NCBI GenBank assembly: GCA_963796285.1
Contig: CAWCKW010000001.1
Span: forward strand, 32,001-96,000
Length of the DNA: 64,000 nucleotides
Direction of reading: 5' to 3'
Origin: Nitrospirota bacterium
GTDB taxonomy: Bacteria; Nitrospirota; UBA9217
Both the position numbers and the translations under genes were made by a program. Below, piece after piece: positions 1-64,000 of this stretch (positions within the stretch are counted from its first letter, which is position 1; each line of letters begins with the position of its first letter). The notes below the pieces were generated by a model, which saw only the letters and a program-made list of their open reading frames with translations, had not been told where the DNA came from and searched no databases.

Positions 1-131
1 TGACTCCGTATTTCAGTCTCTTCGTGACAGCTTTTGATTTTTTTGTAGGGGCATCAATCTTGACAATCCCGGTCGCCCGGTGTATTTTGTCTCATACTGG
101 TCTGACACCCGTACGAAGTGAGGAGGATGAA

Positions 132-398
132 ATGCGCTTGCTTTATATATTGCTGACCTTGTGTTTACTGGCTGCGCCTGCAATGCTCCGCGCCGATGAG
201 GCGGAGTCCGCAAAGGAAGGATTCAAAGAGGTCCACGAGGGGATGAAGAAGGTGACGACGTCCGTGGGCAAGAAGGCCAAGAAGGACTTCAAGACCATAG
301 ACAAGGAGGCGAAAAAGAACTGGAAGGCCATTGACAAGAACGCCAAGAAGACCTGGAAAAAGGCCGGCGAGGATATTAAAAAGACCACGAAAGACTGA
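132..398 (+). CDS. Secreted Lys/Ala-rich helical hypothetical protein
   Basis: AGGAGG RBS before ATG 132; signal peptide MRLLYILLTLCLLAAPAMLRA; 11-residue repeats such as KKAKKDFKTID/KEAKKNWKAID. Confidence 0.7.
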   Translation: MRLLYILLTLCLLAAPAMLRADEAESAKEGFKEVHEGMKKVTTSVGKKAKKDFKTIDKEAKKNWKAIDKNAKKTWKKAGEDIKKTTKD

Positions 399-447
399 TC
401 CCGAACGGACAGGAGATGATAAGGCCTGTCCCTGATACGATTCTTCA

Positions 448-476
448 TTGACATTCCTACCGCAGCATTATATCCT
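448..476 (+). promoter_or_regulatory. Putative sigma70 promoter of acyl-CoA synthetase fusion
   Basis: TTGACA-17 nt-TATCCT. Confidence 0.5.
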
Positions 477-518
477 GTTTCTATAACTGTATTGCAAACT
501 CCCGATGAGAGGCATGAC

Positions 519-3157
519 ATGATCCTGATCCAGATCAAGGAATGGCCGCACGCTATCCGGACAAGATCGCCGTCCAGATGAAAGCAGGAGACCGGTATCA
601 GCAGTACACCTACCGGGACCTCATCAGGAGCGTAGCGTCCGTTACCCGATCGCTTTCCGAAACGGGATCAACAAGGGCGACCGCGTTGGCCTTTTTTCGG
701 AGAACAGGCCGGAGTGGATGATCGCGTATCTCGCTGTCGTTTCTTTCGGCGCGGTCATCGTGCCGCTGGACGCGCAGCTGACCGCGAAAGAGGTCGCCGT
801 CCTGCTTGCGAACTCCGGGGCAAAGGCGGTCTTTGTATCGGCTGACAGCAGGCAGAAACTTCCCCGAAGCGAGCCGCTCGTGATCATCTCGTTTGATCCC
901 GGGGACGGCATACCGTTCTCCCGTATGGTCACGTCCTATCCCGATGCGCGCGCTCCCGCCCGCGCATGCAGCCAGATGACCTGGCAGCTCTCCTGTATAC
1001 CTCAGGGACAACAGGCGATCCCAAAGGGGTGATGCTCTCGCACGGCAATCTGGCGTCGAACCTGGCGAGCGTCATCAAACTCAAAATCATCGAACACGAG
1101 GACAACCTCCTCTGCCTCCTTCCTCTTCACCATACCTATCCCGCAATGGCGTGCATGCTGCTGCCGCTCGCGCTCGGCGGGCAGGTGACGATCCTGAACA
1201 GCTTGAAGGGGCCGGACATCCTAGCCTGCATGCAGGAGACCGGGGTCACCGCCATGGTCGGCGTGCCGCAACTCTTCACGGCGCTCCGCAATGCCATCTT
1301 CGACGGGATCCGCAAAAAGCCCGGCCCTGTCCAGGCGCTGGTAAAGCTCTTGCTCGCTCTCAACAGACTGCTTCGAATTACAGCGGGATTCAATGCCGGC
1401 AAGGTCGCTCTTTGGAACCGTGCACGCGAAATTCGGCCCGAAGTTCAGGCTGTTCGCGAGCGGAGGCGCCCGGCTCGATCCCGAGGTGTACCGCGATATG
1501 ACCGATCTCGGGTTCACTGTCATTGAAGGGTACGGCCTTACCGAAACGTCCCCGGTTTCCACGTTCAACCCGCTCTCGAAGCAGAAGGCCGGATCCATCG
1601 GCATCCCGGTCCCTGATGTCGAGGTCAGGATCGTCAATCCCGACGAGCACGGCATGGGAGAGATCGCGATACGCGGGCCGAACGTGATGCTCGGGTATTA
1701 CAAGAAACCGCAGGAGACCGCGGAGGTCCTTCGTGACGGATGGTTCTACTACCGGGGACCTGGGCTATCGTGATAAGGACGGCTACTTCTTCATCACCGG
1801 CAGGTCCAAGGAGATGATCGTGCTCGCGACGGGCAAGAAGATCTTTCCCGACGAGCTCGAGAAGTTCTATAAACAGATACCGGCGATCAAGGAGATCTGT
1901 CTCATCCAGGGCGAGCGCGGGATCGAGGCCGCGGTGGTCCCGGATTTCGATTACCTCAAAAAAATGAACCTCTCCAACTCACGAGAGACCATTGCCTTCG
2001 AGATCGAAGACCTTGCAAAAGACCTGCCGCCGTACAAGCGGATCACGGGGCTGAAGATCTTCAAGGACCCCTTTCCGGCCACGCGCCTGGGCAAACTCAA
2101 GCGCAGCCAGGTGAGGGACATGTATCTGAAGAACGGCGAACGGACCGAGAAGCCGGTGACCGTGGTTGACAGCGACCTGCTCTCGACGCCGGTGGCAAAA
2201 AAGCTCTTGGCCTGCCTCGAACCCTTCTCCGCAAAAAAGAACATCGCTCCCGACGACAACCTGGAGCTTGACCTGGGACTTGATTCGCTCACCCGGGTCG
2301 AGCTGGTCGTGAGCATCGAAAGGTCCTTCGACATCAGCCTGCCCGAGTCTTTCGGGAGCGAGCTCTTCACCGTAAAAGACGCGGTGCTCAAGTTGCAGGA
2401 GCTGCTGGCCTCCGGGCCGCTCAAGGCCGGTGAGGGCGTGCGGATGTCGTGGGCCAAGATCCTTGCGGAGGAACCTGCAGAAGAGGTAAGAGAATCGATC
2501 AGGCTTGAATTCGGTCCGGTGCTGGGCACGGTGCGGTCTCTGCTCAAGCTGCTGTTTACCCTGGTGCTGAGGGTATATGGCCGTCTGTCAGTCACGGGCA
2601 TCGAGAACCTGCCGGTCAAGGGCCCGTATATCATCGCTCCGAATCATCTGAGCTTCGCGGACGCGCCATTCATCGGCGCTGCGATCTCCCAGGAGACTGC
2701 GGACCAGCTCTTTTCCCTCGGCACAACCGACGTTTTCAAAGGTCCGGTCATGTTGCCCCTGGCGCGGTTTTTACACGTGATCCCCGTGGACATGGAGACC
2801 AAGCTGTACAACGCCCTTCAGTTGTCGGCGTACGTGCTCCGCCGGGGCAAGATCCTGCTCGCCTTTCCCGAAGGCAGCCGTTCGCGCGACGGCAGGACCA
2901 GGGAGTTCAAAAAAGGCGTGGGGATCATTGCCAGGGAACTGAACGTCCCTATTGTGCCGGTGGCGATCCGGGGGACGTATGAGATGCTGCCGACGGGGCG
3001 TCTCTTCCCGAGGCCTTCAAAGGTCATGGTTTCATTCGGCAAACCGGTCCATCCCGGCGGCAGGGACTACGACGAGATCGTGAAAACACTATACGGGGAC
3101 GTGGTGAAGATGCTGGAGGGGCAGAGGTCGGTAACAAGAAGTCAGAACCCGGACTAA
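519..3157 (+). CDS. AMP-binding long-chain acyl-CoA/ACP synthetase + acyl carrier domain + PlsC-type acyltransferase fusion (about 5 apparent frameshifts)
   Basis: Motifs continue across frames: YTSGTTGDPKG, EGYGLTE, TGDLG, ACP LGLDSLTRVEL, NHLSFAD and FPEGSRS. Frame breaks near 540, 660, 955, 1405, 1750; start approximate. Confidence 0.85.
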
Positions 3158-3315
3158 AGCTCAGGGTCATGCGGCGATCCATGTCGGCCTGTCTCCGTGG
3201 TTACCATGAGGGGTTATCCATGATGAATAAAATAAAGACCATTCTCGAGATGATGACACTGAATCACACGCTCTTTGCGCGGCCCTTCTCGTATAGCGGA
3301 GCGCGTGAGGTGCTT

Positions 3316-4212
3316 ATGAAATACGGGAAGCGATGCTCGATCTGTATTTTAGTCGTCGTGCTCGCCTCTTGTGCGACAACGCAGGGACCGCCTGTGACGG
3401 AGAGCCCAAAGCCAAGGATCGCGCTCGTGCTCGGAGGCGGCGCAGCGCGCGGTTTCGCGCACATCGGTGTCATCCGTGCGCTTGAGCAGGAGAAGATCCC
3501 GATCGATATGATCATCGGCACGAGCGTTGGGAGCCTTATCGGCGCGATCTATGCGTCGGACGCGAACAGCTTTGAACTTGAATGGACGGCATTTTCTCTT
3601 GAGAAAGACCAGGTTTTTGATTACGGGATTCTCTCCGCGTTTACCAGTATGGGTTTGGCCAAGGGCGATAAGCTGGAAGACTTCGTAAAGTCCAAGGTCC
3701 CGGCTGCAAACATCGAGGACCTCAAACTGCCCTTTGCGGCAATCGCGACAGACCTGAACCGCGGAACGCGCGTGGTCCTTGACCATGGCTCCGTGGCCAA
3801 AGCAGTGCACGCAAGCAGCGCCATCCCCGGCGTATTCAACCCGGTGGATTACCAGGGGAAGCTCCTGGTCGACGGCGGCGTGGTGGAGAATCTCCCGAGC
3901 TCCGTAGCACGGGAAAGGGGTGCCGACATCGTGATCGCTGTGGACATCAGCGAGAATGTGGTCAATTTCAACATTACGAACCTCATCGATGTCATGCTGC
4001 AGGCGGTCACTATCATGTCCAGCGAGAATGTGAAATATACGAGAAAGAATGCCGATGTGCTCATTACACCGGCTGTAGGCGACGTGGGGATGCTCGATTT
4101 CAGCCAGAAAAAGCGGTGCATGCAGGCGGGCATCGAGGCGGCGCAGAAGGCCATGCCGGACATCAAGAAGAAGATCGGGGAGTGGGAAAAAAAACAGCTG
4201 CCGAAAAAATAA
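3316..4212 (+). CDS. Patatin-like phospholipase (lipoprotein)
   Basis: GGGAARG, GTSVG nucleophile motif, DGG; lipobox LASC after ATG 3316. Confidence 0.9.
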   Translation: MKYGKRCSICILVVVLASCATTQGPPVTESPKPRIALVLGGGAARGFAHIGVIRALEQEKIPIDMIIGTSVGSLIGAIYASDANSFELEWTAFSLEKDQVFDYGILSAFTSMGLAKGDKLEDFVKSKVPAANIEDLKLPFAAIATDLNRGTRVVLDHGSVAKAVHASSAIPGVFNPVDYQGKLLVDGGVVENLPSSVARERGADIVIAVDISENVVNFNITNLIDVMLQAVTIMSSENVKYTRKNADVLITPAVGDVGMLDFSQKKRCMQAGIEAAQKAMPDIKKKIGEWEKKQLPKK

Positions 4213-4380
4213 AAAGTACCCTGACAGGGAGAGCAGCGAAATTCCAGGGTGAACAACAAGAGCTGCCAATCATTGAATAAGTCCGGTTACCGGTGTCCGA
4301 GGGTCTTTGGGCAATGGGGTGTTCGATCCACTTGCTCCCTGCCTCAAGGTGTCCCTGAATAATGGTTTTGAAAGGGTGAC

Positions 4381-5232
4381 ATGCTGGAAAAAATCAAGAT
4401 CATCCTCGAAATGATCAAGTTCGAACACACGATCTTCGCGCTGCCCTTTGCCTTTACCGGCGCGCTGCTGGCGGCAAGGGGAGTGCCGCCGTGGAGCACG
4501 GTCCTCTGGATCACCGTGGCCATGGTCGGTGCGCGCTCGGCAGCCATGGGGTTTAACCGCTGGGCGGACCGGGTTTTCGATGCCGAGAACCCGAGGACCA
4601 ACATGCGTGCCCTTCCCAAGGGACTGGTAACGCCGGCCCAGGTGATCCTGTTTACCGCGGTCTCGTCGGTCCTTCTGGTATACGCTGCTTATCGGTTGAA
4701 CGCGCTCAGTTTCGTTCTGTCACCCCTAGCTCTTGCGATCGTGTTCTTCTACTCCTATACCAAGCGGTTCACCTTCCTGTCGCATGCGTTTCTGGGTTTC
4801 GCCATCTGCCTTGCGCCGATCGGCGCATGGATAGCGGTGACAGGAAGGCTTGCAGTTCCTGCTCTCGTGCTCGGGGCCGCGGTGTTGTTCTGGCTGCTGG
4901 GGTTCGACGTACTCTACGCACTCCAGGACATGGACTTTGACCGGAAGGCAGGCCTCCATTCCATCCCCCAGCGGTTCGGGATCGGGCGATCGCTCTGGAT
5001 CTCCCGTGGTTCTCACGCGGTCACGATGGCCGCTCTCTTCTGGCTGTACGCGCTGCTCTCGCTGGGGTGGTTATTTCTTGCGGGCGTGATCATTGCCCTC
5101 TGCTTGATCATCTACGAGCACACGCTGGTCAAGGAACACGATCTTTCAAAACTGAACATGGCTTTTTTCAATATGAACGGCTACATCAGCGTTACGATCT
5201 TCGTGTTCACGCTGCTCGATGTCCTGCTGTAG
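4381..5232 (+). CDS. ubiA: UbiA-family prenyltransferase (MqnP-like, futalosine pathway)
   Basis: KFEHTIFALPFA, NRWADRVFDAENPRT, YSYTKRF, YALQDMDFD. Confidence 0.9.
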   Translation: MLEKIKIILEMIKFEHTIFALPFAFTGALLAARGVPPWSTVLWITVAMVGARSAAMGFNRWADRVFDAENPRTNMRALPKGLVTPAQVILFTAVSSVLLVYAAYRLNALSFVLSPLALAIVFFYSYTKRFTFLSHAFLGFAICLAPIGAWIAVTGRLAVPALVLGAAVLFWLLGFDVLYALQDMDFDRKAGLHSIPQRFGIGRSLWISRGSHAVTMAALFWLYALLSLGWLFLAGVIIALCLIIYEHTLVKEHDLSKLNMAFFNMNGYISVTIFVFTLLDVLL

Positions 5233-5287
5233 ATTCTGAGCGGTGGAGGACCGGACCTATTGCGCACGATCCTGTTATGCCGGGGAA

Positions 5288-5316
5288 TTGACAAACTGCA
5301 TGGATGCTGGTATGTT
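5288..5316 (+). promoter_or_regulatory. Putative sigma70 promoter of FKBP gene
   Basis: TTGACA-17 nt-TATGTT with TG extension. Confidence 0.55.
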
Positions 5317-5353
5317 TATAAACGGTAAAATTAATATTTAAAAAGGGGGAAAA

Positions 5354-6046
5354 ATGAAATCACGTCTCGTAATCATCTTATGCATCGCTCTGGCGGCAAG
5401 TCCCGCCATGGCCGGGGAAAAGAAGGAACTGAAGACCCAGAAGGACAAAGTGAGTTATGCGATAGGCCTGGACGTGGGCAACAGCCTGAAAAAAAATGAG
5501 CTCGATGTTGACCCCGATATTCTCGCAACGGCGATCAAGGACGTCTTGTCCAACAGCAAACCCCTGATGACCGATCAGGAGACAAAAGAAACCCTCATGG
5601 CTTTGCAGAAGGACCTCCAGGCAAAACAGCTGGAGCGGAACAAAGTGCTCGGAGAGAAGAACAAGAAAGAAGGGGATGCATTTCTTGCAAAGAACAAGAA
5701 ACTGGAAGGGGTCAAGACCCTGCCAAGCGGGCTGCAATACAAGGTCATCTCGGCGGGCAAAGGCAAGACCCCTAAAGCAAGCGATACGGTGACGGTGAAT
5801 TACACCGGCAAGCTGATCGACGGGGCCGAGTTCGACAGCTCATACAAGCGCGGACAACCCGCAACGTTCCCCGTGGGCGGCGTGATCAAGGGATGGACCG
5901 AGGCACTCCAGCTCATGAAGGAAGGCTCCAAGTGGCAGCTCGTTATACCTGCGGACCTCGCATACGGTGAACAAGGCAGGCCGGGAATCCCCCCGAACTC
6001 GGTATTGATCTTCGAAGTCGAGTTGGTCTCTATCAAGGCGCAATAA
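5354..6046 (+). CDS. FKBP-type peptidyl-prolyl isomerase (FkpA/Mip family)
   Basis: Signal peptide; SYAIG, LPSGLQY, FDSSYKRG, VIKGWTEAL, IPPNSVLIFEVEL. Confidence 0.95.
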   Translation: MKSRLVIILCIALAASPAMAGEKKELKTQKDKVSYAIGLDVGNSLKKNELDVDPDILATAIKDVLSNSKPLMTDQETKETLMALQKDLQAKQLERNKVLGEKNKKEGDAFLAKNKKLEGVKTLPSGLQYKVISAGKGKTPKASDTVTVNYTGKLIDGAEFDSSYKRGQPATFPVGGVIKGWTEALQLMKEGSKWQLVIPADLAYGEQGRPGIPPNSVLIFEVELVSIKAQ

Positions 6047-6053
6047 AATCATG

Positions 6054-6084
6054 AAGGCTGACCCTGAACGGGTCGGCCTTTTTT
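6054..6084 (+). terminator. Intrinsic terminator after FKBP
   Basis: AAGGCTGACCC-TGAA-CGGGTCGGCCTT then T-run. Confidence 0.7.
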
Positions 6085-6230
6085 GTATATGGATGAGGAC
6101 ACTATTTGATATGCACGCAAGGTGAGCGCTCACAATCGTCACCATCGAGCTGGTCAGGAAGGGTGACGGTAACTCCATAACAAGAGGAAGCGGAAAATCT
6201 AAGATAAATAAAAGAAAGAGGTGACGGATC

Positions 6231-6293
6231 ATGGCAAAATCACAGCAGGGTTCAAAGAAGGAAGTCAAGAAGCCGAAGAGCAAAAAGAAGTAA
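6231..6293 (+). CDS. 20-aa basic microprotein MAKSQQGSKKEVKKPKSKKK
   Basis: GAGGTG RBS upstream of ATG 6231; TAA at 6291-6293. Confidence 0.5.
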   Translation: MAKSQQGSKKEVKKPKSKKK

Positions 6294-6330
6294 ACGCTTC
6301 GTACAACTAACATATTGGGAGGTACTGACA

Positions 6331-7365
6331 ATGAAACTGAGAACCACCGTGATCGTTATCATGCTCCTTTTCACGTCCTATGTGTCATCAGAAGCAGGGC
6401 CTTCATCTCCGTTGAACTATGAAAAGATCAAGACCCTCAGAGGTTATTCCAGAGACGTGCTCTCTATCGCATTCAGCCCATCTGCTAAAGTCATGGCGAT
6501 CGGCACCTCCGACAAGGAAGTCATCATTTGGGATACTACAACTTGGGAAATCATCAACAAGCTCAAAGAAAACGATGGAAACGTCAATGCTCTGGCATTC
6601 AGTCATGACGGGAAATATCTGGCCTCAGGAGATCGGGATCACAAGGTGATTCTATGGGACGCACAAACATGGAAGAAAATCACCAAGATAAAGGCCCTCA
6701 ATAGCGTGAGGGCGCTTTCGTTCAATAAGGACGATAGTCTCCTGGCGATCGCTGGCGACGACAAGAAAGCCATGTTGTGGAATATTAAAAAAGACGACTT
6801 GTTCAAAAAATTAAGCGGCCACGATGATGATGTAAAAGGAATAGCGTTCAGCCCCGACGGGTCACGGGTGGCCACGGGCAGCAAGGATAAGTCTGTAATT
6901 ATTTGGGACGCGGTCACGGGAGATAAAATCAAAGCCCTGAACGGTCATTCGAATGATGTCAATACGGTCGCGTACAGCCCCGACGGCAAGCACCTTGTCT
7001 CTGGCAGTGACGACAACACGATCATGATCTGGGATGCAACATCGGGGAATGCGGGCAAGTCTCTGGAAGGGCATTCCGACAAGATGTCCATCCTGTCATT
7101 CATCCCCGGCAGCAATGTCCTGACGTCTGGTGACTCAATATCCTCTGCAGTCGTCGTGAGAGGCCCTTTTGGAATTCCCGTGGCAGGTGCCGGCTCGGAG
7201 AGCGCCTGTAAGTTGATCTTTTGGAACATTACGACTGCTGCCCAGCTGAAAGAGATCGATGGCGATTGCGGACTCAGCAGCCTTGCGTACAGCCCGGATG
7301 GAAAATATCTCGCAGCCGGCTACGCGGTAAATAACAGCTTCATCACGGTTTATGAGCGTAAATAG
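6331..7365 (+). CDS. Secreted WD40-repeat beta-propeller protein
   Basis: Signal peptide; repeated GH...FSPDG...SGS.D..V.IWD units. Confidence 0.9.
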   Translation: MKLRTTVIVIMLLFTSYVSSEAGPSSPLNYEKIKTLRGYSRDVLSIAFSPSAKVMAIGTSDKEVIIWDTTTWEIINKLKENDGNVNALAFSHDGKYLASGDRDHKVILWDAQTWKKITKIKALNSVRALSFNKDDSLLAIAGDDKKAMLWNIKKDDLFKKLSGHDDDVKGIAFSPDGSRVATGSKDKSVIIWDAVTGDKIKALNGHSNDVNTVAYSPDGKHLVSGSDDNTIMIWDATSGNAGKSLEGHSDKMSILSFIPGSNVLTSGDSISSAVVVRGPFGIPVAGAGSESACKLIFWNITTAAQLKEIDGDCGLSSLAYSPDGKYLAAGYAVNNSFITVYERK

Positions 7366-7404
7366 GGTTCGTTAATAGAGCCTGCTATGGTAACAATCGA
7401 ACTT

Positions 7405-7433
7405 TGGGGGACGTCCACTAGTGTCCCCCTTTT
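7405..7433 (+). terminator. Intrinsic terminator after WD40 gene
   Basis: GGGGGAC...GTCCCCC then TTTT. Confidence 0.55.
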
Positions 7434-7479
7434 CATTGCATTAACGTGAATGCCGGACCGTGAGAAGAGGAATTGGTCC

Positions 7480-8560
7480 ATGACTGAACAGAGTGATTAC
7501 CATCGCGGAACGCGCATACTCGTCATCGTGGCGGCGCTCGCCATCATCACGGCGAGCATACATCAGGCACAATCGGTCCTGGTATCGTTTCTCATCGCTG
7601 TTTTCCTGGCTGCCATCGGCACGCCGTCGCTGCTCTGGCTCGAGCGGAAACGCATTCCTCATGTAGTTGCGGTGTTGCTCGTAGTGGCGGGCATGGCTGC
7701 TATTCTCGTGGTTATCGGAGTACTCGTCGGCACGTCCCTTAACAGTTTTTACGCTGACCTCCCGAATTATCAGATACGCATACAGAAGCATGTTTCTTCA
7801 CTCCAGACGTTTTTGGCAACCAAGGGCATCCGGTTCACGGACTCGTTTCTGTTCGATCCAGTCAACGCGGAAGCGGTGAGGAATTTGAACGCCAGCCTGC
7901 TCACGGGGCTGGGGTCGGCGCTGTTCGAGATCGTCGTGATCCTGCTCATCGTAACCTTCATTCTCCTTGAAGCCTCAAGCTTCCCCGTCAAACTGCGCGC
8001 TATTCTCGGTGATCCACAGAAGGACTTTCACCCGTTTATGGGGTTCGTCTATGACATCAACCGCTACATGGTCATAAAGACGGGGATCAGCCTGACCGTG
8101 GGCGTTCTGATCGGGTTATGGTTGTGAGATACTCGGCGTGGACTTTCCCATTCTCTGGGGTTTCCTGGCATTTTTACTCCACTATGTTCCTAATATCGGC
8201 GCCCTGATCGCCGCCGTTCCCGCGGTTTTTCTTGCCCTTATCCAGCTCGGGCCAGGTCCTGCCGCGCTCGCGGCTGCCGGATATCTGGCCGTTGATTTCA
8301 TTCTTGGCAACGTGGTCGAGCCAAGGCTCATGGGTCGGAGGCTTGGCCTGTCCACGCTGGTTGTCTTTCTCTCGTTGATTTTTTGGGGAGGACTGCTCGG
8401 TCTTATCGGCGTGGTTCTGTGCATACCGTTGACCATGACCCTGAAGTTCGCATGCGAGAATAATAAAAGCACACGATGGATCGCGGTATTGCTCGGGCCC
8501 GAGATGTCCCCTGCGCAGGATCCAACGGCATTGAAAAAGGGAACAGATCCTGCGGTCTGA
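7480..8560 (+). CDS. AI-2E family transporter (one apparent frameshift near 8125)
   Basis: Hydrophobic ORFs 7450-8127 and 8138-8560 join as GLWL-x-ILGVDFPILWGFLAFLLHYVPNIG...GNVVEPRLMG. Confidence 0.85.
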
Positions 8561-8973
8561 AATATACGGAACGTTGGGGACATTCCATAGACCTCCCATG
8601 TTCGCTGTTGCTCAGTCATTGTCTCTTTGTAGGTGGAGATGCCGCTCTAATTTAGGATGAACGTTGAATATTTGGAGGTTCGCTATACGGCATTTATTCC
8701 TTCCTGAACTCGTTCAAGTTGCATTTCTATGAACCATATCAGGTTACATTCCGTATTTGTTGGCATGCCCTTAAAATACCCCATCGTCATCGTTGACATC
8801 CTCTTAGATCAAGCCTATAGTCGTCACAAATGCTTATAATAGTGTGGTATGTTCATTGCCAAGCTATCTAATACTGTGAATCCGATGTCAAAGAGTGGGT
8901 CTATATAATAAATGGTTTAAAGCTATCAATAACAAAGATTGATAAATACATACTTTTCTCGGAGAAATAAATT

Positions 8974-9513
8974 ATGAAAAAGCTTTTTCTCATAATATGT
9001 CTTCTGAGCCTGATGCTCTCTGGATGTTTTATAGTAAACCTGCATAACAAGCTGTTTAATCCACCAGATTGTAGTAAGCCGTCTCCGTTTTCCACGGTTA
9101 TTATTGCCCCCTTTAGTACAGATGAAGTACTAATCGAAGGTATTACAGAGGGGAGAGAGATGACCAACATAGCGGGGGGGCTCAAAGGTATCACTAACCG
9201 CATTAGCGAATCGCTAAAAGATAGATTAACAGAGTATAATAAATTAGATAAAATATCGCAGGGTAGCGAATGTGAGGATCGTTCAATAAAAGTAGAGGGT
9301 AAGATTATCGATCTTGCTCATATCTTCAGAACAGGCTATGTTTTGTTTGTAAGAGTGGAAATATTAAATTGTACAACTGGAGAATCTTTGGATAAATTTG
9401 ACGTAAAAGAAAATGATGGTGAATTGTATGAAGTACCCAATAAAATAGCCAAAGAAATTGCCGAAGAAATTCATGATAAGTTGTTATGCCAACCAAATCC
9501 TAACAGGCTTTAA
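8974..9513 (+). CDS. AT-rich hypothetical lipoprotein
   Basis: Lipobox LSGC; GGAG upstream; lies in a visibly low-GC segment. Confidence 0.7.
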   Translation: MKKLFLIICLLSLMLSGCFIVNLHNKLFNPPDCSKPSPFSTVIIAPFSTDEVLIEGITEGREMTNIAGGLKGITNRISESLKDRLTEYNKLDKISQGSECEDRSIKVEGKIIDLAHIFRTGYVLFVRVEILNCTTGESLDKFDVKENDGELYEVPNKIAKEIAEEIHDKLLCQPNPNRL

Positions 9514-9767
9514 CAGTCGTTAATATTTTTAGTCCATAATCTGCAATAGTTTCTACTTTTCGTAACTGCACAGAAGTAGGCAAGACTAGTTTTCCGGCCC
9601 TTAATTCTTTTTTATTCAGATGATGAAGAGGGTTCCACTTAAATACAATACCTCTATGCCCTCCAGTAGTAGGTGAAAGCAATCCTATCCGGATGAATCA
9701 ACACATCCATATTGCATTATGAAATATGCACCCTGCGCAGAGATGATGGACATCTCTTTTTCGATTA

Positions 9768-10559
9768 TCATGCCTGCTCTTCCGCCTCCCACTCCTTCAG
9801 TTTTCCCGAGATGAACTCGATGATCTGCTGATGCTCTTCGGTACCGCGGTCCTTGATCCAGAGGGGTTTGCCGAAGGCGAAGTGAACCTTCTTCGACGGG
9901 TCGATCTTGCCGTAGTCCTTGAGGAACGTGCCGTTGCCCCAGGCATTGGTCTTGAGCGCGATCGGGACCACCGGCACCCCGGCTTTTTTTGCGAGTTTTA
10001 TCCCGATGGTGTTGAACTGTTCCGGGTCAAAAACCGGCGTCCGGGTGGTCTGGGGGAAGAGGATGATCGACATGCCCGCCTTCAGCCTCTCGGCGCCTCC
10101 CTCGAGCACTGCCTTCAGGTCCTCGCGGGGGTTCGTGCGGCCCACGGTAATGGGATTCCGCGAGCGCATGATGTGCTTGAAGATCGGGTAGTCGACAAGG
10201 CTCTGTTTGACGACAAAGGTCGCGTCTTTGAAGGGGGCTATGATCGTGGGGAGGATAAACGTTTCGAGCGTGCTCATATGATTTGCTATGAACACGCAGG
10301 GGCCTTCGACGGCCTTGAAGGAGTCGGTGCCGGTGATCTCGAACTTCACCCCCGCGGCTTCCAGCGCGCGGAGCGTTGCGAAGCTGTTTTCACACCATTC
10401 GGGCGTGCCGTACGGACCGCGCTTTGCCTGTGCGCTTCCCCGGACAACGATGGAGACGAGGCGGGTGTAAAAGGTGAACGAGGTCAGTGCCCGTGCCATG
10501 AAGGAAATGCGGACGGGACCTGTCCGGTAGGAGCCATTCTCGTACCTGAGCTCTTCCAA
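9768..10559 (-). CDS. 1-acyl-sn-glycerol-3-phosphate acyltransferase (PlsC family)
   Basis: NHMSTLE, FVVKQSL, ILFPQTTR; probable TTG start after AAGGAG. Confidence 0.85.
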   Translation of the reverse strand: MEELRYENGSYRTGPVRISFMARALTSFTFYTRLVSIVVRGSAQAKRGPYGTPEWCENSFATLRALEAAGVKFEITGTDSFKAVEGPCVFIANHMSTLETFILPTIIAPFKDATFVVKQSLVDYPIFKHIMRSRNPITVGRTNPREDLKAVLEGGAERLKAGMSIILFPQTTRTPVFDPEQFNTIGIKLAKKAGVPVVPIALKTNAWGNGTFLKDYGKIDPSKKVHFAFGKPLWIKDRGTEEHQQIIEFISGKLKEWEAEEQA

Positions 10560-10712
10560 ACAACGACTCCTTGCAATCAGGGTGCAGGGATACCTCGTGA
10601 AACGACGCCCAGTATACCATGCGAGGGGCAAAGAGTGAAGCGGGAAAAATACTCGTGTGAGGCAAAAACAAAATACTTGCAATACATCGGCGAAAAAGCG
10701 AAAATACGCACC

Positions 10713-12277
10713 ATGCAAACTCCTTCACTCAGGCGAGAAGTCGCTCAGATGGTCATGCCCCGGCTCGACGGCGCGAAACTCGGTGATCCCCGGTACCTCG
10801 AGCATATCTATGCGCTCATTCAGGAAGGAATCGGCGGTTTCATCCTCTTTGGGGGAACGGTCGAGCATACCCCGCGGCAGCTGCAGGAACTCCAGGCCCT
10901 TGCCGGGATCCCGCTGTTGATCACCTCCGACGTGGAGCGCGGCCTCGGTCAGCAGCTTGCCGGAGGGACGCGCTTCCCCAGCCAGCGCGCCGTTGCGTCG
11001 GCCGTTAACCGCCGCATCGAAAAAAGACGTCGAACTGCTTGACAAGATGCTCGATGCCGTGCGGATCGAGACGCGAGCAGCGGGCATTCATGCCGTCTTC
11101 TCTCCGGTCGTCGACGTGAACAACAATCCCGACAATCCCATCATCTGCACCCGGTCCTTCGGCGATGAACCCGAGATCGTCGAATGGTTCGGTTCGCGGT
11201 ACATCTCACGGCTTCAGAAGTCACGCGGGACGCGGGACAGGCTGGATCTCCTGGCCTGCGCCAAACATTTTCCGGGGCATGGGGACACGGACCAGGACTC
11301 GCATTCCGTTCTGCCTGTGATCCACGCCTCCCGGACTCGGCTGAACCGCGTCGAGCTCCCGCCGTTCCGCGAGGCGGTGAAGGACGGAGTAGGCATGGTC
11401 ATGGCGGCGCACCTGCTCGTGCCGGCACTGGATCCGGAAAAACCTACGACGTTCTCGAAAAAGACGATTACCGCGCTTTTGCGGGAGGGCATGGAATTCG
11501 ACGGGCTGATCGTATCCGATGCCCTTGACATGGGCGCACTCGCACGCCACCTACACACCGGAAGACATCGCCGTCCGTGCCGTGAATGCCGGGATAGATA
11601 TCTTGCTTCACCCGCGTGACGCGAACGTGACCATCGACGCGATCGTGTCCGCCGTGGAGCAGGGCAGGCTGACCAGCCAGCGGATCAGTGAATCCGTCGG
11701 GCGGATCATGATTGCAAAAACGCGCCTGGGCCTGTTCGACACGTCCGCACGGAAGGCCGTCCGGATCGATTATCAGAAACATCGGCGCATTGCCCGGGAT
11801 ATCGGGAAAAAGGCGCTTCGGATTACTTTCGGAGAAAAAAAGTTGTCCCCCCTGCCTCATGACGGCGGAGTGGTATGCTTCATCCTTGATGACGATAACA
11901 ACAGGGAATCGGGAGATGTCTTCGTCCGCGCGATGAGAGAGCGATGCAAGCACCTCCTTGCCGTGGTCCTGACACCGGGCTCGGAAATACCGGAATCCCT
12001 GGTGCTTGACAGTGTCAGGGCCTCGGAGTTTGTGGTCATAGCGGTTTATTCCAGGATCTCCGCTTCGAAAGGGCATTCCGGGCTCGACGACACCCTCCGG
12101 GACATTACCGTTAAAATATTAAAGACCGTCAAGTCGGAAAAGGGGAAATCGATCATGATCTCCTTCGACAGCCCTTATCTTCTCGACCGTTTCAAGGACG
12201 CCGATGTGCGCATCGCGGCCTATGACCGGATGGATGAGATCCAGCAGGCCGCCGCGGAGCTGCTGGCCGGGAAGTAG
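10713..12277 (+). CDS. Glycoside hydrolase family 3 beta-N-acetylhexosaminidase (NagZ-like; two apparent frameshifts)
   Basis: SDVERG, PVVDVN, RSFG, KHFPGHGDTDQDSH, SDALDMGAL over three frames, breaks near 11020 and 11545. Confidence 0.85.
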
Positions 12278-12396
12278 AAAGGCAGGGTAAAGGGTACCGC
12301 AGTCGGAATCCCGGAGAGAGGCACGAGGACGGGAGCGGTGAGCAGCACGGGGTTACATGAGATGGCATTACCCTGTACTCCTGAACCCAATCCATC

Positions 12397-13038
12397 ATGA
12401 TGCATGTCATCCTCATTTTTATTCTCTTCGCGTTCATCCACAGCATAACCGTATCACGCTGGTTCAAGCTGGTATGCGTCAATGCTCTCGGTGAGATATT
12501 CATGCGGGCATGGTACCGCTTTCTGTACAACATCATAAGTATTGTTACTGTTCTCGTTGCGATCTATCTCATATCGAAGGTCCCTGATCGTGAGATCTGG
12601 ACCGCACCGCTGTGGCTGAAATGGGTGATGCATGGAATCCAGTTCGCTGGTCTTGCCTTCGGCGCCCTTGCATTCGAACATATGGACTCCGGAGAGTTCA
12701 TGGGGTTCAGGCAGGTCTGGCGCTATGTCACACAACGGAAAACGGCGGGAAACATCGAGGGGCTTACGGAGAAAGAACTGGTCAGGACCGGTGTCTACGG
12801 CATTGTGCGTCATCCCATGTATTTGGCAGGTTTGGTCATCTTCACCTTCAGTCCGATCATCACGGTCAACGGTCTGACCGTAACAGTCCTGGCGGACTTC
12901 TATTTCCTGTTCGGCGTATTCATTGAAGAGCGGCGGTTTCTGAGGTTGTTTGGGGACGAGTACCGGGAATATATGAGACAGGTGCCGAGGTTGATACCGA
13001 AAATGTTTTATCGCAGAGGACGTAGTGGAAGGCAATGA
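12397..13038 (+). CDS. Isoprenylcysteine carboxylmethyltransferase/nurim-like membrane protein
   Basis: LVRTGVYGIVRHPMY, EERRFLRLFGDEYREYMRQVPR. Confidence 0.85.
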   Translation: MMHVILIFILFAFIHSITVSRWFKLVCVNALGEIFMRAWYRFLYNIISIVTVLVAIYLISKVPDREIWTAPLWLKWVMHGIQFAGLAFGALAFEHMDSGEFMGFRQVWRYVTQRKTAGNIEGLTEKELVRTGVYGIVRHPMYLAGLVIFTFSPIITVNGLTVTVLADFYFLFGVFIEERRFLRLFGDEYREYMRQVPRLIPKMFYRRGRSGRQ

Positions 13039-13199
13039 GAATAAAAAGGAGAGCGACATTCTTCTTGATGGCTATTTTAATTTAATGGGATTGATGCATC
13101 ACCGTACATTGCCGCATATCGAGATCGAGCCGTCTGAAAAATGCGGGTTCCCGTGCCCCAGCACAGGCAGTGCCCCGTTCATGGTGATGAAAATATGCA

Positions 13200-13228
13200 T
13201 TGACAAGTTTGACGAGTCGTACTAGTAT
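13200..13228 (+). promoter_or_regulatory. Putative sigma70 promoter of PilZ gene
   Basis: TTGACA-17 nt-TAGTAT. Confidence 0.45.
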
Positions 13229-13268
13229 CGACCCGATATTGTAGTTTTTTTGGACATCAAGGTGAGAA

Positions 13269-13541
13269 ATGCCACATGTCACGACAAGAAAAGAGCCGCG
13301 CTATGATTACCCCTCAACAATCCAGTATGTTGTGGGGTCTCAAGCGGACGACGACGCGGGCCGCAAAGGGATTACCATTGACCTTAGCGCTACCGGCTTT
13401 TGCATGTATGTATTCGACCCTCTCCCGCAAGGGCAGAAGATCATCATCAAGACCGCCCTCCCTGTCGATTCCCGGGCAGCGGTGATCTGCTGGACCAGAA
13501 AAGAGAGCAGCTTGTACCGATCGGGTTTAAAGTTCATATAA
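13269..13541 (+). CDS. Stand-alone PilZ domain protein
   Basis: RKEPR (RxxxR) and DLSATG (DxSxxG), C-terminal GLKF. Confidence 0.8.
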   Translation: MPHVTTRKEPRYDYPSTIQYVVGSQADDDAGRKGITIDLSATGFCMYVFDPLPQGQKIIIKTALPVDSRAAVICWTRKESSLYRSGLKFI

Positions 13542-13603
13542 ATAACCACTCCCTGCATCCCTCCCGGCATTTCTGACCACTCTTTTTGTACCTTAATCTG
13601 CAC

Positions 13604-13659
13604 TTGACAATAACGGTATCCCTGGATATAATTAATTTAATGTTGAATAGTTTACTATT
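13604..13659 (+). promoter_or_regulatory. Consensus sigma70 promoter plus candidate MarR operator
   Basis: TTGACA(13604)-17 nt-TATAAT(13627); palindrome AATAGT-TT-ACTATT at 13646-13659. Confidence 0.7.
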
Positions 13660-13680
13660 TAGCTTAATGGATGTGAAGGT

Positions 13681-14151
13681 ATGAAAAGAACTCATTATAA
13701 GGGAACAAGGGACGAGGTAAGGTCGCTCGGCGCCTTTGTTAAGCTCGTGAGGGCAGCGGAATCTATCACGGCACGCATCCACCAGCACCTGATTGATGTG
13801 GGGTTGACTGTGAGCCAATTCGGCGTGCTTGAGGCGCTTTTTCACATCGGCCCGCTTAGCCAGGTGGAAATAGCAAAAAAGGTCCTCAAGAGCACCGGCA
13901 ACATTACCATGGTCATCGACAACCTGGAAAAGAGGGGTCTGGTTAAGCGGGAGCGGCATAGGGACGACCGCAGGTATTATATCGTGCAATTGACCGATGA
14001 GGGCAGGAAGCTGATCGGGAGCGTCTTTCCCCGTCATGCAGCGAAGATCGTGGAAGAGATGAAGGTCCTGAGCAGCGCCGAGCAGGAGACCCTTGGGAAT
14101 CTGTGTCGCAAACTCGGATTGCGGCAGCAGGGTGGAGAAAGAGGATTATAA
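13681..14151 (+). CDS. MarR family transcriptional regulator (MhqR-like)
   Basis: LTVSQFGVLEAL, STGNITMVIDNLEKRGLVKR, DDRR, LTDEG. Confidence 0.92.
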   Translation: MKRTHYKGTRDEVRSLGAFVKLVRAAESITARIHQHLIDVGLTVSQFGVLEALFHIGPLSQVEIAKKVLKSTGNITMVIDNLEKRGLVKRERHRDDRRYYIVQLTDEGRKLIGSVFPRHAAKIVEEMKVLSSAEQETLGNLCRKLGLRQQGGERGL

Positions 14152-14177
14152 TCTCTGATACTACAAAGGAGGAAGGA

Positions 14178-14402
14178 ATGAGTAAAAAATTGCCGATAAC
14201 AGCGGACTTGGAGCCGGGGACGTACTATTGGTGCAGCTGTGGCAAGTCAAAGAAGGAACCATTCTGCGACGGTTCACATCAGGGGACGACCTTTGTGCCG
14301 GTGGAATTTGTGATGAACAATAAAAAGAAGGTGTCGTTGTGCACCTGCCAGCGCACGAAAAAGGCGCCCTATTGCGACGGGACCCATGCAAAGGTCGACT
14401 GA
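14178..14402 (+). CDS. CDGSH iron-sulfur domain protein (two CDGSH motifs)
   Basis: WCSCGKSKKEPFCDGSH and LCTCQRTKKAPYCDGTH; AGGAGG RBS. Confidence 0.92.
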   Translation: MSKKLPITADLEPGTYYWCSCGKSKKEPFCDGSHQGTTFVPVEFVMNNKKKVSLCTCQRTKKAPYCDGTHAKVD

Positions 14403-14460
14403 TTGGTTTTGATGGCGTGGCGAAGTGAAGCAAATGGTTGTTGTAAACGAGGAGGCGCAT

Positions 14461-14910
14461 ATGTTTAAGAAACTGATTCAAACAAACGACGATGTGTCAG
14501 TGCTGGTTCTGAGGCTTATGCTCGGAATTGTGTTCTTTCCCCATGGGATGCAGAAGCTGTTCGGCTGGTTCGGCGGCTATGGATTTTCAGGAACGTTTGA
14601 GATGTTCACGACGAAAATGGCGATTCCTGCGGTCTTCGCTTTTTTGGCGATCATCGCTGAAGGACTGGGGCCCTTGGGCCTCATCACGGGCCTGCTGACC
14701 CGGGTGGCGGCCTTCGGGATCGCTGTTGAAATGGCGGTGGCCGTATATATGCTTCATTGGCAGAACGGGTTTTTCATGAACTGGTTCGGCAATCAGAAGG
14801 GCGAGGGGTATGAATTCCACCTTCTGGTCTTTGCCATTGCGATCGCGCTGATGATCAAGGGCGGCGGCAAGTGGTCCGTGGACAAAGCAATTGAAAACGG
14901 TTTGAAGTAA
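14461..14910 (+). CDS. DoxX family membrane protein
   Basis: LRLMLGIVFFPHGMQKLFGWFGG, GEGYEFHLL, GGGKWSVD. Confidence 0.92.
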   Translation: MFKKLIQTNDDVSVLVLRLMLGIVFFPHGMQKLFGWFGGYGFSGTFEMFTTKMAIPAVFAFLAIIAEGLGPLGLITGLLTRVAAFGIAVEMAVAVYMLHWQNGFFMNWFGNQKGEGYEFHLLVFAIAIALMIKGGGKWSVDKAIENGLK

Positions 14911-14935
14911 CTCACGACCAGGTGGGTTGAACAAA

Positions 14936-14970
14936 AACAAGGGGTCATCGATCTGATGACCCCTTGTTTT
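14936..14970. terminator. Bidirectional terminator between doxX and typA
   Basis: AACAAGGGGTCATC-GATCT-GATGACCCCTTGTT with A/T runs on both sides. Confidence 0.8.
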
Positions 14971-15008
14971 ATTGATTATCCATACTTGAAGCTGTTTCTG
15001 GAAGGAAC

Positions 15009-16829
<1,821 letters not shown>

Positions 16830-16855
16830 TTTTTTATCCTTTTTTTACCACGATG

Positions 16856-16983
16856 AGTACACCCTGCACTCGTTTATGGCCGCGTCCTCGCAAGAGCAGG
16901 CTACGGTTCCATACCCTGCATTCGCGGTTCCGCTCATAAACGCGGGCACAGGCTCGTAAACACTGGGCGCAGGCGAAGTACAC
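16856..16983. repeat. Structured palindromic element (MITE-like or cis-RNA) upstream of typA
   Basis: Bounded by AGTACAC direct repeats; nested stems CGTTTATG/CATAAACG, CCGCG/CGCGG, GCAGG/CCTGC and a CTC-GCAA-GAG tetraloop. Confidence 0.5.
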
Positions 16984-17298
16984 GAAGAAGTTCTTGGTGA
17001 CGGGGTTTTCGTGGGACGCAGTGGGTTCTTTGTAAGCTGGGCATAATACCTTGTTAGGACCTGCTTTGTCAATGGAATAATCATATCCAAGAGCTCTCTC
17101 ATGATGGAAAAGCGCGCTCCGGCAGGGTATAATAAGGATGTTGATGATCTCAAAGGACAGATTCAACCATCGAGCCACGGAGGGCGCGAAGAAAAATCCT
17201 TTTATCCGAAACAAGCGTAACTCCTTGACTCCGCTGCATACGTTGATTTTATTGAATACATCGCCATCCGGTTTCGAAACCACCGAGGGAGAACGCAT

Positions 17299-17757
17299 AT
17301 GAACAGCAATTGTATGACAATGTTGTTTCTGATGCCACTTTTGAGCTTTTCTGTGATTGGTTGTACGGGGGTGCGACCTGCCAACCTCGGCGTCAAAGAC
17401 GGAAAACTTGCGCCGTGTCCTTCCTCGCCCAATTGCGTATCGAGTCAGGGCAGTGATACGGCGCATGCCATTGAACCGCTGTCGTTCACGGGGACGGTCG
17501 CCGGGGCGCATGCTGCGCTCCGGACGATCATTCTCAGCATGAAGAGGTCCAAAATAATCACTGATACAGACAGCTATATTCGCGCCGAGTTCACGAGCGC
17601 GATCTTTCGATTTGTCGACGATGTGGAGTTCTGGTTCGATGGTAACGCGAAGGTCATCCACGTGCGATCGGCATCCCGCATCGGCCATTCCGATCTTGGA
17701 GTGAACCGCGAACGGGTGGAGGAGATCAGGGCGCGATGGAAAACGTCGGGGAGGTGA
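17299..17757 (+). CDS. DUF1499 family lipoprotein
   Basis: LAPCPSSPNCVSSQ, FRFVDDVEF, VRSASRIGHSDLGVNRERVE. Confidence 0.92.
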   Translation: MNSNCMTMLFLMPLLSFSVIGCTGVRPANLGVKDGKLAPCPSSPNCVSSQGSDTAHAIEPLSFTGTVAGAHAALRTIILSMKRSKIITDTDSYIRAEFTSAIFRFVDDVEFWFDGNAKVIHVRSASRIGHSDLGVNRERVEEIRARWKTSGR

Positions 17758-17761
17758 GCGC

Positions 17762-18460
17762 GTGATGGACCGTTTGCCCGCAGTCTCGCTCATCATTCCC
17801 GTATTGAACGAGGCAAAGAACATGAGCGAGATCATTCAGCATATCCGTGAATTGGATGCCGACGGCGCTGTGGAGATCATCGTTGTTGACGGCGATCCGG
17901 AGGGAAGCACCATCAAGACCATCAAGGATGAGGTCGTGCGCACAGTGCTCTCGCAGAAGGGACGCGCCCGTCAGATGAACCGCGGCGCGGCTCTCGCAAC
18001 CGGTGATATCCTTCTCTTTCTCCATGCCGACACGCTTCTGCCTTCGAACGCCTTTGGCCTGATCCGGACGGCGATGAACGACAAGGGCATTGTTGGCGGC
18101 GCATTCGATCTCGGGTTCAATACCCGGCGAAGAATATTCAGGATTACCGAGACGTACGTCTTTCTCCGGACCCGCCTGACAAAGATACCGTTCGGCGACC
18201 AGGCCATTTTCATCCGTCACCATCATTTCGAGCAGCTCGGCGGATACCGGGATGTCCCGGTCATGGAAGACGTGGAATTGATGAAGCGCATCAGAAAACG
18301 GGGAGACAGGATCCGCATTATCCCGGTGAAGGTGCGGACATCGGCGCGCCGGTATGAGCAGGAAGGGATCGTCTACACCACGATCAGGAACTGGATGCTG
18401 CAACTGCAGTATGCGCTGGGTGTGTCGCCTGAACGACTTGTACGATGGTATAAATCTTGA
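17762..18460 (+). CDS. GT2 glycosyltransferase, TIGR04283 family
   Basis: SLIIPVLNEA, GRARQMNRGA, FLHADT, PFGDQAIF, MEDVEL, TSARRY. Confidence 0.9.
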   Translation: MMDRLPAVSLIIPVLNEAKNMSEIIQHIRELDADGAVEIIVVDGDPEGSTIKTIKDEVVRTVLSQKGRARQMNRGAALATGDILLFLHADTLLPSNAFGLIRTAMNDKGIVGGAFDLGFNTRRRIFRITETYVFLRTRLTKIPFGDQAIFIRHHHFEQLGGYRDVPVMEDVELMKRIRKRGDRIRIIPVKVRTSARRYEQEGIVYTTIRNWMLQLQYALGVSPERLVRWYKS

Positions 18461-18518
18461 CAAGAGGCAAACCACGATTTCGCTCGAATCGCAGAAGATG
18501 ATACCTATCCTTGGGCAT

Positions 18519-19226
18519 ATGAGAGCATGGTCATGGACGCTTCTTCTGCTGGTTTGTCTTGTTGAAAGCCCCAACGCGCAGGAGAAGGCGGTCCTTTTCC
18601 ATGAGGACTTTGCAACCCTCGACAACTGGAAGCCCTTTTATTTCCCAAAAATAAAGAGGCACTCGGTTTATACAATTCAAAAAGATGGTGAGCGCCATTG
18701 CTTGAAGGCGGAAAGCAATGCCTCGGCCTCGGCGATCGTGTATAAAGATTCATTCAATGTATACGACTATCCTCGCGTGAGATGGCGCTGGAAGGTGAAC
18801 AATGTCTACGTAAAGGGTGATGCCAGGTCGAAGGCAGGCGACGATTACCCCATGCGTGTATATGTGATGTTCGAGTACGACCCTGACACGGCCGGAAGGT
18901 TCGAGAAGTTGAAGTATGGTCTTGCGAAAAAGATATACGGCGAGTACCCGCCCCATAGTAGTCTGAGCTATGTCTGGTCGAACAAGGAAGGGCCGGAGTC
19001 CATCATCGTCAGCCCATACACGGACAGGGCTATGATGGTCATTCTGCAGAGGGGCGTGAAGAATGTCGGCACGTGGCAGGAGCAGGAGATCGATATCGTG
19101 GAGGATTATCAAAAGGCCTTTGGCGTCAAACCGCCGCTTCGCGCGCGTATCGCGATCATGAATGATTCCGACAATACCGGTGAACGTTCGACATCTTTTA
19201 TGGAGTATATTGAGGTCTTCAGATAG
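18519..19226 (+). CDS. DUF3047 family secreted protein
   Basis: WRWKV, GDDYPMRVYV, LSYVWS, IAIMNDSDNTG; start approximate. Confidence 0.85.
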   Translation: MRAWSWTLLLLVCLVESPNAQEKAVLFHEDFATLDNWKPFYFPKIKRHSVYTIQKDGERHCLKAESNASASAIVYKDSFNVYDYPRVRWRWKVNNVYVKGDARSKAGDDYPMRVYVMFEYDPDTAGRFEKLKYGLAKKIYGEYPPHSSLSYVWSNKEGPESIIVSPYTDRAMMVILQRGVKNVGTWQEQEIDIVEDYQKAFGVKPPLRARIAIMNDSDNTGERSTSFMEYIEVFR

Positions 19227-19228
19227 CT

Positions 19229-19912
19229 GTGATGACTGACAAACGCTGTGTTATTCTATTTGTGAAATTTCCGGAAAAGGGAAGAGTGAAGTCCCGGCTT
19301 GCACATCATGTTGGCGAGGATGCTGCATTGAGCCTGTACGAGAACATGGTGCTCGATGCGATCGATATGTTGAAGAGGGGGCGTTTCCCGTTTCGGATCT
19401 GCTACACGCCGCCTGATGCGCGTGCCCAAATGACGGGATGGCTTGGGCAGGAGTATTACTACCTGTCTCAGACCGGCGACGATCTTGGTGACCGGATGGA
19501 CGAGGCCTTTGCCCGCGCCTTTTCTACGGTTGTGGAAGAGGCTCTCCTGATCGGCAGCGATATCCCGGGGTTGACCACCGGAATCATCGAGGAAGCGTTC
19601 GCCTCGCTCGTGACGAAAGATGCGGTCATCGGTCCGGCAGACGACGGAGGCTATTACCTGATCGGTTTTAGAAAAAATACGTTCACTCCCGGCATATTTC
19701 ATGATATGGTATGGAGCACGAGCACCGTTTGTCGCATTACAATGGACAGGCTGCATGACGCATCACGAAAGGTCCATATCTTGCCGGAATTGACGGATGT
19801 CGATACGGTCGAGGACCTGAAGACGCTCCTGTCTCAGGTCAAGGGCTCGGCGTCAGAACCATCGAGGACCCGATCCTTTCTCGAGCAGCATTGCCGGGGC
19901 AGCTTGACATAG
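19229..19912 (+). CDS. TIGR04282 family (DUF2064) CofC-like transferase
   Basis: FVKFPEKGRVKSRL, QTGDDLGDRM, LIGSDIP, GPADDGGYYLIG, DVDTVEDL. Confidence 0.9.
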   Translation: MMTDKRCVILFVKFPEKGRVKSRLAHHVGEDAALSLYENMVLDAIDMLKRGRFPFRICYTPPDARAQMTGWLGQEYYYLSQTGDDLGDRMDEAFARAFSTVVEEALLIGSDIPGLTTGIIEEAFASLVTKDAVIGPADDGGYYLIGFRKNTFTPGIFHDMVWSTSTVCRITMDRLHDASRKVHILPELTDVDTVEDLKTLLSQVKGSASEPSRTRSFLEQHCRGSLT

Positions 19913-19920
19913 ACAGCACG

Positions 19921-20685
19921 ATGGACATCAAACCGATCATTATCATAGCAGTTCTGGTCCTTATTTTTACGCTGGAAGAATTCATTCCTCATATGCTGGG
20001 ACGCAGACTGAGGATCAGGCATGCACTACCTCACGTACTGACCGCGGTCATAAACGGTCTCCTGACACGGTTTTTTATCGTCGGCATGACGATGCAGGTG
20101 ACCGGCTGGGCACAGACGTATTCGCTGGGGCTCGTGAGGATGGCGGAACTTCCCGCCGCGGCACGCTTGATCGTTGTGTTCCTTCTCTTCGATATCTGGA
20201 TGTATTACTGGCATATGGCGAACCACCGGTTCTCCTTTTTCTGGCGGTTCCACCGGGCGCACCATTCGGACATCGAGATGGACACAACCACAGCGCTCCG
20301 GTTCCATCCCGGAGAATTGCTTCTTTCCTCATTCATACGGCTTCCCGTTCTTATCTTGATCGGGATGAGCTTCGGCGAGCTGGTGCTCTTTGAGGTCATA
20401 CTGAACATCTCGACCCTGTTCCATCACAGCAATCTCGCCCTGCCCGAGGCAGGGGACCGCCTGCTTCGCGTCCTCATCGTGACACCGAACATGCATCGGG
20501 TGCACCACTCAGTTGAGCGCGATGAGACGGACTCTAACTATACCAGCATCCTCTCGCTCTGGGACCGGCTTGCCGGCACGTTCAGGATGCGTGAGGATAC
20601 ACGGACCATTACCCTGGGTTTGCCGTCCTACCGGGAAGAAAAGTATCAGCGTTTGTGGGGATTTCTGATCACGCCGCTCCAATAA
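19921..20685 (+). CDS. Sterol desaturase/fatty acid hydroxylase family protein
   Basis: His boxes YYWHMANH, FHRAHHSD, FHHSN, MHRVHHS. Confidence 0.9.
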   Translation: MDIKPIIIIAVLVLIFTLEEFIPHMLGRRLRIRHALPHVLTAVINGLLTRFFIVGMTMQVTGWAQTYSLGLVRMAELPAAARLIVVFLLFDIWMYYWHMANHRFSFFWRFHRAHHSDIEMDTTTALRFHPGELLLSSFIRLPVLILIGMSFGELVLFEVILNISTLFHHSNLALPEAGDRLLRVLIVTPNMHRVHHSVERDETDSNYTSILSLWDRLAGTFRMREDTRTITLGLPSYREEKYQRLWGFLITPLQ

Positions 20686-20725
20686 CCGACATCGTGGAAA
20701 AAGTCTGAAGGGTGCTAATACTCAG

Positions 20726-21371
20726 ATGGTCATGAACACTCAGAACAAAAAGATCGCCGAGATCATACGGAGGCTTAAAAAAGAGTATTCCGGCACACCT
20801 CAGACGGCGCTTCGTTATTCTACGCCGTTTGAGCTGCTTGTTGCCACGATCCTCTCGGCCCAGACCACGGATGTGCTCGTGAACAAGGTGACCGAGGGCC
20901 TGTTTAAAAAATACCGGTCAGTTCAGGATGTTGCGGACACCACGCCGGAAATACTCGCCCAGGACATCCGGTCCGTGAATTTCTTTAACACGAAGGCGAA
21001 GAACATCAACAATACCGCGAGGCTGCTTATCGAGAAATTCGGAGGCAGGGTCCCGCAGACCATGGAAGAGCTTGTCTCGCTGCCGGGTGTGGCTCGGAAA
21101 ACGGCGAACATCGTGTTGTCTTGCGCCTTCGGCATCAACGAAGGGATAGCCGTGGACACGCACGTGAAGCGGCTTGCCTATCGCCTTGGCCTGACGAAGC
21201 ACGACGACCCGGTGAAGATCGAACAGGACCTGCTTGCGATCACGCCAAAAGAAGAATGGGGGCATTTATCTCACCTGCTGATATTCCACGGCAGGAAGGT
21301 CTGCCAGGCGAAAAAGGCCGACCATACAGGCATGCGTCCTTGTTGATATCTGCCCGTCGAAGAATATATGA
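20726..21371 (+). CDS. nth: Endonuclease III (apparent frameshift in the C-terminal Fe-S motif)
   Basis: LLVATILSAQTTD, LPGVARKTAN, AVDTHVKR, HGRKVC; ACVLVDICPSKNI* continues in another frame. Confidence 0.92.
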
Positions 21372-21525
21372 GCCCGCGGAGCGGGGGAGTTTGAGCAATA
21401 TTTGCTGTTGTTTCCGGCCGTGCTTCTATGATATACTAATATATTCATTTACCTGGCAGCGCCCCATCGTCATTATACATCCTTCCTTCCTCGAATCGAT
21501 ATCCTTGCAGAGAGGGGCACACAGT

Positions 21526-22361
21526 ATGCGGTACTTTTCCCGACGGTTTTCATCCTTCCGGTTCTTGCTGGAACTGCGCTTCTGCTCATGGGAGCGGGAT
21601 ACCAGGTGGAAAGCTGTATAACCAGCAGCGTTACCAGCAGTGCGACGAACAGCACATCGAGCAGCGCGATCACAAGGGCGACGGGAAGCATAACGAGCAG
21701 AATGACGAACAGCCTGTCAAGCCGTGTGAGCAGCAGCGTCACGGTCAGAGTGACTAGTAAGGTGATCGCGACCCCAGTGACCCTCTCTCCCGCCGCTGAA
21801 GAACTTGCTAAAACCCTCAAGTTCGATCGAAGGGTCCTTCTTATAGCAAAAGAAGCGACAGCGGACCACATTGGAAGGCTGATCGGCTTCGATGAGGAGG
21901 GTTACCAGATCATCGCTCCCGGTATCGTTGTATCGGTGCCGGAAGACAAGACGGACCACATTCTTTCCTCGCTCCGTCGGCATCTGCTTCCGCTCAAGTA
22001 CACGCCTTTTGTTGTGGAAATGAACGCCGGCCTCAAGATCGAGAAGATCGGCATCCTGAAAGGCACGGACCAATACGAGATCCTGCGAATCATGCATACC
22101 AATGGTGATGACTACGATATCTCGAATCAGGATGTGATCGAGCGATTGAAAGAGTGGGAGACACATTCACCCTTTGACATCATAGGGGCGGACGGCGATT
22201 GGGTGGAGATCGAGTTCAAGATATTGCCAAAGGACCTGAAGGCTTTTGCCGAGGAAGTGTATGATTTCTGTCCCGATGCCGTGGATCAGGGGCCGGGGAG
22301 TATTGCCGAACTTGCGAAAGAAATTCAGAAGACGAAAAAACTGTTCTTGTGGTGGGATTGA
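21526..22361 (+). CDS. DUF4253 domain protein with Ser/Thr-rich linker (apparent frameshift near 21540)
   Basis: C-terminal YDFCPDAVDQG...LFLWWD; signal-like FPTVFILPVLAGTALLLMGAG upstream; GAGGGG RBS before ATG 21526. Confidence 0.75.
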
Positions 22362-22498
22362 CCGGTCAGCGCCGGGAGGATTTTTCGAGGTCCGTTGAAG
22401 ACAAAAAAGCAGGCGGTTTATGCCGCCTGCTTAAAGTTCCATCTACTGACAATAAAGCTTTTCTCCGCCCTGTATAATGAATTAGCGGTATAGGTGAA

Positions 22499-22749
22499 TT
22501 ACTTTGCTGCCGGTGCTGCTTCCGGTGCTGCTGCGGTGCTGCCGCTTCTTCCTTCTTCTTCATTTCTGCCTTCTTCGCAGCCTTTTTCTTTGCAGCCTTC
22601 TTCTTTGCAACCTTCTTTGCAGCCTTCTTTGCCGGGGCCTTCTCCGCTGTTGCTGTCGGAGCTGATGCCGGTGCCATCTCCTCTGCGAATGCTACGCCGA
22701 GGGTGAGGGCAAACGCCATTGCTGTGAAAATCGCGATAATCTTTTTCAT
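22499..22749 (-). CDS. Small periplasmic Ala/Lys-rich protein (apparent frameshift near 22535)
   Basis: GGAGGTG RBS; signal MKKIIAIFTAMAFALTLGVAFA; KKAAKK repeats; likely end AAAPEAAPAAK* in another frame. Confidence 0.75.
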
Positions 22750-23191
22750 TTGTATTCACCTCCCTTCCTGAATTAAGATTCGATATATCTACCAGATTAT
22801 ACAAACATTGTCAAGTTTAATCATGATTTCTGCTGTATTCTCATAATTATTTGTTGCGATGTGCAGTGCTGCCCCGCTGCTGCTGTATGGGAACATCAGG
22901 CAGGAATGAGCGTATGAGTATGAGTATGGTAAATATAATATGAATCAAGCAGTTGAGGGCACTATTATTGGCATCAATAGTAATATATAGTCAGGCAGTC
23001 ATTTCTTGACAATCAGGGGTGATTCAGTTAGATTAAATTTGCCTTATAATGCAGGTGCAGGCGTATAAAAGATCGTTCATTCTCAGTTCTCACCACTATC
23101 GAGTAGAATTTTAAAAAACAATTTAGTGTTTTAACTAATAATTGTGTTCGGGATCTCGATATCAGGATTTCGGATTTATTACAAGCAATGC

Positions 23192-24298
23192 ATGGAGAGG
23201 ACACCCATCAGGAAACCTAAAGGTCTCAGGGCATATGTGCTTGCGGGATTGCTCGCGCTCATCACCCTTGTCCATTACCTGGTGGGCGGTGCACAAGCAG
23301 GTATGCTGCACAGCCTCCTCGGGCATCTGTACATCGTGCCGATCATCCTCGGGGCCTATTGGTTCGGGATCAAGGGCGGGGTAGGTGTTTCCCTGGCCTC
23401 GACGGTCCTGTTTTTACCGCACCTGTTCCTGCACTGGCATGACCCCTTATTAGAAGTCTACAACTACACAGAACTGTTCCTCTTTCTCCTGATCGGCAGT
23501 GTCACCGGCGTGATGAGCCAGATGGAGCGAAAACAGCGCATGCGGTATGAAGAATCCCTCCTCAGGCTCGATGAGTCTCATAGGAAGCTCAAGGATCAGA
23601 CAGACATCCTTTTTCAGACCGAGGAACAGCTTCGCCGCGCCGACCGCTTGTCTGCCCTCGGCGAACTGTCCGCTGGCATGGCCCACGAGATCAGGAACCC
23701 GCTGGGTTCGATCAAGGGAGCCGTCGAGATCCTGAGGGATGATTATGGTCCAGAGGAGCCCAAGTACGAGTTCATACAGATACTCTTGAAAGAGACCGAC
23801 CGGCTGAATCTGATCGTGCAGGAGTTCCTGGGGTTCGCGCGGCCCAAGCAACCGGAGTTCCAGCAGGCTGATCTGAATGAGGCCATTGAGTCTGTGCTCA
23901 CGCTCACGGCGCTGGAAGCGAAAAAGGCCGGAGTAAACATTGAAAAACGGCTTGATCCCTCGATCGGGTTGCGCAGCCTCGACATGAACCTGCTCAGACA
24001 GGCCTTCCTGAACCTGGTCCTGAACGCGATCCAGGCCATGGACGGCGGAGGAGTCCTGACCATAGTAAGTACGCTTCGGGGAGATGCAATCGAGATCACG
24101 GTCGCGGACACCGGTATCGGTATCAGCGAAGAGAACCGGAAGAAGCTCTTCAGCCCTTTTTTTACGACCAAGAAGTACGGTACCGGCCTCGGCCTTGCGA
24201 TCACCTACCGGATCATCGAGAATCACCGAGGAACGATCGATGTGACGAGCGGGCAGGGGAAGGGGACGACCTTCACGGTGAAGATCCCGGTCGCTTAA
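23192..24298 (+). CDS. Membrane sensor histidine kinase (NtrB/ZraS-like)
   Basis: MAHEIRNPL, NLVLNAIQAM, DTGIGI, FFTTK, GTGLGL; His-containing TM region; start uncertain. Confidence 0.92.
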   Translation: MERTPIRKPKGLRAYVLAGLLALITLVHYLVGGAQAGMLHSLLGHLYIVPIILGAYWFGIKGGVGVSLASTVLFLPHLFLHWHDPLLEVYNYTELFLFLLIGSVTGVMSQMERKQRMRYEESLLRLDESHRKLKDQTDILFQTEEQLRRADRLSALGELSAGMAHEIRNPLGSIKGAVEILRDDYGPEEPKYEFIQILLKETDRLNLIVQEFLGFARPKQPEFQQADLNEAIESVLTLTALEAKKAGVNIEKRLDPSIGLRSLDMNLLRQAFLNLVLNAIQAMDGGGVLTIVSTLRGDAIEITVADTGIGISEENRKKLFSPFFTTKKYGTGLGLAITYRIIENHRGTIDVTSGQGKGTTFTVKIPVA

Positions 24299-24399
24299 GA
24301 CCTTCTGTCACAAATACACGAAGAGTTGATTGGATAAAGAAAAAAAATTCTCAGTTTCTATCTGTTCCTTAGTGACTCCGTGATGAACAGGTTTCTCTT

Positions 24400-25752
24400 A
24401 TGAAAAAATCGGTCATTCTGCTCATAGACGATGACGACAGCCTGCGCCGGGTCATGGAGTTCAGCCTGACCGAGGCGGGACACACTGTCCAGACAGCGGC
24501 GAGCGGCGAGGACGGGTTGCGGTTGTTCGAAAAAGGCGCCTTTGATGCGGTGATCACCGATATCACCATGCCCGGAATGAGCGGCATGGAGGTGCTGGCG
24601 AAGGTCCGCCAGCGTGTCCCCACCATTCCCGTGATCGTCATTACTGCGTACGGTACGATCGAAAGCGCGGTTGAGGCCATGAAGCAGGGCGCCTTCGACT
24701 ACATCACTAAACCGTTCAACCGCGATGAACTTCGGCTTACACTCGAGAAGGCAATCAAGATGCGGCGACTCGAGAAGGAGAACGTGGAGCTTCGGGCCGA
24801 GGTCACGGACCGCTATTGCTTCGAAAGCATTATCGGCAGCAGCGAGAAGATGAAGGAAGTCCTGGACCTGGCAGGGCGCGTGGCCGCAAGCGATGCGAGC
24901 CTGCTGATCACGGGCGAAAGCGGTACGGGCAAGGAACTGTTGGCCAAGGGCGTGCACTTTAACAGCCAGAGGGCCAACGGGCCCTTTATTGCCGTAAACT
25001 GCGCGGCGATCCCCGAGGCCCTGATCGAGAGCGAGCTTTTCGGCCATGTAAAGGGTTCATTCACCGGCGCGGTGAGGGACAAAGAGGGCAAGTTCGAGCT
25101 TGCCGACGGCGGCACGCTGTTCCTCGACGAGGTCGGCGACCTGCGTATCGATCTGCAGGCCAAGATCCTGCGGGCGCTCCAGGAGCGGGAGGTCGACCGT
25201 GTTGGCGGCAACAAACCCGTGACCGTGGATGTGCGCGTGATCGCGGCGACGAACAAGGACATCGAGCGGGCAGTGAAGGAGGGCGCCTTTCGCGAGGACC
25301 TGTACTACCGCTTGAACGTGATCACGCTCTTCATCCCGCCGCTGCGCGAGCGGAAGGAAGACATCCCCCTGCTTGCCGGTCATTTTCTGAAAAAGTTCAA
25401 TACCGACGCCGATGTCCATATGGATGCTTCGGCGCTCTCGGCGCTCACGGCGTACGGCTGGCCCGGCAACGTACGCGAGCTTGAGAACGTGATCGAACGG
25501 GCATCGGTGCTCAAGCGGGGATCGCTCATAACGCGTGAAGAACTGCCGGATAATCTGAAGAAAGAAAAAATGGGCGTCGAGGACCTTATCCTCAATATAC
25601 CTGAACAGGGGATCTCCCTTGAAGAGTTGGAGAAGAAACTCATCATGAAAGCGCTCGACAAGCACAAAGGCAATCAGACGCGGGCAGCCGAATTTCTGGG
25701 GATCACCAGGCCGACGCTTATCTATCGCATGGAAAAGTTCAGGCTGAAATAA
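24400..25752 (+). CDS. Sigma54-dependent response regulator (NtrC family)
   Basis: REC domain, GESGTGKE, ELFGHVKGSFTGA, FLDEVG, WPGNVREL, Fis-type HTH. Confidence 0.96.
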   Translation: MKKSVILLIDDDDSLRRVMEFSLTEAGHTVQTAASGEDGLRLFEKGAFDAVITDITMPGMSGMEVLAKVRQRVPTIPVIVITAYGTIESAVEAMKQGAFDYITKPFNRDELRLTLEKAIKMRRLEKENVELRAEVTDRYCFESIIGSSEKMKEVLDLAGRVAASDASLLITGESGTGKELLAKGVHFNSQRANGPFIAVNCAAIPEALIESELFGHVKGSFTGAVRDKEGKFELADGGTLFLDEVGDLRIDLQAKILRALQEREVDRVGGNKPVTVDVRVIAATNKDIERAVKEGAFREDLYYRLNVITLFIPPLRERKEDIPLLAGHFLKKFNTDADVHMDASALSALTAYGWPGNVRELENVIERASVLKRGSLITREELPDNLKKEKMGVEDLILNIPEQGISLEELEKKLIMKALDKHKGNQTRAAEFLGITRPTLIYRMEKFRLK

Positions 25753-25848
25753 ACGATGACAGGCGGATAAAAATACTTTTCCAGAACACCGGATACGTGT
25801 ATTATGTCTTGCGCACCAGAGACTATTCTAATATCGGTGGAGGAACGT

Positions 25849-26055
25849 ATGGCAATTTCAAAACTCAAGATACAGGGCATGACCTGCAATCACTGTGTGA
25901 TGCGGGTAGCAAAGGCGCTTAAGGCGCTCCCTGGCGTAACGGACGCCCAGGTAGATCTGCAGAAAGGCGAGGCCGTGGTGACGTATGATGATGCCAAAGT
26001 CGCGCCGGAAAAGCTTTCTTTTGCTGTGGTAGAGGCCGGTTACAGGGTCGGTTAA
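25849..26055 (+). CDS. copZ: Copper chaperone, HMA domain (CopZ-like)
   Basis: GMTCNHC, VEAGY; GGAGG RBS. Confidence 0.88.
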   Translation: MAISKLKIQGMTCNHCVMRVAKALKALPGVTDAQVDLQKGEAVVTYDDAKVAPEKLSFAVVEAGYRVG

Positions 26056-26343
26056 AAAATTGGCCGGAACCCGTTCCTTGTTGAATAGGACGTATCAGGG
26101 ATTTGCGGGTGTGGCGGAATCAGAACCTTGGCGGGGCGGTGATTTCCCCTTCGCTGTGAAGAGGATGTAAGTCTCATCGAACTTCTCAAACGAGGACAGG
26201 AGTGGCAAGGTCAATCTGCCTTTGTCCCTCCTTCCCCAAGAAGGGATTGTTACTTCCTCCCTTTGCGACAGGGCGGTCAGTCGTAAAGGGAGCAGTTTGC
26301 CGAGGTAATTATGAGACCGGTAATAAGTTAATAGAGGTGGCAG

Positions 26344-27102
26344 TTGGACGATACTGGCCGGTGGAAAATCATACTTAAAAAAAAGTTCAGTCGGCAGCTT
26401 CCTCTGGACATTGAATATTGTTCTCCGCTCTCCATTCGGGCCATACTCCTCGATGTCCGCACGCCCGCTCATATCCTTGATCGTATTGCCCAGGCCTATT
26501 GCGATGACCAGGAGATCATGCGAGATCTCGTCCGCTGCCCGAACCTGGATGAGACCACGCTCGCTTTTATAGCGCTGACCGCGTCGGATGAGATCAAAGG
26601 CTTCATTGCGAGCACCCGCGTCGTTGACGTGGTGTTCGGAGAGGCTGCCTCGGGAGAAGAGGCCCAGCAAGTGACGCCAAAGAAAAAACTGAATGTCATG
26701 CAGGTCATCCAGAGAATGACCATTCCGCAGAAGGTCAAACTCGCATTGTCCGGGGCAAAGGAAGCCAGGGGCCTGCTTATTCGTGAATCAAGCAAAACGA
26801 TCGCAATGTCAGTGCTGGCAAACCCGCGGATCACCCTCGGTGAGATCGAGTTCTTCGCCAAGTCATCGAACCTGAGCGAAGATGTCATCCGTAAGATTGG
26901 GACCAACTCTGAGTGGTCAAAAAAATATGCAGTTGTTTCCGCTCTTGTGAACAACCCCAAGACCCCGGTCGCGATTGCGCTCGGGTTTATCCCCCGGATC
27001 CCTGAACGGGATCTTGCCATACTTGAAAAAAGCCGCAATATCCCTGGACCGGTGCGGACGGCGGCGAGGAACCTGCTCGCTAAGAAAAAAATGGGTAAAT
27101 AA
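26344..27102 (+). CDS. Conserved hypothetical helical-repeat protein
   Basis: 252-aa ORF after GAGGTG; QKVKLALSGAKEARGLLIRES, VLANPRIT, LVNNPKTP. Confidence 0.75.
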   Translation: MDDTGRWKIILKKKFSRQLPLDIEYCSPLSIRAILLDVRTPAHILDRIAQAYCDDQEIMRDLVRCPNLDETTLAFIALTASDEIKGFIASTRVVDVVFGEAASGEEAQQVTPKKKLNVMQVIQRMTIPQKVKLALSGAKEARGLLIRESSKTIAMSVLANPRITLGEIEFFAKSSNLSEDVIRKIGTNSEWSKKYAVVSALVNNPKTPVAIALGFIPRIPERDLAILEKSRNIPGPVRTAARNLLAKKKMGK

Positions 27103-27169
27103 CAGCGAACCCCCTCCCCGATCTGAAGCGATGGAGACGCTCATATTTCACGATCCCTTGAAAAGGAGA

Positions 27170-28174
27170 ATGACCAGTTACGTGAAGCGTATAATTTCCC
27201 TTATAGTGTTGGCCGTCGCGCTTGTTGCCGGCTGCACCAGGGCCAGGACCGTCCAGAAGACTGAGCCGATCATGGGTACGGATGTTACGATCACGGTTGT
27301 GGCGCGGTCGATGGAAGAGGGCGAGGCAGCCATTGAAGCGGGGATGGCGGAGCTGCGACGGCTGGATGACATGATGTCGCTCTACAAGGACACGAGCGAG
27401 ATCTCGAAAGTGAACCTTGCCGCAGGCAGGGAACCGGTAAAAGTATCGCCGGAGATGATCGAGGTCGTTGAACAGGCAGCGGAGATCTCGCGTCTTTCGG
27501 GCGGCGTATTCGATGTGACCATCGGCCCCCTGGTCGTTTTGTGGCAGATGCGGCTCAAGGAGGGCAGGGTCCCTTCGGACGACGAGATCGCGCGCGTCCG
27601 TCCCCTCGTAAATTATCGGAACATCGTTGTTGACAGGACGGCTTCGACGATCTTTCTTAAAAAAACCGGCATGATCATGGACTTCGGCGGTATGAAGGGA
27701 TACACGGCGGACCGGGTCGCAGATCTATTCAGAAAACGGGGCATCAAAAACGCCATTATTGCGGTTGCCGGCGACATCTGGGTGCTGGGGCGCCGGGACG
27801 ACGGTACACCCTGGAGGATCGGTGTGCAGCATCCCCGGGAGCATGATAAGACCCTTGCCGTCCTGGATCTCAGCGACAAATATGTTTCCACATCCGGGGA
27901 TTATGAACGGTTCGTCATCAGGGAAAAGAAGCGCTATCATCACATCATCGATCCCCGCACAGGGAAACCGTCAACGGGGGTCATCTCGGTGACCCTTGTC
28001 GGAGACAGAGGGGCGTTCATCGATCCGCTTGCCAAGGTCCCGTTCATTCTTGGTCCGGAAGAGGGCATGAAGATCGTGAAGAAGTTCGGAGCCCAGGCAA
28101 TTATCGTGGATGAGAATGGAAAGGTCTTCATGACCGATGGGATCAAAAACCTGCTGGACCAGCAAGGCCATTAA
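27170..28174 (+). CDS. apbE: FAD:protein FMN transferase (ApbE lipoprotein)
   Basis: Lipobox VAGC, MGTDV, FDVTIGPL, KGYTAD, STSGDYER, HHIIDPRTG. Confidence 0.93.
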   Translation: MTSYVKRIISLIVLAVALVAGCTRARTVQKTEPIMGTDVTITVVARSMEEGEAAIEAGMAELRRLDDMMSLYKDTSEISKVNLAAGREPVKVSPEMIEVVEQAAEISRLSGGVFDVTIGPLVVLWQMRLKEGRVPSDDEIARVRPLVNYRNIVVDRTASTIFLKKTGMIMDFGGMKGYTADRVADLFRKRGIKNAIIAVAGDIWVLGRRDDGTPWRIGVQHPREHDKTLAVLDLSDKYVSTSGDYERFVIREKKRYHHIIDPRTGKPSTGVISVTLVGDRGAFIDPLAKVPFILGPEEGMKIVKKFGAQAIIVDENGKVFMTDGIKNLLDQQGH

Positions 28175-28271
28175 TGCTTTCTTCATGATTTGTCCTGACC
28201 CGGGCAAACCCTGCACAGGGAGGGACAGGCTGGAACAACATGATTGTATGTTTTGACAGGAGTATGACTGC

Positions 28272-28721
28272 ATGAAAAAATCCACACCGATAAAAGTGAT
28301 GTTTCTCTGCACCGGCAATGCCTGCCGGAGCCAGATGGCAGAAGGTTTTGCCAGAGCATTGGGAAATGGATTGATCGATGCTTACAGCGCCGGTATCATA
28401 GCAGCAGGAGTTCACCCCCGCGCGATCGCGGTAATGAAAGAGCTCAACATTGATATATCGCGCCAGAAATCGACGGTGATCGATGAGAAACTGCTGAAGA
28501 CCATGGACGTGGTCATCACCCTCTGCGGTAACGCCGAAGAAGCTTGTCCGAGGACGCCGCCGGAGATCAAAAGGATCCATTGGCCGATCAACGATCCGGT
28601 CGGGACTTTGGGTTCAGAGGTGAGGATCATGAAGGAGTTTCGGCGGGCCAGAGATGAGATCAGAAATAGGGTGGATGATTTCATCAACAAGCTTCTGACG
28701 CATGAGGGCAAGGGGGCTTGA
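28272..28721 (+). CDS. arsC: Arsenate reductase, thioredoxin-coupled LMW-PTPase family
   Basis: FLCTGNACRSQMAEG, ITLCGNAEEACP, HWPINDP. Confidence 0.9.
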   Translation: MKKSTPIKVMFLCTGNACRSQMAEGFARALGNGLIDAYSAGIIAAGVHPRAIAVMKELNIDISRQKSTVIDEKLLKTMDVVITLCGNAEEACPRTPPEIKRIHWPINDPVGTLGSEVRIMKEFRRARDEIRNRVDDFINKLLTHEGKGA

Positions 28722-28853
28722 ATTAAAACCGCGTTTGATCGAAAAAGGTCGTCAACGAAAAAAACTATTGCGATTGTCCGAAGAGATGGGTAATATATGA
28801 AGACAAATAATATCTGAGTTCAGGTACTCAGACAAAGAAGGAGGAAGTTGAGA

Positions 28854-29159
28854 ATGGTAAGTTTGACGGACAGTGCTATAGGCAAGTTCAAGGAAACGGT
28901 TGCTAAGCAGGGAACTGCTGGAGACGGCGTCAGGATATTCGTTGTCCCGGGCGGTTGAAGCCCCTCTTTGGCTATGGACATAGCCAAAGCAGCCCTGAAG
29001 GGAGATACGACCCTTGAGTTACAGGGATTGAAGCTGTTTCTCGAAGAGCGCGCCAGCGACATGCTGATGAGCACGATGATCGATTTTCAGGAAGGGCAGG
29101 GTTTTGTGCTTTCGGGCATGCAACCAAGCTCTTGCGGTTCTTCCTGCAGTAGTTGTTGA
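28854..29159 (+). CDS. HesB/IscA-like protein with in-frame UGA (predicted selenocysteine at codon 35)
   Basis: AAGGAGG RBS; MVSLTDSAIGKFK...VRIFVVPGG-TGA(28956)-SPSLAMD...CGSSCSSC; UGA sits at the GGC cysteine of HesB; hairpin follows. Confidence 0.88.
28966..28989 (+). promoter_or_regulatory. Bacterial SECIS-like hairpin
   Basis: Perfect 10-bp stem CTTTGGCTAT-GGAC-ATAGCCAAAG; G-first loop begins 18 nt after the UGA. Confidence 0.75.
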
Positions 29160-29182
29160 CCATATCGACATGAGATAATTTC

Positions 29183-29218
29183 AACCGCTGTCCTGTTCAT
29201 CGGGACAGCGGTTTTTTT
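29183..29218 (+). terminator. Intrinsic terminator after HesB-like gene
   Basis: AACCGCTGTCC...GGACAGCGGTT then T-run. Confidence 0.85.
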
Positions 29219-29557
29219 GTTCTCAAGCTGTATTTCTTCGATCCTTTCGAGGTATTCTGCCTCAAGTAATAAATACCTTCCCCATTTTTGCTAAAATACA
29301 AGAGAGATGTCTTGTCATTCAAATATCGGCTTTGATTACGTCGCAACCGGTGAGGACGCTTGTGGGCTCGATGCTCGTGGTGATGGTGACGAAACGATTG
29401 GGGTATTGATGCTTCGAATAAATGTTTCTCAGTGACCATAGAAAGGACAGGGAGAATATATTCATGTATAATTTAAGTATCTTCCTGGGCTGACTAAGAA
29501 AGCATGATACAGATGCATTGAAGGAACGATGCCTCCGGGGAATGCAGGATATCTGGC

Positions 29558-30298
29558 ATGATTGAAATCAATAATTTGACAATCAGCGTCGAAGGGAAAA
29601 AGATTCTCAATGGTGTGAATCTCACTATCGGGGACGGAGAGACCGTTGTCCTGTTCGGTCCGAATGGATCTGGAAAGACCTCGCTCCTGAAAACGATCAT
29701 GGGTATGCCGCAGTTCAAGGTGGAATCGGGAACCATCATTTACCGGGGCAATGAGATAACAGCGCGCAGTCTTGACGAACGCGCCCGGCTCGGGATCGGC
29801 ATGGTATATCAGAATCCTCCGGCGGTCCGGGGGGTGAGGCTTAAAGAAATTCTTCGCATCTGCATGGAAAAGAACGGCACCTACACGGAGGGGCGGATCA
29901 GCGAGGCCGCGGAGAAATTGAACCTCACCGATTTTTTGGACAGAGACATTAATCTGGGCTTTTCCGGCGGAGAGCTCAAGCGGTCGGAACTTCTCCAACT
30001 GTTTGCCCAAAACCCCGAGTTCGTGATGCTTGATGAGCCTGATTCGGGCGTGGACCTGGTCAATATCAATCTGGTGGGTATCGCGATCAATGAGCTGCTT
30101 GAAAAAGATAAACGGAAAGACAAGAGAATCAAGGCGGGGCTGATCATAACGCATGCCGGTTACATCCTGGACTATGTGAATGCGGACCGGGCATATGTCA
30201 TGCTGGACGGTGCCGTGACCTGCTCGGGAAATCCGAGAGACGTTCTGGAGGACATACGAACGAAAGGATTTAAGGGGTGTATGCAATGCCGGAAATGA
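29558..30298 (+). CDS. sufC: Fe-S assembly ABC ATPase SufC (SmsC-type)
   Basis: GPNGSGKT, GFSGGELKR, LDEPDSGVD, C-terminal C...CMQC. Confidence 0.9.
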   Translation: MIEINNLTISVEGKKILNGVNLTIGDGETVVLFGPNGSGKTSLLKTIMGMPQFKVESGTIIYRGNEITARSLDERARLGIGMVYQNPPAVRGVRLKEILRICMEKNGTYTEGRISEAAEKLNLTDFLDRDINLGFSGGELKRSELLQLFAQNPEFVMLDEPDSGVDLVNINLVGIAINELLEKDKRKDKRIKAGLIITHAGYILDYVNADRAYVMLDGAVTCSGNPRDVLEDIRTKGFKGCMQCRK

Positions 30299-31509
30299 AT
30301 ATTAAGGAAAAGGCAAAAGGGGCAGAGAAAAAACCCGCTGCCATCGGTCCGGATATCGATCTTTCCGCGTATTCCAATTCGGCGGAGGAACACGGTGAGA
30401 TCCAGCGATTACAGGGACTCCCAACAGAGGTGCGGGAGAGGTCTGCCACGGTGGGTATGGATGCGGAGGAGGCATGCAGGGCGGGGTCATTCTTTCAGAT
30501 GGACCATTCTGTTATTCTCTCAACGGCCCTTCAAAGCGGCCTTGAGGTGATGAGTATCACCGAAGCGCTCAACAAATACGATTGGCTGAAAGACTACTGG
30601 TGGAAGGCCGTGCAGGTGGAGACGGATAAATATACCGCTCAGGCGGAGTTGAAACAGAACCATGGCTATTTTCTAAGGGCGTTGCCCGGAGCACGGGCAG
30701 AATTTCCGCTACAGGCATGCCTCTACATGACGCGGGAAGGATTGGCGCAGAACGTACATAATATTGTCATTGCCGAGGAAGGCTCAGAGCTTCATATTAT
30801 CACGGGCTGTACAACAGCGCCGCGCGTGAGCACCGGACTCCATGTCGGCATCTCAGAGTTCTACGTGAAGAAGAACGCAAAAGTCACCTTTACCATGATC
30901 CATAACTGGGCCGAGGGTGTTGCCGTTCGTCCGAGGAGCGGAACGATCATTGACGAGAACGGTGTTTTCATGAGCAACTATATTTGCATGAGACCGGTAA
31001 AAAGCCTGCAGACGTACCCAACCGCATACTGCATCGGCGAGAACGCCACCGTGAGATACAATACCATCCTGGTAGCGCCGGAGGGATCTCAGATGGACGT
31101 GGGTTCACGGGTTTTCCTGCGGGCAAAGGGCAGCCGGGCGGAGGCCGTTGCGCGGACCATTACGAAAGGGGGCGATATTGTGTCGAGAGGTTGTCTCGTC
31201 GGGGAGGTCCCGGGGGTCAAAGCGCACCTGGAGTGCCGGGGACTTATTCTTTCTGAACGCGGGACGATCCTCGCCATACCCGAGCTCGATGCCAGAGTGG
31301 GCGGCGTCGACATGTCCCACGAAGCGGCTGTGGGAAAGATCGCGGAGGCAGAGATCCAGTACTTGATGTCACGGGGGCTGACCAGCGATGAAGCGACAGC
31401 CGCGATCGTCAGAGGTTTTCTTGATGTTGAGATAAAGGGCCTGCCGGAGCATCTCAAGGCAGAGATCAAAAAGGCGCTCCGGACGGGAGAGGGAAAGGGG
31501 CTCCTGTAA
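30286..31509 (+). CDS. sufB: SufB/SufD-family Fe-S scaffold (SmsB-type)
   Basis: PLQACL, HIITGCT, HLECRGLIL, MSHEAAVGKI, YLMSRG. Confidence 0.9.
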   Translation: MPEMNIKEKAKGAEKKPAAIGPDIDLSAYSNSAEEHGEIQRLQGLPTEVRERSATVGMDAEEACRAGSFFQMDHSVILSTALQSGLEVMSITEALNKYDWLKDYWWKAVQVETDKYTAQAELKQNHGYFLRALPGARAEFPLQACLYMTREGLAQNVHNIVIAEEGSELHIITGCTTAPRVSTGLHVGISEFYVKKNAKVTFTMIHNWAEGVAVRPRSGTIIDENGVFMSNYICMRPVKSLQTYPTAYCIGENATVRYNTILVAPEGSQMDVGSRVFLRAKGSRAEAVARTITKGGDIVSRGCLVGEVPGVKAHLECRGLILSERGTILAIPELDARVGGVDMSHEAAVGKIAEAEIQYLMSRGLTSDEATAAIVRGFLDVEIKGLPEHLKAEIKKALRTGEGKGLL

Positions 31510-31515
31510 ATGTTG

Positions 31516-31579
31516 CCAGGTCGGCGTCGAGCCAGCGGCTAACGAAGCGTCTGGTTTTGCATCGCTCTACATGACCTAC
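31516..31579. repeat. Degenerate GTAG-type REP (possibly a doublet) between convergent genes
   Basis: Minus strand GTAGGTCATGTAGAGCGATGCAAAACCAGAC at 31549-31579; weaker opposed copy from 31516. Confidence 0.4.
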
Positions 31580-31605
31580 CGACGACAAACTGAATATTGT
31601 GTGGT

Positions 31606-31998
31606 TTAGTCGTTCTTCTTTTCCCTGCTTTTCTGTTGCAGGGCGCTGAAGATCATATCGAGAACGTTTTCCTGCTGGCCCTCATATTTGTTCAGCACCG
31701 CCAGGCAGCTGCCCATCGGGAAACGGTTGTGCAGATAGTCGGCGTCGTGTCCTGAAAGGATGATGACGCGGTTCTTGCTAACCCCTTTGGAGACGGCGTA
31801 GGAGAGGATCTTCGAGCCGTCCAGTCCGGGCATCTCCAGATCGACCAGCAGGAGATCGAGGTCCTCGGTGATAGAGGCAAGGCATTTGATCGGATCATTG
31901 CAGGTCAGGACAGTAAGACCGGGGTAGCGCTCGGCAACGTACTTTGTAAGCACCTTGAGAAATGTTTCATCATCATCGATCAGTAGCACTTTTCCCAT
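31606..31998 (-). CDS. Single-domain response regulator
   Basis: VLLIDDD, LLLVDLEMPGLDG, IILSG. Confidence 0.85.
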   Translation of the reverse strand: MGKVLLIDDDETFLKVLTKYVAERYPGLTVLTCNDPIKCLASITEDLDLLLVDLEMPGLDGSKILSYAVSKGVSKNRVIILSGHDADYLHNRFPMGSCLAVLNKYEGQQENVLDMIFSALQQKSREKKND

Positions 31999-32234
31999 CT
32001 TCTGTCTGCCTTATTCTTTTCTTGAACAGCGCATCCGGCAGTTTTTGCCAGTGATAAGAGAACGCTAGTACTATATCAGAAAGGAGAATATCTTGTACAT
32101 ACCATTTTAATAAATCAGCTCTTTTCACAATGAGGTTCTTTCCGGAGAAGACGATTTAATCCTTTCTTAGCCCACGCTTATCACTGAGAGACACCGTTGA
32201 TATGGTTGAGATGGGGATAGTGAGGTAGATACAA

Positions 32235-32273
32235 ATGCCGGCGGGTGGGGGGGTGAAGCTATTCCCGCCGGCA
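32235..32273 (-). terminator. Hairpin after ExtKL-like gene
   Basis: ATGCCGGCGGG...CCCGCCGGCAT 11-bp stem. Confidence 0.55.
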
Positions 32274-32285
32274 TGGTGAAGAAGT

Positions 32286-33605
32286 TTATACTCCGCCTTT
32301 TTCGATGCTCACCTTCTTCGTTACCTTCTGCCAGGTGAACTGTCCGCTTTCCTTGGTGCCGAAGGGCAGGTACATAAGCTCCACGTCCACCGTCATATCG
32401 TAATCAAGAATCGTGCGTACGACCTTGTCCCCTTGTTTCACCTCTTCAACGGGGAATAATATATCAAAGCTCTCGATCACAGGTTTGTTCGGCGGCAGAC
32501 TGCTGTCGCGCAGGATGCCGCTCTTTTCATAGGGTCCGCGGCCCATCTTATCGCCGCGGCCGAGCTGCTGGGGAATGGGCATGTAAATCTTCGACTGCTT
32601 GAACAACTCCTTGCCTTTACTGTCTCTCGCGGTCACTTCCAGGACCAGCCGGTTGGGGGTTGGTCAGCCGTCCGGGATGGAGTGGCCGGCGCGGTTTATC
32701 ATCTCCACCTTTACCAGCGCCTGCGGAACCATCTTCGCGCCGTCCCGCCACTGATAGCCCAGGGTCTCGACCTTGAAATCCACGGCCGCCTTTGCCATGC
32801 CTGGATCGCGGTAGCTCTGCATATTGTGGCCGAGCTTGCTCTTTTTCATGTGGCATTCCTGGCATTTTTCCTGCCCGCCTTCGGCTCGGTACGCCCAGAG
32901 ATAGCTGCCGTAAAGCGTGGCGCATTGCGAGGGGTTTTCAAGCTCCAGGTTCGGACCCAGGCCGTGGCACTGCCCGCAGAGGATCGATTCGTCCATGATC
33001 GGGCTCTTCTTCATCTTCGGATGAGTTGCATCGGCATGCATGCCGTCCCTGAAACCGTAGACCGTGTCTTTTTCCGGGAACCCGTCCACCCACTTGTGCG
33101 TGATGGCGTTCCGCTGATGGCAGATGAGGCAATTGATGTTCACCTTCGAAAGTTTGGCAACGGCCTTATCGCGCGCATCATCGCTTGTCTTGGGATCGGT
33201 GTAGATATAGGCGTACCTGACGATCTCTTTGGCAACGTCGTCCGTTGCCTCGGCAAGCTGTGGCAAATGGCACTTGGCGCAGATCATGAGGTGCTTCACT
33301 TGCACATCTTCCGGCTTCTTCACGCCGGAGTACTGCCAGCTGGTAAGGCCCACGGCCACCGTGGTCTTGATGGTTGCCGCGGTCCGGCCGGTCCCGAAGA
33401 TGGACCGAGAGTGGATGGACTGCTCCCACTCGTTGTAGATGCCTTCATGACACCCTTTGCAGCCGGTCGAGTCGTACATCTTTGCGAGCTCGTCGATATT
33501 TGTCGCTTTCTTCGCTTCCGCCGCGCCCGCGTCCCGGCCGAGCGTACCTGTCAGGAGTGGCAGCGCGAGCAGGGTGGAGAGGATAATGCACGTTAATCTT
33601 GTCAT
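32286..33605 (-). CDS. Five-heme cytochrome c selenoprotein, ExtKL-like (UGA = Sec at codon 314; 439 aa)
   Basis: Signal peptide; CKGCH, CAKCH, CLICH, CGQCH, CQECH; AGHSIPDG-TGA(32666-32664)-PTPNRLVLEVTARD reads in frame into ORF 32286-32636. Confidence 0.88.
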
Positions 33606-34004
33606 GTGCTTATCTCTCTTCTCAGAAGAGTTGGGTGGCTTTGTTTTTTAAGGGAGTATTGTGACAGGAGATGCTGAATGGCAATGGATACATGATGTGA
33701 AGCAGGGGAACTGCTCGACAAAAGTCTGGACGGGTTGATGCTCATTGCCGCAGTATAAGCGGTAGTGCGGGCGATCACTTTCAAGGTTCGACCTCCTGAA
33801 TACGTCGTGATTAGTTGGTTGCAAATCAACTTCTACGCAAAAATGTCCTCGTAGTTATAAGGATTTTGGTTCCGGCACTTCCGGGTCAGGTGTGAAGTAA
33901 CTTCACATCATAAATCTAGTAACATATAGTCTATAAACTATGGCTTTAGTTGTCAAGCGAAATCGCATGTAATCAATTAGTTACAAAATGATATGTTTTG
34001 CAAG

Positions 34005-35240
34005 TTAGTGTTTTTTCAAGATGAGCGCGGCGTTAAACCCGCCGAAGCCGAGGGAGTTGGAGAGAGCGGATTTGATCGTCAGCCGTCTTGCTTGGTTCGG
34101 TACATAGTCGAGGTCGCAATCAGGATCCGGGTGTTCGAGATTGATCGTCGGCGTGATGACGCCCTCTGAAATGGAGAGAGCGGTAATAGCTGCTTCGACC
34201 GCGCCTGCGGCGCCGAGCATGTGTCCAAGCATGGATTTGGATGAGCTTATCGCGATCTTGTCTGCACATTCGCCGAAGGCTTTTTTAATAGCGAGTGTTT
34301 CTATGGTGTCGTTCGATTTTGTTGCTGTGCCGTGTGCGTTAAGATAATCGATCTCTTCCGGCCTCATGTCAGCGTCAGCGATGGCGCCAGACATCGCGCG
34401 TGACGACCCTGCGCCATCCGGATCAGGTCGCGTAAAGTGATATGCATCGGATGACAGGCCGTAGCCCGCAAGTTCCGCGTAAATCCTCGCGCCGCGTTTT
34501 GCCGCACGTCCCCTTTCCTCGAGGACCAGCACCCCGGCGCCTTCCGCGAGCACGAAACCGTCCCGCTGTTTGTCAAAGGGCCTGCTCGCCATTTCCGGCC
34601 CGCTGTTCCGCAGAGATACCGCCTTCGCCTGGCAGAACCCTGCAAGGATGAGCGGCGTGAGCGCTGCTTCCGTACCGCCCGCGATCATGACGTCGGCGTC
34701 GCCGCGCTGGATGATCTTCATGGCTTCGCCCAGGGCGTGCGTGCCTGTTGCGCACGCGGTCGAGACATCGAGGCACGGTCCTTTGGCGCCGAGCTTCATT
34801 GAAATATATCCCGAAGCCATGTTCACGAGCGACAGGGGAGTGAAAAAAGGCGAGACTGCCTTAGGCCCTTTGGCAAGAAGGGTTGCCATGTTCCTCTCTG
34901 TTGTCGTCACCCCGCCGCGTCCGGAACCGACGAGGACACCCATACGAACGGGGTTTGGCGGAAAAACGGCAAGTCCGGCATCTTCTCTTGCCATGAGTGC
35001 GGCGGCGAGGGCATATTGCATGAACGGGTCGGTCCGGTGCACTTCTTTCGCGGTCATGTATCCGAGCGGATCGAACCCTTTGAGTTCTCCGGCGATGCGG
35101 CAGGGGAAGCCGGAGGCGTCGAATCTGGTGATCGTGCGTACACCCGAGAGACCTTTCTTAAGCGATTCCCAGGTCGTCGGGGTGTCATTCCCAAGCGGTG
35201 TGACCATCCCGATTCCTGTTATCACGACACGGACTACCAT
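34005..35240 (-). CDS. fabF: 3-oxoacyl-ACP synthase II
   Basis: RVVITGIG, STACATG, NAHGTAT, KSMLGHMLGAAG, NSLGFGG. Confidence 0.95.
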   Translation of the reverse strand: MVVRVVITGIGMVTPLGNDTPTTWESLKKGLSGVRTITRFDASGFPCRIAGELKGFDPLGYMTAKEVHRTDPFMQYALAAALMAREDAGLAVFPPNPVRMGVLVGSGRGGVTTTERNMATLLAKGPKAVSPFFTPLSLVNMASGYISMKLGAKGPCLDVSTACATGTHALGEAMKIIQRGDADVMIAGGTEAALTPLILAGFCQAKAVSLRNSGPEMASRPFDKQRDGFVLAEGAGVLVLEERGRAAKRGARIYAELAGYGLSSDAYHFTRPDPDGAGSSRAMSGAIADADMRPEEIDYLNAHGTATKSNDTIETLAIKKAFGECADKIAISSSKSMLGHMLGAAGAVEAAITALSISEGVITPTINLEHPDPDCDLDYVPNQARRLTIKSALSNSLGFGGFNAALILKKH

Positions 35241-35296
35241 GGCGCGAAGTATAAGTTTTTTTTTACTATTTGTCAAAAGATGAATTCCGATTCAGT

Positions 35297-35324
35297 TTGA
35301 CAACCCGGCAGTTTATGGTATAGT
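35297..35324 (+). promoter_or_regulatory. Putative sigma70 promoter of DUF4912-GH57 operon
   Basis: TTGACA-16 nt-TATAGT with TG extension. Confidence 0.5.
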
Positions 35325-35376
35325 TTGAAGGAAGCTATCGATGGACAACTATCACGTTTACGGAAAGGGGGTTGAG

Positions 35377-36370
35377 ATGAAAGCGTCAGACTTAACAGCA
35401 AAGACTGTAGTTGAACTCAAAGCCCTGGCCAAGAAGAGAAAGGTGTCCCTGTCCGCAGGTGATAAGAAGGCTGATATCATCAAAGCGCTCGCTTCCGTTG
35501 CCAAGGCAGTGAAACCTGCGGCAAAGCGGGCTGCTGCCCCGGTAAAAAAGGCGGCAGGCAAGGTTGCTGTCCCGGCAAAAAAATCAACAACGAAGAAGGC
35601 GCTCGCATCGAAACCGGTGTCTAAAAAAACAGTGAAGTCCAGGAAGAGCGCGACAGACTCGAAAGGCACCGGCGAAAAAACGGACCCCCTTCGGAGAGAC
35701 CGCGCCGAAGGCCACGCCTGTGCGTGAATGGAAGCTGCCTCCGGGCATTGAGGAACCGCTCATGGCGCAGGAACGGGTGGAGGAATCCAAGTACTATACC
35801 GGGCCGTTGACGCAACTTCCTGCCGTGGCCTCCGGGGAACTGCCGCAGGGATACAATGAGGAGAGAATCGCCATTCTTTCACGGGACCCTTTTGTGGCCT
35901 ATGCCTACTGGGAGGCGACACCGGCGCGGATCGAACGGGAGAAGGCATGGTTCGGCTGGGACAGCAAGCTCTGCCTGCGGATCTACGATATTACAGGCGT
36001 GCAGTTCGACGGCCGGAACGCCATCGGGTATTTCGACCAGGAACTCGTGGACCGGGTCGGGAACTGGTATTTCGATTTCGGCCGGCCGGCACATTCCTTC
36101 TGTGCGGACATCGGTCTGCTCTCTTCGAGAGGACAGTTCCTGACAATCGCGAGGTCGAACTACATCACCATGCCGCGTGACGGCGTCTCCGATGTGATCG
36201 ACGAGGAGTGGATTCTCGTGGATGAGGAGTTCTGGAAGCTCTACGGCTATCCGGAGGGATTGCGGCAGGGTGTATCGTCGCCGGAGATGCAGGAGATGCT
36301 TAGACGGAGACGGGAGATGGAAATTTCCTCAGCGGGTCTGTTCTCCCGCGATCGGGCCAAACGGAAATAG
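35377..36370 (+). CDS. DUF4912 protein with N-terminal Rho-N-like and Lys/Ala-rich region (apparent frameshift near 35690)
   Basis: TVVELKALAKKRKV...KKADIIKAL; ELPQGYNEERIAILSRDPFVAYAYWE, LRIYDITG, IARSN. Confidence 0.8.
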
Positions 36371-36548
36371 TGCCCGCCCGTTGCCTGTTTGCTCAATTTG
36401 CCATTGATGAGATCACCTGTGTATCATGTCCATCCGTTCATGGATGGACTTTTTTTATTGTTCGGGGAAGGCTGTGTGAATGATGCAGACCAGGCATGAT
36501 CAGAGGAAAAGCTCACAAAAAAAACAGGTCATGGACAAAGGTGAAAAG

Positions 36549-38129
36549 ATGGAAAAAGGGTATCTGGCGCTGGTGCTTCACAGCCATTTACCTTACGTGA
36601 GACACCCGGAGCATGATCAGTTCCTTGAAGAGGACTGGCTGTACGAGGCTATCACCGAGACGTACATTCCGCTCATCAATGTATTCGATGGCCTGGTGAA
36701 TGATGGCATTGACTTCCGCATCACCATGAGCCTGACCCCCACGCTGATCGCCATGCTCACCGACCCGCTGCTCCAGCAGCGCTATGTGCGGCATATCAGC
36801 AAGCTCATCGAGCTCGCCGGGAAAGAGATCGAGCGGACCAGGGACCAGCCGGAGTTCAACCCGCTTGCGCATATGTATCGGGACTTGTTTATCAATGCCC
36901 GCGCTGTGTTCGAGGAGAAGTACGGACGCAACCTGGTCACCGCCTTTAAAAAATTTCAGGACCTGGGTGTGCTGGAGACCATCACGTGCGCGGCCACGCA
37001 CGGATTTTTACCGCTCATGCAGAACAGGAACGCGGTTCGAGCGCAGATCATGGTTGCTGTCGAACATCACATAAAACACTTTAGCAGGGCGCCGAAGGGC
37101 ATCTGGCTGCCGGAGTGCGGATACTACGAAGGGCTTGACGAGGTGCTGCACGAAGCGGGTATCGCCTACTTCTTCACGGATGCGCATGGGGTGTTCCACT
37201 CGTCGCCCCGTCCGAAGTACGGGGTCTATGCGCCGATCACCACCCGCGCGGGTGTGGCCGCTTTCGGAAGAGACATCGAGTCGTCCAAGCAGGTGTGGAG
37301 CTCAGTAGAGGGCTACCCGGGGGATTACAACTACCGGGATTTCTACCGTGATGTGGGCTTTGACCTTGATTACGAGTATGTCAAACCCTATCTGCATCCG
37401 GACGGTGTGCGCGTGAACCTGGGGATCAAGTATCACAAGATCACGGGCGCGTCAAACCGAAAAGACCCTTATATTCGTCACTGGGCGCTCGAACGGGCGG
37501 CTGAACATGCAGGCAACTTCCTGTTCAACCGGGAGAAGCAGGTCGAATGGCTCGCCGGGATGTTCCCCGAACAGAAGCCGGTCATTGTTGCGCCCTATGA
37601 TGCGGAGCTGTACGGACACTGGTGGTTCGAGGGGCCGGATTGGATCAACTTCCTGATCCGTAAAACCGCGTGCGATCAGAAGACGGTGCGCCTCATTACC
37701 CCCTCCGAATACCTGCACGAGAACCCGAAGTGCCAGATCGCCACGCCGTCCCCTTCAAGCTGGGGTTACCGGGGCTATTCCGAGGTATGGCTGAACGAAG
37801 CGAATGACTGGATCTACCGGCATTTGCACAAGGCCGCGGACCGCATGGTGGAACTGGCACAGACGTTTCCTGCTGCTGATGGGATCCTGCGCAGGGCGCT
37901 TAACCAGGCGGCGCGGGAACTGCTTCTTGCCCAGAGTTCTGACTGGGCATTCATCATGAAGACCGGCAGCCATGTCGAATATGCGGTCAAGAAAACAAAA
38001 GAGCATTTGCTCAGATTCGATAAGCTGTATCACAATAGTAAAGGAAATGCCCTTGACGAAGGATGGCTCAGCGGGATAGAATACAGCGACAATTTATTCC
38101 CCGACATCGATTATCGCGTGTATGCTTAA
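36549..38129 (+). CDS. GH57 1,4-alpha-glucan branching enzyme (DUF1957)
   Basis: LVLHSHLPYV, EAITETYIP, GIWLPECGY, PYDAELYGHWWFEG, AQSSDWAF. Confidence 0.95.
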   Translation: MEKGYLALVLHSHLPYVRHPEHDQFLEEDWLYEAITETYIPLINVFDGLVNDGIDFRITMSLTPTLIAMLTDPLLQQRYVRHISKLIELAGKEIERTRDQPEFNPLAHMYRDLFINARAVFEEKYGRNLVTAFKKFQDLGVLETITCAATHGFLPLMQNRNAVRAQIMVAVEHHIKHFSRAPKGIWLPECGYYEGLDEVLHEAGIAYFFTDAHGVFHSSPRPKYGVYAPITTRAGVAAFGRDIESSKQVWSSVEGYPGDYNYRDFYRDVGFDLDYEYVKPYLHPDGVRVNLGIKYHKITGASNRKDPYIRHWALERAAEHAGNFLFNREKQVEWLAGMFPEQKPVIVAPYDAELYGHWWFEGPDWINFLIRKTACDQKTVRLITPSEYLHENPKCQIATPSPSSWGYRGYSEVWLNEANDWIYRHLHKAADRMVELAQTFPAADGILRRALNQAARELLLAQSSDWAFIMKTGSHVEYAVKKTKEHLLRFDKLYHNSKGNALDEGWLSGIEYSDNLFPDIDYRVYA

Positions 38130-39492
38130 ACCATCCGTTCTCAAAGAGTTGACATCAATCGTCGGTCCCGCCAACGTCTCCACTTCGCCTGAAGAGCTCG
38201 TCGTCTATTCCTATGATGCCACTCAGCGGGAGTCTCTCCCCTGGGCCGTGGTGCGTCCCCGTTCATCCCAAGAGATCTCGGAAATACTCAAGCTGGCCAA
38301 CCGGGAGCTGTTTCCCGTAGTGCCGCGCGGAGCAGGGTCCGGCATGTCCGGAGGGTCCGTACCGGTCCAGGGCGGCGTGGTGCTCTCGCTCGAACGCATG
38401 AACCACATTCTCGAAATCGATGACCAGGACTTTATCGCCGTGGTGGAACCGGGCGTCGTCACCGGTGATCTGCAGCGCGAGGTCGAGTCGCGCGGTCTCT
38501 TTTATCCGCCCGACCCGGCAAGCAACAAGTTCTGCACTCTGGGCGGAAATGTGGCCGAATGCGCGGGAGGACTACGCGCCGTGAAGTACGGTGTGACCAA
38601 GGACTATGTGCTCGGTCTGGAGGTCGTGCTGCCCACGGGCGAGATCATCACTACCGGCGCGCGCACGGTCAAGAGCGTGGCGGGATATGACCTCACAAAA
38701 CTCATTGTCGGGTCTGAAGGCACGCTCGGTATCGCCACGAGGATAACCCTGAAGCTTCTGCCCCTGCCGGAGACCATACGGACCCTGGCCGCTTTTTTCA
38801 GCGAGGTCCCTGTCGCCGCGAAGACGGCATCCGCGATCATGGCGAGCGGTGTCCTTCCCCGAGCGCTCGAATTTGTGGACCAGGCAGCTCTCAGGGCGGT
38901 CGAGGGCTATCTGAAGGAAGACCTGTCGCATGGCGCGGCCGCCATGCTGCTTGTGGAGGTGGATGGGCCGGCTGAATCCACGGCGCGTGAGGCGGACCGG
39001 ATAGCAGAGATCATGATGCGCAACGGCGCTGCGCGCGTGAATCGGGCCGGGTCAGATGCGGAACGGGAACAGCTCTGGAAGGCGCGGCGGTCAATCTCCC
39101 CGGCGCTTTATACGATAAAGCCGAAGAAGTTGAACGAAGATATCGTTGTGCCGCGCAGCAGGATCGCCGAAAGCCTGCAGGAGATCGCTGCGATCGCGGA
39201 GCGGCACGGACTCCTGATCGTGAACTTCGGGCATGCCGGTGACGGCAATATTCACACCAATATCATGTACGATGAAGCGGACCTGCAGAAGGCTGAAATG
39301 GCGGTCAAAGAGGTCTTCGCGTCCACACTGCGCCTTGGCGGGAGCATCACCGGCGAGCACGGGATCGGTTTGTCAAAGGCCGCCTACCTGCCGATGGAAC
39401 TGGGGCAGGAGGCTATCGCGGCGATGAAAAGGATCAAATATGCTCTTGATCCGAATAATATATTGAACCCGGGGAAGATATTTTTGGGATAG
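38122..39492 (+). CDS. FAD-linked oxidase, GlcD/D-lactate dehydrogenase family
   Basis: PRGAGSGMSGG, YPPDPAS, KYGVTKDYV, GSEGTLG, GHAGDGNIH, GEHGIG. Confidence 0.93.
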   Translation: MLKPSVLKELTSIVGPANVSTSPEELVVYSYDATQRESLPWAVVRPRSSQEISEILKLANRELFPVVPRGAGSGMSGGSVPVQGGVVLSLERMNHILEIDDQDFIAVVEPGVVTGDLQREVESRGLFYPPDPASNKFCTLGGNVAECAGGLRAVKYGVTKDYVLGLEVVLPTGEIITTGARTVKSVAGYDLTKLIVGSEGTLGIATRITLKLLPLPETIRTLAAFFSEVPVAAKTASAIMASGVLPRALEFVDQAALRAVEGYLKEDLSHGAAAMLLVEVDGPAESTAREADRIAEIMMRNGAARVNRAGSDAEREQLWKARRSISPALYTIKPKKLNEDIVVPRSRIAESLQEIAAIAERHGLLIVNFGHAGDGNIHTNIMYDEADLQKAEMAVKEVFASTLRLGGSITGEHGIGLSKAAYLPMELGQEAIAAMKRIKYALDPNNILNPGKIFLG

Positions 39493-40256
39493 TGATGAGG
39501 GTGATGAGAAAAGAGGAGCGAGAGACGATGGACGTTGGACGAGGGACTCGAGACGTGAGGGAGGAAGGACGGGAGAACATTCAATCTTCTTGCCATCCAT
39601 CAATATCCTCTTTTTTCCCCTGTCTCCGCACCGTCGTAGCAGTGTTAATTGTTTTGGCTGTTGTTGCGCTCTCGTCTCCCGCATGGGCAGAAGGTCCGGC
39701 TCCACCCACGCCGGTCAAAGCTCTCAGCAATGAAATCCAGCAGCTGCGACAGCAGGCAGCACAGCTTGAAGAAGAAAATCAGGGGCTCAGGAACATGCTC
39801 AGGGATATGGACGACGGTGAGCTCTATCTGGTCGTGGACACGAAAAGCAACCGGCTTACGATGAGACAGGGAAACACTGTCCTGATGACGGCGATCGTGG
39901 GGTCCGGCAGCCACCAGTTCCTGAAAGAGGAGAGGGGGAGAAGCTGGTATTTTGAGAGCCCTTTGGGTTCGTTCACGGTCCTCGGCAAGGAACGGAACCC
40001 GGTCTGGATCAGGCCCGACTGGTCCTATGTGGAGGAGAACATGCCCATTCCGTCGGCGAACGACCCGGACCGGTTCGTGCGTGATGTGCTGGGCAAATAT
40101 GCCATTCTTCTGGGGAATGGGTATAAGATCCATGGCACAAAGTGGAAAAATCTTCTGGGGACCCACTTTACCCACGGGTGCGTTTCCCTTGGCGACGAGG
40201 ATCTCGAAGTAGTCCATACATCAGTGAAGAACGGCACCAGGGTATACATCTACTAA
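39492..40256 (+). CDS. L,D-transpeptidase (YkuD family); start uncertain
   Basis: KERNPVWIRPDW, YKIHGT, THGCVSL; signal-like segment follows a repeat-derived N-terminus. Confidence 0.85.
   Translation: MMRVMRKEERETMDVGRGTRDVREEGRENIQSSCHPSISSFFPCLRTVVAVLIVLAVVALSSPAWAEGPAPPTPVKALSNEIQQLRQQAAQLEEENQGLRNMLRDMDDGELYLVVDTKSNRLTMRQGNTVLMTAIVGSGSHQFLKEERGRSWYFESPLGSFTVLGKERNPVWIRPDWSYVEENMPIPSANDPDRFVRDVLGKYAILLGNGYKIHGTKWKNLLGTHFTHGCVSLGDEDLEVVHTSVKNGTRVYIY
39514..39575 (+). repeat. Degenerate heptamer tandem repeat (GGACGA-type)
   Basis: GAGACGA-TGGACGT-TGGACGA-GGGACTC-GAGACGT. Confidence 0.5.
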
Positions 40257-40258
40257 GA

Positions 40259-40780
40259 ATGAGGCATATCTTACAATATAAATCAGCGGTCCTGATGCTT
40301 GTTCTCTTTTTGTGTCTTGCGGGAATTTGCGGCGCCGAGCAGGGAGATGCTGAGCAGAAAAAGCTCGTTGAGCAGAAAAAACATCTGAACGCCAGGGTCG
40401 AGACGTTGAAGCAAGAGCAGGACTATCTGATTTTTCAAAAGACGATGTACGAGTCGGACTCGAAATACCTGATCATCAATTTTGCGGCAAGGAACATGCA
40501 GCTCAAGTACAAGAACCGGGTGCTCAAGGATGTTCCCTTCAAGCGTGTCCTGGGCCGTGTCAGCAGGCTTAGCCATGGAGCGTTGACGCTCACACAAAAG
40601 ATCGAGGGACCGAGGGAGAGGAATTTGCTGATCTTCGGGCAAGACCTGGTTCTGCAGGGCAAGTATGCACCGTCTACCCTGCACGAGGAGGGAATACCGC
40701 GCGTGTTCCTTTCGAGAAAAGACTTCCTATCCGTTTATTATGCCATTGAATCAGGGGCGATGGCGTTTATCCTGCTCTGA
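40259..40780 (+). CDS. Secreted hypothetical protein, degenerate YkuD-like paralog
   Basis: Signal peptide, coiled coil, YLIINFAARNMQLKYKNRVL; no HxxC motif. Confidence 0.65.
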   Translation: MRHILQYKSAVLMLVLFLCLAGICGAEQGDAEQKKLVEQKKHLNARVETLKQEQDYLIFQKTMYESDSKYLIINFAARNMQLKYKNRVLKDVPFKRVLGRVSRLSHGALTLTQKIEGPRERNLLIFGQDLVLQGKYAPSTLHEEGIPRVFLSRKDFLSVYYAIESGAMAFILL

Positions 40781-40949
40781 TCGACAAAATAAAACCATCA
40801 TGAAGATCATTGTGAATGTCTGAATAAGAAGTCTCGTCAATGCTCATTTGATCTCGAACACGTATCATCTCATTTTATTTATAACGATATCATGCCCGCG
40901 AGTGAAGACTAAACGCAACATTTTCATGACCATTTATGATCCCATCAAT

Positions 40950-41066
40950 TTATCTATATGTTCTGCGGTCTTTGCCAGACCTTCTGTCCTTTTCACTTCT
41001 CCGTTCAGGCCCCTTGTAATGTGGATCATTGAATTTTCTTCTATCGTGACCAGATCTTCGATTCAT
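40950..41066 (-). CDS. 38-aa Arg-rich microprotein MNRRSGHDRRKFNDPHYKGPERRSEKDRRSGKDRRTYR
   Basis: GAGG RBS, ATG 41066, TAA 40952-40950; tandem (D/E)RR units. Confidence 0.65.
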   Translation of the reverse strand: MNRRSGHDRRKFNDPHYKGPERRSEKDRRSGKDRRTYR

Positions 41067-41425
41067 AGCGGACCTCACTTTAGCTTGCTACGTTCACGAT
41101 GAAAGCCGTATATCAGCAAAACGCCTATTTACGGTAGATTACTTGAGGAAACATGAATTAAAAATTATTTTCACTGACTGCTCAGCGTTTGGGGTGTAAT
41201 CCGGATATATACCAACATGCCGCTATTGTGGAACAATTCACCACTTGACTGAAGTATATCATAACACAAATATATCATACAGCATTTTTTTAAGGCTATC
41301 TGTAACGTAAGCAATAGCTGAAGTGTTTTGCCGGCTAGGGTTAAAACTTCGGCGGCGCATACGGCGACTTCGCGTAAAACGGCATTTTCTATTGACTGCA
41401 ACCTTTTTCACGGTATAATCATGCC

Positions 41426-42841
41426 ATGCGCGAACTCACCAGAGGTGAAGAATTCTACGATGGTACTGCCCTGCTCGGCGATCCGGTCCATGGGTACATC
41501 TCGTTCACCACGCCCCGCGCGACCGGCGAGAAGACCGAGAAGGACCTGATCGACACCCTCTGGATGCAGCGACTGCGCCAGATCTACCAGCTCCAGAGCG
41601 CCCGGTGGGTCTATCCATCGGCGGAGCACAGCAGGTTCCAGCATTCGCTCGGTGCTATGCATCTGGCGGGCCGGTTCGCCCGTCACCTTTACCCGTCTCT
41701 CAAGGCCGCTGCGCCGGATTGTCCTTCGGCAAACTTTATCGAAGAACTGCTTCGCGTGACCGCGCTCCTTCATGACGTAGGGCATGGCCCCTTCGGCCAT
41801 TTTTTCGACGATAACTATCTCGAACAGTTCGACTTGACCCATGAAAAACTGGGGCAGCACATTATCAAGACCGAGCTGGCGGAGATCATCAGAGACATCC
41901 GGAGAAGTCCGAACGGTGAATTCGCAAAGAAGGAGAAGCTGGACCCCGAGCAGATCGCGTTCCTGATCGGCAAGGGAGTTCAACCGGCATCGACGTCAAA
42001 AAAACAGCAGTGGCTCGTATTCCTTCAGCCCCTTCTCTCGGGTATTTACACCGTCGACAACCTCGACTATGTCATGCGCGACGCCTACATGTGCGGGGTG
42101 GCCATCGGAGCGGTGGACATCGACCGGCTGATGTATTACACGTTCTTCACGGACAAGGGCCTCACACTCCACAAGTCCGGACTTACCGCATTGAACATGT
42201 TTCTGAATGCCCGGTTGTATATGTACACGAACGTCTACTACCATCGCACCACGCGGGCGATCGACGAGCACCTCAAGGAGCTTTTCAAGGACACCATGGG
42301 GGTGTTGTTTCCATTCAATCCGGTTGAGAACCTCAAGGCATACCTGGAACTGACCGACTGGTCCCTGCTCGAGGCCGTGCGGAAATGGGACGGCAACGGG
42401 GAAGGGTCCACAGCCGCGCTCGGACGGGAATGGGCGGCCATCCTGTCGCGTGAAGTAAAATGGAAAATGGCCTATGACGTTACGCTTTCGATGAAAACCT
42501 TCGAAAAAGGGAAGACCATCATCGACGCCAGGGAACTGGTGAGCCGCATCAAGAGGCACCTCTCGCCGAAGCTTAAAGACCTGCAGTTCAGGGTGGATAT
42601 GGCGAGCCAGGACCCGAGGCCGGTCAACCCGCTTATGATGGGCGAGCGGCAGATCCACGTGTTCAATCCCTCGACGCGTAAAGTGGAGAAAGAGCCGCTC
42701 AAGGATTTCTTTGACTATATCCCTGCCCGCGTTGTACAGTGCCGGGTCTTTACCCTGAACCACGACCACGATGAAGAGCTTGCCGAGATCGTTGAGAAGG
42801 TCCTCGGCATCCAGGAAGAGAGCATCAAAACCAACGTCTGA
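41426..42841 (+). CDS. HD-domain phosphohydrolase (dNTP triphosphohydrolase-like)
   Basis: DPVHGYI, QRLRQIYQL, HSRFQHSLG, LLHDVGHGPF, DNLDYVMRD, VYYH. Confidence 0.92.
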   Translation: MRELTRGEEFYDGTALLGDPVHGYISFTTPRATGEKTEKDLIDTLWMQRLRQIYQLQSARWVYPSAEHSRFQHSLGAMHLAGRFARHLYPSLKAAAPDCPSANFIEELLRVTALLHDVGHGPFGHFFDDNYLEQFDLTHEKLGQHIIKTELAEIIRDIRRSPNGEFAKKEKLDPEQIAFLIGKGVQPASTSKKQQWLVFLQPLLSGIYTVDNLDYVMRDAYMCGVAIGAVDIDRLMYYTFFTDKGLTLHKSGLTALNMFLNARLYMYTNVYYHRTTRAIDEHLKELFKDTMGVLFPFNPVENLKAYLELTDWSLLEAVRKWDGNGEGSTAALGREWAAILSREVKWKMAYDVTLSMKTFEKGKTIIDARELVSRIKRHLSPKLKDLQFRVDMASQDPRPVNPLMMGERQIHVFNPSTRKVEKEPLKDFFDYIPARVVQCRVFTLNHDHDEELAEIVEKVLGIQEESIKTNV

Positions 42842-43084
42842 TCCATCCTCGATCGTGCATACGAAGTATCCTGTTTATAGCAGGATGCTGTGTATTCACC
42901 GCCATGATCAAGAGGCGGCGGTGAGAAGAGATATTATGCAAATGCTGCTGGCATGAGGCAAGGATGTCTGACAGACAAATGGGTGAGGTTGCCCGTTAAA
43001 AGAGGACCATATTCTTCCGGAAAAGGTAGCACGGTTAAACCTTCGGCTTAACTTCTCCCGGATCTTACTTATCAGGAGGGATGT

Positions 43085-43912
43085 ATGTTGGGAAATATAA
43101 GATTGTTGGTACTGGTTCTCGTGCTGGCGGTCACGGTTGTTGGTTGCAGCGGCGGGAATTCGAGCACCTATACGATATCGGGAACCGTTAGCTCATCAGG
43201 CGCAGGGTTACAAGGCGTTATCGTCATTGTAGCCTTAAGCGAGGTCAGTTCGGCAACGGCCACGACTGATGCTAGTGGAAATTACGCCATCCAGAACCTT
43301 GCGAAAGGTAGCTACACTATTACGCCAACGAGAACAGGCTATACGTTCAGTCCATCCGCGTTGACCGCAGTGGTAAACGATGCAAATGTGGGCGGTCAGG
43401 ATTTTATTGTCACAGCGAATTCTTCCCTCAACTGTACCGCCGGCAACGGCAGCGGCACGAATGGAATACAGTTTTATAATTACGGCATTATAGTTGCCCA
43501 GGATAGCTCATCTACTGCGAACGCAGCAGCAACCTCTGCGTTGACGTGGCAGGTTAAGTATCAAAACATTTATAATTTATCAGCCGATGCTTATTGCGGC
43601 TCGCTTCGTGCGCGTCTGTGGGCAGTACCTTATTCTGTCTCCAGCGGTGTGTTTGATAATGCTTATATTATCGGGAGCTTTTATCCGAGGTTCACAGGAA
43701 CCGGGGCGGCCAGCTCAGATCAATTATACGTTGGTTCCACGAGCGCAATCCAGGTTACCAGTTCGACGGCACAACAAAATCCGCCTGCTGGGGAATATTG
43801 CATAGTGGCCATACTTGAAGAGTACAACGACAACGGTGCTTATTGTTCCAGTCCGGATCACTATTGCGTGAGTGACTGGTGGCAGTCCGGGAACTCGTGG
43901 AGATTCTACTAA
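43085..43912 (+). CDS. Lipoprotein with carboxypeptidase-regulatory-like domain and Cys-containing C-terminal domain
   Basis: AGGAGG RBS; lipobox VVGC; TTDASGNY...YTITPTRTGYTFSP. Confidence 0.75.
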   Translation: MLGNIRLLVLVLVLAVTVVGCSGGNSSTYTISGTVSSSGAGLQGVIVIVALSEVSSATATTDASGNYAIQNLAKGSYTITPTRTGYTFSPSALTAVVNDANVGGQDFIVTANSSLNCTAGNGSGTNGIQFYNYGIIVAQDSSSTANAAATSALTWQVKYQNIYNLSADAYCGSLRARLWAVPYSVSSGVFDNAYIIGSFYPRFTGTGAASSDQLYVGSTSAIQVTSSTAQQNPPAGEYCIVAILEEYNDNGAYCSSPDHYCVSDWWQSGNSWRFY

Positions 43913-44114
43913 ACAAATTCTACCATCTGCGCTGACGCTTGATGAACGCTGCGGGCGTTTGCAGCTTATTGCATCTCAGTGCAGGTACAAAGGGTATAGG
44001 GAACCATAGCTCACGCACTCATAATCGCCGGGTGCATGCAGAGGACTCAGAGGGCAGTGTTGTCTCCTTTCGGCTGGTCGGTGTCTTTCGGGATGAATCA
44101 TTATTTCGTCCGAA

Positions 44115-44605
44115 TTATTTCCCCGCAAGTTTATGTTTTTGTCTTGATTGGTATATGATAATCGAGAGATATCCAACGACTCCAACATTCACGATCAAAA
44201 GAACGGCTTTTGGCCATGTTACCCCGCGGGCAATCTCGAATAGTTCGAGAGGAATGTAGATGCTGCCCATAAGAAGACCGAACCATTCGGCCCATTGCCG
44301 CTCATGCCAGAGGCCATATGCTTCGACGAAGCGAACCACAGCGTAGAGCAGGGCAGAGAGCGCCATGAGCCACAGTTGCCCGTTAGTCACGTGATCGGCC
44401 AGATCGAGAAATATCGGGGATAATGGCTGGCGGGATTCAAGTGGAAGTGCCGGACCAGCCGCTCGGCAGCCAAGTGAATGTCCTTATGAATGTACGCCAA
44501 CAACCCGCACCCGGTCAGCAAGACAAGCAGTCCTTTAGCCGCTTCAAAGACGGATACGACACGGAGACCCTCTTTTACCTGTCCACGTTTATTGCCCATT
44601 CCCAT
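44115..44605 (-). CDS. DUF2127 membrane protein (apparent frameshift near 44410)
   Basis: VFEAAKGLLVLL, HLNPASHYP, RFVEAYGLW...WAEW...IYIPLELFE. Confidence 0.8.
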
Positions 44606-44796
44606 CACACACACCGCCCGTTTTAAAACACAAGTCAAATAATAGTATCTTTGATCTCCTCATGAAGAGTGTAACGTCATTGCCGGATAGTGCAGATTTG
44701 GGAGAAATACAACCAGACATCCCGAAGACATAAATTTATCGGAGAGTCAGGTATGAATGCTTCATTAATCATCATCCCCTCCATCTTGTAATCATT

Positions 44797-46224
44797 TCAA
44801 AAATGCATTGCATTCTGTATGATCGCGATCATCGGCCCCGGATACACCCCGAGCCAGATGAGCAGGATGACGAGCGCTGCGAGGACCATGCTGCCGGAAG
44901 GCGAAAGCACGGCTATAGTCTTGTCTTCTTGCTCCGAGTGAGAGAACATTGCGACGATGATCCGGAGATAGTAAAAGAGCCCGATAACGCTGTTCCCAAT
45001 CATCACAATAACAACCAGCCAGAGGGCGGATCCCACGCCTGCCGCGATGACGTAAAATTTCCCCACGAATCCGGCTGTCAGGGGAATGCCTGCGAGCGAG
45101 AACAGCATGAAGGTAAAGACACCCGCAAGCCATGGTCTTCTCCAGGCAAGGCCCTGATAATCGTCCATGCGATCGGCATCGCGGTCTTGTTCAGAGATCA
45201 CGGTGACCACACCAAATGCGCCGAGGGTGGTGATGAAATACGCCGTCAGATAAAAGGCGGCTGCGGTCATTGCCAGGGGGCCGCTTGCCAGAACGGTCAC
45301 GAGCAGATATCCCAGATGAGAGATCGACGAGTACGCGAGGATGCGCTTCACGTTTGTCTGGAACAGGGCGAGGAGATTGCCGGCGAACATCGACGCGATG
45401 GCGATGATGGTGAATATCGCGAATAGCGGCGTGTGGGAATGGATATCGATCAGGGTGAAGTAACGAAGCACGAGTGCGAACACCGCGCCTTTGGACACCG
45501 TGGCTATGAAGGCCGTCACGGGAGCCGGCGCTCCTTCGTACACATCGGGCGTCCACATGTGGAAGGGAACCACGGCGAGCTTGAACCCAAGTCCGACGAG
45601 GATCATCACGATACCGGCAAGGAACATCAGACGATGAGCTCCCGGACCTGCTGCGAAAGCAGCGATACCGCTGAACGCCATGCTGCCGCTTTCGGCATAC
45701 ACCAGCGCCATGCCGAAGAGGATGAATGCAGATGAGACCGCGGCCAGGATGAGGTACTTGATGCCGGCCTCGACACCACGGTCGCTGTGCCGGAGATAGG
45801 CTGCGAGGGCATAGAGCGAGACGCTTAAGAGTTCAATGCCGAGGAAGAACGAGGCAAAGTGAGCTGCTGCAGCGAGCACGGAGCAGCCGAGCGTGGCGAT
45901 GATCAGCAGCAGATAGAATTCCTCTCTATGTCCTTGTTGCATCTCAAGATAGGAATAAGAAAGGCCGGCCACGGCAAAGCTTGCTGCCACGATAAGACCG
46001 ATATAAAAAAGGGCGGAGTGGTCGACCACGAGAAGAGGAGTGACCAAGCGCGGGAGCGTGCAGGAAACGAGGGGAAGGCTTGCTGCCGACAGGAAAAGTC
46101 CCGAGAGTGTCAGGATGACAGTGAGCTTGTGGCTGCGGTTAAATGCGATGGTCAGCATGACCACAACTGCGGTGGCTGCAAGGATGATGAAGGGTGAAAG
46201 AGTCTGCAGGTAAGCGATGCTCAT
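44797..46224 (-). CDS. nuoN: NADH-quinone oxidoreductase subunit N
   Basis: EAGIKYLIL, FKLAVVPFHMWTPDVYEGAP, KRILAYSSISH, AGIPLTAGFVGKF. Confidence 0.96.
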   Translation of the reverse strand: MSIAYLQTLSPFIILAATAVVVMLTIAFNRSHKLTVILTLSGLFLSAASLPLVSCTLPRLVTPLLVVDHSALFYIGLIVAASFAVAGLSYSYLEMQQGHREEFYLLLIIATLGCSVLAAAAHFASFFLGIELLSVSLYALAAYLRHSDRGVEAGIKYLILAAVSSAFILFGMALVYAESGSMAFSGIAAFAAGPGAHRLMFLAGIVMILVGLGFKLAVVPFHMWTPDVYEGAPAPVTAFIATVSKGAVFALVLRYFTLIDIHSHTPLFAIFTIIAIASMFAGNLLALFQTNVKRILAYSSISHLGYLLVTVLASGPLAMTAAAFYLTAYFITTLGAFGVVTVISEQDRDADRMDDYQGLAWRRPWLAGVFTFMLFSLAGIPLTAGFVGKFYVIAAGVGSALWLVVIVMIGNSVIGLFYYLRIIVAMFSHSEQEDKTIAVLSPSGSMVLAALVILLIWLGVYPGPMIAIIQNAMHF

Positions 46225-47862
46225 TTTCCGCCTCCCTGATTGGAGGCAGGAAACGTCAAAATATTCACCACAGAGTTCACAGAGGTTTTTGAATATCTAA
46301 TAGATTTTATCTCGGCGTTCTCTGTAGTTATTTTATGAAGATTCATTGCGTTGTTATGATCTGGAATCTGAATCTCTCCGTGTTCTCTGTGGTTAACGAA
46401 TTGAATGGCATTTAGGAGCGGTTCGACTGTTTTCAGAACAGGCCGCGGGTAAAGGCCAAGCCAGAGTATCACGAGGACCATTACCGCCATCGAGCCTGTT
46501 TCGCGTGAAGAAAGGTCAATAAGCTTCAGACCATCTTGCCTCTTGCCATGGAACACGCGCTGGACGATCCAGAGCGAGTAGATCGCGGCCAGAACAAGCC
46601 CGCTGGCGGCGAACATGGTGATCACGGGGTGGGTCCGGTATGAACCGATCAGCACCATGAACTCGGCAACGAAATTGCCGAAACCCGGCAGGCCGAGTGA
46701 GGCAAGGGCAAAGACAAGACCGAAGCCGCCGAGTCGCGGCGCCGCTGACCAGAACCCGCCCATGCCTCCCAGCTCGCGGGTATGGACGCGCTCCTGGATC
46801 ATCCCGACGATGATGAACAGCGCGCCCGTGCTGATGCCGTGGGCCACCATCTGCATGGTCGCGCCTGAGAGGGCGATCTGATTCCCGGCGAAGATGCCGA
46901 TGAGCACAAAGCCCATGTGGCTCACGCTGGTATACGCCACGAGACGCTTCAAATCGGTTTGGCCAAACGCGAGCAGAGCGCCGTAGATGATACCGATGAC
47001 GCCCAGCACCAGCATTATCGGTCCAATGGTCGCAACAGCATCGGGGAAGAGCGGCAGCACGAAGCGCAGAAGTCCATAGGCCCCGGTCTTGAGCAGGAGC
47101 CCGGCAAGGACAACGCTTCCTGCTGTCGGTGCCTCGGTGTGGGCATCAGGCAGCCAGGGATGGAACGGGACGACCGGCAGCTTTACAATGAAACGCAATG
47201 ACAAACCCGAGCATGATCCAGAACGCTGCCTGGGAAGACAAGGCGATATGGCGCAGCAGCGAGTAATCGAAGGTATAAACGCCCGTGTCCTGGCCATGTA
47301 TGAAATAGAGTGCAAGGATCGAAAGGAGCATCAGCAGGCCGCCTGCCTGGGTGAAGATGAAGAACTTGAGCGATGCATAGACGCGGTTCTCGTGCCCCCA
47401 GATGTTGATCAGGAAGTACATCGGGATGAGCATCAACTCCCAGAAGAAGTAGAACAGGAACAGGTCCACGGCCAGAAACACGCCGAGGATCCCCGCGAGG
47501 ATCCAGAGCAGGTTCATGTGGAAGAACCCAACGCGCTCTCGGATCTCGGTCCAGGAGCAGATGACGGAGATGATACCGAGAAACAGGGTAAGCGCCACGA
47601 GTACGAGGCTCAGGCCGTCCATTGCGAGGTGCAGGCTGATGCCGAGCTGAGGGATCCACGGTTTGTTTATTTCGGTCAGCCAGGCGCTTTGAGTGAGATC
47701 GAGTCGGATGGCGGCGCTCGACCAGAATGATAACAGCAGGACGGCGTCGAGTGCGAGCGCGGCGAGGGACAGCCACCGGGACAGGGTGTTGTTCCTGTTC
47801 CCGAAGAACCATGCCAGCAGTCCGCCGATCAGCGGTATGATGATGAGCCAGATTAGGATCAT
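46221..47862 (-). CDS. nuoM: NADH-quinone oxidoreductase subunit M (apparent frameshift near 47185; repeat-derived C-terminal tail)
   Basis: FFWELMLIPMYF, VKLPVVPFHPWLPDAHTEAP, KRLVAYTSVSHMG. Confidence 0.93.
46267..46393. repeat. Inverted ACCACAGAG-type repeat doublet inside the nuoM 3' end
   Basis: ACCACAGAGTTCACAGAG (46267-46284) opposes CTCCGTGTTCTCTGTGGT (46376-46393), 15/18; third copy at 46311-46328. Confidence 0.6.
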
Positions 47863-48254
47863 GTAGTAGCCCCTCCCTTGATGGGAGGGGTTGGGGAGGG
47901 TGATTTCTGAGAGCAGGTTCTTAGAATCATTTCCAAAACCCCTTCGATTTTTGTAAGTACTTCATGATTCCAGAATCTTAAAACAGAGAACCCTTGTGAC
48001 ATTAGCCAGATATCCCGATGTGAATCAACTGCTTCAGAATGCTGACCACCATCAACTTCAACGACTACAGCTTTTTCATAACATACAAAATCCACAATGT
48101 AGTTGCCGATTGGTTCTTGTCTCCTGAACTTCAATCCTTCAACTTGCTTAAAACGCAGGTGCTTCCATAAGAATCTTTCTGCGTCAGTAGCGTTTTTCCG
48201 TAGGTTTTTGGCCTTCTTGGTTAGATCAAGCGTCAAAATGCCTTCCCTCCCCAA
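47859..48254 (-). CDS. DUF559 (Vsr-like) endonuclease between nuoL and nuoM
   Basis: LRKNATDAERFLW, KFRRQEPIGNYIVDF, VEVDGGQH, VLRFWN; true start may be TTG 48236. Confidence 0.92.
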   Translation of the reverse strand: MGREGILTLDLTKKAKNLRKNATDAERFLWKHLRFKQVEGLKFRRQEPIGNYIVDFVCYEKAVVVEVDGGQHSEAVDSHRDIWLMSQGFSVLRFWNHEVLTKIEGVLEMILRTCSQKSPSPTPPIKGGATT

Positions 48255-48279
48255 CCCCTCCCACTAGGGGAGGGGCTAC
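47866..48279. mobile_element. Inverted-repeat-bounded DUF559 cassette 1
   Basis: 35-bp IRs at 47866-47900 and 48245-48279 match except in the hairpin loop; both start with GTAG on their own strand. Confidence 0.7.
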
Positions 48280-48283
48280 AGCT

Positions 48284-50175
48284 CTATTGAAGAAGCATCA
48301 CGATCCCCAAAAACACTACCGCGCCTACGACCATCGCCATCGCGTACCACCTGATGTTGCCGGTCTGGGTCTTACTCAGTGTTGTGCTCAGCACACGATT
48401 CAATGACGCGATGCCGGCATACCCGGAATCGATGAGATCATGCCTGCTGATGCGCGTGAGCCACATAAATGGCCGTATAAAAAGACGGTCATACATCGCG
48501 TCGAAGTCCCATCCAGCGAGCCAGAATTTTCTGATCGACTCGAACGTGCGTACACGGGCGATCCGATCAGCGTATTGAGGACCATCGGACAAAGAACAGG
48601 TAGGCGATGAAGATGCCTGAAAGGGAAACGATCGACGCGATGATCTGGAGCATGCCTTCACCGACGACGGGTTCAATGGCCTTTTCGCTGAACACCGTCC
48701 GCAGGAAGTTCGAGAACAGGGGCTGGTTCCCGAGCGTCTCCGGCAGCTCCACAAACCCTCCGATGATCGAGAGTACGGCAAGGATGATGAGCGGTGCGAG
48801 CATCTTTGCCCCCGGCTTATGGCTTACCGGTGTTTTTAATTCTCCAAAGAAGGTGAGGAAAACCATGCGGAAGGTGTAGATCGACGTAATGAACGCACCG
48901 AAGAGTCCGGCAGCCCACAAGGCCATGCTACCTGAACCGGATGACCAGGCTTTCCACAGGATCAGGTCCTTGCTGTAGAATCCCGCTGTCACGAGCGGAA
49001 GGGCGGACAAGGAAGCTGAACCGATCAGAAATGTCCAGAATACGGCCGGAAGTTTGTTCTTCAAACCTCCCATCTTGAACATGTCCTGCTCGTGGTGCTG
49101 GGCAAGGATCACTGCGCCAGCGCCGAGGAACAGGAGCGCCTTGAAGAACGCGTGTGTCATGAGGTGGAAGATGGCTGCGGACCAGGCGCCCACGCCAAGG
49201 GCCAGGAACATGTATCCGAGCTGGCTGATGGTGGAGTAGGCGAGGACGCGCTTGATGTCTTTTTGCGCCATCGCGCTGAGGCCCGCGACCAGAAGCGTGG
49301 CTGCTCCGAGGACAGCGATCACCGATTGCACAACAGGCGCGAGCTCGAACAGGACATGGGTCCGTGCAATAAGGTACACGCCGGCGGTGACCATGGTTGC
49401 TGCGTGGATCAGGGCACTGACAGGCGTGGGACCTGCCATGGCGTCGGGCAGCCATACCTGGAAGGGTAGCTGGGCTGATTTTCCGAGAGCCCCGCCAAGC
49501 AGAAGGGCGGCGGCAAGAACCGCGGTTTCAGAACCAACAGACCATTGTTTCGGGGCGAGGGTCATCAGCTCCTGAATATTCAGGGTGCCGAGGTTCGTGA
49601 ACAGGAGGAAAAGACCCAATGCCATGGCAGTGTCGCCGACGCGTGTCACGATGAAGGCCTTTCTCGCGGCACGGCCGTTTGTTGGGTCCGAATACCAGAA
49701 GCCGATCAGGAGATAGCTGCAAAGCCCGACACCTTCCCACCCGAGGTACAGGAGCAGCAGGTTGTCGGCGAGCACGAGGAGAAGCATCGAGCCCACGAAG
49801 AGGTTCATATACGCGAAGAAGCGGCTATAGCCCTCGTCTTCGATCATGTATTCCGTAGAATAAAGGTGGATAACCAATCCCACAATGGTGACGATCAGTA
49901 TCATGACCAGCGAAAGGGCATCGAGAGAGAAGGAGATCGGTTGCGAATATCCCTCGAACTCCATCCACGTCCAGAGCGTCTGGGTGATGGCGTGACCCTG
50001 CGGTGGATTGCCGATGAACTCGAATCGCCATGAGAACGGCAAGGAGCGCGGACATTCCCACCGAGCCTGCGCCTACGAAGGCGATAGTCGTCCTCGAAAG
50101 ACGGCGGCCTATCAGCGCCAGGACAAGGAATCCGGCAAAAGGCAGAGCGGGTATGAGGAAGAGAAATTCGTTCAT
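48284..50175 (-). CDS. nuoL: NADH-quinone oxidoreductase subunit L (apparent frameshifts near 50025 and 48585)
   Basis: GWEGVGLCSYLLIGFW, GKSAQLP, WLPDAMAGPTPVSALIHAATMV, THAFFKALLF. Confidence 0.93.
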
Positions 50176-50184
50176 AGTCAGGTT

Positions 50185-50271
50185 GTAGCCTCCCCCTTTA
50201 ATGGGGGAGGTTGGTGGGGGTAAGTTCCGACTTTTCACCCTCCCCTCAGTCCCCTCCCATCAAGGGAGGGG
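50185..50271. repeat. Gene-less REP doublet of the DUF559-flank family between nuoK and nuoL
   Basis: GTAG-CCTCCCCC-TTTAAT-GGGGGAGG-TTGGTGGGGG opposed to CCCTCCCCTCAGT-CCCCTCCC-ATCAA-GGGAGGGG. Confidence 0.75.
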
Positions 50272-50277
50272 ATGCTT

Positions 50278-50589
50278 CTACCCTTTCATCCTGCTTACAA
50301 CATCGGTGTCCAGAGTCTTAAAATTATGGTATAGCTGGAGCACGAGCGCGAGCCCTACGGAAACTTCTGCTGCAGCCATGGTCAGAATGAAAATGAACAT
50401 GACTTGTCCATCCACCTGTCCCCATCGCGCGCCGGCGACCACGAAGGCCAGGCCCACCGCGTTCAGCATGATCTCGACGCTCATGAGCATGAACACGATG
50501 TTCCTGCGCACGAGTACCCCGATGAGCCCGAGCACGAAGAGTATCGCAGCGAGGATGAGGCCGTGTTCCATGGGGATGTTTTGAATCAT
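50278..50589 (-). CDS. nuoK: NADH-quinone oxidoreductase subunit K
   Basis: [25 protein letters not shown]. Confidence 0.96.
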
Positions 50590-50598
50590 GATGCTCCT

Positions 50599-51093
50599 TT
50601 AATGCTTGTGCGGCCTGCCGAGATGGTAGGCGCCGACCAGTCCTGCCAGAAGCAGCATGGACGCCAGTTCCACACCCAGTACGTACGGACCAAGCAATGC
50701 AATGCCTACCTGTTTGGGTGTGATTTCAGTAATAGCAGAGATTCTCGCGTGTTCCATGGTGAACAGATAGATCAATTCCGATGCAAGGAACAGGCAGAGA
50801 ATCGCCGGTCCTTTCCATATTCCCGGAGTAAGCAGCAGCGCTTCCTCTTTCGCGTGCGCTCCGCCGAGGTTCAGCATCATGATCACGAAGATGAAGAGCA
50901 CCATGATGGCCCCGGCATAGATGATGACCTCGAGGGCGGCGACAAAAGGAGCGCCGAGGATAAAGAAAATCATCGCCACGGCCAGAAGCGAAACGATAAG
51001 GTACAGGAGCGCGTGCACCGTGTTCGTCCTGGTGATGACCAGGAGGGTCGACAGGACCGCAACGAGAGCTGCAATATAAAATAATATTGTCAT
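50599..51093 (-). CDS. nuoJ: NADH-quinone oxidoreductase subunit J
   Basis: HALLYL, IIYAGAIMVLFIFVIMMLNL, VELASMLLLAGLVGA. Confidence 0.95.
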   Translation of the reverse strand: MTILFYIAALVAVLSTLLVITRTNTVHALLYLIVSLLAVAMIFFILGAPFVAALEVIIYAGAIMVLFIFVIMMLNLGGAHAKEEALLLTPGIWKGPAILCLFLASELIYLFTMEHARISAITEITPKQVGIALLGPYVLGVELASMLLLAGLVGAYHLGRPHKH

Positions 51094-51140
51094 AGTGAAG
51101 TCATTCTTTACGACCTTCGCGCTTGGCGAGAAACGATTGC

Positions 51141-51656
51141 TCAGGGCATCAGGCTTTTCGTGTCCACAGGCATATCTTCATTCTCCGCCTCACCTTTGTC
51201 CTTCCCCTTGATGGCCAACCCTGCGACCCGGTAGAAGTTATAATCAGGATACTTACCCGGTCCGCTGATGAGCAGGTCTTCCTTTTCATACACAAGGTTC
51301 TGCCGCACGTACTCACCCATCTCGAAATCCGTCGTGAGCTGGATCGCGTAGGTCGGGCATGCCTCCTCGCAGTATCCGCAGAAGATACAGCGCGAGAAAT
51401 TGATCCTGAAGAATTCGGGGTACCGTCTTCCGTACGCATCCTCGGTGGCCTGAAGCGCGATACAGCCTACCGGGCATGCGACCGCGCAGAGGTTGCATGC
51501 CACGCATCGTTCCTCACCATCGGGGTCGCGGGAGAGGATGATCCGTCCGCGCCACCGGGGAGGGATGGTGGGCCTCTCCTCGGGGTATTGGATCGTCGCC
51601 CGCTTCCGGAACATGGTCATGAAGACCGTGTAGATCGATTTAAGAATACTGAACAT
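51141..51656 (-). CDS. nuoI: NADH-quinone oxidoreductase subunit I
   Basis: [12 protein letters not shown] and [12 protein letters not shown]. Confidence 0.97.
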
Positions 51657-51664
51657 AAATCCTT

Positions 51665-52122
51665 TTTGACAGGAGAACAGGATAAAATCTGATAATGCTA
51701 CTTCAATCGCCTGAGCTTGCGCTTGATTTCGACTTTATCTTCACCAAAGTTAATGAGAAGTCCGATAGGTTTCCCTGTCGCAACGAGATAATTCACTAAT
51801 TGAACTTCGTGTACCTTGACAAGCTGCTTTATGGCCTTCAGTTCGAGAATAACCGTATCGTTTACAATAAGGTCTGCAATAAAATCGCCGACGAGTTCGC
51901 CGTCATAATATACTTGTATGGTTTTTGAGTCTCGACCTTTAACGCTGCTTTTCGTAATTCAATAACCAAGCATTTCTCATAAACGCTTTCAAGAAATCCT
52001 GCACCCATTTTATTATAAACGCGATATGCACAGGCAATGATTTTTTCAGTCAGTTCTTTGTATTCCAATTGGCCTCCGACAGATTCTCGCTCTTATCCTG
52101 TCAATCCTGTTATCCTGTCAAA
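51665..52122. mobile_element. Inverted-repeat-bounded GxxExxY cassette between nuoH and nuoI
   Basis: TTTGACAGGAGAACAGGAT (51665-51683) vs ATCCTGTTATCCTGTCAAA (52104-52122), 18/19 inverted; extra ATCCTGTCA unit at 52095. Confidence 0.65.
51698..52068 (-). CDS. GxxExxY protein (PD-(D/E)xK nuclease family; apparent frameshift near 51920)
   Basis: GFLESVY; second frame [28 protein letters not shown]...HEVQLVNYL...GLLINFG, TAG at 51700-51698. Confidence 0.88.
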
Positions 52123-52126
52123 GAAC

Positions 52127-53083
52127 TTAACCAGTTTTAATTAGAATAATCCATCCCGTCACCACGAGATTCACCAGCGACAGCGGCAGCATCACCTTCC
52201 ACCCGAAGGACATCAATTGATCATACCTCGGCCGGGGGAGCGATGCCCGGAGCAGGATGAAGAAACAGATGAACACGAATGTCTTTAAGGAAAACCAGAT
52301 CACGGGCGGCAGCAGCGGTCCCAGCCATCCGCCAAAGAACAGCGTTACCGTGAGCGCCGAGATGAGCGTGATCGCCAGATACTCGCCGATAAAGAACATG
52401 CCGAACTTCATTCCCGAATATTCGGAATGGAACCCGGCGACAAGCTCGCTCTCGGCCTCGGGAAGGTCAAAGGGCAGGCGGTGCGTCTCCGCAATACCGG
52501 CGATGAAGAAAACGACGAACCCGATGAACTGCGGTAGGATGAACCATCCGCCTTGCTGCGCCTCAACGATCTCGCGCAGGTTGAAGGACCCCGCGAGCAT
52601 TACCACGCCCATGAGCGACAGGCCCATGAAGACCTCGTAGCTCAGCATCTGCGCGACCGAGCGCAGGCCGCCGAGGAGCGAATACTTGCTGTTCGATGCC
52701 CAGCCCGCCAGGGCCACGCTGTAAACGCCCATGGACGACATGGCGAGGAAGAACAGCAGCCCGATGTTCAGGTCAACGACCTCGATGCCCGGCGCAAAGG
52801 GGATGACGGTAAAGGACATGAGCACGACTACCATGATCACCGCCGGTGCGATAATGAACACGGCCTTGTCCGCAAAAGGCGGGACCCAGTCTTCCTTCGC
52901 GAATATCTTGATCGAGTCCGCCAGCACCTGCAAGAGGCCGAACGGCCCCACCCGGTTCGGGCCATACCGGTCCTGCCACAGCGCCAGGAGCCTGCGCTCG
53001 AGCCAGATCAGCATACTGCCGATGGTAAGCACCACGAAGAGGATGCTGAAGAGAATGATGAGATGTAATATCGTTTCAGTCAT
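52127..53083 (-). CDS. nuoH: NADH-quinone oxidoreductase subunit H
   Basis: [39 protein letters not shown]. Confidence 0.97.
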
Positions 53084-53095
53084 GGCTTATCTGAT

Positions 53096-55609
53096 CTATT
53101 CTGAGTGGATCAATTTTGCACGTTCAACGATAGCCGGTGATTGTGCGCTCAATTCTTCTGATCCGAAGATGTTATAAACAGGTATCTCCGCCTGTTTACC
53201 CTTCGTATGATTTAGAGCTTCCGTCGTGAGATTGAAATACACAGGCTGAACTGTTGTTCCCGCCCCAATCAGGCTTTCCCCTATATCACCGCCTTTGAGG
53301 GGCCCGCCCACGTCCTGCTGGAACTTGTTCAAGGCCTGGACGGAATTCCAGCCCGGCGACCAGTAGCGGGTGATCAGCGACGGGGGAGGCTGGTCCTGAT
53401 ATCCCTCCATGGAAAAAGCAAGGGGAGAATCAGCGTCATTCGGCGGCTTTGGTTCATGCAAGCGGATGTTGGCGATCATGGCTGTGCGCCCGCTGTAGCG
53501 GTGCGGCTGGCGAGGGATCTTCTGCCCTTGTATCCTCCAATCAGCGGATGGCGCACTACTCACGGCAGGTCCGAATACCGGCATTGCAGCTGACATATCT
53601 TTCGCGATGTCATCGAAAGATTGCCATGTTGTCGATTTTCCGATCGTGGCCAGTATATCACGGATCCACTTCCAGCTTTCCTGAATGTCATGGTTCGGTT
53701 TGAATACCTGATAGAACCGCTGTGCCCGGCCTTCATTGTTCATCAAAGTTCCCTGGGCTTCCGCAAAAGTAGCAGCGGGCAGGGCGACATCCGCTTTTGA
53801 TGATGTCGGATTGACCAGGGAGTCAAGCACGATGATGTTCTTTGCATGATCCAATACTTCATCGACGATCTTTGCATCAGCCCTGCGAAAAAGGTCATTT
53901 TCAAGGATGATCATCGTATCGGCCTGACCGTCCCGGATGGATTTGAATGCCTCATCCAGGTTCTTACCCTTCATGAGAGCGAGTCCCATGGTATTACATT
54001 CCAGGACCGTGTAACAGAGGCCGGCCTGCTTCCCAATCGAGCAAAGGGCCCATGCAATATTGGCGGCTGCCTCAATGATCGCCTGGCTCATGCATCCGGT
54101 GCCGCTCACGATAACTGGACGCTTTGCATTCTTGAGCGCCGCTGCTATTTCCTTTGCTAGCGCTCTGACATCGGGTGATTGGTCTGGAACCGCGGGAACA
54201 TGCTGATCCAATTCATTTGCCACCGCAATACCGAGCCCTGCGATGTCGGCGGCCGAAGCCTGGTAGGTTTTTGTTGCAACATCATCCAACTTCGACTTTG
54301 AACCGGACGCTATGTAGATCGGTGTTTCTGAATTCTGTCCCGCGTTCCTGACCGCATTATCGTCCCAGCCGGGTATCTTCATAGCTGCCGCTGTCTCGCG
54401 TTGCTTGTTCTGAGCTGACTGACGGATCGAGAGCGCGAGCATCGGGGCTGTGTTGGTCACATCTTCACCGAGAACAAAAACCGCATCCGCAGACTCGATC
54501 TCATGCAGGGAAGGCGTGCGCGCAGGACCTTTTTGAAGAATGTCTACGATAGACCCCATGAGCGTGTGTTCCTGGCCGGACAGGCCTGAGCAGAAGTTGT
54601 CAGGACCGACAAGGGTGCGAAGGGCAAAGTTCGATTCAAGCGACGCACGGGGCGATCCGATGCCGATCATGACTTTGTTTTGGGACAGCATCTTCTTGAT
54701 CCTGCTGATCGCTGCGGTCTTGTCCGCAGGTGCCTGGCCTTCCTGTGCAGTTGCTTTAAGCAGCGCTTTTCTGATTCTGCGCCCGCTGTTCACGAATTCA
54801 TATCCAAACCTGCCGCGGTCGCAGAGGAAATAACCGTTGATCTCATAATTGTAGCGGTTCAATATTCTGCGGAGGGTGCCGTACCGTTCACCGGGAATCG
54901 TGTTGCAGCCGATGCCGCAATGAACGCAGATCGACGGCGCGGTCTGAAGGTCCCATTTTCGAGTAAAGTGCTGTTTGAGCGTTTTATCCGTAAAAACCCC
55001 GGTGGGGCAGACTTCGACCAGGTTCCCGCTGAACACGTTTTCGAGCGCGCCCTCTTCATGCCTGCCGAAATAGACGTTATCATGGGACGCGAATACAGAA
55101 AAGTCGCGGCCACCCGCATAATTACGATAGAACCTGACACAGCGATAGCATTGGATGCACCGGTTCATTTCATGATTGATGAAAGGGCCGAGGTCCTGGT
55201 TCCGTTGAGTGCGTTTTTTGAACCGCGTCCGCCGGTAAGTATGGCCGGTCATGACCGTCATGTCCTGAAGGTGACATTCGCCGCCCTCGTCGCAGACCGG
55301 ACAATCATGGGGATGGTTCAACATGAGCCATTCGATCACGCTCGACCTGAAGGCCCGAGCATCGGCATCGTCAATAGATAATCGCATTCCCTCGGCAACC
55401 GGTGTCATGCAGGACATGGTGATCCTGCCGCGCGTATCCTTGTCATCCTTGAACAGTTTGACAGCGCATTGACGGCATGCGCCCACAGAGTGCAGGGCAG
55501 GGTGCCAGCAGAAGTAGGGGAGATCGAACCCCAGCGAGAGGCAGGCCTGGAGGAGGTTCTGGCCTTCTTTGACTTGATGGGGTTTATTGTCTATATAGAT
55601 CGTAAACAT
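53096..55609 (-). CDS. nuoG: NADH-quinone oxidoreductase subunit G (long form with N7-type motif)
   Basis: PYFCWHP, CRQC, HPHDCPVCDEGGECHLQD, CIQCYRC, CVHCGIGC. Confidence 0.96.
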   Translation of the reverse strand: MFTIYIDNKPHQVKEGQNLLQACLSLGFDLPYFCWHPALHSVGACRQCAVKLFKDDKDTRGRITMSCMTPVAEGMRLSIDDADARAFRSSVIEWLMLNHPHDCPVCDEGGECHLQDMTVMTGHTYRRTRFKKRTQRNQDLGPFINHEMNRCIQCYRCVRFYRNYAGGRDFSVFASHDNVYFGRHEEGALENVFSGNLVEVCPTGVFTDKTLKQHFTRKWDLQTAPSICVHCGIGCNTIPGERYGTLRRILNRYNYEINGYFLCDRGRFGYEFVNSGRRIRKALLKATAQEGQAPADKTAAISRIKKMLSQNKVMIGIGSPRASLESNFALRTLVGPDNFCSGLSGQEHTLMGSIVDILQKGPARTPSLHEIESADAVFVLGEDVTNTAPMLALSIRQSAQNKQRETAAAMKIPGWDDNAVRNAGQNSETPIYIASGSKSKLDDVATKTYQASAADIAGLGIAVANELDQHVPAVPDQSPDVRALAKEIAAALKNAKRPVIVSGTGCMSQAIIEAAANIAWALCSIGKQAGLCYTVLECNTMGLALMKGKNLDEAFKSIRDGQADTMIILENDLFRRADAKIVDEVLDHAKNIIVLDSLVNPTSSKADVALPAATFAEAQGTLMNNEGRAQRFYQVFKPNHDIQESWKWIRDILATIGKSTTWQSFDDIAKDMSAAMPVFGPAVSSAPSADWRIQGQKIPRQPHRYSGRTAMIANIRLHEPKPPNDADSPLAFSMEGYQDQPPPSLITRYWSPGWNSVQALNKFQQDVGGPLKGGDIGESLIGAGTTVQPVYFNLTTEALNHTKGKQAEIPVYNIFGSEELSAQSPAIVERAKLIHSE

Positions 55610-55631
55610 ATTTTCTCTGATTGCTGATCAT

Positions 55632-56903
55632 CTAGTGCCATGGGCATTTCTTATCCTGTATGTGTTTCGCAAAGTCTTCGCGGAAGTACTTGAGCGCGCT
55701 TTGGAGCGGCTCAACGGCGCCCGGCGCAAGAGCGCAGTAGGTATTGCCGGGACCGAGCAGCCTGCATTGCTGCGCCAGCAGATCGATGTCGCCTGGCTCT
55801 CCCCCTCCGGTCTCGATCGCATGGAGAATCTTCTCTATCCACGGGAGGCCTTCGCGGCAGGGCGTGCACCAGCCGCAGGATTCCCGTCTGAAAAAGACTT
55901 CAAGGTTGTGGACAAACCCGACAGGGCAGGTCTTGTCGTCGAGCACGATCATGGTGCCGGTGCCCATGCGGCTGCCGGCTTTCATGACCGAGTCGAAGTC
56001 CATCTTGATATCCAGATGTTCTGCAACCAGAAAGTCGGTTGAAGCACCTCCGGGGATCAAGCCGCGGAACTGATAGCCGTCCAGCATGCCGCCCGCGTGC
56101 TCCTCAAGCAGCTCCCGGATGGTCATGCCCATGGGCAGTTCCCATGCCCCGGGCTTCCTTACCCTGCCGCTGACACCGTACAACTTGGTCCCGCCGTCAG
56201 GGCTTGAGCTCAAACCCTTGAACCAATCAGGTCCGTTGTTCACGATATGAGGTATGTTCGCGATAGTTTCCGCATTGTTCACGATCGTGGGTCTGCCGAA
56301 GAGGCCGCAGACCTGGGGGAAGGGCGGCTTCGCTCTCGGCGTGGCACGTTTCCCTTCAAGGGCGTTCAAAAGCGCGGTCTCCTCGCCGCAGATATAGCGG
56401 CCCGCACTCGCATGGATGCGGAGGTCGAGATTGAAGCCAGAGCCGAGGATATTCGTGCCGAGATAGTTGTGCTCATAAGCTTCGGCAATGGCCGCTTCAA
56501 GCCGATGCGCCGCCAGTTTGTATGCCCAGCGGATGAAGATGAATGCCTGCTGCGCTTCAATGGCATAGGCGCTGGTGATCACACCCTCGATGATCTGGTG
56601 GGGGTCGCCTTCAAGCAACATCCGGTCCTTGAATGTTCCCGGCTCCATCTCGTCGGCATTCACGACCAGATATTTAGGGCGCGGCGCGTCTTTTCCCATG
56701 GGAACGAAGCTCCACTTTGCGCCCGTAGGAAAACCAGCTCCTCCGCGGCCGCGCAGGTTCGATGCCTTGACGATGTTCTGGACATCCTGCGGAGACATCG
56801 CAAGCGCTTTGCGCACAGACTGGTAGCCGCCGGTTTTCTCGTAGTCTTTCAGAGAAAGCGGCTCCTGGCCAGCGCGTATGTTTTTTGTGAGTGGTCGTTC
56901 CAT
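55632..56903 (-). CDS. nuoF: NADH-quinone oxidoreductase subunit F
   Basis: LRGRGGAGF, NADEMEPGTFKDR, YICGEETAL, ESCGWCTPCREG. Confidence 0.97.
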   Translation of the reverse strand: MERPLTKNIRAGQEPLSLKDYEKTGGYQSVRKALAMSPQDVQNIVKASNLRGRGGAGFPTGAKWSFVPMGKDAPRPKYLVVNADEMEPGTFKDRMLLEGDPHQIIEGVITSAYAIEAQQAFIFIRWAYKLAAHRLEAAIAEAYEHNYLGTNILGSGFNLDLRIHASAGRYICGEETALLNALEGKRATPRAKPPFPQVCGLFGRPTIVNNAETIANIPHIVNNGPDWFKGLSSSPDGGTKLYGVSGRVRKPGAWELPMGMTIRELLEEHAGGMLDGYQFRGLIPGGASTDFLVAEHLDIKMDFDSVMKAGSRMGTGTMIVLDDKTCPVGFVHNLEVFFRRESCGWCTPCREGLPWIEKILHAIETGGGEPGDIDLLAQQCRLLGPGNTYCALAPGAVEPLQSALKYFREDFAKHIQDKKCPWH

Positions 56904-56917
56904 GGTACTTTATTTGA

Positions 56918-57382
56918 CTATGGGTAATTCTCCAGGATCTTTTCCATCATCTCCGGGGTCACGGGCCCGTACAAGTCCTCACCAACCATCATGGCCGGGG
57001 CGCGGTCGCAGGCGCCGAGGCAGGAGATGGGGAGGAGTGTGAAACGCTCGTCCTCTGTCGTTTCTCCGAATCGAATGCCGTGGGTCGTCTTCAGAAGTTG
57101 CAACAGCGGATTGTAGCCCATGACCCAGCAACTGATGCTGTCACATATCAGGATCACGTGCCTGCCCACTGGCTTCCGAAAAATAAAACTGTAAAATGTC
57201 GCAACTGCATCCAACTCATCGGGCGTCATCTCGAGCATTCGCGCAACTTCCTTGAGGCTCTCATCCGATACCCAGCCTTGGTGGCGCTGTACGATGTTCA
57301 GCGCTTCAATTGAAGCTGACTGCTTCGTCACGCAGTGTGCCAGTTCAACGTTGATTTTCTGTATTTCGATTTCGCTCAGCAT
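56918..57382 (-). CDS. nuoE: NADH-quinone oxidoreductase subunit E
   Basis: VATFY, CDSISC, CLGACDRAP. Confidence 0.96.
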   Translation of the reverse strand: MLSEIEIQKINVELAHCVTKQSASIEALNIVQRHQGWVSDESLKEVARMLEMTPDELDAVATFYSFIFRKPVGRHVILICDSISCWVMGYNPLLQLLKTTHGIRFGETTEDERFTLLPISCLGACDRAPAMMVGEDLYGPVTPEMMEKILENYP

Positions 57383-57388
57383 TTCAAT

Positions 57389-57781
57389 TTACCTCCTCTC
57401 CCCGAGGGGAGAGGATAGAGGTGAGGGGGTGTGTTGTCTTTGTTCTATTGCTCTCAAAATTGCTTCGTATATTCCTTCTTTGTTTAGCAATATATCCCTA
57501 TTGTTGAATCTGATAATATGTATGCCCCGCGCTGACAGCGCCTTTTCTCTCTCTGCGTCATGCGTCGCGCCCTTATTTTCATAATGCTGGCCGCCGTCTG
57601 CTTCAATGGCAATTTGCAATTCAGGTGCATAGAAGTCCAGGATGTATTTGTCGATAGAAAACTGTCGTCTGAATTTAATACGAGCCAATCGTCGATCGCG
57701 TAAGAGCGACCAAAGATTTCTTTCCGCGTCAGTTTGATTTCTGCGAAGTTCTCTGCTTCTCGGTATATTGGGTCGTTTCAA
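57389..57781 (-). CDS. DUF559 (Vsr-like) endonuclease between nuoCD and nuoE
   Basis: LRRNQTDAERNLW, KFRRQFSIDKYILDFY, IEADGGQH, IIRFNN. Confidence 0.92.
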   Translation of the reverse strand: MKRPNIPRSRELRRNQTDAERNLWSLLRDRRLARIKFRRQFSIDKYILDFYAPELQIAIEADGGQHYENKGATHDAEREKALSARGIHIIRFNNRDILLNKEGIYEAILRAIEQRQHTPSPLSSPLGERR

Positions 57782-57821
57782 CTTCCCCCCTCACCCCAGC
57801 CCTCTCCCCACAGGGAGAGGG
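57394..57821. mobile_element. Inverted-repeat-bounded DUF559 cassette 2
   Basis: TCCTCTCCC-CGAG-GGGAGAGGA-TAGAGGTGAGGGG (57394-57428) opposes CCCCTCACCCCAG-CCCTCTCCC-CACA-GGGAGAGGG (57787-57821). Confidence 0.7.
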
Positions 57822-57831
57822 AGAATTCTAA

Positions 57832-59581
57832 TCATCTATCCAAATCCGCCAGAATAAAATCAATGCTCCCGATGATCGCCACAAGGTCGGCGATCATCAG
57901 CCCCTTGCTGATCTTCGGCACCATCTGCATATGGGCGAACGAAGGGGTCCTGATGCGGGTACGGTAGGACATGGTATTGCCGTCGCTGATGAGATAGTAT
58001 CCGTTGTTCCCCTTGGTCGCCTCGATGCCCATGAACGCCTCGCCGGCAGGTATCACCGGTCCCCAACTGACGCCGAGGAAGTGGTTGATGAGCGTCTCGA
58101 TGTCATGCATGGTGCGTTCCTTGCGGGGCGGCGTCGTGAGCGGATGGTCTGATTTGTATCCGCCTTCAGGCATGTTGTTCACGCACTGTTCGATAATGCG
58201 CAGGCTCTGTCGTATTTCCTCGACGCGCACGACCCCGCGGTCGTAGCAGTCGCCATGGGTTGCCGTGGGGATATCGAACTCGAAGTTCTCATAGCCGGAA
58301 TACGGCCGCTTCTTTCTAAAGTCCCAATCGAATCCGCAGGCGCGGAGACCGGGACCGGTCACTCCCCAGTCGATGGCCTCGTCCTTGGTATAGATGCCGA
58401 CACCCTTGGTGCGGGCCTTGAATATCCTGTTCCGCATCACGATCGTGTCGTATTCCTTGAGCCGGGGAGGCAGGTATTTGAGAAAGTCGCGCACGAGCCT
58501 GTCCCATCCCTTCGGCAGGTCCATGGCCACGCCGCCGATCCGGAACCACGCAGGATGCATGCGTCCGCCGCAGATCGCCTCGACGATATCGAAGATACGC
58601 TCGCGGTCCGTGAACATATAGAACACCGGCGACAGCGCGCCCACGTCCTGGGCAAAGGTGCCGTACCAGACAAGATGGCTCGCGATGCGGAAGAGCTCGG
58701 CCATCATCACGCGGATGGTCTTTGCCCGGTCAGGCACCTCGATGCCCGCGAGCTTTTCGACCGCAAGGCAGTAAGCCATATTGTTCATAACGCCGCCAAG
58801 GTAGTCGACGCGGTCGGTGTAGGGGATATAGGTGTGCCAGGACTGGCGTTCGGCCATCTTTTCAGCGCCGCGGTGGTGATAGCCGATGTCGAGCACGGCG
58901 TCGGCGATCTCCTCGCCATCGAGCTGTAGGACGATGCGTAACAGTCCATGGGTGCCGGGGTGCTGTGGCCCGAGGTTCAGGAACATGAAGTCCGAGTCTT
59001 CAGAAACGCGTTTCAATCCCCAATCTTCGGGTCTGAACTTGAGCGCGGCCTGCTCTTTTTCTTCTTTTTCATCAGACAGCTCGAACGGGCCCATCTCGGT
59101 GGCCCGCGCAGGGTGGTCCTTGCGAAGGGGATGGCCGTTCCAGGTCGGAGGCATCAGGATCCTTTTCAAGTGCGGGTGGCCGTCGAACGTTATCCCGAAG
59201 AGGTCCCAAACCTCGCGCTCGTACCAATTGGCTGACTGCCAGAGGTTGGTGATCGTGGGGAATGACGGCGGATTATTCCGTGAGCGGCACCTTGATGCGG
59301 ATGTCCTCATTCCGGTCAAAGGAAAGGAGATGATATACGACCGTGAATTCACTCGCCGGCTGGTCCTGGCGATGATTGCGAACGCGCTCATCGATGGCCG
59401 TAAGGTCGTAGAGCATCTTATAGGGACGGTCGACACCTGTCTTAAGATGTCTCAAAACATCGTTGACCTTGTCGTGTGACACCCAGAGTGTGGGGATCTC
59501 ATCGCGCGTGGTCTGTTCGGCGAGAATGGAGTCGCCGAAGGTTGTTTTGAGGTCAGTGATGATGGGGTTGTTTGAGGGCAT
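57832..59581 (-). CDS. nuoC: NADH-quinone oxidoreductase fused subunit C/D (apparent frameshift near 59278)
   Basis: [49 protein letters not shown]. Confidence 0.95.
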
Positions 59582-59590
59582 AGGGTGAAT

Positions 59591-59835
59591 GCAAATGTCA
59601 AATTACAAAGCTCAGAGTTTAAAGGAATGTCAAAACGTCAATGTTTAATTTGATTATTTTGAGTCTGTATTTAATATCCTTTTTCGTCATGCCGGACTTG
59701 ATCCGGCATCCAGCGGTTTTATGAAAAGACTGGATTCCTGCCGCCGCAGGAATGACGAGCTTGAGAGAAACAGCAATGAAAATGCAAACTATATTTTGTA
59801 GTTTGATTTGTACTTTAGATTTTGAAATCTGAGCT
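59591..59835. repeat. Opposed heptamer arrays with nested CGTC-type REP doublet between nuoB and nuoC
   Basis: TCAAA(T/G)-type heptamers on the left, TTTGA-type on the right; CGTCATGCCGGACTTGATCCGGCATCCAG (59685-59713) and CTGGATTCCTGCCGCCGCAGGAATGACG (59730-59757). Confidence 0.7.
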
Positions 59836-59842
59836 TATTCCG

Positions 59843-60457
59843 CTACACTTCATCGGGCGATCTCAGGACCGTGGCCTTTTGCCGCTCTTCCCGTTTCAGG
59901 TCCCGCATGCACGGTTTCTCCGGCCGCACGATGCCCTGCGGCCCGGCGATCCAGCTCAAGGGCCTGCGTTCTTTGCCGACCTGCTCACGCAGCATCAGCA
60001 GACCTTCCATAAAGGCCTCGGGCCGGGGAGGACAACCGGGCACGTACACGTCAACGGGCATGAACTTGTCCACGCCCTGGACCACGCTGTAGATGTCGTA
60101 CATGCCGCCGGAGTTGGCGCAGGAACCCATGGAGATGACCCATCGCGGCGCCATCATCTGTTCATAGAGCCGCTTGATGATCGGCGCCACCTTGATGAAC
60201 ACCGTACCGGCAACGATCATCATGTCCGCCTCTCGCGGCGTTCCGCGGATCACCTCCGCGCCGAAGCGCGCAATATCGTACTTGCTCGTCAGACTCGTGG
60301 CCATTTCAACATAGCAGCAGGAGAGGCCGAAGTTGAACGGCCAGATGGAGTTCTTCCTCCCCCAGGCGAGCATGTCCTGCATCGTCGTGAGGATCACGCT
60401 TTGGCGCATCGCGTCTTCCGCGGAACCGTGGTCAGGTCTGGTTAAAGAATAGTTCAT
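59843..60457 (-). CDS. nuoB: NADH-quinone oxidoreductase subunit B
   Basis: [34 protein letters not shown]. Confidence 0.97.
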
Positions 60458-60473
60458 GAAGCCTTTCGGAAAG

Positions 60474-60588
60474 TTCAAATGTCAAAATTCAAAGTTTAAA
60501 TCAATCCTTAACCAAAAAAATTCAAATTTCACGCTTGTTGTTTTTTTTATTTCGAACGTTGATCTTTGAACTTTGAAATTGATTTTGC
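60474..60588. repeat. Opposed heptamer arrays at the nuoA/nuoB junction
   Basis: TTCAAAT-GTCAAAA-TTCAAAG-TTTAAAT versus TTGATCT-TTGAACT-TTGAAAT. Confidence 0.65.
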
Positions 60589-60966
60589 AAATGTTCCCCA
60601 CTCCAGTGCGCCGATCCGCCAGAGATAGACGAGCGTGGCAGTCAGGACACCGATGAAGACCAGCATCTCCCCATAGCCCAACCATCCATTCTCCCTGATG
60701 GACACTGCCCAGGCAAAGATGAACACGGCCTCGAGATCGAAGATGACGAAGAACATGGCGATGAGGTAGAATTTGATGTCAAAGCGCACCCGTGCCGTGC
60801 CGGTGGACACGATCCCCGACTCATAGGGCTCATCGGTCTGTTTTTCCCGGTGCCGTTCGCCGAGGAGCGAGGAGAGGACGATGATGATCGATACGAGGAC
60901 GATGACTGCGAGGAAATACACGCCGAGCGGCCAGAGCGCGGTTGTGTCTGCTGTTGGTTGCGTCAT
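60547..60966 (-). CDS. nuoA: NADH-quinone oxidoreductase subunit A
   Basis: PYESG, KFYLIAMFFVIFDLE, YLWRIGALEW. Confidence 0.96.
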   Translation of the reverse strand: MTQPTADTTALWPLGVYFLAVIVLVSIIIVLSSLLGERHREKQTDEPYESGIVSTGTARVRFDIKFYLIAMFFVIFDLEAVFIFAWAVSIRENGWLGYGEMLVFIGVLTATLVYLWRIGALEWGTFAKSISKFKDQRSK

Positions 60967-60972
60967 GTGCAA

Positions 60973-61000
60973 AGAATAGCACAGAGGGGGATAAAGTCAA
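60973..61000 (-). promoter_or_regulatory. Putative sigma70 promoter of nuo operon (possibly leaderless)
   Basis: TTGACT-16 nt-TATTCT with TG extension, 6 nt before the nuoA ATG. Confidence 0.5.
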
Positions 61001-61103
61001 GCAGGAGATGACTGCAAACAGGTGACACTGCTCGACGCTGGAATATAGGATGCGCATGCGGGGCAAGTCATACGTGGTGCTTCATTTGTTATCAGCGGGG
61101 AAC

Positions 61104-61130
61104 AAAAAAAGCGGGGCATCTCTGCCCCGC
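61104..61130 (-). terminator. Intrinsic terminator after octaheme cytochrome
   Basis: Minus strand GCGGGGCA-GAGA-TGCCCCGC then T7. Confidence 0.85.
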
Positions 61131-61140
61131 CACAGTGTTT

Positions 61141-62487
61141 CTATTTTGCGGTTGTACCGCCATACCGCTCATTGTAGAACTTCTGGATCTTGTCAAGCTG
61201 CTCTTTGGTCATGCCCTTGGTATACCACTCGTGCCTGACATCGGTCTCGAGGTATTGTTTCACGATCTCGTTATAGAGCTCCGGACCGGCAACGTTCTTT
61301 ACCTCGGGCAGGAACTCGGTATAGAAGTTCTTGGCCACATCATAGATACCATGCCACCACGCATAATCGGGGCCGGACATGGCCGCGCCGTGCCTTGCTC
61401 TTCTGCCTTCATGGTGCCACAGCTCCCAGTATATCCAGTCCAGCTTGTCGTCGAAATTCGCCTTTGTAAGCTTGCCCTTGTCCATCAGTTCCTGCCTGAT
61501 CGCGGTCGCGGGTTTTGCGAATTTGTCGTCATACAGATTGACAAGATTATCGAACTGTTTATAGAACCCTTCCACGAAGGGCGTTGAATGGCAGCTGTTA
61601 CAGACGTTCTGCATGGCAGCGCGCTTTTTATCCGCGTTCTCCATCTTCTTCGAAATGGGCGGCCGAAGCGTCCAGCTGATCCGGGCGCCTACGTCATGGG
61701 TCACTGCCTGGGTCGGCGTGGCGCTCATATGGCAGGTGGCGCAGGTGGGGGCGGCGGAATAATCCTGTCCAACGACCCACTTGTCCTTGTGCATGTTCAT
61801 CCGTTCCTTGTTGGCCTCGTAAAGGATCCCGTGCTTTGATTCCTGATATACTTCCATCTGCGGATGGTCAGGGCCGAGATGGCATTTACCGCAGGTCTGG
61901 GGTTCTCGTGCCTGCGCTTTTGAGAAACTGTGGCGCGCATGGCAGGCCGAGCAGGACCCCTTGGAGCCGTCGGGGTTTATTCTGCCGATGCCCGTGTTCG
62001 GCCAGCTATTGGTGTCGAGCTTACCATTTGCCAGGACCTTGACAATACCTCCATGGCACTGCAGACAGCCGACCGCAACGGCCTCCTGTCCACCCACGAC
62101 CTCGCCGAGATAGTTGTCCGCGGAATTGAGGATGTCCCCGGCTTTGGCATGGTGGCTCTCGGTCATCTCCTTTTCTTCCTTAGCGTGGCATTTGCCGCAG
62201 TCCTTGGGAGTGACGAGGATCGCGATCGTATATCCATTGTGCTCCATGGCATCAGGATCGGACTTCTCCGCCTTGTGGCAGGTGTAGCAGTCTACGCCTT
62301 TTGCCGCGTGGGTGCTCAGCTTCCATTCCGTGACAAAGGCTGGTGACTGTGCCTCGTGACAACCTATGCAGGCCTGACCTTCTTTTGATACTTTTAGCTT
62401 TGCCGCTTCGCCCGACCCGGCATGGAACGTCATGACCATGCTGAGCACCACTGATAGAACAATGATCGATACCTGGTTCCTTTTCAT
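61141..62487 (-). CDS. Octaheme cytochrome c, hydroxylamine oxidoreductase (HAO) family
   Basis: Signal peptide; 8 CxxCH; GIGRINPDGSKGSCSACH, CHLGPDHPQ, ESKHG, HHEGRRARHGAAMSGPDYAWWHG. Confidence 0.9.
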   Translation of the reverse strand: MKRNQVSIIVLSVVLSMVMTFHAGSGEAAKLKVSKEGQACIGCHEAQSPAFVTEWKLSTHAAKGVDCYTCHKAEKSDPDAMEHNGYTIAILVTPKDCGKCHAKEEKEMTESHHAKAGDILNSADNYLGEVVGGQEAVAVGCLQCHGGIVKVLANGKLDTNSWPNTGIGRINPDGSKGSCSACHARHSFSKAQAREPQTCGKCHLGPDHPQMEVYQESKHGILYEANKERMNMHKDKWVVGQDYSAAPTCATCHMSATPTQAVTHDVGARISWTLRPPISKKMENADKKRAAMQNVCNSCHSTPFVEGFYKQFDNLVNLYDDKFAKPATAIRQELMDKGKLTKANFDDKLDWIYWELWHHEGRRARHGAAMSGPDYAWWHGIYDVAKNFYTEFLPEVKNVAGPELYNEIVKQYLETDVRHEWYTKGMTKEQLDKIQKFYNERYGGTTAK

Positions 62488-63009
62488 ACATTGACCCTCC
62501 TTTTCCTTGGTTTATCTATTTTGATCAGCCCGGTGGCTTGCTCACTGTTCTCTAAATGACAATACGCTGTAGTGAGGAACCATGTTATAATGTGGTTATT
62601 ATTGTTTCTTTTGCCCGGAGGCTGAATTGGTACGTACCCTATATGAAGGCCCCTCGTTATAGGGTGGCTTGGCTGAAAAATGAATAACAATCGCAATGGG
62701 AACGCACCTTATTGCACAAACGAACAGAAAAGTCATCATACCTCACGCCTCAGTATGTGCAGTGTGTTCCGGTATGCGAAGAATCGTAACAAATCAAGTG
62801 TAGCATAAATTTTTTTATGTTATTTGAAATCACCAGTCAAGCCCTTCTCGAAATGAAGACCTATTTTCTTAGCATAAAACGCATGCCGATGGCTATGATA
62901 TGCATCATAGGTCCTGACCCTGGGCGCCTGATGTGGTTGGACAAGCGTGGATTTTGCCTTGACTTTGAAGTGCTTATGCACTATATTATGCTCCGTAGAG
63001 GAGGTCTGT

Positions 63010-63306
63010 ATGACCAAAGCAGATATCATCTCAGAAGTTTTTGACAAGGTTGGCTTGCCGAAGCAGGAAGCGGAAGAATTGGTGGAGATGATTCTGGATA
63101 TGATCAAGCTGGTCCTGAAAGAGGGCGAGACGGTGAAACTTTCGGGATTCGGCAACTTCGTGGTCCGGAAGAAGAACTCGAGAAAAGGCCGTAATCCGAA
63201 GACAGGCCAAGAGATCGAGATCACGCCACGGAGCGTCGTTAGCTTCAGACCCAGCATGATTTTCAAAGAGCATGTCATCGAATCCCCAACAACAACAGTC
63301 GAGTAA
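63010..63306 (+). CDS. ihfA: Integration host factor subunit alpha
   Basis: MTKADI, VKLSGFGNF, RKGRNPKTG, VVSFRPS; precedes merR. Confidence 0.9.
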   Translation: MTKADIISEVFDKVGLPKQEAEELVEMILDMIKLVLKEGETVKLSGFGNFVVRKKNSRKGRNPKTGQEIEITPRSVVSFRPSMIFKEHVIESPTTTVE

Positions 63307-63604
63307 GCTCTTTTACCGGATCGGTGAGGTCAGCCGCTTGTCCGGGCTGGAACAGTACGTACTGCGCTACTGGGAAAGCGAGTTCCCTCAACTCAAACCG
63401 AACAAGGGTAAATCGGGACAACGCCTCTATAGTAAAAAAGATTTAGACACTGTTCTCCAGATAAAGCAATTACTCTATAAAGACGGGTACACGATCTCCG
63501 GCGCACGGAAAAAAATGAACGGCAAAGGGGACCGGGAGGTCCTTGAGTCGGTTATTGAGACGGCCAAGACGGAGCTGAAGGAGATACTGGAAATTTTAAA
63601 ATAG
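63272..63604 (+). CDS. MerR family transcriptional regulator
   Basis: FYRIGEVS, VLRYWESEF, GQRLY, LLYKDGYTISGA. Confidence 0.92.
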   Translation: MSSNPQQQQSSKLFYRIGEVSRLSGLEQYVLRYWESEFPQLKPNKGKSGQRLYSKKDLDTVLQIKQLLYKDGYTISGARKKMNGKGDREVLESVIETAKTELKEILEILK

Positions 63605-63608
63605 ATTT

Positions 63609-63670
63609 TTCAAGTCAAGGCTCAAAGTGCAAATGAGATAGTTGGATTTTGTCATTTAGATTTTGATTCA
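63609..63670. repeat. Opposed heptamer-type repeats between merR and tRNA-Pro
   Basis: GTCAAGG-CTCAAAG-TGCAAAT versus TTTTGTC-ATTTAGA-TTTTGAT. Confidence 0.5.
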
Positions 63671-63675
63671 TATAT

Positions 63676-63752
63676 CGGGGCGTGGCGCAGCCTGGTAGCG
63701 TACTCGCTTGGGGTGCGAGTGGTCGGCCGTTCAAATCGGCTCGCCCCGACCA
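63676..63752 (+). tRNA. tRNA-Pro (GGG)
   Basis: CGGGGCG/CGCCCCG acceptor stem, CTCGC-TTGGGGT-GCGAG anticodon arm, GTTCAAATC T-loop, encoded CCA; 77 nt. Confidence 0.97.
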
Positions 63753-63760
63753 ATTGTTGA

Positions 63761-63791
63761 AAGGCCCGGAAAACCTCCGGGCCTTTTTTTT
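63761..63791 (+). terminator. Intrinsic terminator after tRNA-Pro
   Basis: AAGGCCCGGA-AAACC-TCCGGGCCTT then T-run. Confidence 0.85.
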
Positions 63792-63898
63792 ACTCAACCA
63801 GGGAAGCGGGAAGTTCTGTTTGGCAATATTTGCCGGATCCAGTCGGATGTCAACACCGGACCGTCCTGTCAATCCTATATCTGTCAGAGGTGTGATCC

Positions 63899-64000
63899 AT
63901 GATCCTCGTAACGAACGACGACGGCGTATACTCCCCCGGAATCCAGGTCCTCGCCAAGCATTTGCGGGAACTCGACACCGTGGTGATCGTTGCCCCTGAC
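63899..64000 (+). CDS. surE: 5'/3'-nucleotidase SurE (partial, runs off window)
   Basis: [34 protein letters not shown]; GAGGTG RBS; absent from the ORF track. Confidence 0.92.

Follow-up and report, generated by a model that had tools for sequence, protein, structure and literature searches.

Two cytochrome ORFs on the minus strand of the window, by which we mean the whole 64,000-nucleotide stretch analysed, lie in the same frame of the ORF listing, one of 313 aa (33605..32664) and one of 116 aa (32636..32286). Translation of 33605..32286 on this strand with TGA read as selenocysteine (Sec, U) gives one product of 439 residues, in which U314, encoded by the TGA at 32666..32664 in the context GHSIPDG-U-PTPNRLV, is the sole recoded codon. 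A first-pass annotation of this DNA had joined the two ORFs through HSIPDG-TGA-PTPNRLV, and the translation bears this out as a single 439-codon frame with one in-frame TGA. The two "split" cytochrome ORFs are one gene that gene callers have cut in two. Its product carries five CxxCH heme-binding motifs, all of which align to the MccSep chain in the PDB, and its N-terminus, MTRLTCIILSTLLALPLLTGTLGRDAGAAEA, resembles a Sec signal peptide as judged by eye. The features of the gene are listed below.

32286..33605, minus strand: mccSep/extKL gene, 439 codons plus stop with one UGA read through (Sec314), by NF040886 and PDB 9wt8/9wt9 (E 7e-185)
32664..32666, minus strand: UGA codon for U314 in the D-G-U-P loop, equivalent to U325 of Geobacter sulfurreducens MccSep, by translation, alignment and TGA conservation
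33447..33461, minus strand: heme-binding motif 1, CKGCH, residues 49-53, by translation
33267..33281, minus strand: heme-binding motif 2, CAKCH, residues 109-113, with H113 equivalent to H122, the proximal ligand of the active-site heme according to the MccSep paper
33117..33131, minus strand: heme-binding motif 3, CLICH, residues 159-163, by translation
32964..32978, minus strand: heme-binding motif 4, CGQCH, residues 210-214, by translation
32850..32864, minus strand: heme-binding motif 5, CQECH, residues 248-252, by translation
32922..32924, minus strand: C228, equivalent by alignment to C239, the distal Cys ligand of heme 2 according to the MccSep paper

Assignment to the MccSep (ExtKL) family

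Against NF040886, the NCBIfam equivalog model for the "multiheme c-type cytochrome (seleno)protein ExtKL" (cut-off, 250), the product of read-through reaches 590.9 bits, and the window gene reaches 583.2 bits when the genome is searched in six frames with the same model. Pfam recognizes generic cytochrome domains only. In a PDB sequence search, residues 24-437 match the MccSep entries 9wt8, 9wt9 and 9wta-c with an E value of about 1e-184, and the alignment contains two one-residue gaps, confined to the N-terminal part. The earlier description of the gene as an ExtKL-like five-heme cytochrome c selenoprotein, which called for a comparison of the read-through product with ExtKL, agrees with these scores and with the alignment to the crystallised G. 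sulfurreducens enzyme.

In G. sulfurreducens, MccSep (gsu2937-2936, extKL) is described as a homotetrameric periplasmic polysulfide reductase with five hemes and one Sec per subunit, in which Sec325 acts jointly with the heme-ligating Cys239 (PMC13510729; Sci Adv 2026 12:eaeg2218; preprint 10.1101/2025.11.18.688581). According to the same paper, activity was assayed as polysulfide-dependent oxidation of methyl viologen, selenite is a poorer substrate than polysulfide, and deletion of mccSep impairs S0 respiration in Geobacter (PMC13510729). The preprint reports, from mutant phenotypes, that R83 and K372 are needed for function (10.1101/2025.11.18.688581). All five functionally tested residues are kept in the aligned window protein, as R74 (R83), H113 (H122), C228 (C239), U314 (U325) and K361 (K372). 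Cys240 of the Geobacter enzyme, a position described as non-conserved (PMC13510729), is replaced by Ala. The PDG-U314-P segment aligns with D323-G324-U325-P326, and residues 315-437, beyond the recoded codon, match the Ig-like domain of the crystallised chain gap-free.

The window protein and G. sulfurreducens MccSep (ExtKL, GSU2937-2936) are thus alike in length, in the five CxxCH motifs, in the D-G-U-P loop, in the Arg and Lys of the substrate channel and in the C-terminal domain. They differ in host, since the relatives of the window genome are labelled Nitrospirota and the Geobacter enzyme belongs to Desulfuromonadia, in the position and strength of the conserved hairpin after the UGA, and in the ext operon, which does not surround the window gene. 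The window gene is an ordinary, typical member of an already known and crystallised family, one that a 2026 review of prokaryotic selenoproteins includes as ExtKL/NF040886.

The first-pass annotation also placed the gene in a new lineage, a reading for which the published survey gives no support. Among its 637 homologs, 394 of them obtained through UGA read-through, the hosts are mainly Desulfobacterota and Nitrospirota, the latter mainly Thermodesulfovibrionia, and a figure contains a Nitrospirota SECIS representative (PMC13510729). The survey already covers the lineage of the window, and in the order to which the genome belongs, sampled as 64 genomes of one family and 19 genera, 45 genomes have a match to NF040886 above the cut-off; at E <= 1e-30, matches occur in 16 of the 19 genera.

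The UGA as a selenocysteine codon

Each of the best 120 of 1683 database homologs covers at most 71% of the query, so gene callers evidently ended these homologs at the UGA codon. The nucleotide sequences of relatives were compared at the Sec column. In 33 related loci from named metagenome-assembled genomes (MAGs), tblastn with residues 291-345 retrieved 33 copies from 32 loci, L046 being cut before the UGA region and L032 having two copies. A stop stands at the Sec column in all 33 related copies, and with the window included the codon is TGA in 34 of 34. The same holds for 30 of 30 Desulfuromonadia loci, taken from a 101-genome class sample around a Desulfuromonas MAG. In this sample 34 genomes have a match to NF040886 above the cut-off, and 38 of the 39 rows above the cut-off contain one TGA, the exception being an N-terminal fragment. 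In the order of the window genome, one or two TGA codons occur in 57 of 58 such rows, and the remaining row spans profile positions 15-237 only. At the Cys/Sec column, which the annotation had proposed to check in homologs, the orthologous copies examined have TGA.

The genome (3.58 Mb in 13 contigs, 96% complete, 5% contamination) encodes the complete selenocysteine machinery that had been proposed as a check. The selB and selA genes (369.6 and 595.4 bits) lie side by side on contig C12 (140804-144557), and tRNA-Sec is found on the same contig (134660-134754; 64 bits, with the gathering score at 47), together with a second match over the threshold. The selD gene, which has a TGA of its own, is located at position 101902 of C1, about 6 kb past the end of the window.

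Contigs of public sequencing runs were compared with the gene. The codon is bridged by a DNA contig from X2, and there is none at 32664-32666 among the differences listed, with 79 more outside this listing. RNA-library contigs of X15 and X16 fall on 28 and 18 of 30 gene bins, respectively, which represents presence in RNA libraries and not proof of transcription; gene parts without X16 cover are uninformative. The two X15 contigs were not counted as bridging the UGA, since neither extends for 31 letters to either side of it.

Hairpins downstream of the UGA

Two overlapping hairpins are candidates for the SECIS element.

32630..32647, minus strand: SECIS candidate H1, a U.G pair plus a GGUC/GACC stem with loop CUGGAAGU, -4.8 kcal/mol, by pairing conservation
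32639..32652, minus strand: overlapping alternative H2, a CCGG/CUGG stem 11 nt past the UGA with loop CUGGUC, -3.2 kcal/mol, 90.3% of cells paired

H1 corresponds to the GGTC/GACC hairpin that had been noticed after the UGA. It is indeed present at 32647..32630 with a stability of -4.8 kcal/mol and a stem of only 4-5 bp, and its loop (32642..32635) starts 22 nt past the UGA. In 34 orthologous copies, 31 of them distinct, 94.2% of the cells are paired at H1, and 1 of 500 shuffles scores as high; the covariation score is likewise reached by 1 of 500 shuffles, with one pair changed on both sides, in two cells. These shuffle frequencies are to be read with the caveat that related sequences may beat shuffles without any structure. 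A hairpin of -1 kcal/mol or better occurs at the position of the H1 loop in 33 of the 34 copies of the non-Desulfuromonadia half of the family, and in the divergent loci L042, L043, L050, L040 and L051 the hairpin at this position reaches 6-7 bp with other letters.

H2 is retained as an alternative only, since it has no covariation or compensatory change and one of its pairs is broken in 6 of 31 distinct rows. The H2 position is occupied in all 30 Desulfuromonadia loci and in L041 by the dominant hairpin ACCGAC/GUCGGU with loop UGGUUCU (-8.8 to -9.1 kcal/mol). Compared with G. sulfurreducens, the conserved hairpin of the window gene lies about 6 nt farther from the UGA and is weaker (-4.8 versus -9.1 kcal/mol).

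Taken whole, the 91-nt region folds no better than its shuffles (z +0.77), and the minimum free energy structure of the segment is a further pairing, which takes in the UGA itself. The RNAalifold structure of a 63-nt alignment (-0.74 kcal/mol) pairs the UGA region with GGU and contains no compensatory pair, and it was not adopted. For the SECIS element of this branch we regard H1 as the candidate with the better support, not as a proven one, and two alternative pairings overlap it.

Elsewhere in the window, another in-frame TGA is located at 28956-28958 (frame 28854-29159), and 9 nt after it comes a hairpin of 8 bp whose loop is GGAC.

A solitary gene in a branch of varied contexts

Upstream of the window gene, on the same strand and 400 nt away, lies fabF (35276..34005, 595 bits); farther out, the opposite strand carries two ORFs, of which one contains DUF4912, as well as a gene for a GH57-type branching enzyme and glcD. 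On the downstream side, the gene at 31998..31606 encodes a response regulator of 130 aa that consists of a receiver only, and it is followed on the other strand by a SufB-like gene and sufC. NCBIfam and Pfam annotation reveals no rhodanese, porin or quinol oxidase within about 10 kb of the gene, and the first-pass statement that it stands alone, with no such partner adjacent, is correct. Two signals flank the gene.

33655..33684, minus strand: sigma-70-like promoter match (TTGCCA, 18 nt, AATACT), a consensus match only (9/12), about 50 nt before the ATG
32235..32274, minus strand: terminator-like GC-rich hairpin with an 11-bp stem, then UUUGUAUCU, starting 12 nt past the stop, -22.1 kcal/mol

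The terminator-like hairpin has a folding z of -4.84, with 0 of 200 shuffles as stable. A scan for consensus terminators lists none for the gene, because the loop of this hairpin is 18 nt long. A sigma-54 promoter pattern has 0 matches with up to two mismatches in the 400 nt upstream, and over the whole window it matches less often than in shuffles. Since the neighbors, the promoter-like match and the strong 3' hairpin all agree, the gene is most simply regarded as its own unit.

Gene contexts in relatives were counted by our own ORF calling and BLAST clustering in 34 loci, the window included. The fabF gene stands directly upstream in 8 of these, the window being one, and a DUF3373 protein (PF11853, 432 bits) stands directly upstream on the same strand in 6, once as a fragment of 162 aa. 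The DUF3373 family is classified among putative pores of the outer membrane, under TCDB 1.B.62 (PMC4827864). The contexts of the remaining loci differ from each other; two Desulfobulbus loci have a gene for a small class III cytochrome 43 nt upstream. FabF was rejected as a partner, being a housekeeping protein found upstream in these 8 of 34 loci, and so was the downstream receiver, which is common to the window and L027 only.

In a quick maximum-likelihood tree of 62 rows, from which L046, L049 and L052 were excluded (best match below 250 residues), the window falls within a 19-row clade (SH-aLRT 100) of MAGs mostly labelled Nitrospirota. The rows nearest to it, L021 and L022, both have fabF upstream, and the contexts in the clade are fabF in 6, DUF3373 in 5 and others in 8. 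The window gene does stand alone, but contexts in this branch are many and its own is just one of them.

The contrast is with the ext cluster of Geobacteraceae, extHIJKLMNOPQS (PMC5877670), in which ExtKL is flanked upstream by ExtH (rhodanese), ExtI (porin) and ExtJ and downstream by ExtM, ExtN, Rieske protein, cytochrome b and ExtS. Of the 30 Desulfuromonadia loci, 20 were fetched with flanks; these have the full ext operon, and its parts were confirmed by NCBIfam equivalogs: ExtH (NF040901, 621 bits), ExtI (NF040900, 732 bits), ExtJ (NF040942), ExtM (NF040943), ExtN (NF040967), ExtP (NF040969) and ExtS (NF040971). By type, 24 of the 30 loci have an intact operon with ExtI directly upstream, and 6 have DUF3373 upstream instead. 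The window gene does not have this flanking pattern, and no ext gene is linked to it.

Two unrelated putative porins thus recur directly upstream of mccSep across the family, ExtI in 24 of 30 Desulfuromonadia loci and DUF3373 in 6 of these 30 and in 6 of 34 loci of the other branch. The idea that ExtI is itself the DUF3373 protein was rejected, since ExtI matches Porin_O_P and NF040900.

Ext partners elsewhere in the genome

A genome-wide search for ext partners, proposed with the original annotation, was successful in part. An ExtI ortholog is encoded on the small contig C2 (4576-5793; 330.4 bits against a cut-off of 150; tblastn E values of 1e-63 to 1e-66), where its neighbors are Big_2-domain proteins and no cytochromes, and a frameshifted ExtI copy is located at C12:231297-232300. 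Pairs of Rieske protein and cytochrome b are found at C12:130.5-132.1 kb and C3:137.6-138.7 kb. The C12 pair belongs to a cluster with two modules of a tetraheme cytochrome, a 4Fe-4S protein and NrfD, and this cluster also contains a pentaheme, an 11-heme NapC/NirT-like and a c7-type cytochrome and adjoins the tRNA-Sec gene. In total, 39 open frames of the genome have at least two CxxCH motifs.

The other partners were sought with our own Ext profiles, each built from 6-15 Desulfuromonadia proteins, and with tblastn. Neither gave a match to ExtJ or ExtM in the genome, and ExtH, ExtN and ExtS were matched weakly by the profiles (25.5, 20.4 and 36.5 bits) and not by tblastn. No DUF3373 protein was detected in this 96% complete genome by the Pfam model, tblastn or our own profile; the same Pfam search gave matches in two other genomes. 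Compared with the ext cluster, the genome therefore possesses the ExtKL gene, an ExtI ortholog and Rieske/cytochrome b pairs, all of the latter unlinked to ExtKL.

Function, mechanism and alternative readings

We consider, with a probability of roughly 0.88, that the locus holds a single, intact, monocistronic Sec-type MccSep (ExtKL) gene; its genome is most closely related to MAGs that carry the label Nitrospirota. The enzyme had been proposed to be a heme-plus-Sec periplasmic reductase of polysulfide or selenite. The family part of this proposal stands, as the Geobacter ortholog has polysulfide and weaker selenite activity (PMC13510729), and the activity of the window enzyme is predicted by homology. 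Most likely, it is a periplasmic polysulfide reductase that would act less well on selenite, and it may likewise form a tetramer.

The following course of events is suggested by the Geobacter enzyme together with the sequence. UGA-314 would be decoded as selenocysteine by the organism's own SelA, SelB, SelD and tRNA-Sec, with the short downstream hairpin as a possible guide. The pre-protein would be exported through its candidate N-terminal signal peptide, and five c-type hemes would be attached. By homology to the crystallised G. sulfurreducens enzyme, the protein is predicted to fold into an alpha-helical five-heme cap and a C-terminal Ig-like domain, and the latter would bring Sec314 beside heme 2 with its ligands His113 and Cys228. 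Sec may then attack the S-S bond of polysulfide, or selenite, and hand the adduct to the heme-ligating Cys, and electrons arriving through the heme chain would release sulfide.

A catalytic heme with a Cys distal ligand and S-S chemistry are also common to TsdA and SoxAX, His/Cys-ligated heme sulfur enzymes, as the MccSep authors argue. These enzymes differ from MccSep in having no selenocysteine, another fold and the oxidative direction, and the PDB search gave no sequence match between them and the window protein. The molybdopterin polysulfide and sulfur reductases Psr and Sre are described as performing the same overall reaction, from periplasmic polysulfide to sulfide. They are, however, unrelated Mo-bisPGD enzymes with an NrfD-type membrane anchor of their own, and MccSep at this locus has no dedicated anchor gene.

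The electron donor of MccSep is stated by its authors to be unidentified even in Geobacter, and the route of polysulfide into the periplasm to be unclear (PMC13510729). The terms "gene cluster", "operon", "synteny" and "rhodanese" are absent from the main text of the preprint (10.1101/2025.11.18.688581), and the published text does not contain "gene cluster" and has ExtI in the reference list only (PMC13510729). The first-pass annotation had supposed a different electron donor here, which may or may not hold. The window enzyme probably draws its electrons from the general pool of periplasmic cytochromes, and unlinked quinol oxidases of the Rieske/cytochrome b or NrfD type would feed this pool. 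A more tentative idea, which we regard as rather doubtful, is that MccSep in this order has been freed from a dedicated operon, is fed by this pool and receives polysulfide via the unlinked ExtI-type porin, and that the porins upstream of mccSep across the family mark an outer-membrane entry channel. If true, the recurrent upstream porins would represent the entry of polysulfide through the outer membrane, a step that the MccSep authors call unresolved.

It is improbable that a member of this family serves another role here than S0 respiration, namely selenite/tellurite reduction or detoxification, or a step of sulfur disproportionation or of sulfide/polysulfide oxidation in a dsr-bearing organism. 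Such a role would fit the reduction of selenite by the Geobacter enzyme, less efficient as it is (PMC13510729), and the NCBIfam label of the ext genes, "selenite/tellurite reduction operon". It would also fit a dsrA-like gene, split into pieces that score 311 and 237 bits and adjacent to a dsrB-like stretch, the disproportionators among the MccSep host taxa (10.1101/2025.11.18.688581) and the lack of adjacent respiratory partners. However, polysulfide is the better substrate in Geobacter, where the deletion impairs S0 respiration (PMC13510729), and R74 and K361 of the substrate channel are conserved in the window protein.

The reading that the TGA is a true stop or an assembly error, leaving a truncated 313-aa cytochrome and a leftover downstream ORF, agrees with the annotation by gene callers across databases, in which the best 120 of 1683 homologs end at the TGA codon, but it is close to refuted by the TGA, which none of the orthologous copies examined lacks at this column, the gap-free alignment of the following 125 codons to the Ig-like domain of the crystal structure, the complete Sec machinery and the X2 DNA contig that bridges the codon with none there among the differences listed.

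With the locus taken as an intact MccSep gene, its main value lies in annotation, as an intact selenoenzyme gene is filed in databases as pieces, like the best 120 of its 1683 relatives. The gene also marks a lineage of soil, peat and sediment, habitats given by the labels of runs with at least half of the gene's sampled words, as a likely reducer of polysulfide/S0 or a disproportionator. The varied contexts and the two porin families upstream elsewhere could guide a search for the substrate route and the donor of MccSep. Two modest leads emerge: in other genomes porin genes recur upstream of mccSep, and the genome studied here has a Cys-type paralog with a rhodanese.

This paralog (C12:910668-911930) is a 420-aa five-heme protein, 25% identical to the window protein, and its score against NF040886 (134.9 bits) is under the cut-off. 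The residue at its Sec column is Cys (GHIFPEGC), and it keeps the heme-ligand Cys and the equivalent of R74 but not that of K361. Its gene is followed by those of a rhodanese of 190 aa, whose N-terminus resembles a signal peptide, of a histidine kinase and of a sigma-54 response regulator, and 11 database relatives of the paralog were found, one of them labelled Nitrospirales.

The hairpin after the mccSep UGA and the genes upstream

A hairpin following the UGA codon of mccSep is conserved:

Alignment A1, columns 20–45; loci L066–L095 (Desulfuromonadia): post-UGA hairpin of mccSep

In Desulfuromonadia, the hairpin (ACCGAC/GUCGGU, loop UGGUUCU, −9.1 kcal/mol) is located approximately 6 nt nearer the codon and is much stronger than that of the Nitrospirota/Desulfobulbia branch, for which the window's copy gives −4.8 kcal/mol. 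The gene directly 5' of mccSep on the same strand encodes DUF3373, a putative outer-membrane pore, in two phyla:

L023, L028, L030, L034, L036, L044: Nitrospirota-type loci, DUF3373 directly upstream of mccSep, same strand
L071, L078, L081, L088, L094, L095: Desulfuromonadia loci, DUF3373 directly upstream of mccSep, same strand

The same position in other Desulfuromonadia is occupied by ExtI, a porin unrelated to DUF3373. Two Desulfobulbus MAGs encode a small class III cytochrome c on the same strand, 43 nt 5' of mccSep, and this cytochrome is a candidate electron donor in these MAGs:

L047:9494–9928 and L048:9470–9946: small class III cytochrome c gene upstream of mccSep

In one Nitrospirota MAG, mccSep is present as two tandem copies (L032:8106–9305 and 10001–11281), both of which contain the TGA and whose products share 51% and 67% identity with the window's protein.

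ExtI and a Cys-type paralog in the same genome

The window's own assembly (G000) encodes ExtI and a MccSep-like paralog on other contigs:

C2:4576–5793 (L121): ExtI porin ortholog (NF040900, 330.4 bits; cut-off 150)
C12:231297–232300 (L122): second ExtI copy, split by frameshifts
C12:910668–916016 (L054:9669–15016): Cys-type MccSep-like five-heme paralog with its neighbours

The ExtI ortholog is unlinked to mccSep and is adjoined by Big_2-domain genes, and the C12 region around the second copy is mirrored by contig C2. The paralog (420 aa) shares 25% identity with the window's MccSep, scores 134.9 bits against the ExtKL model NF040886, under the cut-off of 250, and has Cys in the Sec column. 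Downstream of the paralog lie genes for a secreted-looking rhodanese, a histidine kinase and a sigma-54 response regulator, and only 11 relatives of the paralog were found in the database.

Other cytochromes, repeated frames and a HesB/IscA-like ORF

C12:123853–134754 (L055): respiratory cluster
Window 61141–62511 (C1:93141–94511), minus strand: 456-aa open frame with eight CxxCH motifs
C8:7855–9228 and C9:7634–9004: other copies of this frame
Window 28854–29159, plus strand: HesB/IscA-like ORF containing an in-frame TGA (28956–28958)

The respiratory cluster comprises two cytochrome/4Fe-4S/NrfD modules, one Rieske/cytochrome b/pentaheme unit, an 11-heme NapC/NirT-like cytochrome and a c7-type cytochrome; a tRNA-Sec gene stands at its end, with selB/selA about 6 kb away. 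Two neighbouring open frames at C3:259140–262483 contain 26 and 16 CxxCH motifs and may represent a single very large multiheme cytochrome.

The assembly contains three copies of the eight-CxxCH frame and likewise three of selD (C1, C8 and C9), and the small contigs C8 and C9 appear to be strain-variant duplicates of the end of C1. A dsrA-like gene lies in two adjoining pieces (C13:68190–70310; 311 and 237 bits, both below the cut-off) beside a further dsr-like stretch with an internal TGA; this region could reflect a frameshift or an assembly error. In the HesB/IscA-like ORF, an 8-bp hairpin with the loop GGAC begins 9 nt past the TGA, and sufC and sufB lie downstream.

Follow-up and report, generated by a model that had tools for sequence, protein, structure and literature searches.

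Nuclease genes between inverted repeats at the gene junctions of a Nitrospirota Complex I operon: candidate REPIN-like or MITE-like cassettes

In REPIN/RAYT systems, as presented in PMC3116915 and PMC3337134, inverted repeat units enclose a low-copy gene encoding an HUH Y1 transposase, doublets of that unit without a gene are numerous and scattered in intergenic DNA, and repeat abundance goes with gene presence. Operon-transcribed MITEs such as Correia/NEMIS and ERIC are described as non-coding elements of 70-150 bp with terminal inverted repeats, located in transcribed spacers (PMC10969869). The 23S rRNA intervening sequences (IVS) are sporadic elements of about 0.43 kb in which an S23p/four-helix-bundle ORF stands between inverted repeats within a transcribed unit (PMC4990558). 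Homing endonucleases, including the Vsr-like I-Bth0305I, appear in PMC3239194 and PMC3424549 as small nuclease genes between conserved genes, present or absent at the same site and subject to a decay cycle. The cassettes described here resemble each of these systems in the traits just named, and the homing endonucleases also in fold family. A literature search found no description of such nuclease cassettes.

The window analysed is a stretch of 64,000 nucleotides from a Nitrospirota bacterium (assembly GCA_963796285.1, contig CAWCKW010000001.1; source genome denoted G000). Its minus strand carries, at 44797..60972, a Complex I operon recognised from ORFs and Pfam matches (nuoA, B, CD, E, F, G, H, I, J, K, L, M, N), in which frameshifts in the assembly interrupt nuoCD, nuoM and, at two points, nuoL. 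The spacers measure 68 nt at A|B, 261 at B|C, 449 at D|E, 14 at E|F, 22 at F|G, 12 at G|H, 470 at H|I, 47 at I|J, 9 at J|K, 102 at K|L, 421 at L|M and about 170 at M|N. An initial annotation of this DNA had counted inserts at about eight of the 12 junctions; exactly eight are expanded (47-470 nt, minus strand) and carry repeat elements. Three of them hold a gene of about 125 aa bounded by inverted repeats: a DUF559 gene at D|E and at L|M, and a frameshifted GxxExxY gene at H|I. As that annotation had stated, all three are oriented like the nuo genes and are richer in AT (GC 0.40-0.44 vs 0.55-0.63 in nuo genes). Gene-less versions stand at K|L, M|N, B|C, A|B and I|J. Inverted-repeat scoring gave 30 for the real flanks and a median of 15 once these were shuffled; reversed-pattern controls gave 0-1 matches per genome for two repeat patterns and up to 13 per strand for the third. 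An Rfam search of the elements returned no family match. The annotation's statement that the operon lacks a transposase or integrase was borne out by a Pfam profile search of the operon, which detected neither domain and linked no known transposase to the cassettes.

The coordinates of repeats and gene-less elements given below were read from the sequence, and all features lie on the minus strand. The D|E cassette (57383..57831) contains DUF559a (ORF 57389-57781; PF04480, 114 bits). Its left repeat, a hairpin with a G-rich extension, lies at about 57786-57820 and its right repeat, within the 3' end of the ORF, at about 57395-57429; 29 of 35 positions are paired, and GGAGG stands 9-10 nt upstream of the nuoE ATG. 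The L|M cassette (47859..48283) contains DUF559b (ORF 47859-48254; Pfam, 139 bits) and repeats at about 48245-48279 (left) and 47866-47900 (right). There the inverted repeat is perfect (12+19 bp, 31/31 positions paired), and the DUF559b stop codon overlaps the nuoM start (ATGA). Start and stop codons fall within the repeats. Each repeat, about 35 nt long, is made of a CCCCTCCC-loop-GGGAGGGG hairpin and a 13-nt extension. Scoring 114.5 and 139.4 bits where the cut-off is 20.6, both proteins, 40% identical to each other, belong to the Vsr-like family DUF559 (PF04480). DUF559b also matches PDB 3hrl (E 1.3e-29). Against the NCBIfam equivalog PRK09767 the two score 117 and 83 bits, below its cut-off of 218. 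Residues D55, E66, D68, Q71 and H72 are invariant in 5/5 sequences; the acidic and histidine residues among them are putative counterparts of Vsr D51/H69, an equivalence assumed here partly on the basis of PMC11879112.

The association of DUF559 with such hairpins extends over many phyla. Among 80 loci of DUF559 relatives, 73 could be evaluated for hairpins, which were found on the left in 59, on the right in 50 and on both sides in 42, most commonly with the loops TTGAT and ATCAA. Both flanking long ORFs share the strand of DUF559 in 45 of 65 loci and are both opposite in 4, and the earliest possible downstream start lies at most 30 nt from DUF559 in 32 of 60; these flank counts rest on crude longest-ORF calls.

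The H|I cassette (51657..52126) carries a GxxExxY/PDDEXK_3 gene (51697-52068) with a frameshift near 51900. The copy is in two pieces, of which the N-terminal one scores above cut-off (56.6 bits for PF13366, 57.8 bits for TIGR04256). Because a metagenome contig covers the cassette without gaps, this frameshift is probably real. GxxExxY genes stand between inverted arrays, each of 2-3 tandem units of 8-10 nt; here the left array, of ACAGGAT units, lies at about 52095-52122 and the right one at about 51665-51683, with 18 of 19 bp paired. The PD-(D/E)xK motif (D67, E77, K79) is invariant in all 25 GxxExxY members of related genomes, in keeping with membership of that family. A structure model (pLDDT 94.6) gave weak fold matches to Cas4, lambda exonuclease and Hjc. 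Repeat ends were found at 28 of 36 GxxExxY cassettes. Each GxxExxY lineage has its own repeat unit, the more similar two proteins are the more similar their repeats tend to be (Mantel r=0.61, p 2e-4, n 26), and 12 of 17 clade-mate pairs show no flank homology.

The gene-less elements are of several types. The AT-rich A|B spacer (60479..60546) has TTTGAA-type units, forming inverted TTCAAA/TTTGAA units whose partner arm lies in the last codons at the 3' end of nuoA; in a strict scan, the variant contigs C8 and C9 showed inverted pairs of these units. The B|C spacer (59582..59842) consists of an outer gene-less inverted-repeat doublet and a nested CGTCATTCC-type element (about 59647-59796). Further copies of the latter occur on contigs C12, C13, C6, C3 and C10, with 14 such ends genome-wide, and contig C9, 98% identical, has unrelated DNA where the nested element stands. 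At K|L (50176..50277), two DUF559-type ends in cassette order lie 14 nt apart with no gene. This doublet is also present in relatives L001 and L009 and absent from 9 others, and metagenome contigs from three runs bridge nuoK and nuoL by only 13-15 nt. The M|N doublet (46225..46399), of CACAGAG-type units and likewise without a gene, contains an inverted pair of 18 bp (15/18 paired, 91 nt apart); in this assembly the nuoM frame runs through it to 46221. It was found in L001 alone among 11 relatives, and one metagenome contig has 32 different letters at M|N. The I|J spacer (51094..51140) may hold a half array like CGCAAAG-type units and, recognised on sequence only, is the weakest of the junction items. 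As expected of MITEs, short non-coding elements share their ends with longer coding relatives, both in the CGCAAAG family and between K|L and L|M. These coding relatives are full-length nuclease-gene cassettes, in which the elements differ from Correia/NEMIS and ERIC as presented in PMC10969869.

Comparison with 16 related nuo operons (counts refer to operons with data at the junction) demonstrated that occupancy is polymorphic, varying by junction, so that the inserts are not fixed across the lineage, as had been anticipated. DUF559 is found at D|E in 1 of 13 related operons and at L|M in 3 of 12; GxxExxY is found at H|I in none of 15 and at F|G in 6 of 13. Orthologous junctions show every stage (intact, broken, gene-less, solo-hairpin, empty), with broken copies at H|I here, at D|E on contig C8 (one TAA), at L|M in L001 and at F|G in L014, and a remnant at J|K in L005. 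The DUF559b lineage occupies L|M in G000, L001, L004, L015, L017, L018 and L019. DUF559b is 63-74% identical to its L|M orthologues, near the value of the flanking NuoL/M, which by sequence fits long vertical residence; the insert at L|M is an old one and keeps its synteny within the genus. Its age, together with the absence of identical copies, is what would be expected if the inserts were not mobile but ordinary spacers, terminators or vertically inherited small genes. Presence and absence nevertheless vary among close relatives, copies are dispersed with differing flanks and matched ends persist across phyla, and we regard immobility as extremely improbable.

The recurrence of one nuclease lineage at one junction across genomes (DUF559b at L|M, GxxExxY at F|G), and of intact, broken and lost copies at one site, may also recall free-standing homing endonuclease genes. 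In such 'intronless homing', the nuclease would cut the empty form of its own junction, whether the allele is incoming or resident, and repair would copy the cassette in, the repeats serving expression or insulation rather than recognition. The Vsr/DUF559 group is indeed described as including a proven homing endonuclease, I-Bth0305I (PMC3424549, PMC3239194), and L015, the nearest relative by NuoL/M (78-88%), is not the nearest by DUF559b (66%), a mild incongruence. Site fidelity in one genus, however, also fits vertical descent, and GxxExxY clade-mates are mostly in unrelated contexts. Nor does homing account for why gene-less doublets are dispersed, why hairpin ends are conserved phylum-wide or why repeats are more abundant where the gene is present. 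Unlike the homing endonucleases in the accounts cited, the cassettes end in inverted repeats, have derivatives without a gene dispersed elsewhere, and stand outside any intron or intein context. We consider homing quite unlikely as the explanation. A search for target-site duplications yielded no clean filled/empty pair with identical flanks, because spacers are replaced and not merely empty.

Beyond the operon, about 27 CGCAAAG-unit elements were found in G000, two with a GxxExxY gene, in agreement with the full-versus-empty logic initially proposed. Over their whole length, gene-less copies at separate loci share 75-92% identity, and the best pair with differing flanks reaches 92%. The elements have relocated over evolutionary time. 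Nothing shows recent movement or activity, because near-identical copies are absent; in G000, there is no close-copy pair among gene-bearing cassettes. Hairpin doublets occur at about 9 further loci (27 unit matches in G000), most with the extension outside, that is, in an end order opposite to that of the cassette and of K|L. The system had been taken to target junctions. Among 70 compact elements, 41 do lie between co-directional ORFs, but 13 stand between convergent ORFs, 6 have divergent neighbours and 10 fall within crude ORF calls; operon junctions are not their only location.

The tandem-unit repeats also box four-helix-bundle (23S_rRNA_IVP) genes at 6 loci, and likewise a 104-aa hydrophobic ORF; the tandem-unit architecture is therefore not nuclease-defined. 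Accordingly, of the proposed pairing of each nuclease with its own repeat family, the statistical association stands for hairpins with DUF559 and for GxxExxY with its units, but tandem-unit ends are also found on non-nuclease genes. The four-helix genes in these sister cassettes of G000 belong to the same ORF family as that of the 23S rRNA IVS. The nuo inserts differ from IVS in host, an mRNA operon spacer instead of an rRNA helix, in their nuclease cargo and in showing no RNA-level signature, and their identification as IVS was rejected given their location in mRNA spacers.

Several unrelated cargo types common to tandem-unit ends, and the many unit families of G000 that have no gene-bearing copy there, would also be accounted for if a trans-acting enzyme moved the repeats, with DUF559, GxxExxY, the four-helix bundle and others as passengers kept for, e.g., repair or defence; a repair role is conceivable for the Vsr-like DUF559 in light of PMC3424549. 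The operon profile search, however, gave no candidate enzyme adjoining the cassettes. The sole full Y1_Tnp gene (C13:80663-81028) is bounded at its two ends by a hairpin motif that occurs nowhere else; these ends being private and unrelated, the Y1 (HUH) transposase was rejected as the source of the repeats, and no RAYT/IS elsewhere was found to account for them. Passenger status would not predict the DUF559-hairpin pairing across phyla either, nor the finding, among 25 genomes, of arrays with GxxExxY but without four-helix genes, never the reverse. We consider the passenger explanation unlikely.

The gene-repeat pairing was demonstrated at the genome level. Hairpin units have a median of 19.5 in 34 DUF559-positive genomes versus 1 in 27 negative ones (p 1.9e-7), a correlation among relatives that are not independent; the link holds in 5 of 6 genera containing both states. 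Array counts track GxxExxY gene counts (rho 0.74), with 1-14 arrays in the 4 genomes without GxxExxY against a median of 69. Arrays accompany GxxExxY in the absence of four-helix-bundle genes in G016 (64 arrays) and G021 (37), whereas a four-helix gene without GxxExxY was found in 0 of 25 genomes. In lineages g3, g4 and g17, all three gene families and the repeats are jointly absent. Joint invasion or common ancestry could underlie these associations. Overall, the initial annotation is partly supported. None of the three findings that it had named as contrary (inserts fixed and syntenic across the lineage, no pairing of repeat and nuclease families, a RAYT/IS explaining all repeats) was obtained.

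Since the cassettes are co-oriented and located in transcribed spacers, with start and stop codons inside the repeats, the hairpins and long-range stems could act in RNA, as signals for processing or stability of the polycistronic nuo transcript. The Vsr-fold protein would then process RNA junctions, as RAP-domain FASTK proteins do in mitochondria, or RNase III would cut the stems. RNase III is described as cutting IVS elements with an ORF between inverted repeats (PMC4990558) and Correia elements (PMC10969869); Vsr-like FASTKD4/5 are reported at non-canonical mt-mRNA junctions (PMC11879112) and DUF559 as RAP-like (PMC11079077). In sense-strand stems, however, G:U mismatches are not in excess over A:C (33 v 30, p 0.80; 43 v 40, p 0.83). 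There is no sign of selection on a sense-RNA stem, and the counts do not separate a DNA-level role from neutral inheritance. The lack of an Rfam match also argues against an RNA role, which alone would leave dispersal unexplained but could coexist with mobility. As the explanation of the inserts, we hold it to be very improbable.

By analogy with REPIN/RAYT and MITE systems, it can be proposed, with a little more confidence than doubt, that these inserts are selfish cassettes and their decay products, in which a restriction-fold nuclease replaces the HUH enzyme. A first class is a unit of about 0.42 kb with a DUF559 (Vsr-fold) gene within terminal inverted repeats of about 35 nt, and a second a unit of about 0.45 kb with a GxxExxY (PD-(D/E)xK) gene within inverted tandem-unit arrays. 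Gene and repeats would move as a single unit, internal deletion giving rise to gene-less doublets and solo hairpins. The cassettes, co-oriented with their neighbours, fit into operons: the left end supplies the ribosome-binding site of the nuclease, the nuclease ORF continues through the right end, and the latter sets GGAGG a short distance upstream of the start codon of the next nuo gene. Insertion may be harmless to nuo expression. The nuclease most likely works on DNA, namely the repeat ends of its own cassette, which it would cleave; by some copying mechanism it would disperse or maintain the repeat population, as RAYT does for REPINs. Relative to REPIN/RAYT as presented in PMC3116915 and PMC3337134, the enzyme is a Vsr-fold or PD-(D/E)xK nuclease instead of an HUH Y1 transposase, the genes are co-oriented inside operons, several gene lineages coexist in one genome, each with its own repeat, and end order differs between cassette and doublet.

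A bolder proposal, which we put forward tentatively and think somewhat less probable than its negation, is that these elements form a new class of prokaryotic mobile DNA in which DUF559 and GxxExxY proteins are the only enzymes that the element encodes. A restriction-fold nuclease of about 125 aa would recognise the structured inverted-repeat ends of its cassette, whether hairpin or tandem-unit array, and disperse the cassette and its gene-less, REPIN-like derivatives into transcribed spacers by means other than known transposase or recombinase chemistry. If true, this would assign a function to two very large families of 'unknown function' present in many bacterial phyla.

The Complex I operon occupies 44797-60972 on the minus strand and, from the ORF listing and Pfam, comprises 13 genes: nuoA, nuoB, a fused nuoCD, nuoE, nuoF, nuoG, nuoH, nuoI, nuoJ, nuoK, nuoL, nuoM and nuoN. 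Measured on that strand, the spacers (X|Y denotes the spacer between nuoX and nuoY) are of 68 (A|B), 261 (B|C), 449 (D|E), 14 (E|F), 22 (F|G), 12 (G|H), 470 (H|I), 47 (I|J), 9 (J|K), 102 (K|L), 421 (L|M) and about 170 nt (M|N). Eight of the 12 junctions are expanded, as claimed in the initial annotation, and the presence of inserts in nuo junctions is confirmed by spacers, genes, repeats and relatives. Three spacers hold a gene: a DUF559 gene in D|E (57389-57781, minus strand; Pfam; here DUF559a), another in L|M (47859-48254, minus strand; Pfam; DUF559b) and, in H|I, a frameshift-split gene matching the PDDEXK_3 and TIGR04256 'GxxExxY' profiles (51697-52068, minus strand). As previously described, all three are co-oriented with nuo and more AT-rich (GC 0.40-0.44 vs. 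0.55-0.63 in nuo), and a domain search of the operon found no transposase or integrase domain. Five frameshifts are present, at 59269 (nuoCD), 51900 (GxxExxY), 50026 and 48600-48780 (both in nuoL) and 47190 (nuoM). Most of these are probably assembly errors, since the extra base at 47190 is missing from contigs in four of four metagenome runs (in run X6, 15.1 of 33.9 depth), that at 50026 is missing in one metagenome run and that at 59269 is missing in contig C9 of the genome bin holding the window (G000). The frameshift of the H|I gene is covered gap-free by one metagenome contig.

Each DUF559 gene of the window lies between inverted terminal repeats about 35 nt long. In each end, a GC-rich hairpin (CCCCTCCC-loop-GGGAGGGG type) is combined with a 13-nt extension, and the two ends pair at 31/31 positions in L|M and 29/35 in D|E. 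The left end starts a few bases past the upstream stop codon, with its G-rich extension directly preceding the DUF559 start; the DUF559 ORF continues through the right end, which adds a tail rich in Pro, Ser and Gly. In D|E the ORF ends 6 nt upstream of the nuoE start, in L|M it overlaps the nuoM start (ATGA), and a GGAGG supplied by the 3' arm of the right hairpin lies 9-10 nt upstream of the next start codon. The GxxExxY gene lies between inverted arrays of ACAGGAT units (18/19 positions paired). Other junctions are gene-less. K|L contains both DUF559-type ends in cassette order, 14 nt apart, and M|N contains inverted CACAGAG-type units with 91 nt between them. Over 46221-46399, the nuoM frame has no stop ahead of this M|N doublet (two inverted ends without a gene) and reads through for about 58 codons to 46221, into the nuoN start. 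In B|C, a repeat of the CGTCATTCC type, which has further genomic copies, is nested inside an outer doublet; A|B has TTTGAA-type units, with partner units in the end of nuoA, and I|J has half an array only. In most hairpin doublets of the genome, the order of the ends is reversed with respect to the DUF559 cassette and K|L, so that the extension lies outside, and one hairpin of each such doublet has a conserved non-pairing position. Gene-less doublets of this kind were located in G000 at C1:107864, C3:83066 and, on C12, at 1314344, 1361122, 1494926, 1646309, 1696064 and 1699475. At a related locus, L040, the left end of the DUF559 cassette is a full doublet, which recalls the layout of RAYT genes with REP units on their flanks.

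To our knowledge, no role has been established for DUF559 and GxxExxY/PDDEXK_3, two widespread families of small proteins. In the PDB, DUF559b hits the uncharacterised entry 3hrl (E 1.3e-29). GxxExxY gave no PDB match by sequence search; its G..E..Y motif and D...ExK residues are invariant in 25 proteins, and its AlphaFold model (pLDDT 94.6) has weak, generic fold neighbours in Cas4, lambda exonuclease and the Holliday-junction resolvase Hjc. From the PDB match, the invariant residues and these neighbours of a predicted fold, both families resemble minimal nucleases that are active and under constraint.

Part of the region is present as two more copies within the 13 contigs of G000. The nuoA-G region is repeated on C9 (1-7993; 98.4% identical) and C8 (100-8214; about 91%), which are strain or species variants within the bin; the B|C spacer of C9 is unrelated DNA and DUF559a is broken on C8. 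A second, divergent nuo-like operon lies at C13:119000-136400 (74-85% DNA identity in patches). The two DUF559 proteins of the window are 40% identical, and the gene-bearing cassettes of G000 are without close copies.

Comparison with 16 orthologous nuo operons of the same family shows that the inserts vary rather than being fixed, with occupancies of 0/15 to 6/13 by junction (denominators are relatives with data at the junction). The DUF559 gene is found at D|E in 1/13 relatives (L004) and at L|M in 3/12 (L004, L015 and L001, broken in the last). A GxxExxY gene is found at H|I in 0/15 and at F|G, where G000 has only the short spacer, in 6/13 (five intact, that of L014 truncated). The K|L hairpin doublet is shared by 2/11 (L001, L009) and the M|N doublet by 1/11 (L001). 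Gene-less tandem-unit elements occur at almost all junctions in some genome or other among these operons; such junction elements are at times nested or in tandem, and some keep an ATG-containing inner part of the repeat. The single hairpin seen at L|M in L005 and L009 could be the footprint of a deletion between two ends, or a pre-insertion state. Moreover, nuoK and nuoL are bridged by 13-15 other letters, without doublet, in contigs of three metagenome runs (sides of up to 62 nt), and nuoM and nuoN by 32 other letters in one metagenome contig (side 74). The identity of DUF559b to its L|M orthologues is similar to that of NuoL/M, which marks the L|M insert as old; in L015, the identity ranking of DUF559b vs. 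NuoL/M hints at incongruence, from few short sequences. Other cargo was also observed: a hydrophobic ORF of 104 aa flanked by inverted CGCAGAG-type arrays (L004 B|C, about 2240-2620) and an ORF of 345 aa that has a GGEEF motif and lacks obvious repeats (L003 D|E, about 3680-4740). Metagenome joints 51693->52098, skipping the H|I gene, were set aside as evidence because one side has 25 nt only and they may stem from other repeat copies; the metagenome joints 57808->47856 and 57808->47863 are repeat cross-matches. RNA run X20 contained only contigs of relatives, 90-95% similar.

The initial annotation had proposed that each nuclease type is paired with its own repeat family. For DUF559, a scan of one genome per species gave 574 relatives, and the best 80 loci were kept; these represent Nitrospirota, Spirochaetes, Chloroflexi, several proteobacterial classes, Omnitrophota, Patescibacteria and others. 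Among these 80, the median inverted-repeat score of the flanks is 30, vs. 15 for shuffled flanks (maximum 21). A hairpin is present on the left at 59/73 evaluable loci, on the right at 50/73 and on both sides at 42/73, with loops kept as complements (TTGAT/ATCAA). Still within the best 80, the neighbouring long ORFs, from crude calls, are both on the DUF559 strand at 45/65 loci and both opposite at 4/65, the earliest possible downstream start is ≤30 nt away at 32/60, and nuoL|nuoM is again the site of the three closest relatives (63-74% identity). A Dehalococcoidia contig (L060, 2190-3324) has a DUF559 gene at nuoK|nuoL, in the Complex I operon of an unrelated phylum. At the genome level, counting 'extension plus hairpin arm' in 61 family genomes gave a median of 19.5 units in the 34 DUF559-positive genomes vs. 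1 in the 27 negative ones (rho 0.66; Mann-Whitney p 1.9e-7, overstated because relatives are not independent). The mean count is higher in carriers in 5/6 genera with both states, the exception being a 74% complete genome. The proposed association has statistical support for DUF559, with the same reservation as to the independence of relatives.

For GxxExxY, 1-8 copies are found in 21/25 family genomes, with inverted unit arrays, of diverse units, at 28/36 cassettes. Over 26 cassettes (two duplicate loci and eight without arrays left out), protein identity tracks repeat similarity (Mantel r 0.61, p 2e-4), and the pairing has statistical support here too. Flank homology is absent in 12/17 pairs within protein/repeat clades, which shows that the gene-plus-ends unit relocated. 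Between the two ends of one element, the mean match is 0.92 across 22 nt (computed on best stems, hence biased upward); between ends of different elements it is 0.35. In G000, a strict scan identified 76 inverted tandem-unit elements, of which about 27 have CGCAAAG units; an intact GxxExxY gene lies inside two of these 27 or so, and gene-less copies set in different flanks share 75-92% identity along their whole length. An intact GxxExxY copy of G000 is located at C12:1321463-1321813. Across genomes, the counts of two array types follow GxxExxY copy number (rho 0.74), with 1-14 arrays in the four genomes without the gene vs. a median of 69.

Whether the nuclease defines the element, as initially put forward, is a separate question. 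Against this simple reading, tandem-unit ends of the same kind box all six loci in G000 of a four-helix-bundle protein (23S_rRNA_IVP), which is not a nuclease. These loci (C12:142759, C3:56459, C3:321686 and three degraded ones) each have their own repeat unit. Among 25 genomes, however, two (G016, G021) have arrays with GxxExxY and without the four-helix-bundle gene, and none has that gene without GxxExxY. Four relatives in genera g3, g4 and g17 (G010, G011, G024 and G043; 86-91% complete) gave no match to DUF559, GxxExxY or the four-helix-bundle gene and have hairpin units numbering 0-1 and 1-14 arrays. As such lineages look uninfested, part of the associations can be put down to joint invasion or shared descent; the sampling covered 25-61 genomes of one family. 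Compact elements also occur outside operon junctions: 41 lie between co-directional ORFs, but 13 are in convergent and 6 in divergent contexts and 10 inside crude ORFs, for a background of 63% co-directional, 18% convergent and 18% divergent. In these crude calls, frameshifts and read-through ORFs swallow elements, which makes a comparison of inverted-repeat enrichment in nuo spacers with that in all spacers uninformative. A RAYT or IS element does not explain all the repeats, since the sole full Y1 (IS200/RAYT-type) transposase gene of G000 (C13:80663-81028, with a second, partial copy at the C12 end) has a hairpin motif present only at its own two ends.

The stems might also act at the RNA level, in the transcript. 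Selection in the sense transcript should give more G:U than A:C mismatches, and no such excess was found in 67 nuo-junction stems (33 vs. 30) or at 32 DUF559 loci (43 vs. 40); T:G counts in the hairpins (79 vs. 69) are made uninformative by the regex and the pairing register. Rfam gave no family match over 44000-61500 (E up to 0.1). An RNA role thus gains no support from these results, which are no positive evidence for a role at the DNA level either. The RNA reading is kept as a rival because Vsr-like RAP-domain proteins of mitochondria work at non-canonical mRNA junctions, according to passages of PMC11879112. In its favor too, PMC4990558 and PMC10969869 describe RNase III cleavage of intervening sequences that carry an ORF and of Correia elements, respectively.

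Altogether, each insert is a unit of gene plus inverted repeats, or a gene-less derivative of one; these units have been mobile on an evolutionary time scale and are adapted to residence in operons; this part of the initial interpretation stands, while the role of the enzyme is one that we infer. Movement or maintenance of the repeats by the nuclease would be the likeliest mechanism, and we lean slightly toward it. The REPIN/RAYT idea is that of a low-copy enzyme gene with non-autonomous repeats. The inserts operate like REPIN/RAYT and MITE systems and differ from RAYT in their enzyme, the genes being those of restriction-fold nucleases. No account of such cassettes was found in the paper listings and passages covered on DUF559 (also in combination with inverted repeats), GxxExxY and PDDEXK_3, and the word 'endonuclease' is absent from the main text of a 2024 MITE review (PMC10969869).

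DUF559 and GxxExxY/PDDEXK_3 are each tied to their own inverted-repeat ends and move together with them, with dispersed gene-less copies, which offers a concrete, testable function for both families. It would extend the REPIN/RAYT idea to a second, unrelated enzyme fold. Judging from their sequences, the cassettes, co-oriented with the operon, with a putative ribosome-binding site of their own and that of the next gene apparently restored, may illustrate how selfish DNA survives inside an essential operon.

Follow-up and report, generated by a model that had tools for sequence, protein, structure and literature searches.

The locus described here raises a simple question: what is a small nuclease gene, closed off at both ends by hairpin-forming inverted repeats, and how did it come to lie between two genes of a nuo operon? 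It is found in a 64,000-nucleotide stretch of DNA from a Nitrospirota bacterium, which was analysed at its full length and is called the window below. The window carries nuoA, B, CD, E, F, G, H, I, J, K, L, M and N on its minus strand, and the spacer between nuoL and nuoM is filled exactly by the unit in question, cassette 1, which lies on the operon strand. Cassette 1 is a self-contained unit of about 420 bp that consists of one DUF559 gene between inverted motifs of the BoxC/PIT/TMECO type. The family to which the window copy belongs is very large, and the link between gene and repeat at the level of a system may be new. Such a link would give testable roles both to DUF559, a large family with no assigned function, and to the repeats.

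Structure of the cassette and its junctions with the operon

The two arms of cassette 1 were located by an inverted-repeat search at 47866-47900 and 48245-48279; each is 35 nt long, and they are 91% complementary (32/35) and 344 nt apart. All three mismatches fall within the 5-nt loops, which read TTGAT and ACTAG on the plus strand, and the non-loop positions pair without exception (30/30). Each arm holds a perfect 8-bp hairpin (47870-47890 and 48255-48275), and the outer ends of the cassette read GTAG and CTAC. The first-pass annotation was accurate in describing near-perfect 35-bp inverted repeats with GTAG ends and internal hairpins. The folding energies of the arms as single strands of DNA are -9.9 to -10.1 kcal/mol, with z of -2.3 to -3.6 versus shuffles. 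The pattern CCCCTCCC-N3-8-GGGAGGGG occurs three times in the window versus 0.00 expected from 100 shuffles, and its third copy is found at 50251-50271.

Each arm also includes a third block. The inner 8-10 nt of the arm mirror the neighbouring stem arm, to give GGGAGGGG, TT and GGGGAGGG in succession. Over the whole motif, a C-rich arm and a G-rich arm are separated by a loop, and 2-5 nt further on comes a mirror block that is again G-rich. The two G blocks of an arm appear to make up four G-runs between them, which would make a G-quadruplex a candidate fold beside hairpin and triplex. It is this mirror third block that identifies the arms as the BoxC/PIT/TMECO intrastrand triplex motif, in an 8-nt stem variant outside the strict pattern; the strict TMECO pattern has 9-nt stems with loops of 3-6 and 3 nt, and the arms of cassette 1, with 8-nt stems and a second loop of 2 nt, do not match it. 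The G+C content of cassette 1 is 39-42%, versus about 54-61% in the flanks. The mirror block, the fit of the cassette to the nuoL-nuoM spacer and the low G+C had been overlooked in the first-pass annotation.

Read on the minus strand, the upstream arm (48245-48279) runs from GTAG through the 8-bp hairpin and TT to the G-rich mirror block, and the downstream arm (47866-47900) runs from a C-rich mirror block through AA and the 8-bp hairpin, with the loop ATCAA, to CTAC. On the same strand, the nuoL stop codon (48284-48286) lies 4 nt from the upstream arm, and the nuoM start codon (47860-47862) lies 3 nt from the downstream arm, the G arm of which ends 7 nt ahead of that start codon. The DUF559 open reading frame (47859-48254, minus strand) has 131 codons as listed. 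Its TGA stop overlaps the nuoM ATG in the sequence ATGA, and its last 15 codons or so are read-through of the downstream arm. The true start of the gene is likely the TTG at 48236, judging from its alignment with the Met of two close homologues (P0004 and P0005), and the G-rich mirror block of the upstream arm is likely its Shine-Dalgarno site.

Several simpler accounts of the arms were rejected. They are not intrinsic terminators, given that no T-run follows either cassette 1 hairpin on the operon strand and that published tests of the E. coli motifs were negative in the part of the report available (PMC4666352). They do not belong to a known RNA family, as a search of the window with Rfam at gathering thresholds returned only a tRNA at 63676-63749. 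A chance origin is ruled out by the counts of the pattern versus shuffles and, as described below, by the counts of hairpins at DUF559 loci versus control windows and of matches to the TMECO pattern.

The encoded protein

The cassette 1 protein matches Pfam family PF04480 over residues 11-114 (139.4 bits with a cutoff of 20.6, E = 5e-41), and no further Pfam domain is present. Its closest solved relative is PDB 3HRL, an 'endonuclease-like protein' from N. gonorrhoeae (E = 1.3e-29), and it matches the YcjD model NF007294 with E = 5.5e-34, under the curated cutoff. Six residues, K42, R45, E66, D68, H72 and D77, are invariant in 122 sequences. By these matches, the gene product is predicted to be a Vsr-fold DUF559 nuclease of the YcjD type, EDxHD-like, which bears out the earlier description of the enclosed gene as a Vsr-like nuclease. 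The DUF559 family comprises 24,089 cluster representatives at E <= 1e-3 and 11,804 at E <= 1e-10, and 4693 word-indexed homologues of the cassette 1 protein were counted.

The tails of the 120 closest homologues are of the PP-x-x-GG type in 95 and of the PSHQGRG type in seven, and 54 of the 120 carry the GGAT tail that matches the GTAG/CTAC ends. The two tail types are one hairpin DNA in two reading frames, which places the conservation in the nucleic acid rather than in the peptide. Membership in a defence system was considered and rejected, as PADLOC gave only weak partial matches, to DpdF and mREase_II. Carriage by phages or plasmids was rejected as well; tblastn matches were obtained for 2 of 50,697 phage records and 39 of 72,556 plasmid records, and many of the plasmid records listed are 0.4-4.9 Mb in length.

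Sister elements in the window

Cassette 1 is one of three elements in the window, all of which lie in nuo spacers and all six arms of which have the three-block layout of the triplex motif. The DUF559 gene of cassette 2 (57392-57781, minus strand) is found between nuoCD and nuoE; it is 41% identical to that of cassette 1 and matches PF04480 with 114.5 bits (E = 2.7e-33). Its upstream arm (57785-57821, minus strand) is made up of a hairpin at 57800-57821 and a mirror block, and from 57788 to 57821 on the minus strand it is an exact match to the published TMECO pattern, with 0 expected by chance. The downstream arm (57394-57429, minus strand) is made up of a mirror block and a hairpin at 57394-57415, and is edged by a GGAGG that lies 9 nt ahead of the nuoE start codon. 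The stem sequence of the cassette 2 arms differs from that of cassette 1.

The remaining element is a gene-less inverted pair of triplex-type motifs between nuoK and nuoL (50185-50271, minus strand). It is 87 nt long with a 17-nt spacer, and folds at -26 kcal/mol (z -4.3). Its nuoK-side end (50238-50271, plus strand) is closely similar to the cassette 1 arms, and its layout is that of TMECO pair 1+2 of E. coli K-12, the 17-nt spacer included. Perfect hairpins with stems of 7 bp or more number 46 in the window, and nine of them have an all-pyrimidine 5' arm; among these nine, the six of the C-run type are exactly the arms of the three elements.

Linkage of gene and arms in other phyla

Relatives were collected in a scan of one genome per species, in which 590 of 600 candidate stretches were confirmed, and the best 80 loci were retained. 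These loci come from Nitrospirota, Thermodesulfobacteriota, Aminicenantes, Brocadiales, Chloroflexota, Alpha-, Beta- and Gammaproteobacteria, Chlamydiota, Elusimicrobiota and Spirochaetota. Such a perfect hairpin lies within 130 nt of the DUF559 gene on the upstream side in 60 of the 80 loci, on the downstream side in 64 and on both sides in 50, versus 11 of 1139 control windows. The first-pass annotation had named a lack of such flanks in most homologues as what would tell against its reading, and these counts point the other way. The perfect hairpin is missing on one side in 16-20 of the 80 loci.

The mirror block is linked to the gene in the same manner. When up to one mismatch is allowed, a mirror of the adjacent arm is present in the inner block at 45 of 60 upstream hairpins and 46 of 64 downstream ones, versus 2/60 and 4/64 for controls taken on the outer side. 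Of 94 mismatches in the mirrors of relatives, 73 are A-to-T or the complement (T opposite A), as the T.A:T triad rule of the purine-triplex code allows, and this lends indirect support to a triplex. The published TMECO pattern is matched exactly in 17 of the 80 loci.

The two ends of a DUF559 unit change in concert, in their stems, loops and mirror blocks. Stem sequences vary between loci, with pairing kept and with the two ends of any one unit in agreement. Among the 50 loci with both hairpins, the stems of the two ends are identical or contained in 24 (shuffle mean 9.2, maximum 18), and the two loops are exact reverse complements in 16 and within one mismatch of this in 22 (shuffle mean 6.2, maximum 14). 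The suggestion that the stem is conserved and the loop variable is therefore upheld only in part: pairing is kept while stems differ between loci, but the loops match in relatives. The units at these loci are 393-522 nt in size, and GTAG and CTAC ends are present in one of the 50, locus L001, besides the window copy.

Units are found in intergenic spacers and usually share the orientation of the upstream gene (57 of 70 determinable loci, by crude gene calls). The neighbouring genes are unrelated between loci and include pheS/pheT, etfB/etfA, hsdS/hsdR, prpD and sdhB/citrate synthase, with 64 of 140 neighbour open reading frames scanned. Given such diverse neighbours, the unit is not a site-specific homing element, and site-specific homing into nuo is ruled out. 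The G+C content of the coding core is below that of the flanks in 79 of the 80 loci, with a mean difference of 8.9 points.

Gene and motif are also found apart, or in looser association. Over the 446 kb covered, 49 motifs of the triplex type are more than 200 nt away from any DUF559 match, and at locus L072 the DUF559 gene lies among 12 matches to the TMECO pattern. Protein identity and stem type are weakly coupled (0.568 versus 0.544). A terminal arm lies 5-14 nt from the next start codon in 7 of 52 loci, such that a role of the arm as a ribosome-binding site is not general, though it does hold in the window. A search for target-site duplications found no direct repeat outside the ends at the 50 loci with both hairpins.

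Age of the window copy

Locus L001, from a Nitrospirota MAG, has the same order of nuoL, DUF559 and nuoM, with nuoL and nuoM intact. Its junction with nuoM is identical to that in the window, and the arms of the two copies are identical at 68 of 70 positions; the downstream arm matches at 35 of 35, and both differences fall in the loop of the upstream arm. The coding cores are 73% identical, and the nucleotide identities of nuoM and nuoL are 75.6% and 73.9%. Between the two DUF559 genes, dS is about 1.95, which is saturated, and dN/dS is 0.09 over 109 codons. The identity of the arms and the low dN/dS indicate strong purifying selection on both arms and protein, and the gene order shared with a diverged genome points to long vertical inheritance rather than recent jumping. 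Cassette 1 of the window is thus an old copy maintained by selection and not a fresh insertion. RAYT genes are likewise inherited vertically under purifying selection. Locus L001 includes a further DUF559 gene between nuoM and nuoN, which is preceded by a complete motif pair and followed by two more motifs.

The repeats and ycjD in E. coli

The repeats have been named in succession BoxC, PIT and TMECO (PMC4666352). Holder et al. described in 2015 the 23 triplex motifs of E. coli K-12, all of which are intergenic and which form inverted pairs at five sites (PMC4666352). An isolated strand of the motif forms a triplex in vitro, and none was detected in vivo; the purine-type triplex of these motifs does not form in RNA, and the motifs have neither promoter nor terminator activity and are linked to local genome instability, according to the part of that report available (PMC4666352). 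The authors never found mobility functions near the motifs or a gene that would explain their spread, and the words ycjD, DUF559 and endonuclease do not occur in the main text (PMC4666352). Among the titles of the matches listed in our literature search, none links DUF559 or ycjD to the repeats, and older BoxC/PIT papers and supplements may hold prior notice.

E. coli K-12 carries one DUF559 gene, ycjD (1351407-1351760), and TMECO no. 9 lies 168 nt downstream of it. The gene has a degenerate arm at its stop codon and a duplicated fragment of its 3' end. A 61-nt motif region was found in all 5426 complete E. coli genomes, at a median of 18 places, and ycjD was found in 3378 of the 5426. The gene has been reported in phylogroups A, B1 and C (PMC12817139). 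Among 59 spread E. coli chromosomes, the 37 with the full ycjD-side locus carry the motif at 14-29 places and the 22 without it at 1-24 (median 6), a trend that can serve only as a lead, given that the locus stands in for ycjD and that phylogroup is a confounder. Strain Z247 lacks the K-12 motif pair between hrpB and mrcB, which has collapsed to one hairpin in strain 07_3337, and comparison of the filled and empty site gave no clean duplication at the junction.

Origin and possible function of the unit

We give about an even chance to the reading that the unit is a compact nuclease cassette, mobile now or formerly, whose ends are triplex motifs and whose gene-less derivatives are the BoxC-type repeats. 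This reading builds on the architecture, the linkage to DUF559 across phyla, the concerted ends, the selection on arms and protein, the varied contexts and the known class of the repeat. Signs of the mobility type are the size of the unit, its unrelated neighbours, the low G+C of its core, the motifs far from any DUF559 gene and the absence of a K-12 pair in strain Z247. If true, the reading suggests an origin for the long-unexplained BoxC/triplex repeats, and it would show a selfish cassette that resides inside essential operons without breaking them.

In such a cassette, expression would come from read-through transcription from the upstream gene, and the inner G block would act as the ribosome-binding site of DUF559. 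In tight operons such as nuo, the next host gene would use the terminal G arm in place of its own ribosome-binding site. The arms would be cis-acting ends, and the encoded nuclease, as a dimer, would recognise them in the form of a palindromic duplex or of a hairpin or triplex extruded on single-stranded DNA. On this inference the enzyme would nick or cut at the arms, and the movement or copying would then be finished by host repair or recombination. A precedent is the Vsr-like homing enzyme I-Bth0305I, which is a dimer and cuts a pseudo-palindromic site (PMC3239194). Gene-less pairs and solo motifs, such as the pair at 50185-50271 and the BoxC/TMECO repeats of E. coli, would be non-autonomous derivatives, related to the unit as REPINs are to RAYT or MITEs to IS.

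A hydrolytic PD-(D/E)XK nuclease is unable to join strands by itself, which counts against mobility. Also counted against the mobile cassette are the missing target-site duplication, the ancient copy in the window, the loci that lack a perfect hairpin on one side, the weak coupling of stem and protein, the presence of ycjD in 3378 versus 5426 genomes for the motif, the limited reach of the ribosome-binding role and the negative results in the available part of the E. coli work (PMC4666352). A more ambitious proposal is tentative and rather doubtful. It would make DUF559 genes with their triplex motifs a hitherto unrecognised class of mobile element, autonomous and minimal at about 0.4 kb, in which a Vsr-fold hydrolytic nuclease acting on hairpin or triplex ends replaces the DDE, HUH, serine or tyrosine recombinase. 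Its non-autonomous progeny would be the BoxC/PIT/TMECO repeats of E. coli and the motifs in those genomes of cyanobacteria, Enterobacter and Neisseria that are rich in them.

The gene may instead have entered the repeats, which we regard as unlikely. The motif pairs would then be an independent repeat family, and DUF559 a free-standing gene of the homing-endonuclease kind that cuts the centre of a pair and is copied in by repair, such that the arms are a split target and not the ends of a unit. Both the window and E. coli do have gene-less pairs with a spacer of about 17 nt, E. coli genomes that lack ycjD still retain the motif, and Vsr-like enzymes are known homing endonucleases (PMC3239194). 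Separable modules are suggested both by the second DUF559 gene of L001, after a complete pair and before two motifs, and by L072 with its 12 pattern matches, and the weak coupling of protein and stem favours the same view. Homing into a pair, however, leaves the spread of the pairs themselves unexplained. The distances from gene to arm are tightly fixed, the arms serve the translation start of the gene itself, and the spacers of the mini-pairs bear no clear likeness to the inner ends of the gene-bearing form. A quite unlikely account is that the arms are RNA or translation hairpins that shield the transcript, supply or sequester a ribosome-binding site, or couple translation, while the nuclease has an unrelated role in repair, defence or RNA processing; the flanks would reflect the needs of expression. 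The co-orientation with the upstream gene (57/70) favours it, as do the long vertical maintenance with its low dN/dS and the overlap of the cassette 1 stop codon with the nuoM start codon. In addition, a GGAG, GAGG or GAAGG core, paired with an arm that resembles CCTC, is part of every stem type listed. The distance from the inner G block to the likely TTG start is 8 nt, the terminal G arm lies 7-13 nt ahead of nuoM, nuoL and nuoE, and Vsr-like RAP domains are reported to act on RNA (PMC11879112).

Against hairpins that act in RNA, the mirror block obeys the rule of a DNA purine triplex, which does not form in RNA, and the E. coli motifs are without promoter or terminator activity, both by the available part of the same report (PMC4666352). 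Roles in RNA require no match between the two ends, yet the ends match, loops included; moreover, gene-less pairs and solo motifs lie far from any DUF559 gene, and only 7 of 52 loci have the terminal arm close to a start codon. Finally, the arms could be GTAG-headed REPs of a true REP/RAYT (REPIN) system in which a Y1 transposase from another part of the genome moves them and DUF559 is a bystander, which we hold to be very improbable. GTAG and CTAC do flank the hairpins in the window copy and in L001, and an inverted pair around a single gene is also the arrangement around RAYT genes. The first-pass annotation had named GTAG plus a palindrome as the REP signature recognised by RAYTs, while pointing out that the enclosed gene is a Vsr-like nuclease. 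A REP/RAYT system is not supported, as the GTAG head is lineage-specific, being present in only 1 of 50 loci, and no Y1 or RAYT protein of the PF01797 type is found among the 77 window open reading frames scanned. Furthermore, the hairpins are tied to DUF559 genes across phyla, and REPs are not known to have a mirror third block. With no Y1 protein among the window open reading frames and GTAG not conserved, membership in REP/RAYT is excluded and the likeness is one of analogy.

Comparison with known systems

The compact mobile cassette that we favour shares with MITEs and their parent IS elements the terminal inverted repeats, the occurrence of short gene-less and longer gene-bearing forms and the preference for intergenic sites. 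It differs in that no transposase of a known class was found among the 77 window open reading frames scanned and no target-site duplication is visible, and at about 420 bp the unit is smaller than IS elements usually are. With the REP/REPIN-RAYT systems it shares short G+C-rich intergenic hairpins, an inverted pair around one nuclease-type gene, gene-less copies elsewhere and vertical inheritance under purifying selection. In contrast to those systems, the protein here is PD-(D/E)XK/Vsr-like rather than a Y1 HUH enzyme, the GTAG head is not conserved and a mirror third block is present. REP/RAYT systems typically have tens to hundreds of gene-less copies in a genome; the 64-kb window has two genes to one gene-less pair, and the E. 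coli motif occurs at a median of 18 places.

The EDxHD homing endonucleases, of which I-Bth0305I is an example, share the Vsr-type core with its E, D, H and D residues, and both they and the cassette resemble selfish genes. I-Bth0305I has 266 amino acids with N-terminal DNA-binding motifs, is encoded in an intron and is specific for one site (PMC3239194), whereas the cassette 1 protein has about 115-130 amino acids, is free-standing and flanked by repeats, and belongs to a family found at many unrelated sites. YcjD of E. coli and the N. gonorrhoeae protein 3HRL are members of the same DUF559 family, with no assigned function, and ycjD differs from the cassette 1 gene in that its flanks have decayed and that part of its 3' end is duplicated. 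The closest likeness in DNA is to the BoxC/PIT/TMECO repeats, which share the three-block design, are always intergenic and occur singly or as inverted pairs (PMC4666352). In the available part of that report the repeats are described without an associated gene (PMC4666352), whereas the motifs in the window bracket a nuclease gene.

Inserts and split genes in the nuo operon and elsewhere in the window

A small nuclease cassette of a second kind is present within the nuo operon. The spacer between nuoI and nuoH holds a low-G+C insert carrying a broken GxxExxY/PDDEXK_3 nuclease gene (TIGR04256, PF13366; 51698-52068, minus strand), which is split over two frames and has repeated CAGGAT-type words on its flanks. 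The spacer between nuoM and nuoN also contains a low-G+C insert, of about 170 nt and without a gene (46225-46420). Inverted CACAGAG-type repeats lie inside this insert, and its CCTCC/GGAGG hairpin is found directly 5' of the nuoN start. The same junction is the site of a second DUF559 gene in L001, the Nitrospirota MAG locus with the orthologous nuoL-[DUF559]-nuoM arrangement.

In the window, nuoM (46221-47862) and nuoL (48284-50175) are each read as two overlapping frames, even though both are unbroken in L001. A gene for a family 3 glycosyl hydrolase is split into three pieces (9831-12274). The splits in these three genes reflect either assembly indels or real pseudogenes. Multihaem cytochrome c genes adjoin the nuo operon and occur elsewhere in the window (61144-62487 and 32667-33605, minus strand), and a tRNA gene is located at 63676-63749.

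Arms, clusters and possibly fused copies

Taken with the mirror G block, the G arm of the window's motifs gives four G-runs separated by loops of 1-3 nt, as at 47883-47900. Judged by sequence, these runs are a candidate G-quadruplex, potentially in competition with the hairpin or triplex.

In L072, a DUF559 locus from Dehalococcoidia, 12 exact matches to the TMECO pattern surround a single DUF559 gene (1820-3572) and make up complete gene-less pairs on either side of it. Some family representatives have two or three DUF559 stretches per protein (262-377 aa), among them P0121, P0130 and P0188, and such proteins may be fused tandem cassettes.

Comparison with the E. coli ycjD locus

The ycjD-fabI locus of E. 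coli K-12 (L081, 4040-4840) resembles a tandem of units that has decayed. A 23-nt stretch at the 3' end of ycjD recurs about 80 nt downstream, where the second copy precedes TMECO no. 9. Upstream, the gene is preceded by an inverted repeat of 16 bp. The ycjD gene is accessory in E. coli: 3378 of 5426 genomes carry it. In a sample of 59 E. coli chromosomes, the number of motifs per chromosome looks bimodal, at 14-29 versus mostly 1-7.

Follow-up and report, generated by a model that had tools for sequence, protein, structure and literature searches.

What occupies the junction between nuoH and nuoI in this genome, and how did it come to be there? In the window analysed here (the whole 64,000-nt stretch of Nitrospirota DNA) the two genes are separated by a 470-nt spacer that holds a GxxExxY nuclease gene between inverted repeats, and we lean moderately towards reading this spacer as a now frameshifted copy of a selfish gene-plus-repeat cassette that is complete in itself. 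Such a cassette would comprise a GxxExxY (PDDEXK_3) gene for a ~125-aa nuclease, the ribosome-binding site of that gene, and two inverted arrays of a cognate unit, here the 7-nt word ACAGGAT at a spacing of 8–9 nt.

The repeats themselves are as the initial annotation described them, an 18/19 inverted match between two arms of 19 nt each that lie 420 nt apart (Table 1), and its distances are also correct, with 4 nt (52123–52126) between one arm and the nuoH stop and 8 nt between the other and the nuoI ATG. An extra repeat unit (52090–52104) adjoins the arm on the nuoH side. The arm pair scores 15 on a +1/−3 scale, on which none of 300 random 345-bp genome intervals had an inverted match around it that scored above 10. 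The description of the arms as ATCCTGT-periodic holds too, in that the 19-mer has 46 matches in the genome with at most four mismatches, vs 5–9 for three shuffles. In relatives, nuoH is 55–97% identical (tblastn). On the nuoI side, the AAGGA at 51660–51664 is probably the nuoI ribosome-binding site; it is also part of the repeat family’s conserved tail (...CCTGTCAAAAAGG[A/T]TTT), which follows other copies of the repeat as well.

Table 1. Coordinates of features in and around the nuoH–nuoI spacer (positions in the window)
Feature	Position	Strand	Remarks
nuoI	51141–51656	−	From the ORF list; relatives 55–95% identical
8-nt gap preceding nuoI	51657–51664	−	Holds AAGGA 51660–51664
Inverted-repeat arm	51665–51683		Reads TTTGACAGGAGAACAGGAT
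3′ (gene-distal) arm	51665–51694	−	Arm proper 51665–51683; up to ~51694 common to gene-less copies
C-terminal frame of GxxExxY gene	51698–51958	−	Coding 51701–51958, stop TAG 51698–51700
N-terminal frame of GxxExxY gene	51862–52068	−	68 aa, GFLESVY; ends at a stop once out of the true frame
A5 run (T5 on the + strand)	51922–51926	−	Window frame breaks here; one letter longer in contigs of three other runs
A4 run	51949–51952	−	Contigs of three other runs are one letter shorter, so that the frame breaks here instead
Cargo leader	52069–52089	−	Shine-Dalgarno-like GGAGG 52073–52077, 4 nt before TTG start 52066–52068 (ORF list)
5′ (gene-proximal) arm array	52090–52122	−	Three ACAGGAT units; arm proper 52104–52122
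5′ arm array, letters on the gene’s strand	52090–52122	−	TTTGACAGGATAACAGGAT-TGACAGGATAAGAG
Inverted-repeat arm	52104–52122		Reads ATCCTGTTATCCTGTCAAA
nuoH	52127–53083	−	From the ORF list; stop TAA 52127–52129

The cargo is a GxxExxY gene in two pieces. GFLESVY and the AD...ELK catalytic pattern noticed at the outset are both present, the former in the N-terminal frame and the latter, as ADLIV...ILELK, in a second frame, and only the 5′ half had been seen in the ORF track because a single frameshift splits what is otherwise one GxxExxY ORF. Both halves score above the curated cut-offs of TIGR04256 (35 bits; N-half 57.8 bits, E 1.3e-15; C-half 86.7 bits, E 1.3e-24) and PF13366 (22 bits; N-half 56.6 bits, E 4.1e-15; C-half 81.7 bits, E 6.8e-23), and jointly they span profile positions 1–115 of 116. 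The C-terminal frame keeps the catalytic D...ExK together with the Q, Y and N columns, and all of the invariant columns of alignment A1 (D62, E72, K74, Q86, Y90, G99 and N103) are kept in the window protein. GxxExxY (PF13366/TIGR04256) is a very large protein family. The GGAGG of the leader may serve as the ribosome-binding site of the cargo.

An uninterrupted GxxExxY frame was absent, both haplotypes seen being broken, at different runs (A5 vs A4), so the window copy cannot act by itself. Frameshifts in nuoC, nuoL (two of them) and nuoM of the same assembly make indel errors of assembly likely, so that the window’s break may itself be an artefact. We also considered, and rejected, transcriptional slippage or programmed frameshifting at the A4 and A5 runs; as the runs are short and the two haplotypes are broken at different ones, it is simpler to assume decay (or assembly error).

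If this gene and its repeats belong together, homologs elsewhere should also lie between inverted repeats, and many do, both in the bacterial family and in other phyla. In the source genome all three GxxExxY loci lie between inverted arrays 420–441 nt apart with units spaced 8–10 nt; the intact copy at C12:1321466–1321813 has arms of CGCAAAG units. Within the family, 48 of 79 loci (78 fetched loci plus the window copy) score at least 14 on a +1/−2 scale, for which 400 random intervals gave a 99th percentile of 11 and a maximum of 13; on the +1/−3 scale, 21 of the first 31 family loci lie above the null maximum of 10. A cross-phylum sample of 80 loci, 78 of them testable, was drawn with a profile of the window’s clade (A2) and covers that clade only; here 35 of 78 score at least 14 and 43 of 78 at least 12. 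The loci that do not exceed the null maximum (31 of 79 in the family, 43 of 78 in the broad sample) include some with cut flanks (L085, L086 and L106) and some for which the wrong ORF was picked (L035 and L085).

The pairing of this nuclease with its repeat, which the initial annotation proposed, is further supported by the way in which the unit sequence tracks the protein clade. In a tree of 49 proteins, copies cluster by arm unit. C[AG]CN[AG]AG units accompany 21 of 21 ‘NFN..GI’-type proteins, and the 55 ‘NFG’-type proteins divide into 39 with ..A[T/A] or ACAGGAT units, 4 with AG-type units and 12 with others, these classes and regular expressions having been drawn up after the arms were seen. 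Within the family most of the protein clades are syntenic (vertical), so shared descent accounts for part of the agreement between clade and unit, and the rows are not independent of one another. Closest to the window protein are L180 (72%), L136 (70%), L149 (67%), L179 (65%), L120 (62%) and L184 (61%), with hosts that include Verrucomicrobiota, Omnitrophota and Hydrogenedentota; the best same-family rows reach 50% (L074, both halves) or, on a single half, no more than 56.5%. ACAGGA(T) units are found with at least 8 of the top 15 matches (upstream units are TTTGACAGGATAACAGGATGA in L136 and CTGACAGGATAACAGGATGA in L149), and units of the window’s 5′ array are also found upstream of its closest homologs in other phyla. 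Same-family copies, at most 56% identical to the window copy, mostly have units other than ACAGGAT. Because ACAGGAT goes with the protein’s nearest relatives across phylum boundaries too, the gene and its repeats resemble a single selfish unit, and since those nearest relatives are in other phyla, this copy came in as a unit and was not formed on the spot.

What is conserved in the arms is the word. The arms differ from each other at 4.2% of the positions at which all units agree (31 of 734), vs 18.8% of those at which units vary (72 of 384; Fisher p = 2e-14). At one locus that is syntenic in seven genomes, the arms are all CGCAAAG in G000, G016 and G012 (the last with just a 9-nt match) and all CGCAGAG in G001, G005, G006 and G023. 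The arm type at this locus is the dominant dispersed type in five of the five genomes counted, with CGCAAAG:CGCAGAG tandem-unit counts of 112:45 and 93:50 vs 16:42, 16:72 and 16:57. Cognate-array abundance per genome thus parallels flank type. Against a tie to the protein, the arm type at a locus could simply have been converted to the genome’s dominant repeat type.

In one respect the initial annotation must be revised, as the repeats are not exclusive to this cassette: the arms belong to a dispersed, hairpin-type genome family that has gene-less copies. Several of the 46 matches to the window arm are inverted pairs with short spacers, and a 14-mer of the other arm type has 80 genome matches. 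The flanks of other copies of the 3′ arm read cagatttt(t)atcctgt, and contigs of gene-less copies agree with the 3′ arm region as far as 51689–51694. Unit arrays are essentially confined to the gene-bearing bacterial family, with 0–1 outside it for two unit types and seven in G029 for a third. Contig joints that skip ~400–410 nt (51689–51694 to 52095–52104) were considered as products of excision; their shorter side measures 21–28 nt and 12–29 unrelated letters lie between, and we read them as other gene-less repeat copies.

The nuoH–nuoI junction is an occupied site in relatives. In 20 of these it measures 12–32 nt in seven, 86–176 nt in 12 and 340 nt in one, and it is filled by gene-less repeat elements or is just a short, plain spacer, with a gene in none of the 20. 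Seven relatives’ junctions open with (T)TAGACAC/TTGACAC and close with GTGTCA[AT]A ahead of the ATG. Clean complementary stems were also looked for in these spacers, but an ungapped inverted match above every shuffle was found in only 4 of 13, which reduces the claim to one of inverted terminal units. By eye, no target-site duplication was recognised between filled and short nuoH–nuoI junctions. Synteny of the gene in nuo operons, which together with a lack of inverted repeats around homologs would have refuted the initial annotation, was thus not found at this junction, and homologs do have such repeats; synteny was found at nuoF–nuoG, where five relatives share a related cassette (arms GACACTGA in one relative’s intact copy). 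The decaying window copy may be on its way to becoming a gene-less element like those at the relatives’ junction.

The nuo operon of the source genome houses three genes for small nucleases as well as other repeat elements. DUF559 genes in this operon have an inverted repeat of their own (around one at window 47882–48263), so that part of the initial annotation which credited the GxxExxY pair with a lifestyle like that of DUF559 finds support; its description of the two as unrelated does not wholly hold, as the PD-(D/E)XK survey, in its treatment of these families, places both in that superfamily (PMC3424549). A GIY-YIG gene at C10:72935–73348 is bracketed by inverted repeats in the same way, and its arm is dispersed too (13 matches).

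Could the gene then be a passenger in a hairpin element that owes it nothing? The repeats would be independent, spread by another mover or kept by the host as structural motifs of DNA or RNA, their loops would be favoured landing sites, the GxxExxY gene would be just one among several small selfish genes that settle in them or travel with them, and the nuclease would not act on the arms. We judge this unlikely, although a good deal of what is described above would suit it, namely the gene-less elements at the relatives’ nuoH–nuoI site and the DUF559 and GIY-YIG genes that sit between inverted repeats likewise. Hairpin elements also nest inside one another, ACAGGAT-type arms surrounding a GIY-YIG-type repeat at C12:171455–171667 and a CACGAAG-type hairpin at C12:154900–155112; many unit types of the source genome have no GxxExxY gene; and G002, G003 and G017 have no cognate-armed gene in our census, yet have 43–66 CGCAAAG arrays. 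A passenger, however, would be expected to adopt whatever arms a new host offers, whereas the same protein subclade has the same units in several phyla whose hosts’ other repeats differ, and non-coding arms are nearly identical beside proteins that are only 67–70% identical. Nor was another mover identified. Of the two PF01797 (HUH Y1) matches in the genome, one is an IS200-like gene of full length whose end hairpins are unrelated, and the other is weak, partial and at a contig end (C12:2055289–2055564), so that no RAYT was identified as mover of the hairpins.

The initial annotation also raised the possibility that the insert acts at the level of RNA. In the version considered here, the arms would serve chiefly to build a long stem within nuo mRNA for RNase III to cut, which would release the cargo mRNA and separate or re-couple nuoH and nuoI. 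The arms do pair in both the MFE and the centroid predicted RNA folds (MFE −129.4 kcal/mol, z = −3.05), the predicted stem extending to the nuoI AAGGA, and they adjoin the nuoH stop and the nuoI start. A promoter/terminator scan of 51500–52300 gave nothing above shuffles, so the insert should be co-transcribed, and the layout resembles that of the 428-nt Coxiella intervening sequence with its ORF, as outlined in PMC4990558. Mismatches between arms nevertheless tell against RNA pairing as the main constraint, as those compatible with G:U pairing in the sense strand (18) are not in excess of those compatible in the antisense strand (28; 49 more are transversions). It is the unit word that is conserved and not the stem, and a stem alone would not need a unit that is conserved across phyla; we therefore regard an intervening sequence of this kind as improbable. 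Chance, or a nuo operator or attenuator unrelated to the ORF, is very improbable indeed, for although the arm contains TTGACA and sits between two operon genes, that TTGACA has no matching −10 and there is no promoter-like site at the arms, the arm pair outscores all 300 random intervals, the layout is seen again around homologs whose gene neighbourhoods are unrelated, and the spacer at this site is only 12–32 nt in seven relatives.

Returning to the selfish cassette, which we prefer, the nuclease may act on its own arms. It would recognise the repeated units and not a perfect stem, and cut at or near them, as suggested by association only. DNA bounded by the arms, with or without the gene, might then be copied to new sites in a homing-like or transposition-like manner, and the relation of nuclease to arms would parallel that of RAYT transposases to REPINs. 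The cassette would be co-transcribed with nuo, and pairing of the arms in the mRNA would bring the nuoH stop beside the nuoI ribosome-binding site and start, which would explain how so tightly coupled an operon can bear such an insertion.

A broader proposal, which we put forward tentatively and hold with less confidence than the reading of this one spacer, is that GxxExxY proteins in general are word-specific nucleases. Each would have a cognate 7-nt unit, repeated in the inverted arrays on both sides of its gene, and would create, maintain or move gene-less hairpin repeats. They would thus be a second counterpart of the REPIN–RAYT system, built on PD-(D/E)XK, that also crosses phyla, with a specificity that can switch in concert with all units, as from CGCAAAG to CGCAGAG at the locus that is syntenic in seven genomes. 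The function of PF13366/TIGR04256 is given as unknown in the relevant part of the PD-(D/E)XK survey (PMC3424549), and if each clade has a readable cognate word beside its own gene, that function is directly testable with oligonucleotides. The proposal, if true, would account for a large class of intergenic, periodic hairpin repeats with which the operon spacers of this lineage are filled, and small enzymes with word specificities readable from flanks would naturally supply new sequence-specific DNA tools. Such inserts also matter for annotation, since they lengthen operon spacers, give host genes stop codons or ribosome-binding sites and are easily miscalled. A search of the literature by title and abstract found no published description of a GxxExxY gene packaged with a cognate repeat, and the cassette looks like a selfish DNA unit of a kind for which we found no description in print.

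Several known systems share some of its features. The predicted GxxExxY fold (pLDDT 96.9) has as its nearest solved folds in Foldseek Cas4 SSO0001 (E 5.5e-4) and then the Holliday-junction resolvase Hjc (2wiw; E 2.6e-3, TM 0.50/0.48), which have a similar size and the same minimal PD-(D/E)XK core; sequence identity to the GxxExxY protein is just 17–23%, so the likeness is at the superfamily level only, and a search of profile A1 against solved structures by sequence gave no significant match (best E 0.86). PD-(D/E)XK homing endonucleases, free-standing or borne by introns and including the Vsr/DUF559 type, are also small nuclease genes that form selfish inserts, and the VSR/DUF559 row of the superfamily survey cites a group I intron homing endonuclease (PMC3424549). 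The cassette differs from these in having no intron or intein, and its presumed target is the word that flanks its own gene and not an empty allele.

The cassette can also be compared with MITEs, with which it shares terminal inverted repeats, many short gene-less copies, a place in operon spacers and, presumably, co-transcription, features seen in those of the Correia/NEMIS type. MITEs that have an autonomous parent include the Correia/NEMIS elements of Neisseria. In contrast to MITEs and IS elements, the cassette has a cargo without a transposase domain of a known family, no recognised duplication, and arms made of repeated words. Intervening sequences that bear an ORF are found in 23S rRNA genes, including those of Leptospira. 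The Coxiella example, which encodes S23p, is likewise an insert of ~0.4–0.5 kb with one small ORF and inverted repeats capable of forming a stem, and such sequences are regarded as selfish in the account given in PMC4990558. The cassette, however, lies in the spacer of an mRNA operon and not in an rRNA helix, its ORF encodes a nuclease and not an S23p/four-helix-bundle protein, and its arms are periodic and clade-specific.

The REPIN/RAYT system is the parallel drawn above. Its REP palindrome carries a GTAG or CGTC tag. As the parts of the literature that define the system describe it, it consists of REP doublets and REP-associated tyrosine transposases (PMC3116915, PMC3337134, bioRxiv 10.1101/2022.05.22.493013). 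Both it and the cassette have an enzyme gene flanked by inverted copies of a short repeat that is itself dispersed as inverted doublets with short spacers; in both, the genes are often syntenic and long-lived and the genome’s repeat type matches the gene flanks. They differ in that the enzyme of the cassette is a ~125-aa PD-(D/E)XK protein and not an HUH Y1 transposase, in that its arm is an array of 2–3 units spaced 8–10 nt and not a single REP palindrome, and in that its gene and arms cross phyla together.

The 470 nt spacer between nuoH and nuoI (51657–52126) contains a GxxExxY nuclease gene bracketed by an inverted repeat. Its 19 nt arms (51665–51683 and 52104–52122, separated by 420 nt in the repeat search) are complementary at 18 of 19 positions and come within 4 nt of the stop codon of nuoH on one side and within 8 nt of the start ATG of nuoI on the other, just as the initial annotation had described; an extra unit is present at 52090–52104 beside the nuoH-side arm. 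The repeat is not a chance occurrence, since it scores 15 on a +1/−3 scale and the flanks of 300 random intervals never scored above 10. The open reading frame at 51862–52068 (minus strand) diverges from the GxxExxY family sequence partway along, and the family sequence continues in a second frame that ends ...RRLK*, with its stop at 51698–51700. Because the N- and C-terminal halves each score above the cut-offs for TIGR04256 and PF13366 and jointly span the whole profile, the locus is a single GxxExxY gene with one frameshift at the A5 run 51922–51926.

Features of the nuo region in the window, and gene-less inverted pairs of the same genome
Feature	Position	Strand	Remarks
nuoG	53096–55609	−	ORF list
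nuoH	52127–53083	−	ORF list
nuoI	51141–51656	−	ORF list
nuoJ	50599–51093	−	ORF list
DUF559 gene (PF04480, E 5e-41)	47859–48254		between nuoL and nuoM
Second DUF559 gene (PF04480, E 2.7e-33)	57389–57781		between nuoCD and nuoE
Inverted gene-less pair, short spacer	C3:206587/206640		ATCCTGTTATCCTGTCAAA matches
Inverted gene-less pair, short spacer	C8:2200/2263		ATCCTGTTATCCTGTCAAA matches
Inverted gene-less pair, short spacer	C12:326424/326500		ATCCTGTTATCCTGTCAAA matches
Inverted gene-less pair, short spacer	C13:414878/414951		ATCCTGTTATCCTGTCAAA matches
Inverted gene-less pair, short spacer	C13:395086/395121		ATCCTGTTATCCTGTCAAA matches

In the same assembly nuoL (48287–50238) has two frameshifts, one of them an additional C when set against G004, the closest relative; nuoM (46224–47961) has one, and the N-terminal part of nuoC (57832–59581) sits in a separate frame. 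Since this is the only nuoI-type operon that a nuoI query found in the genome, assembly indel errors in the region are likely. We also note that nuoJ appears frameshifted in G004, and that intergenic G/C homopolymers at least 10 long, relevant to assembly indel quality, occur at G000 C12:1807237 and near 1235 at the C13 locus L076. We compared contigs from four public sequencing runs with 51200–52600. X1 gave the best match and may be the source sample; its 614 nt contig agrees in length with the corresponding part of the window, and the single contigs from X2, X5, and X6 (three other studies; 172–226 nt) have no substitutions relative to the window but carry one more letter in the 51922–51926 run and one fewer in the 51949–51952 run. 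Translated in silico, the latter haplotype repairs the break of the window version but is broken at the second run (...IELRKQR*); none of the contigs from these four runs has a combination of the two A runs that leaves the gene uninterrupted. Both observed versions are interrupted, each at a different A run, and for this reason we read the gene as decaying in nature, although the window version may instead reflect assembly error.

In the relatives examined the gene is not syntenic at this junction; the initial annotation had named synteny in nuo operons across the phylum as part of what would refute its reading. nuoI was found in 20 relatives, and 20 nuoH–nuoI junctions are readable from 19 of them (L009 is without nuoH); none has a GxxExxY gene or is able to contain one. 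The spacer is 12–32 nt in seven (L010, L017, L019, and L022–L025), 86–176 nt in 12, and 340 nt in L011, where there are two tandem elements. Seven junctions (L007, L008, L011, L016, L020, L021, and L026) start with (T)TAGACAC or TTGACAC and end with GTGTCA[AT]A directly 5′ of the ATG, and in L007, L008, and L026 the element supplies the TAG that stops nuoH. For the long spacers we claim inverted units at the ends and have dropped clean stems, because the ungapped inverted score is above all shuffles in just four of 13. G004, whose NuoI is 95% identical, carries a different, degenerate element here, so turnover at this site is fast. Intact cassettes of the window copy's clade do occur at the nuoF–nuoG junction in five relatives (G005, G008, G014, G018, and G020), with proteins 46–57% identical to the window C-terminal half over aligned stretches and TTTGACACTGA..-type units that directly adjoin the stop codon of nuoF and the start ATG of nuoG. 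G023 has gene fragments at the distance corresponding to nuoF–nuoG, and G000 has just 22 nt there. G020 also has a degenerate GxxExxY fragment with three stops (L061, G020:C5:40880–41077), placed downstream of nuoI by about 0.7 kb; this would add a third nuo junction to those bearing a trace of the gene.

The arms had been called the cassette's own; they do bracket the gene but are not exclusive to it. The arm 19-mer ATCCTGTTATCCTGTCAAA has 46 genome matches at up to 4 mismatches, vs 5, 7, and 9 in three shuffles, and two of the seven matches at up to 1 mismatch are the cassette's own arms. Copies share a tail ...CCTGTCAAAAAGG[A/T]TTT, frequently with a third unit, and two inverted pairs of this type contain other repeat elements inside. 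The genome is rich in other inverted pairs with arms of 2–3 units spaced 8–10 nt and differing words (CGCAAAG, CGCAGAG, CACGGAG, GCGGATT, CAGGAGA, and others). In G000, C3:40068–40215 and C3:42109–42256 each have a CGCAAAG-type hairpin followed directly by an ACAGGAT-type arm; the flanks are identical and the two lie 2041 nt apart, a local duplication. At L037 (G001:C9) a block, TTTGCCACGGATGGACACGGATAGGCACGGATAAAAACAATGAGCTTGCTTAAGATAGCCGG, stands three times in tandem 5′ of the GxxExxY gene, so that the arm has been amplified together with the initial codons of the gene.

There are three GxxExxY loci in the window's genome. The two intact copies (C12:1321466–1321813 and C12:332635–332973) are each enclosed by arms of the TCTCGCAAAGACGCAAAGGnCGCAAAG type, with 424 and 441 nt between them; a 14-mer of this arm has 80 genome matches at up to 1 mismatch, chiefly gene-less inverted pairs. 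The gene is present in 21 of 24 genomes of the same family vs one of 16 from the phylum's other families. That homologs are also bracketed by inverted repeats is borne out in both sets that we scored. Among 79 family loci (78 fetched plus the window copy) the flanking inverted match on a +1/−2 scale is at least 14 in 48, at least 13 in 53, and at least 11 in 65, where 400 random intervals gave a 99th percentile of 11 and a maximum of 13; some low-scoring loci have cut flanks (L085, L086, L106) or a mis-chosen ORF (L035, L085). The wider set, the best 80 of 593 relatives found in species-representative genomes with a profile of the window clade's alignment, includes Nitrospinota, Geobacter, Bacillota, Planctomycetota, Bacteroidota, Chlorobi, Acidobacteriota, Chloroflexota, Verrucomicrobiota, Proteobacteria, and an ANME-2 archaeon. 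Among the 78 testable, the match is at least 14 in 35 and at least 12 in 43, and the words are nearly all of C[AG]CN[AG]AT or ACAGGAT type.

In a maximum-likelihood tree of 49 copies (without the window copy, fragments L061 and L062, and 29 later-fetched loci), proteins group by arm word: CACGAAG, CGCAGAG, ACCGCAGAGGACGCAGAGG, CGCAAAG, CACAGAG, CCACGGAA, CGCAGATT, CACGGAT, and GACAC[TG]GA. Most clades are also synteny groups, so this agreement within the family is partly shared descent. At one syntenic locus in seven genomes, however, G000 and G016 have nothing but CGCAAAG in their arms, and G001, G005, G006, and G023 nothing but CGCAGAG, all units of the two sides having switched in concert; G012 has just a 9 nt inverted match. 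The G000 protein clusters with other genera having CGCAAAG, apart from its genus mates. The locus word is the commoner dispersed word in all five genomes having both counts, a comparison without G016 and G023 (CGCAAAG:CGCAGAG 112:45 in G000, where the backward-read CGCAGAG control is unclean with 15 matches, 93:50 in G012, 16:42 in G001, 16:72 in G005, and 16:57 in G006). Over both halves, the proteins closest to the window copy, drawn from the best 80 of 593, are all from outside the phylum (L180 72%, L136 70%, L149 67%, L179 65%, L120 62%, L184 61%); the top same-family protein by this measure, L074, reaches 50%, and the best single-half identity with a family copy is 56.5%. At least eight of the top 15 have ACAGGA(T) units, and the 5′ flanks of L136 and L149 (TTTGACAGGATAACAGGATGA and CTGACAGGATAACAGGATGA) are near-copies of the window arm despite 67–70% protein identity. 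By these sequence comparisons, cross-phylum recurrence, arm likeness, and the word switch go beyond what shared descent within the family accounts for. By regular expressions composed after the data were seen, 'NFN..GI' proteins have ...AG words in 21 of 21, and 55 'NFG' proteins have ...A[T/A] or ACAGGAT words in 39, AG words in four, and others in 12.

For the 42 of 82 arm pairs passing a periodicity filter (periods 8, 9, and 10), the arms differ at 31 of 734 positions (4.2%) that are constant among an arm's units vs 72 of 384 (18.8%) that vary (Fisher p = 2e-14), and G:U-preserving transitions are no commoner for sense RNA (18) than for antisense RNA (28), with 49 transversions. Conservation thus falls on the repeated word more than on a flawless stem, which is the pattern one would expect of a site recognized by a protein.

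PMC3424549 enters PF13366 as a family of unknown function. The columns invariant in a diverse alignment (D62, E72, K74, Q86, Y90, G99, and N103) are all kept in the window row. A sequence search of solved structures gave no match; the structure predicted for the G008 nuoF–nuoG copy from 76 aligned sequences (pLDDT 96.9) has as its nearest solved folds Cas4 SSO0001 (E 5.5e-4) and archaeal Hjc resolvase (E 2.6e-3, TM 0.50/0.48), with lambda-type exonucleases also among them. The model points to a minimal PD-(D/E)XK core of Hjc size, and this predicted fold is compatible with a DNA nuclease and does not name its substrate.

Gene, its own Shine-Dalgarno-like GGAGG, and clade-specific inverted word arrays form a package that has gene-less relatives, recurs across phyla, and sits at exact gene junctions. 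We suggest that the nuclease would recognize its own word arrays and cut there, enabling the copying of arm-bounded DNA, and that gene-less copies may be derivatives mobilized in trans. That the gene is instead a passenger inside an independent hairpin element keeps weight: hairpin elements are nested within each other's loops, cognate arrays are abundant even in some genomes where no cognate-armed gene was found, and DUF559 and GIY-YIG genes are similarly bracketed. The DUF559 gene next to nuoL and nuoM has a perfect 19/19 inverted repeat, TGGGAGGGGTTGGGGAGGG (arms 47882–47900 and 48245–48263), and the 29-mer CTGGATGCCGGATCAAGTCCGGCATGACG, with 13 genome matches, also forms arms around the GIY-YIG gene at C10:72935–73348. 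An arm resembling TGGGAGGGGTTGGGGAGGG lies near 1310 on C8, and the nuoB–nuoC gap (59582–59842, ∼260 nt) is full of gene-less repeats, including CTGGATGCCGGATCAAGTCCGGCATGACG at 59685–59713.

A promoter and terminator scan of the insert gave nothing above chance, and the nuclease cassette would be co-transcribed with the nuo genes. In the predicted RNA fold (z = −3.05) the arms pair and the stem extends to the nuoI AAGGA; such pairing in the mRNA could bring the nuoH stop next to the nuoI start and so keep coupling.

The literature covered by our search gave no description of such a gene-plus-repeat package. Two known systems work similarly: REPIN/RAYT, which differs in that RAYT is an HUH transposase and the GxxExxY enzyme is not, and the ORF-bearing rRNA intervening sequences, from which the GxxExxY cassette differs in not being hosted by rRNA.
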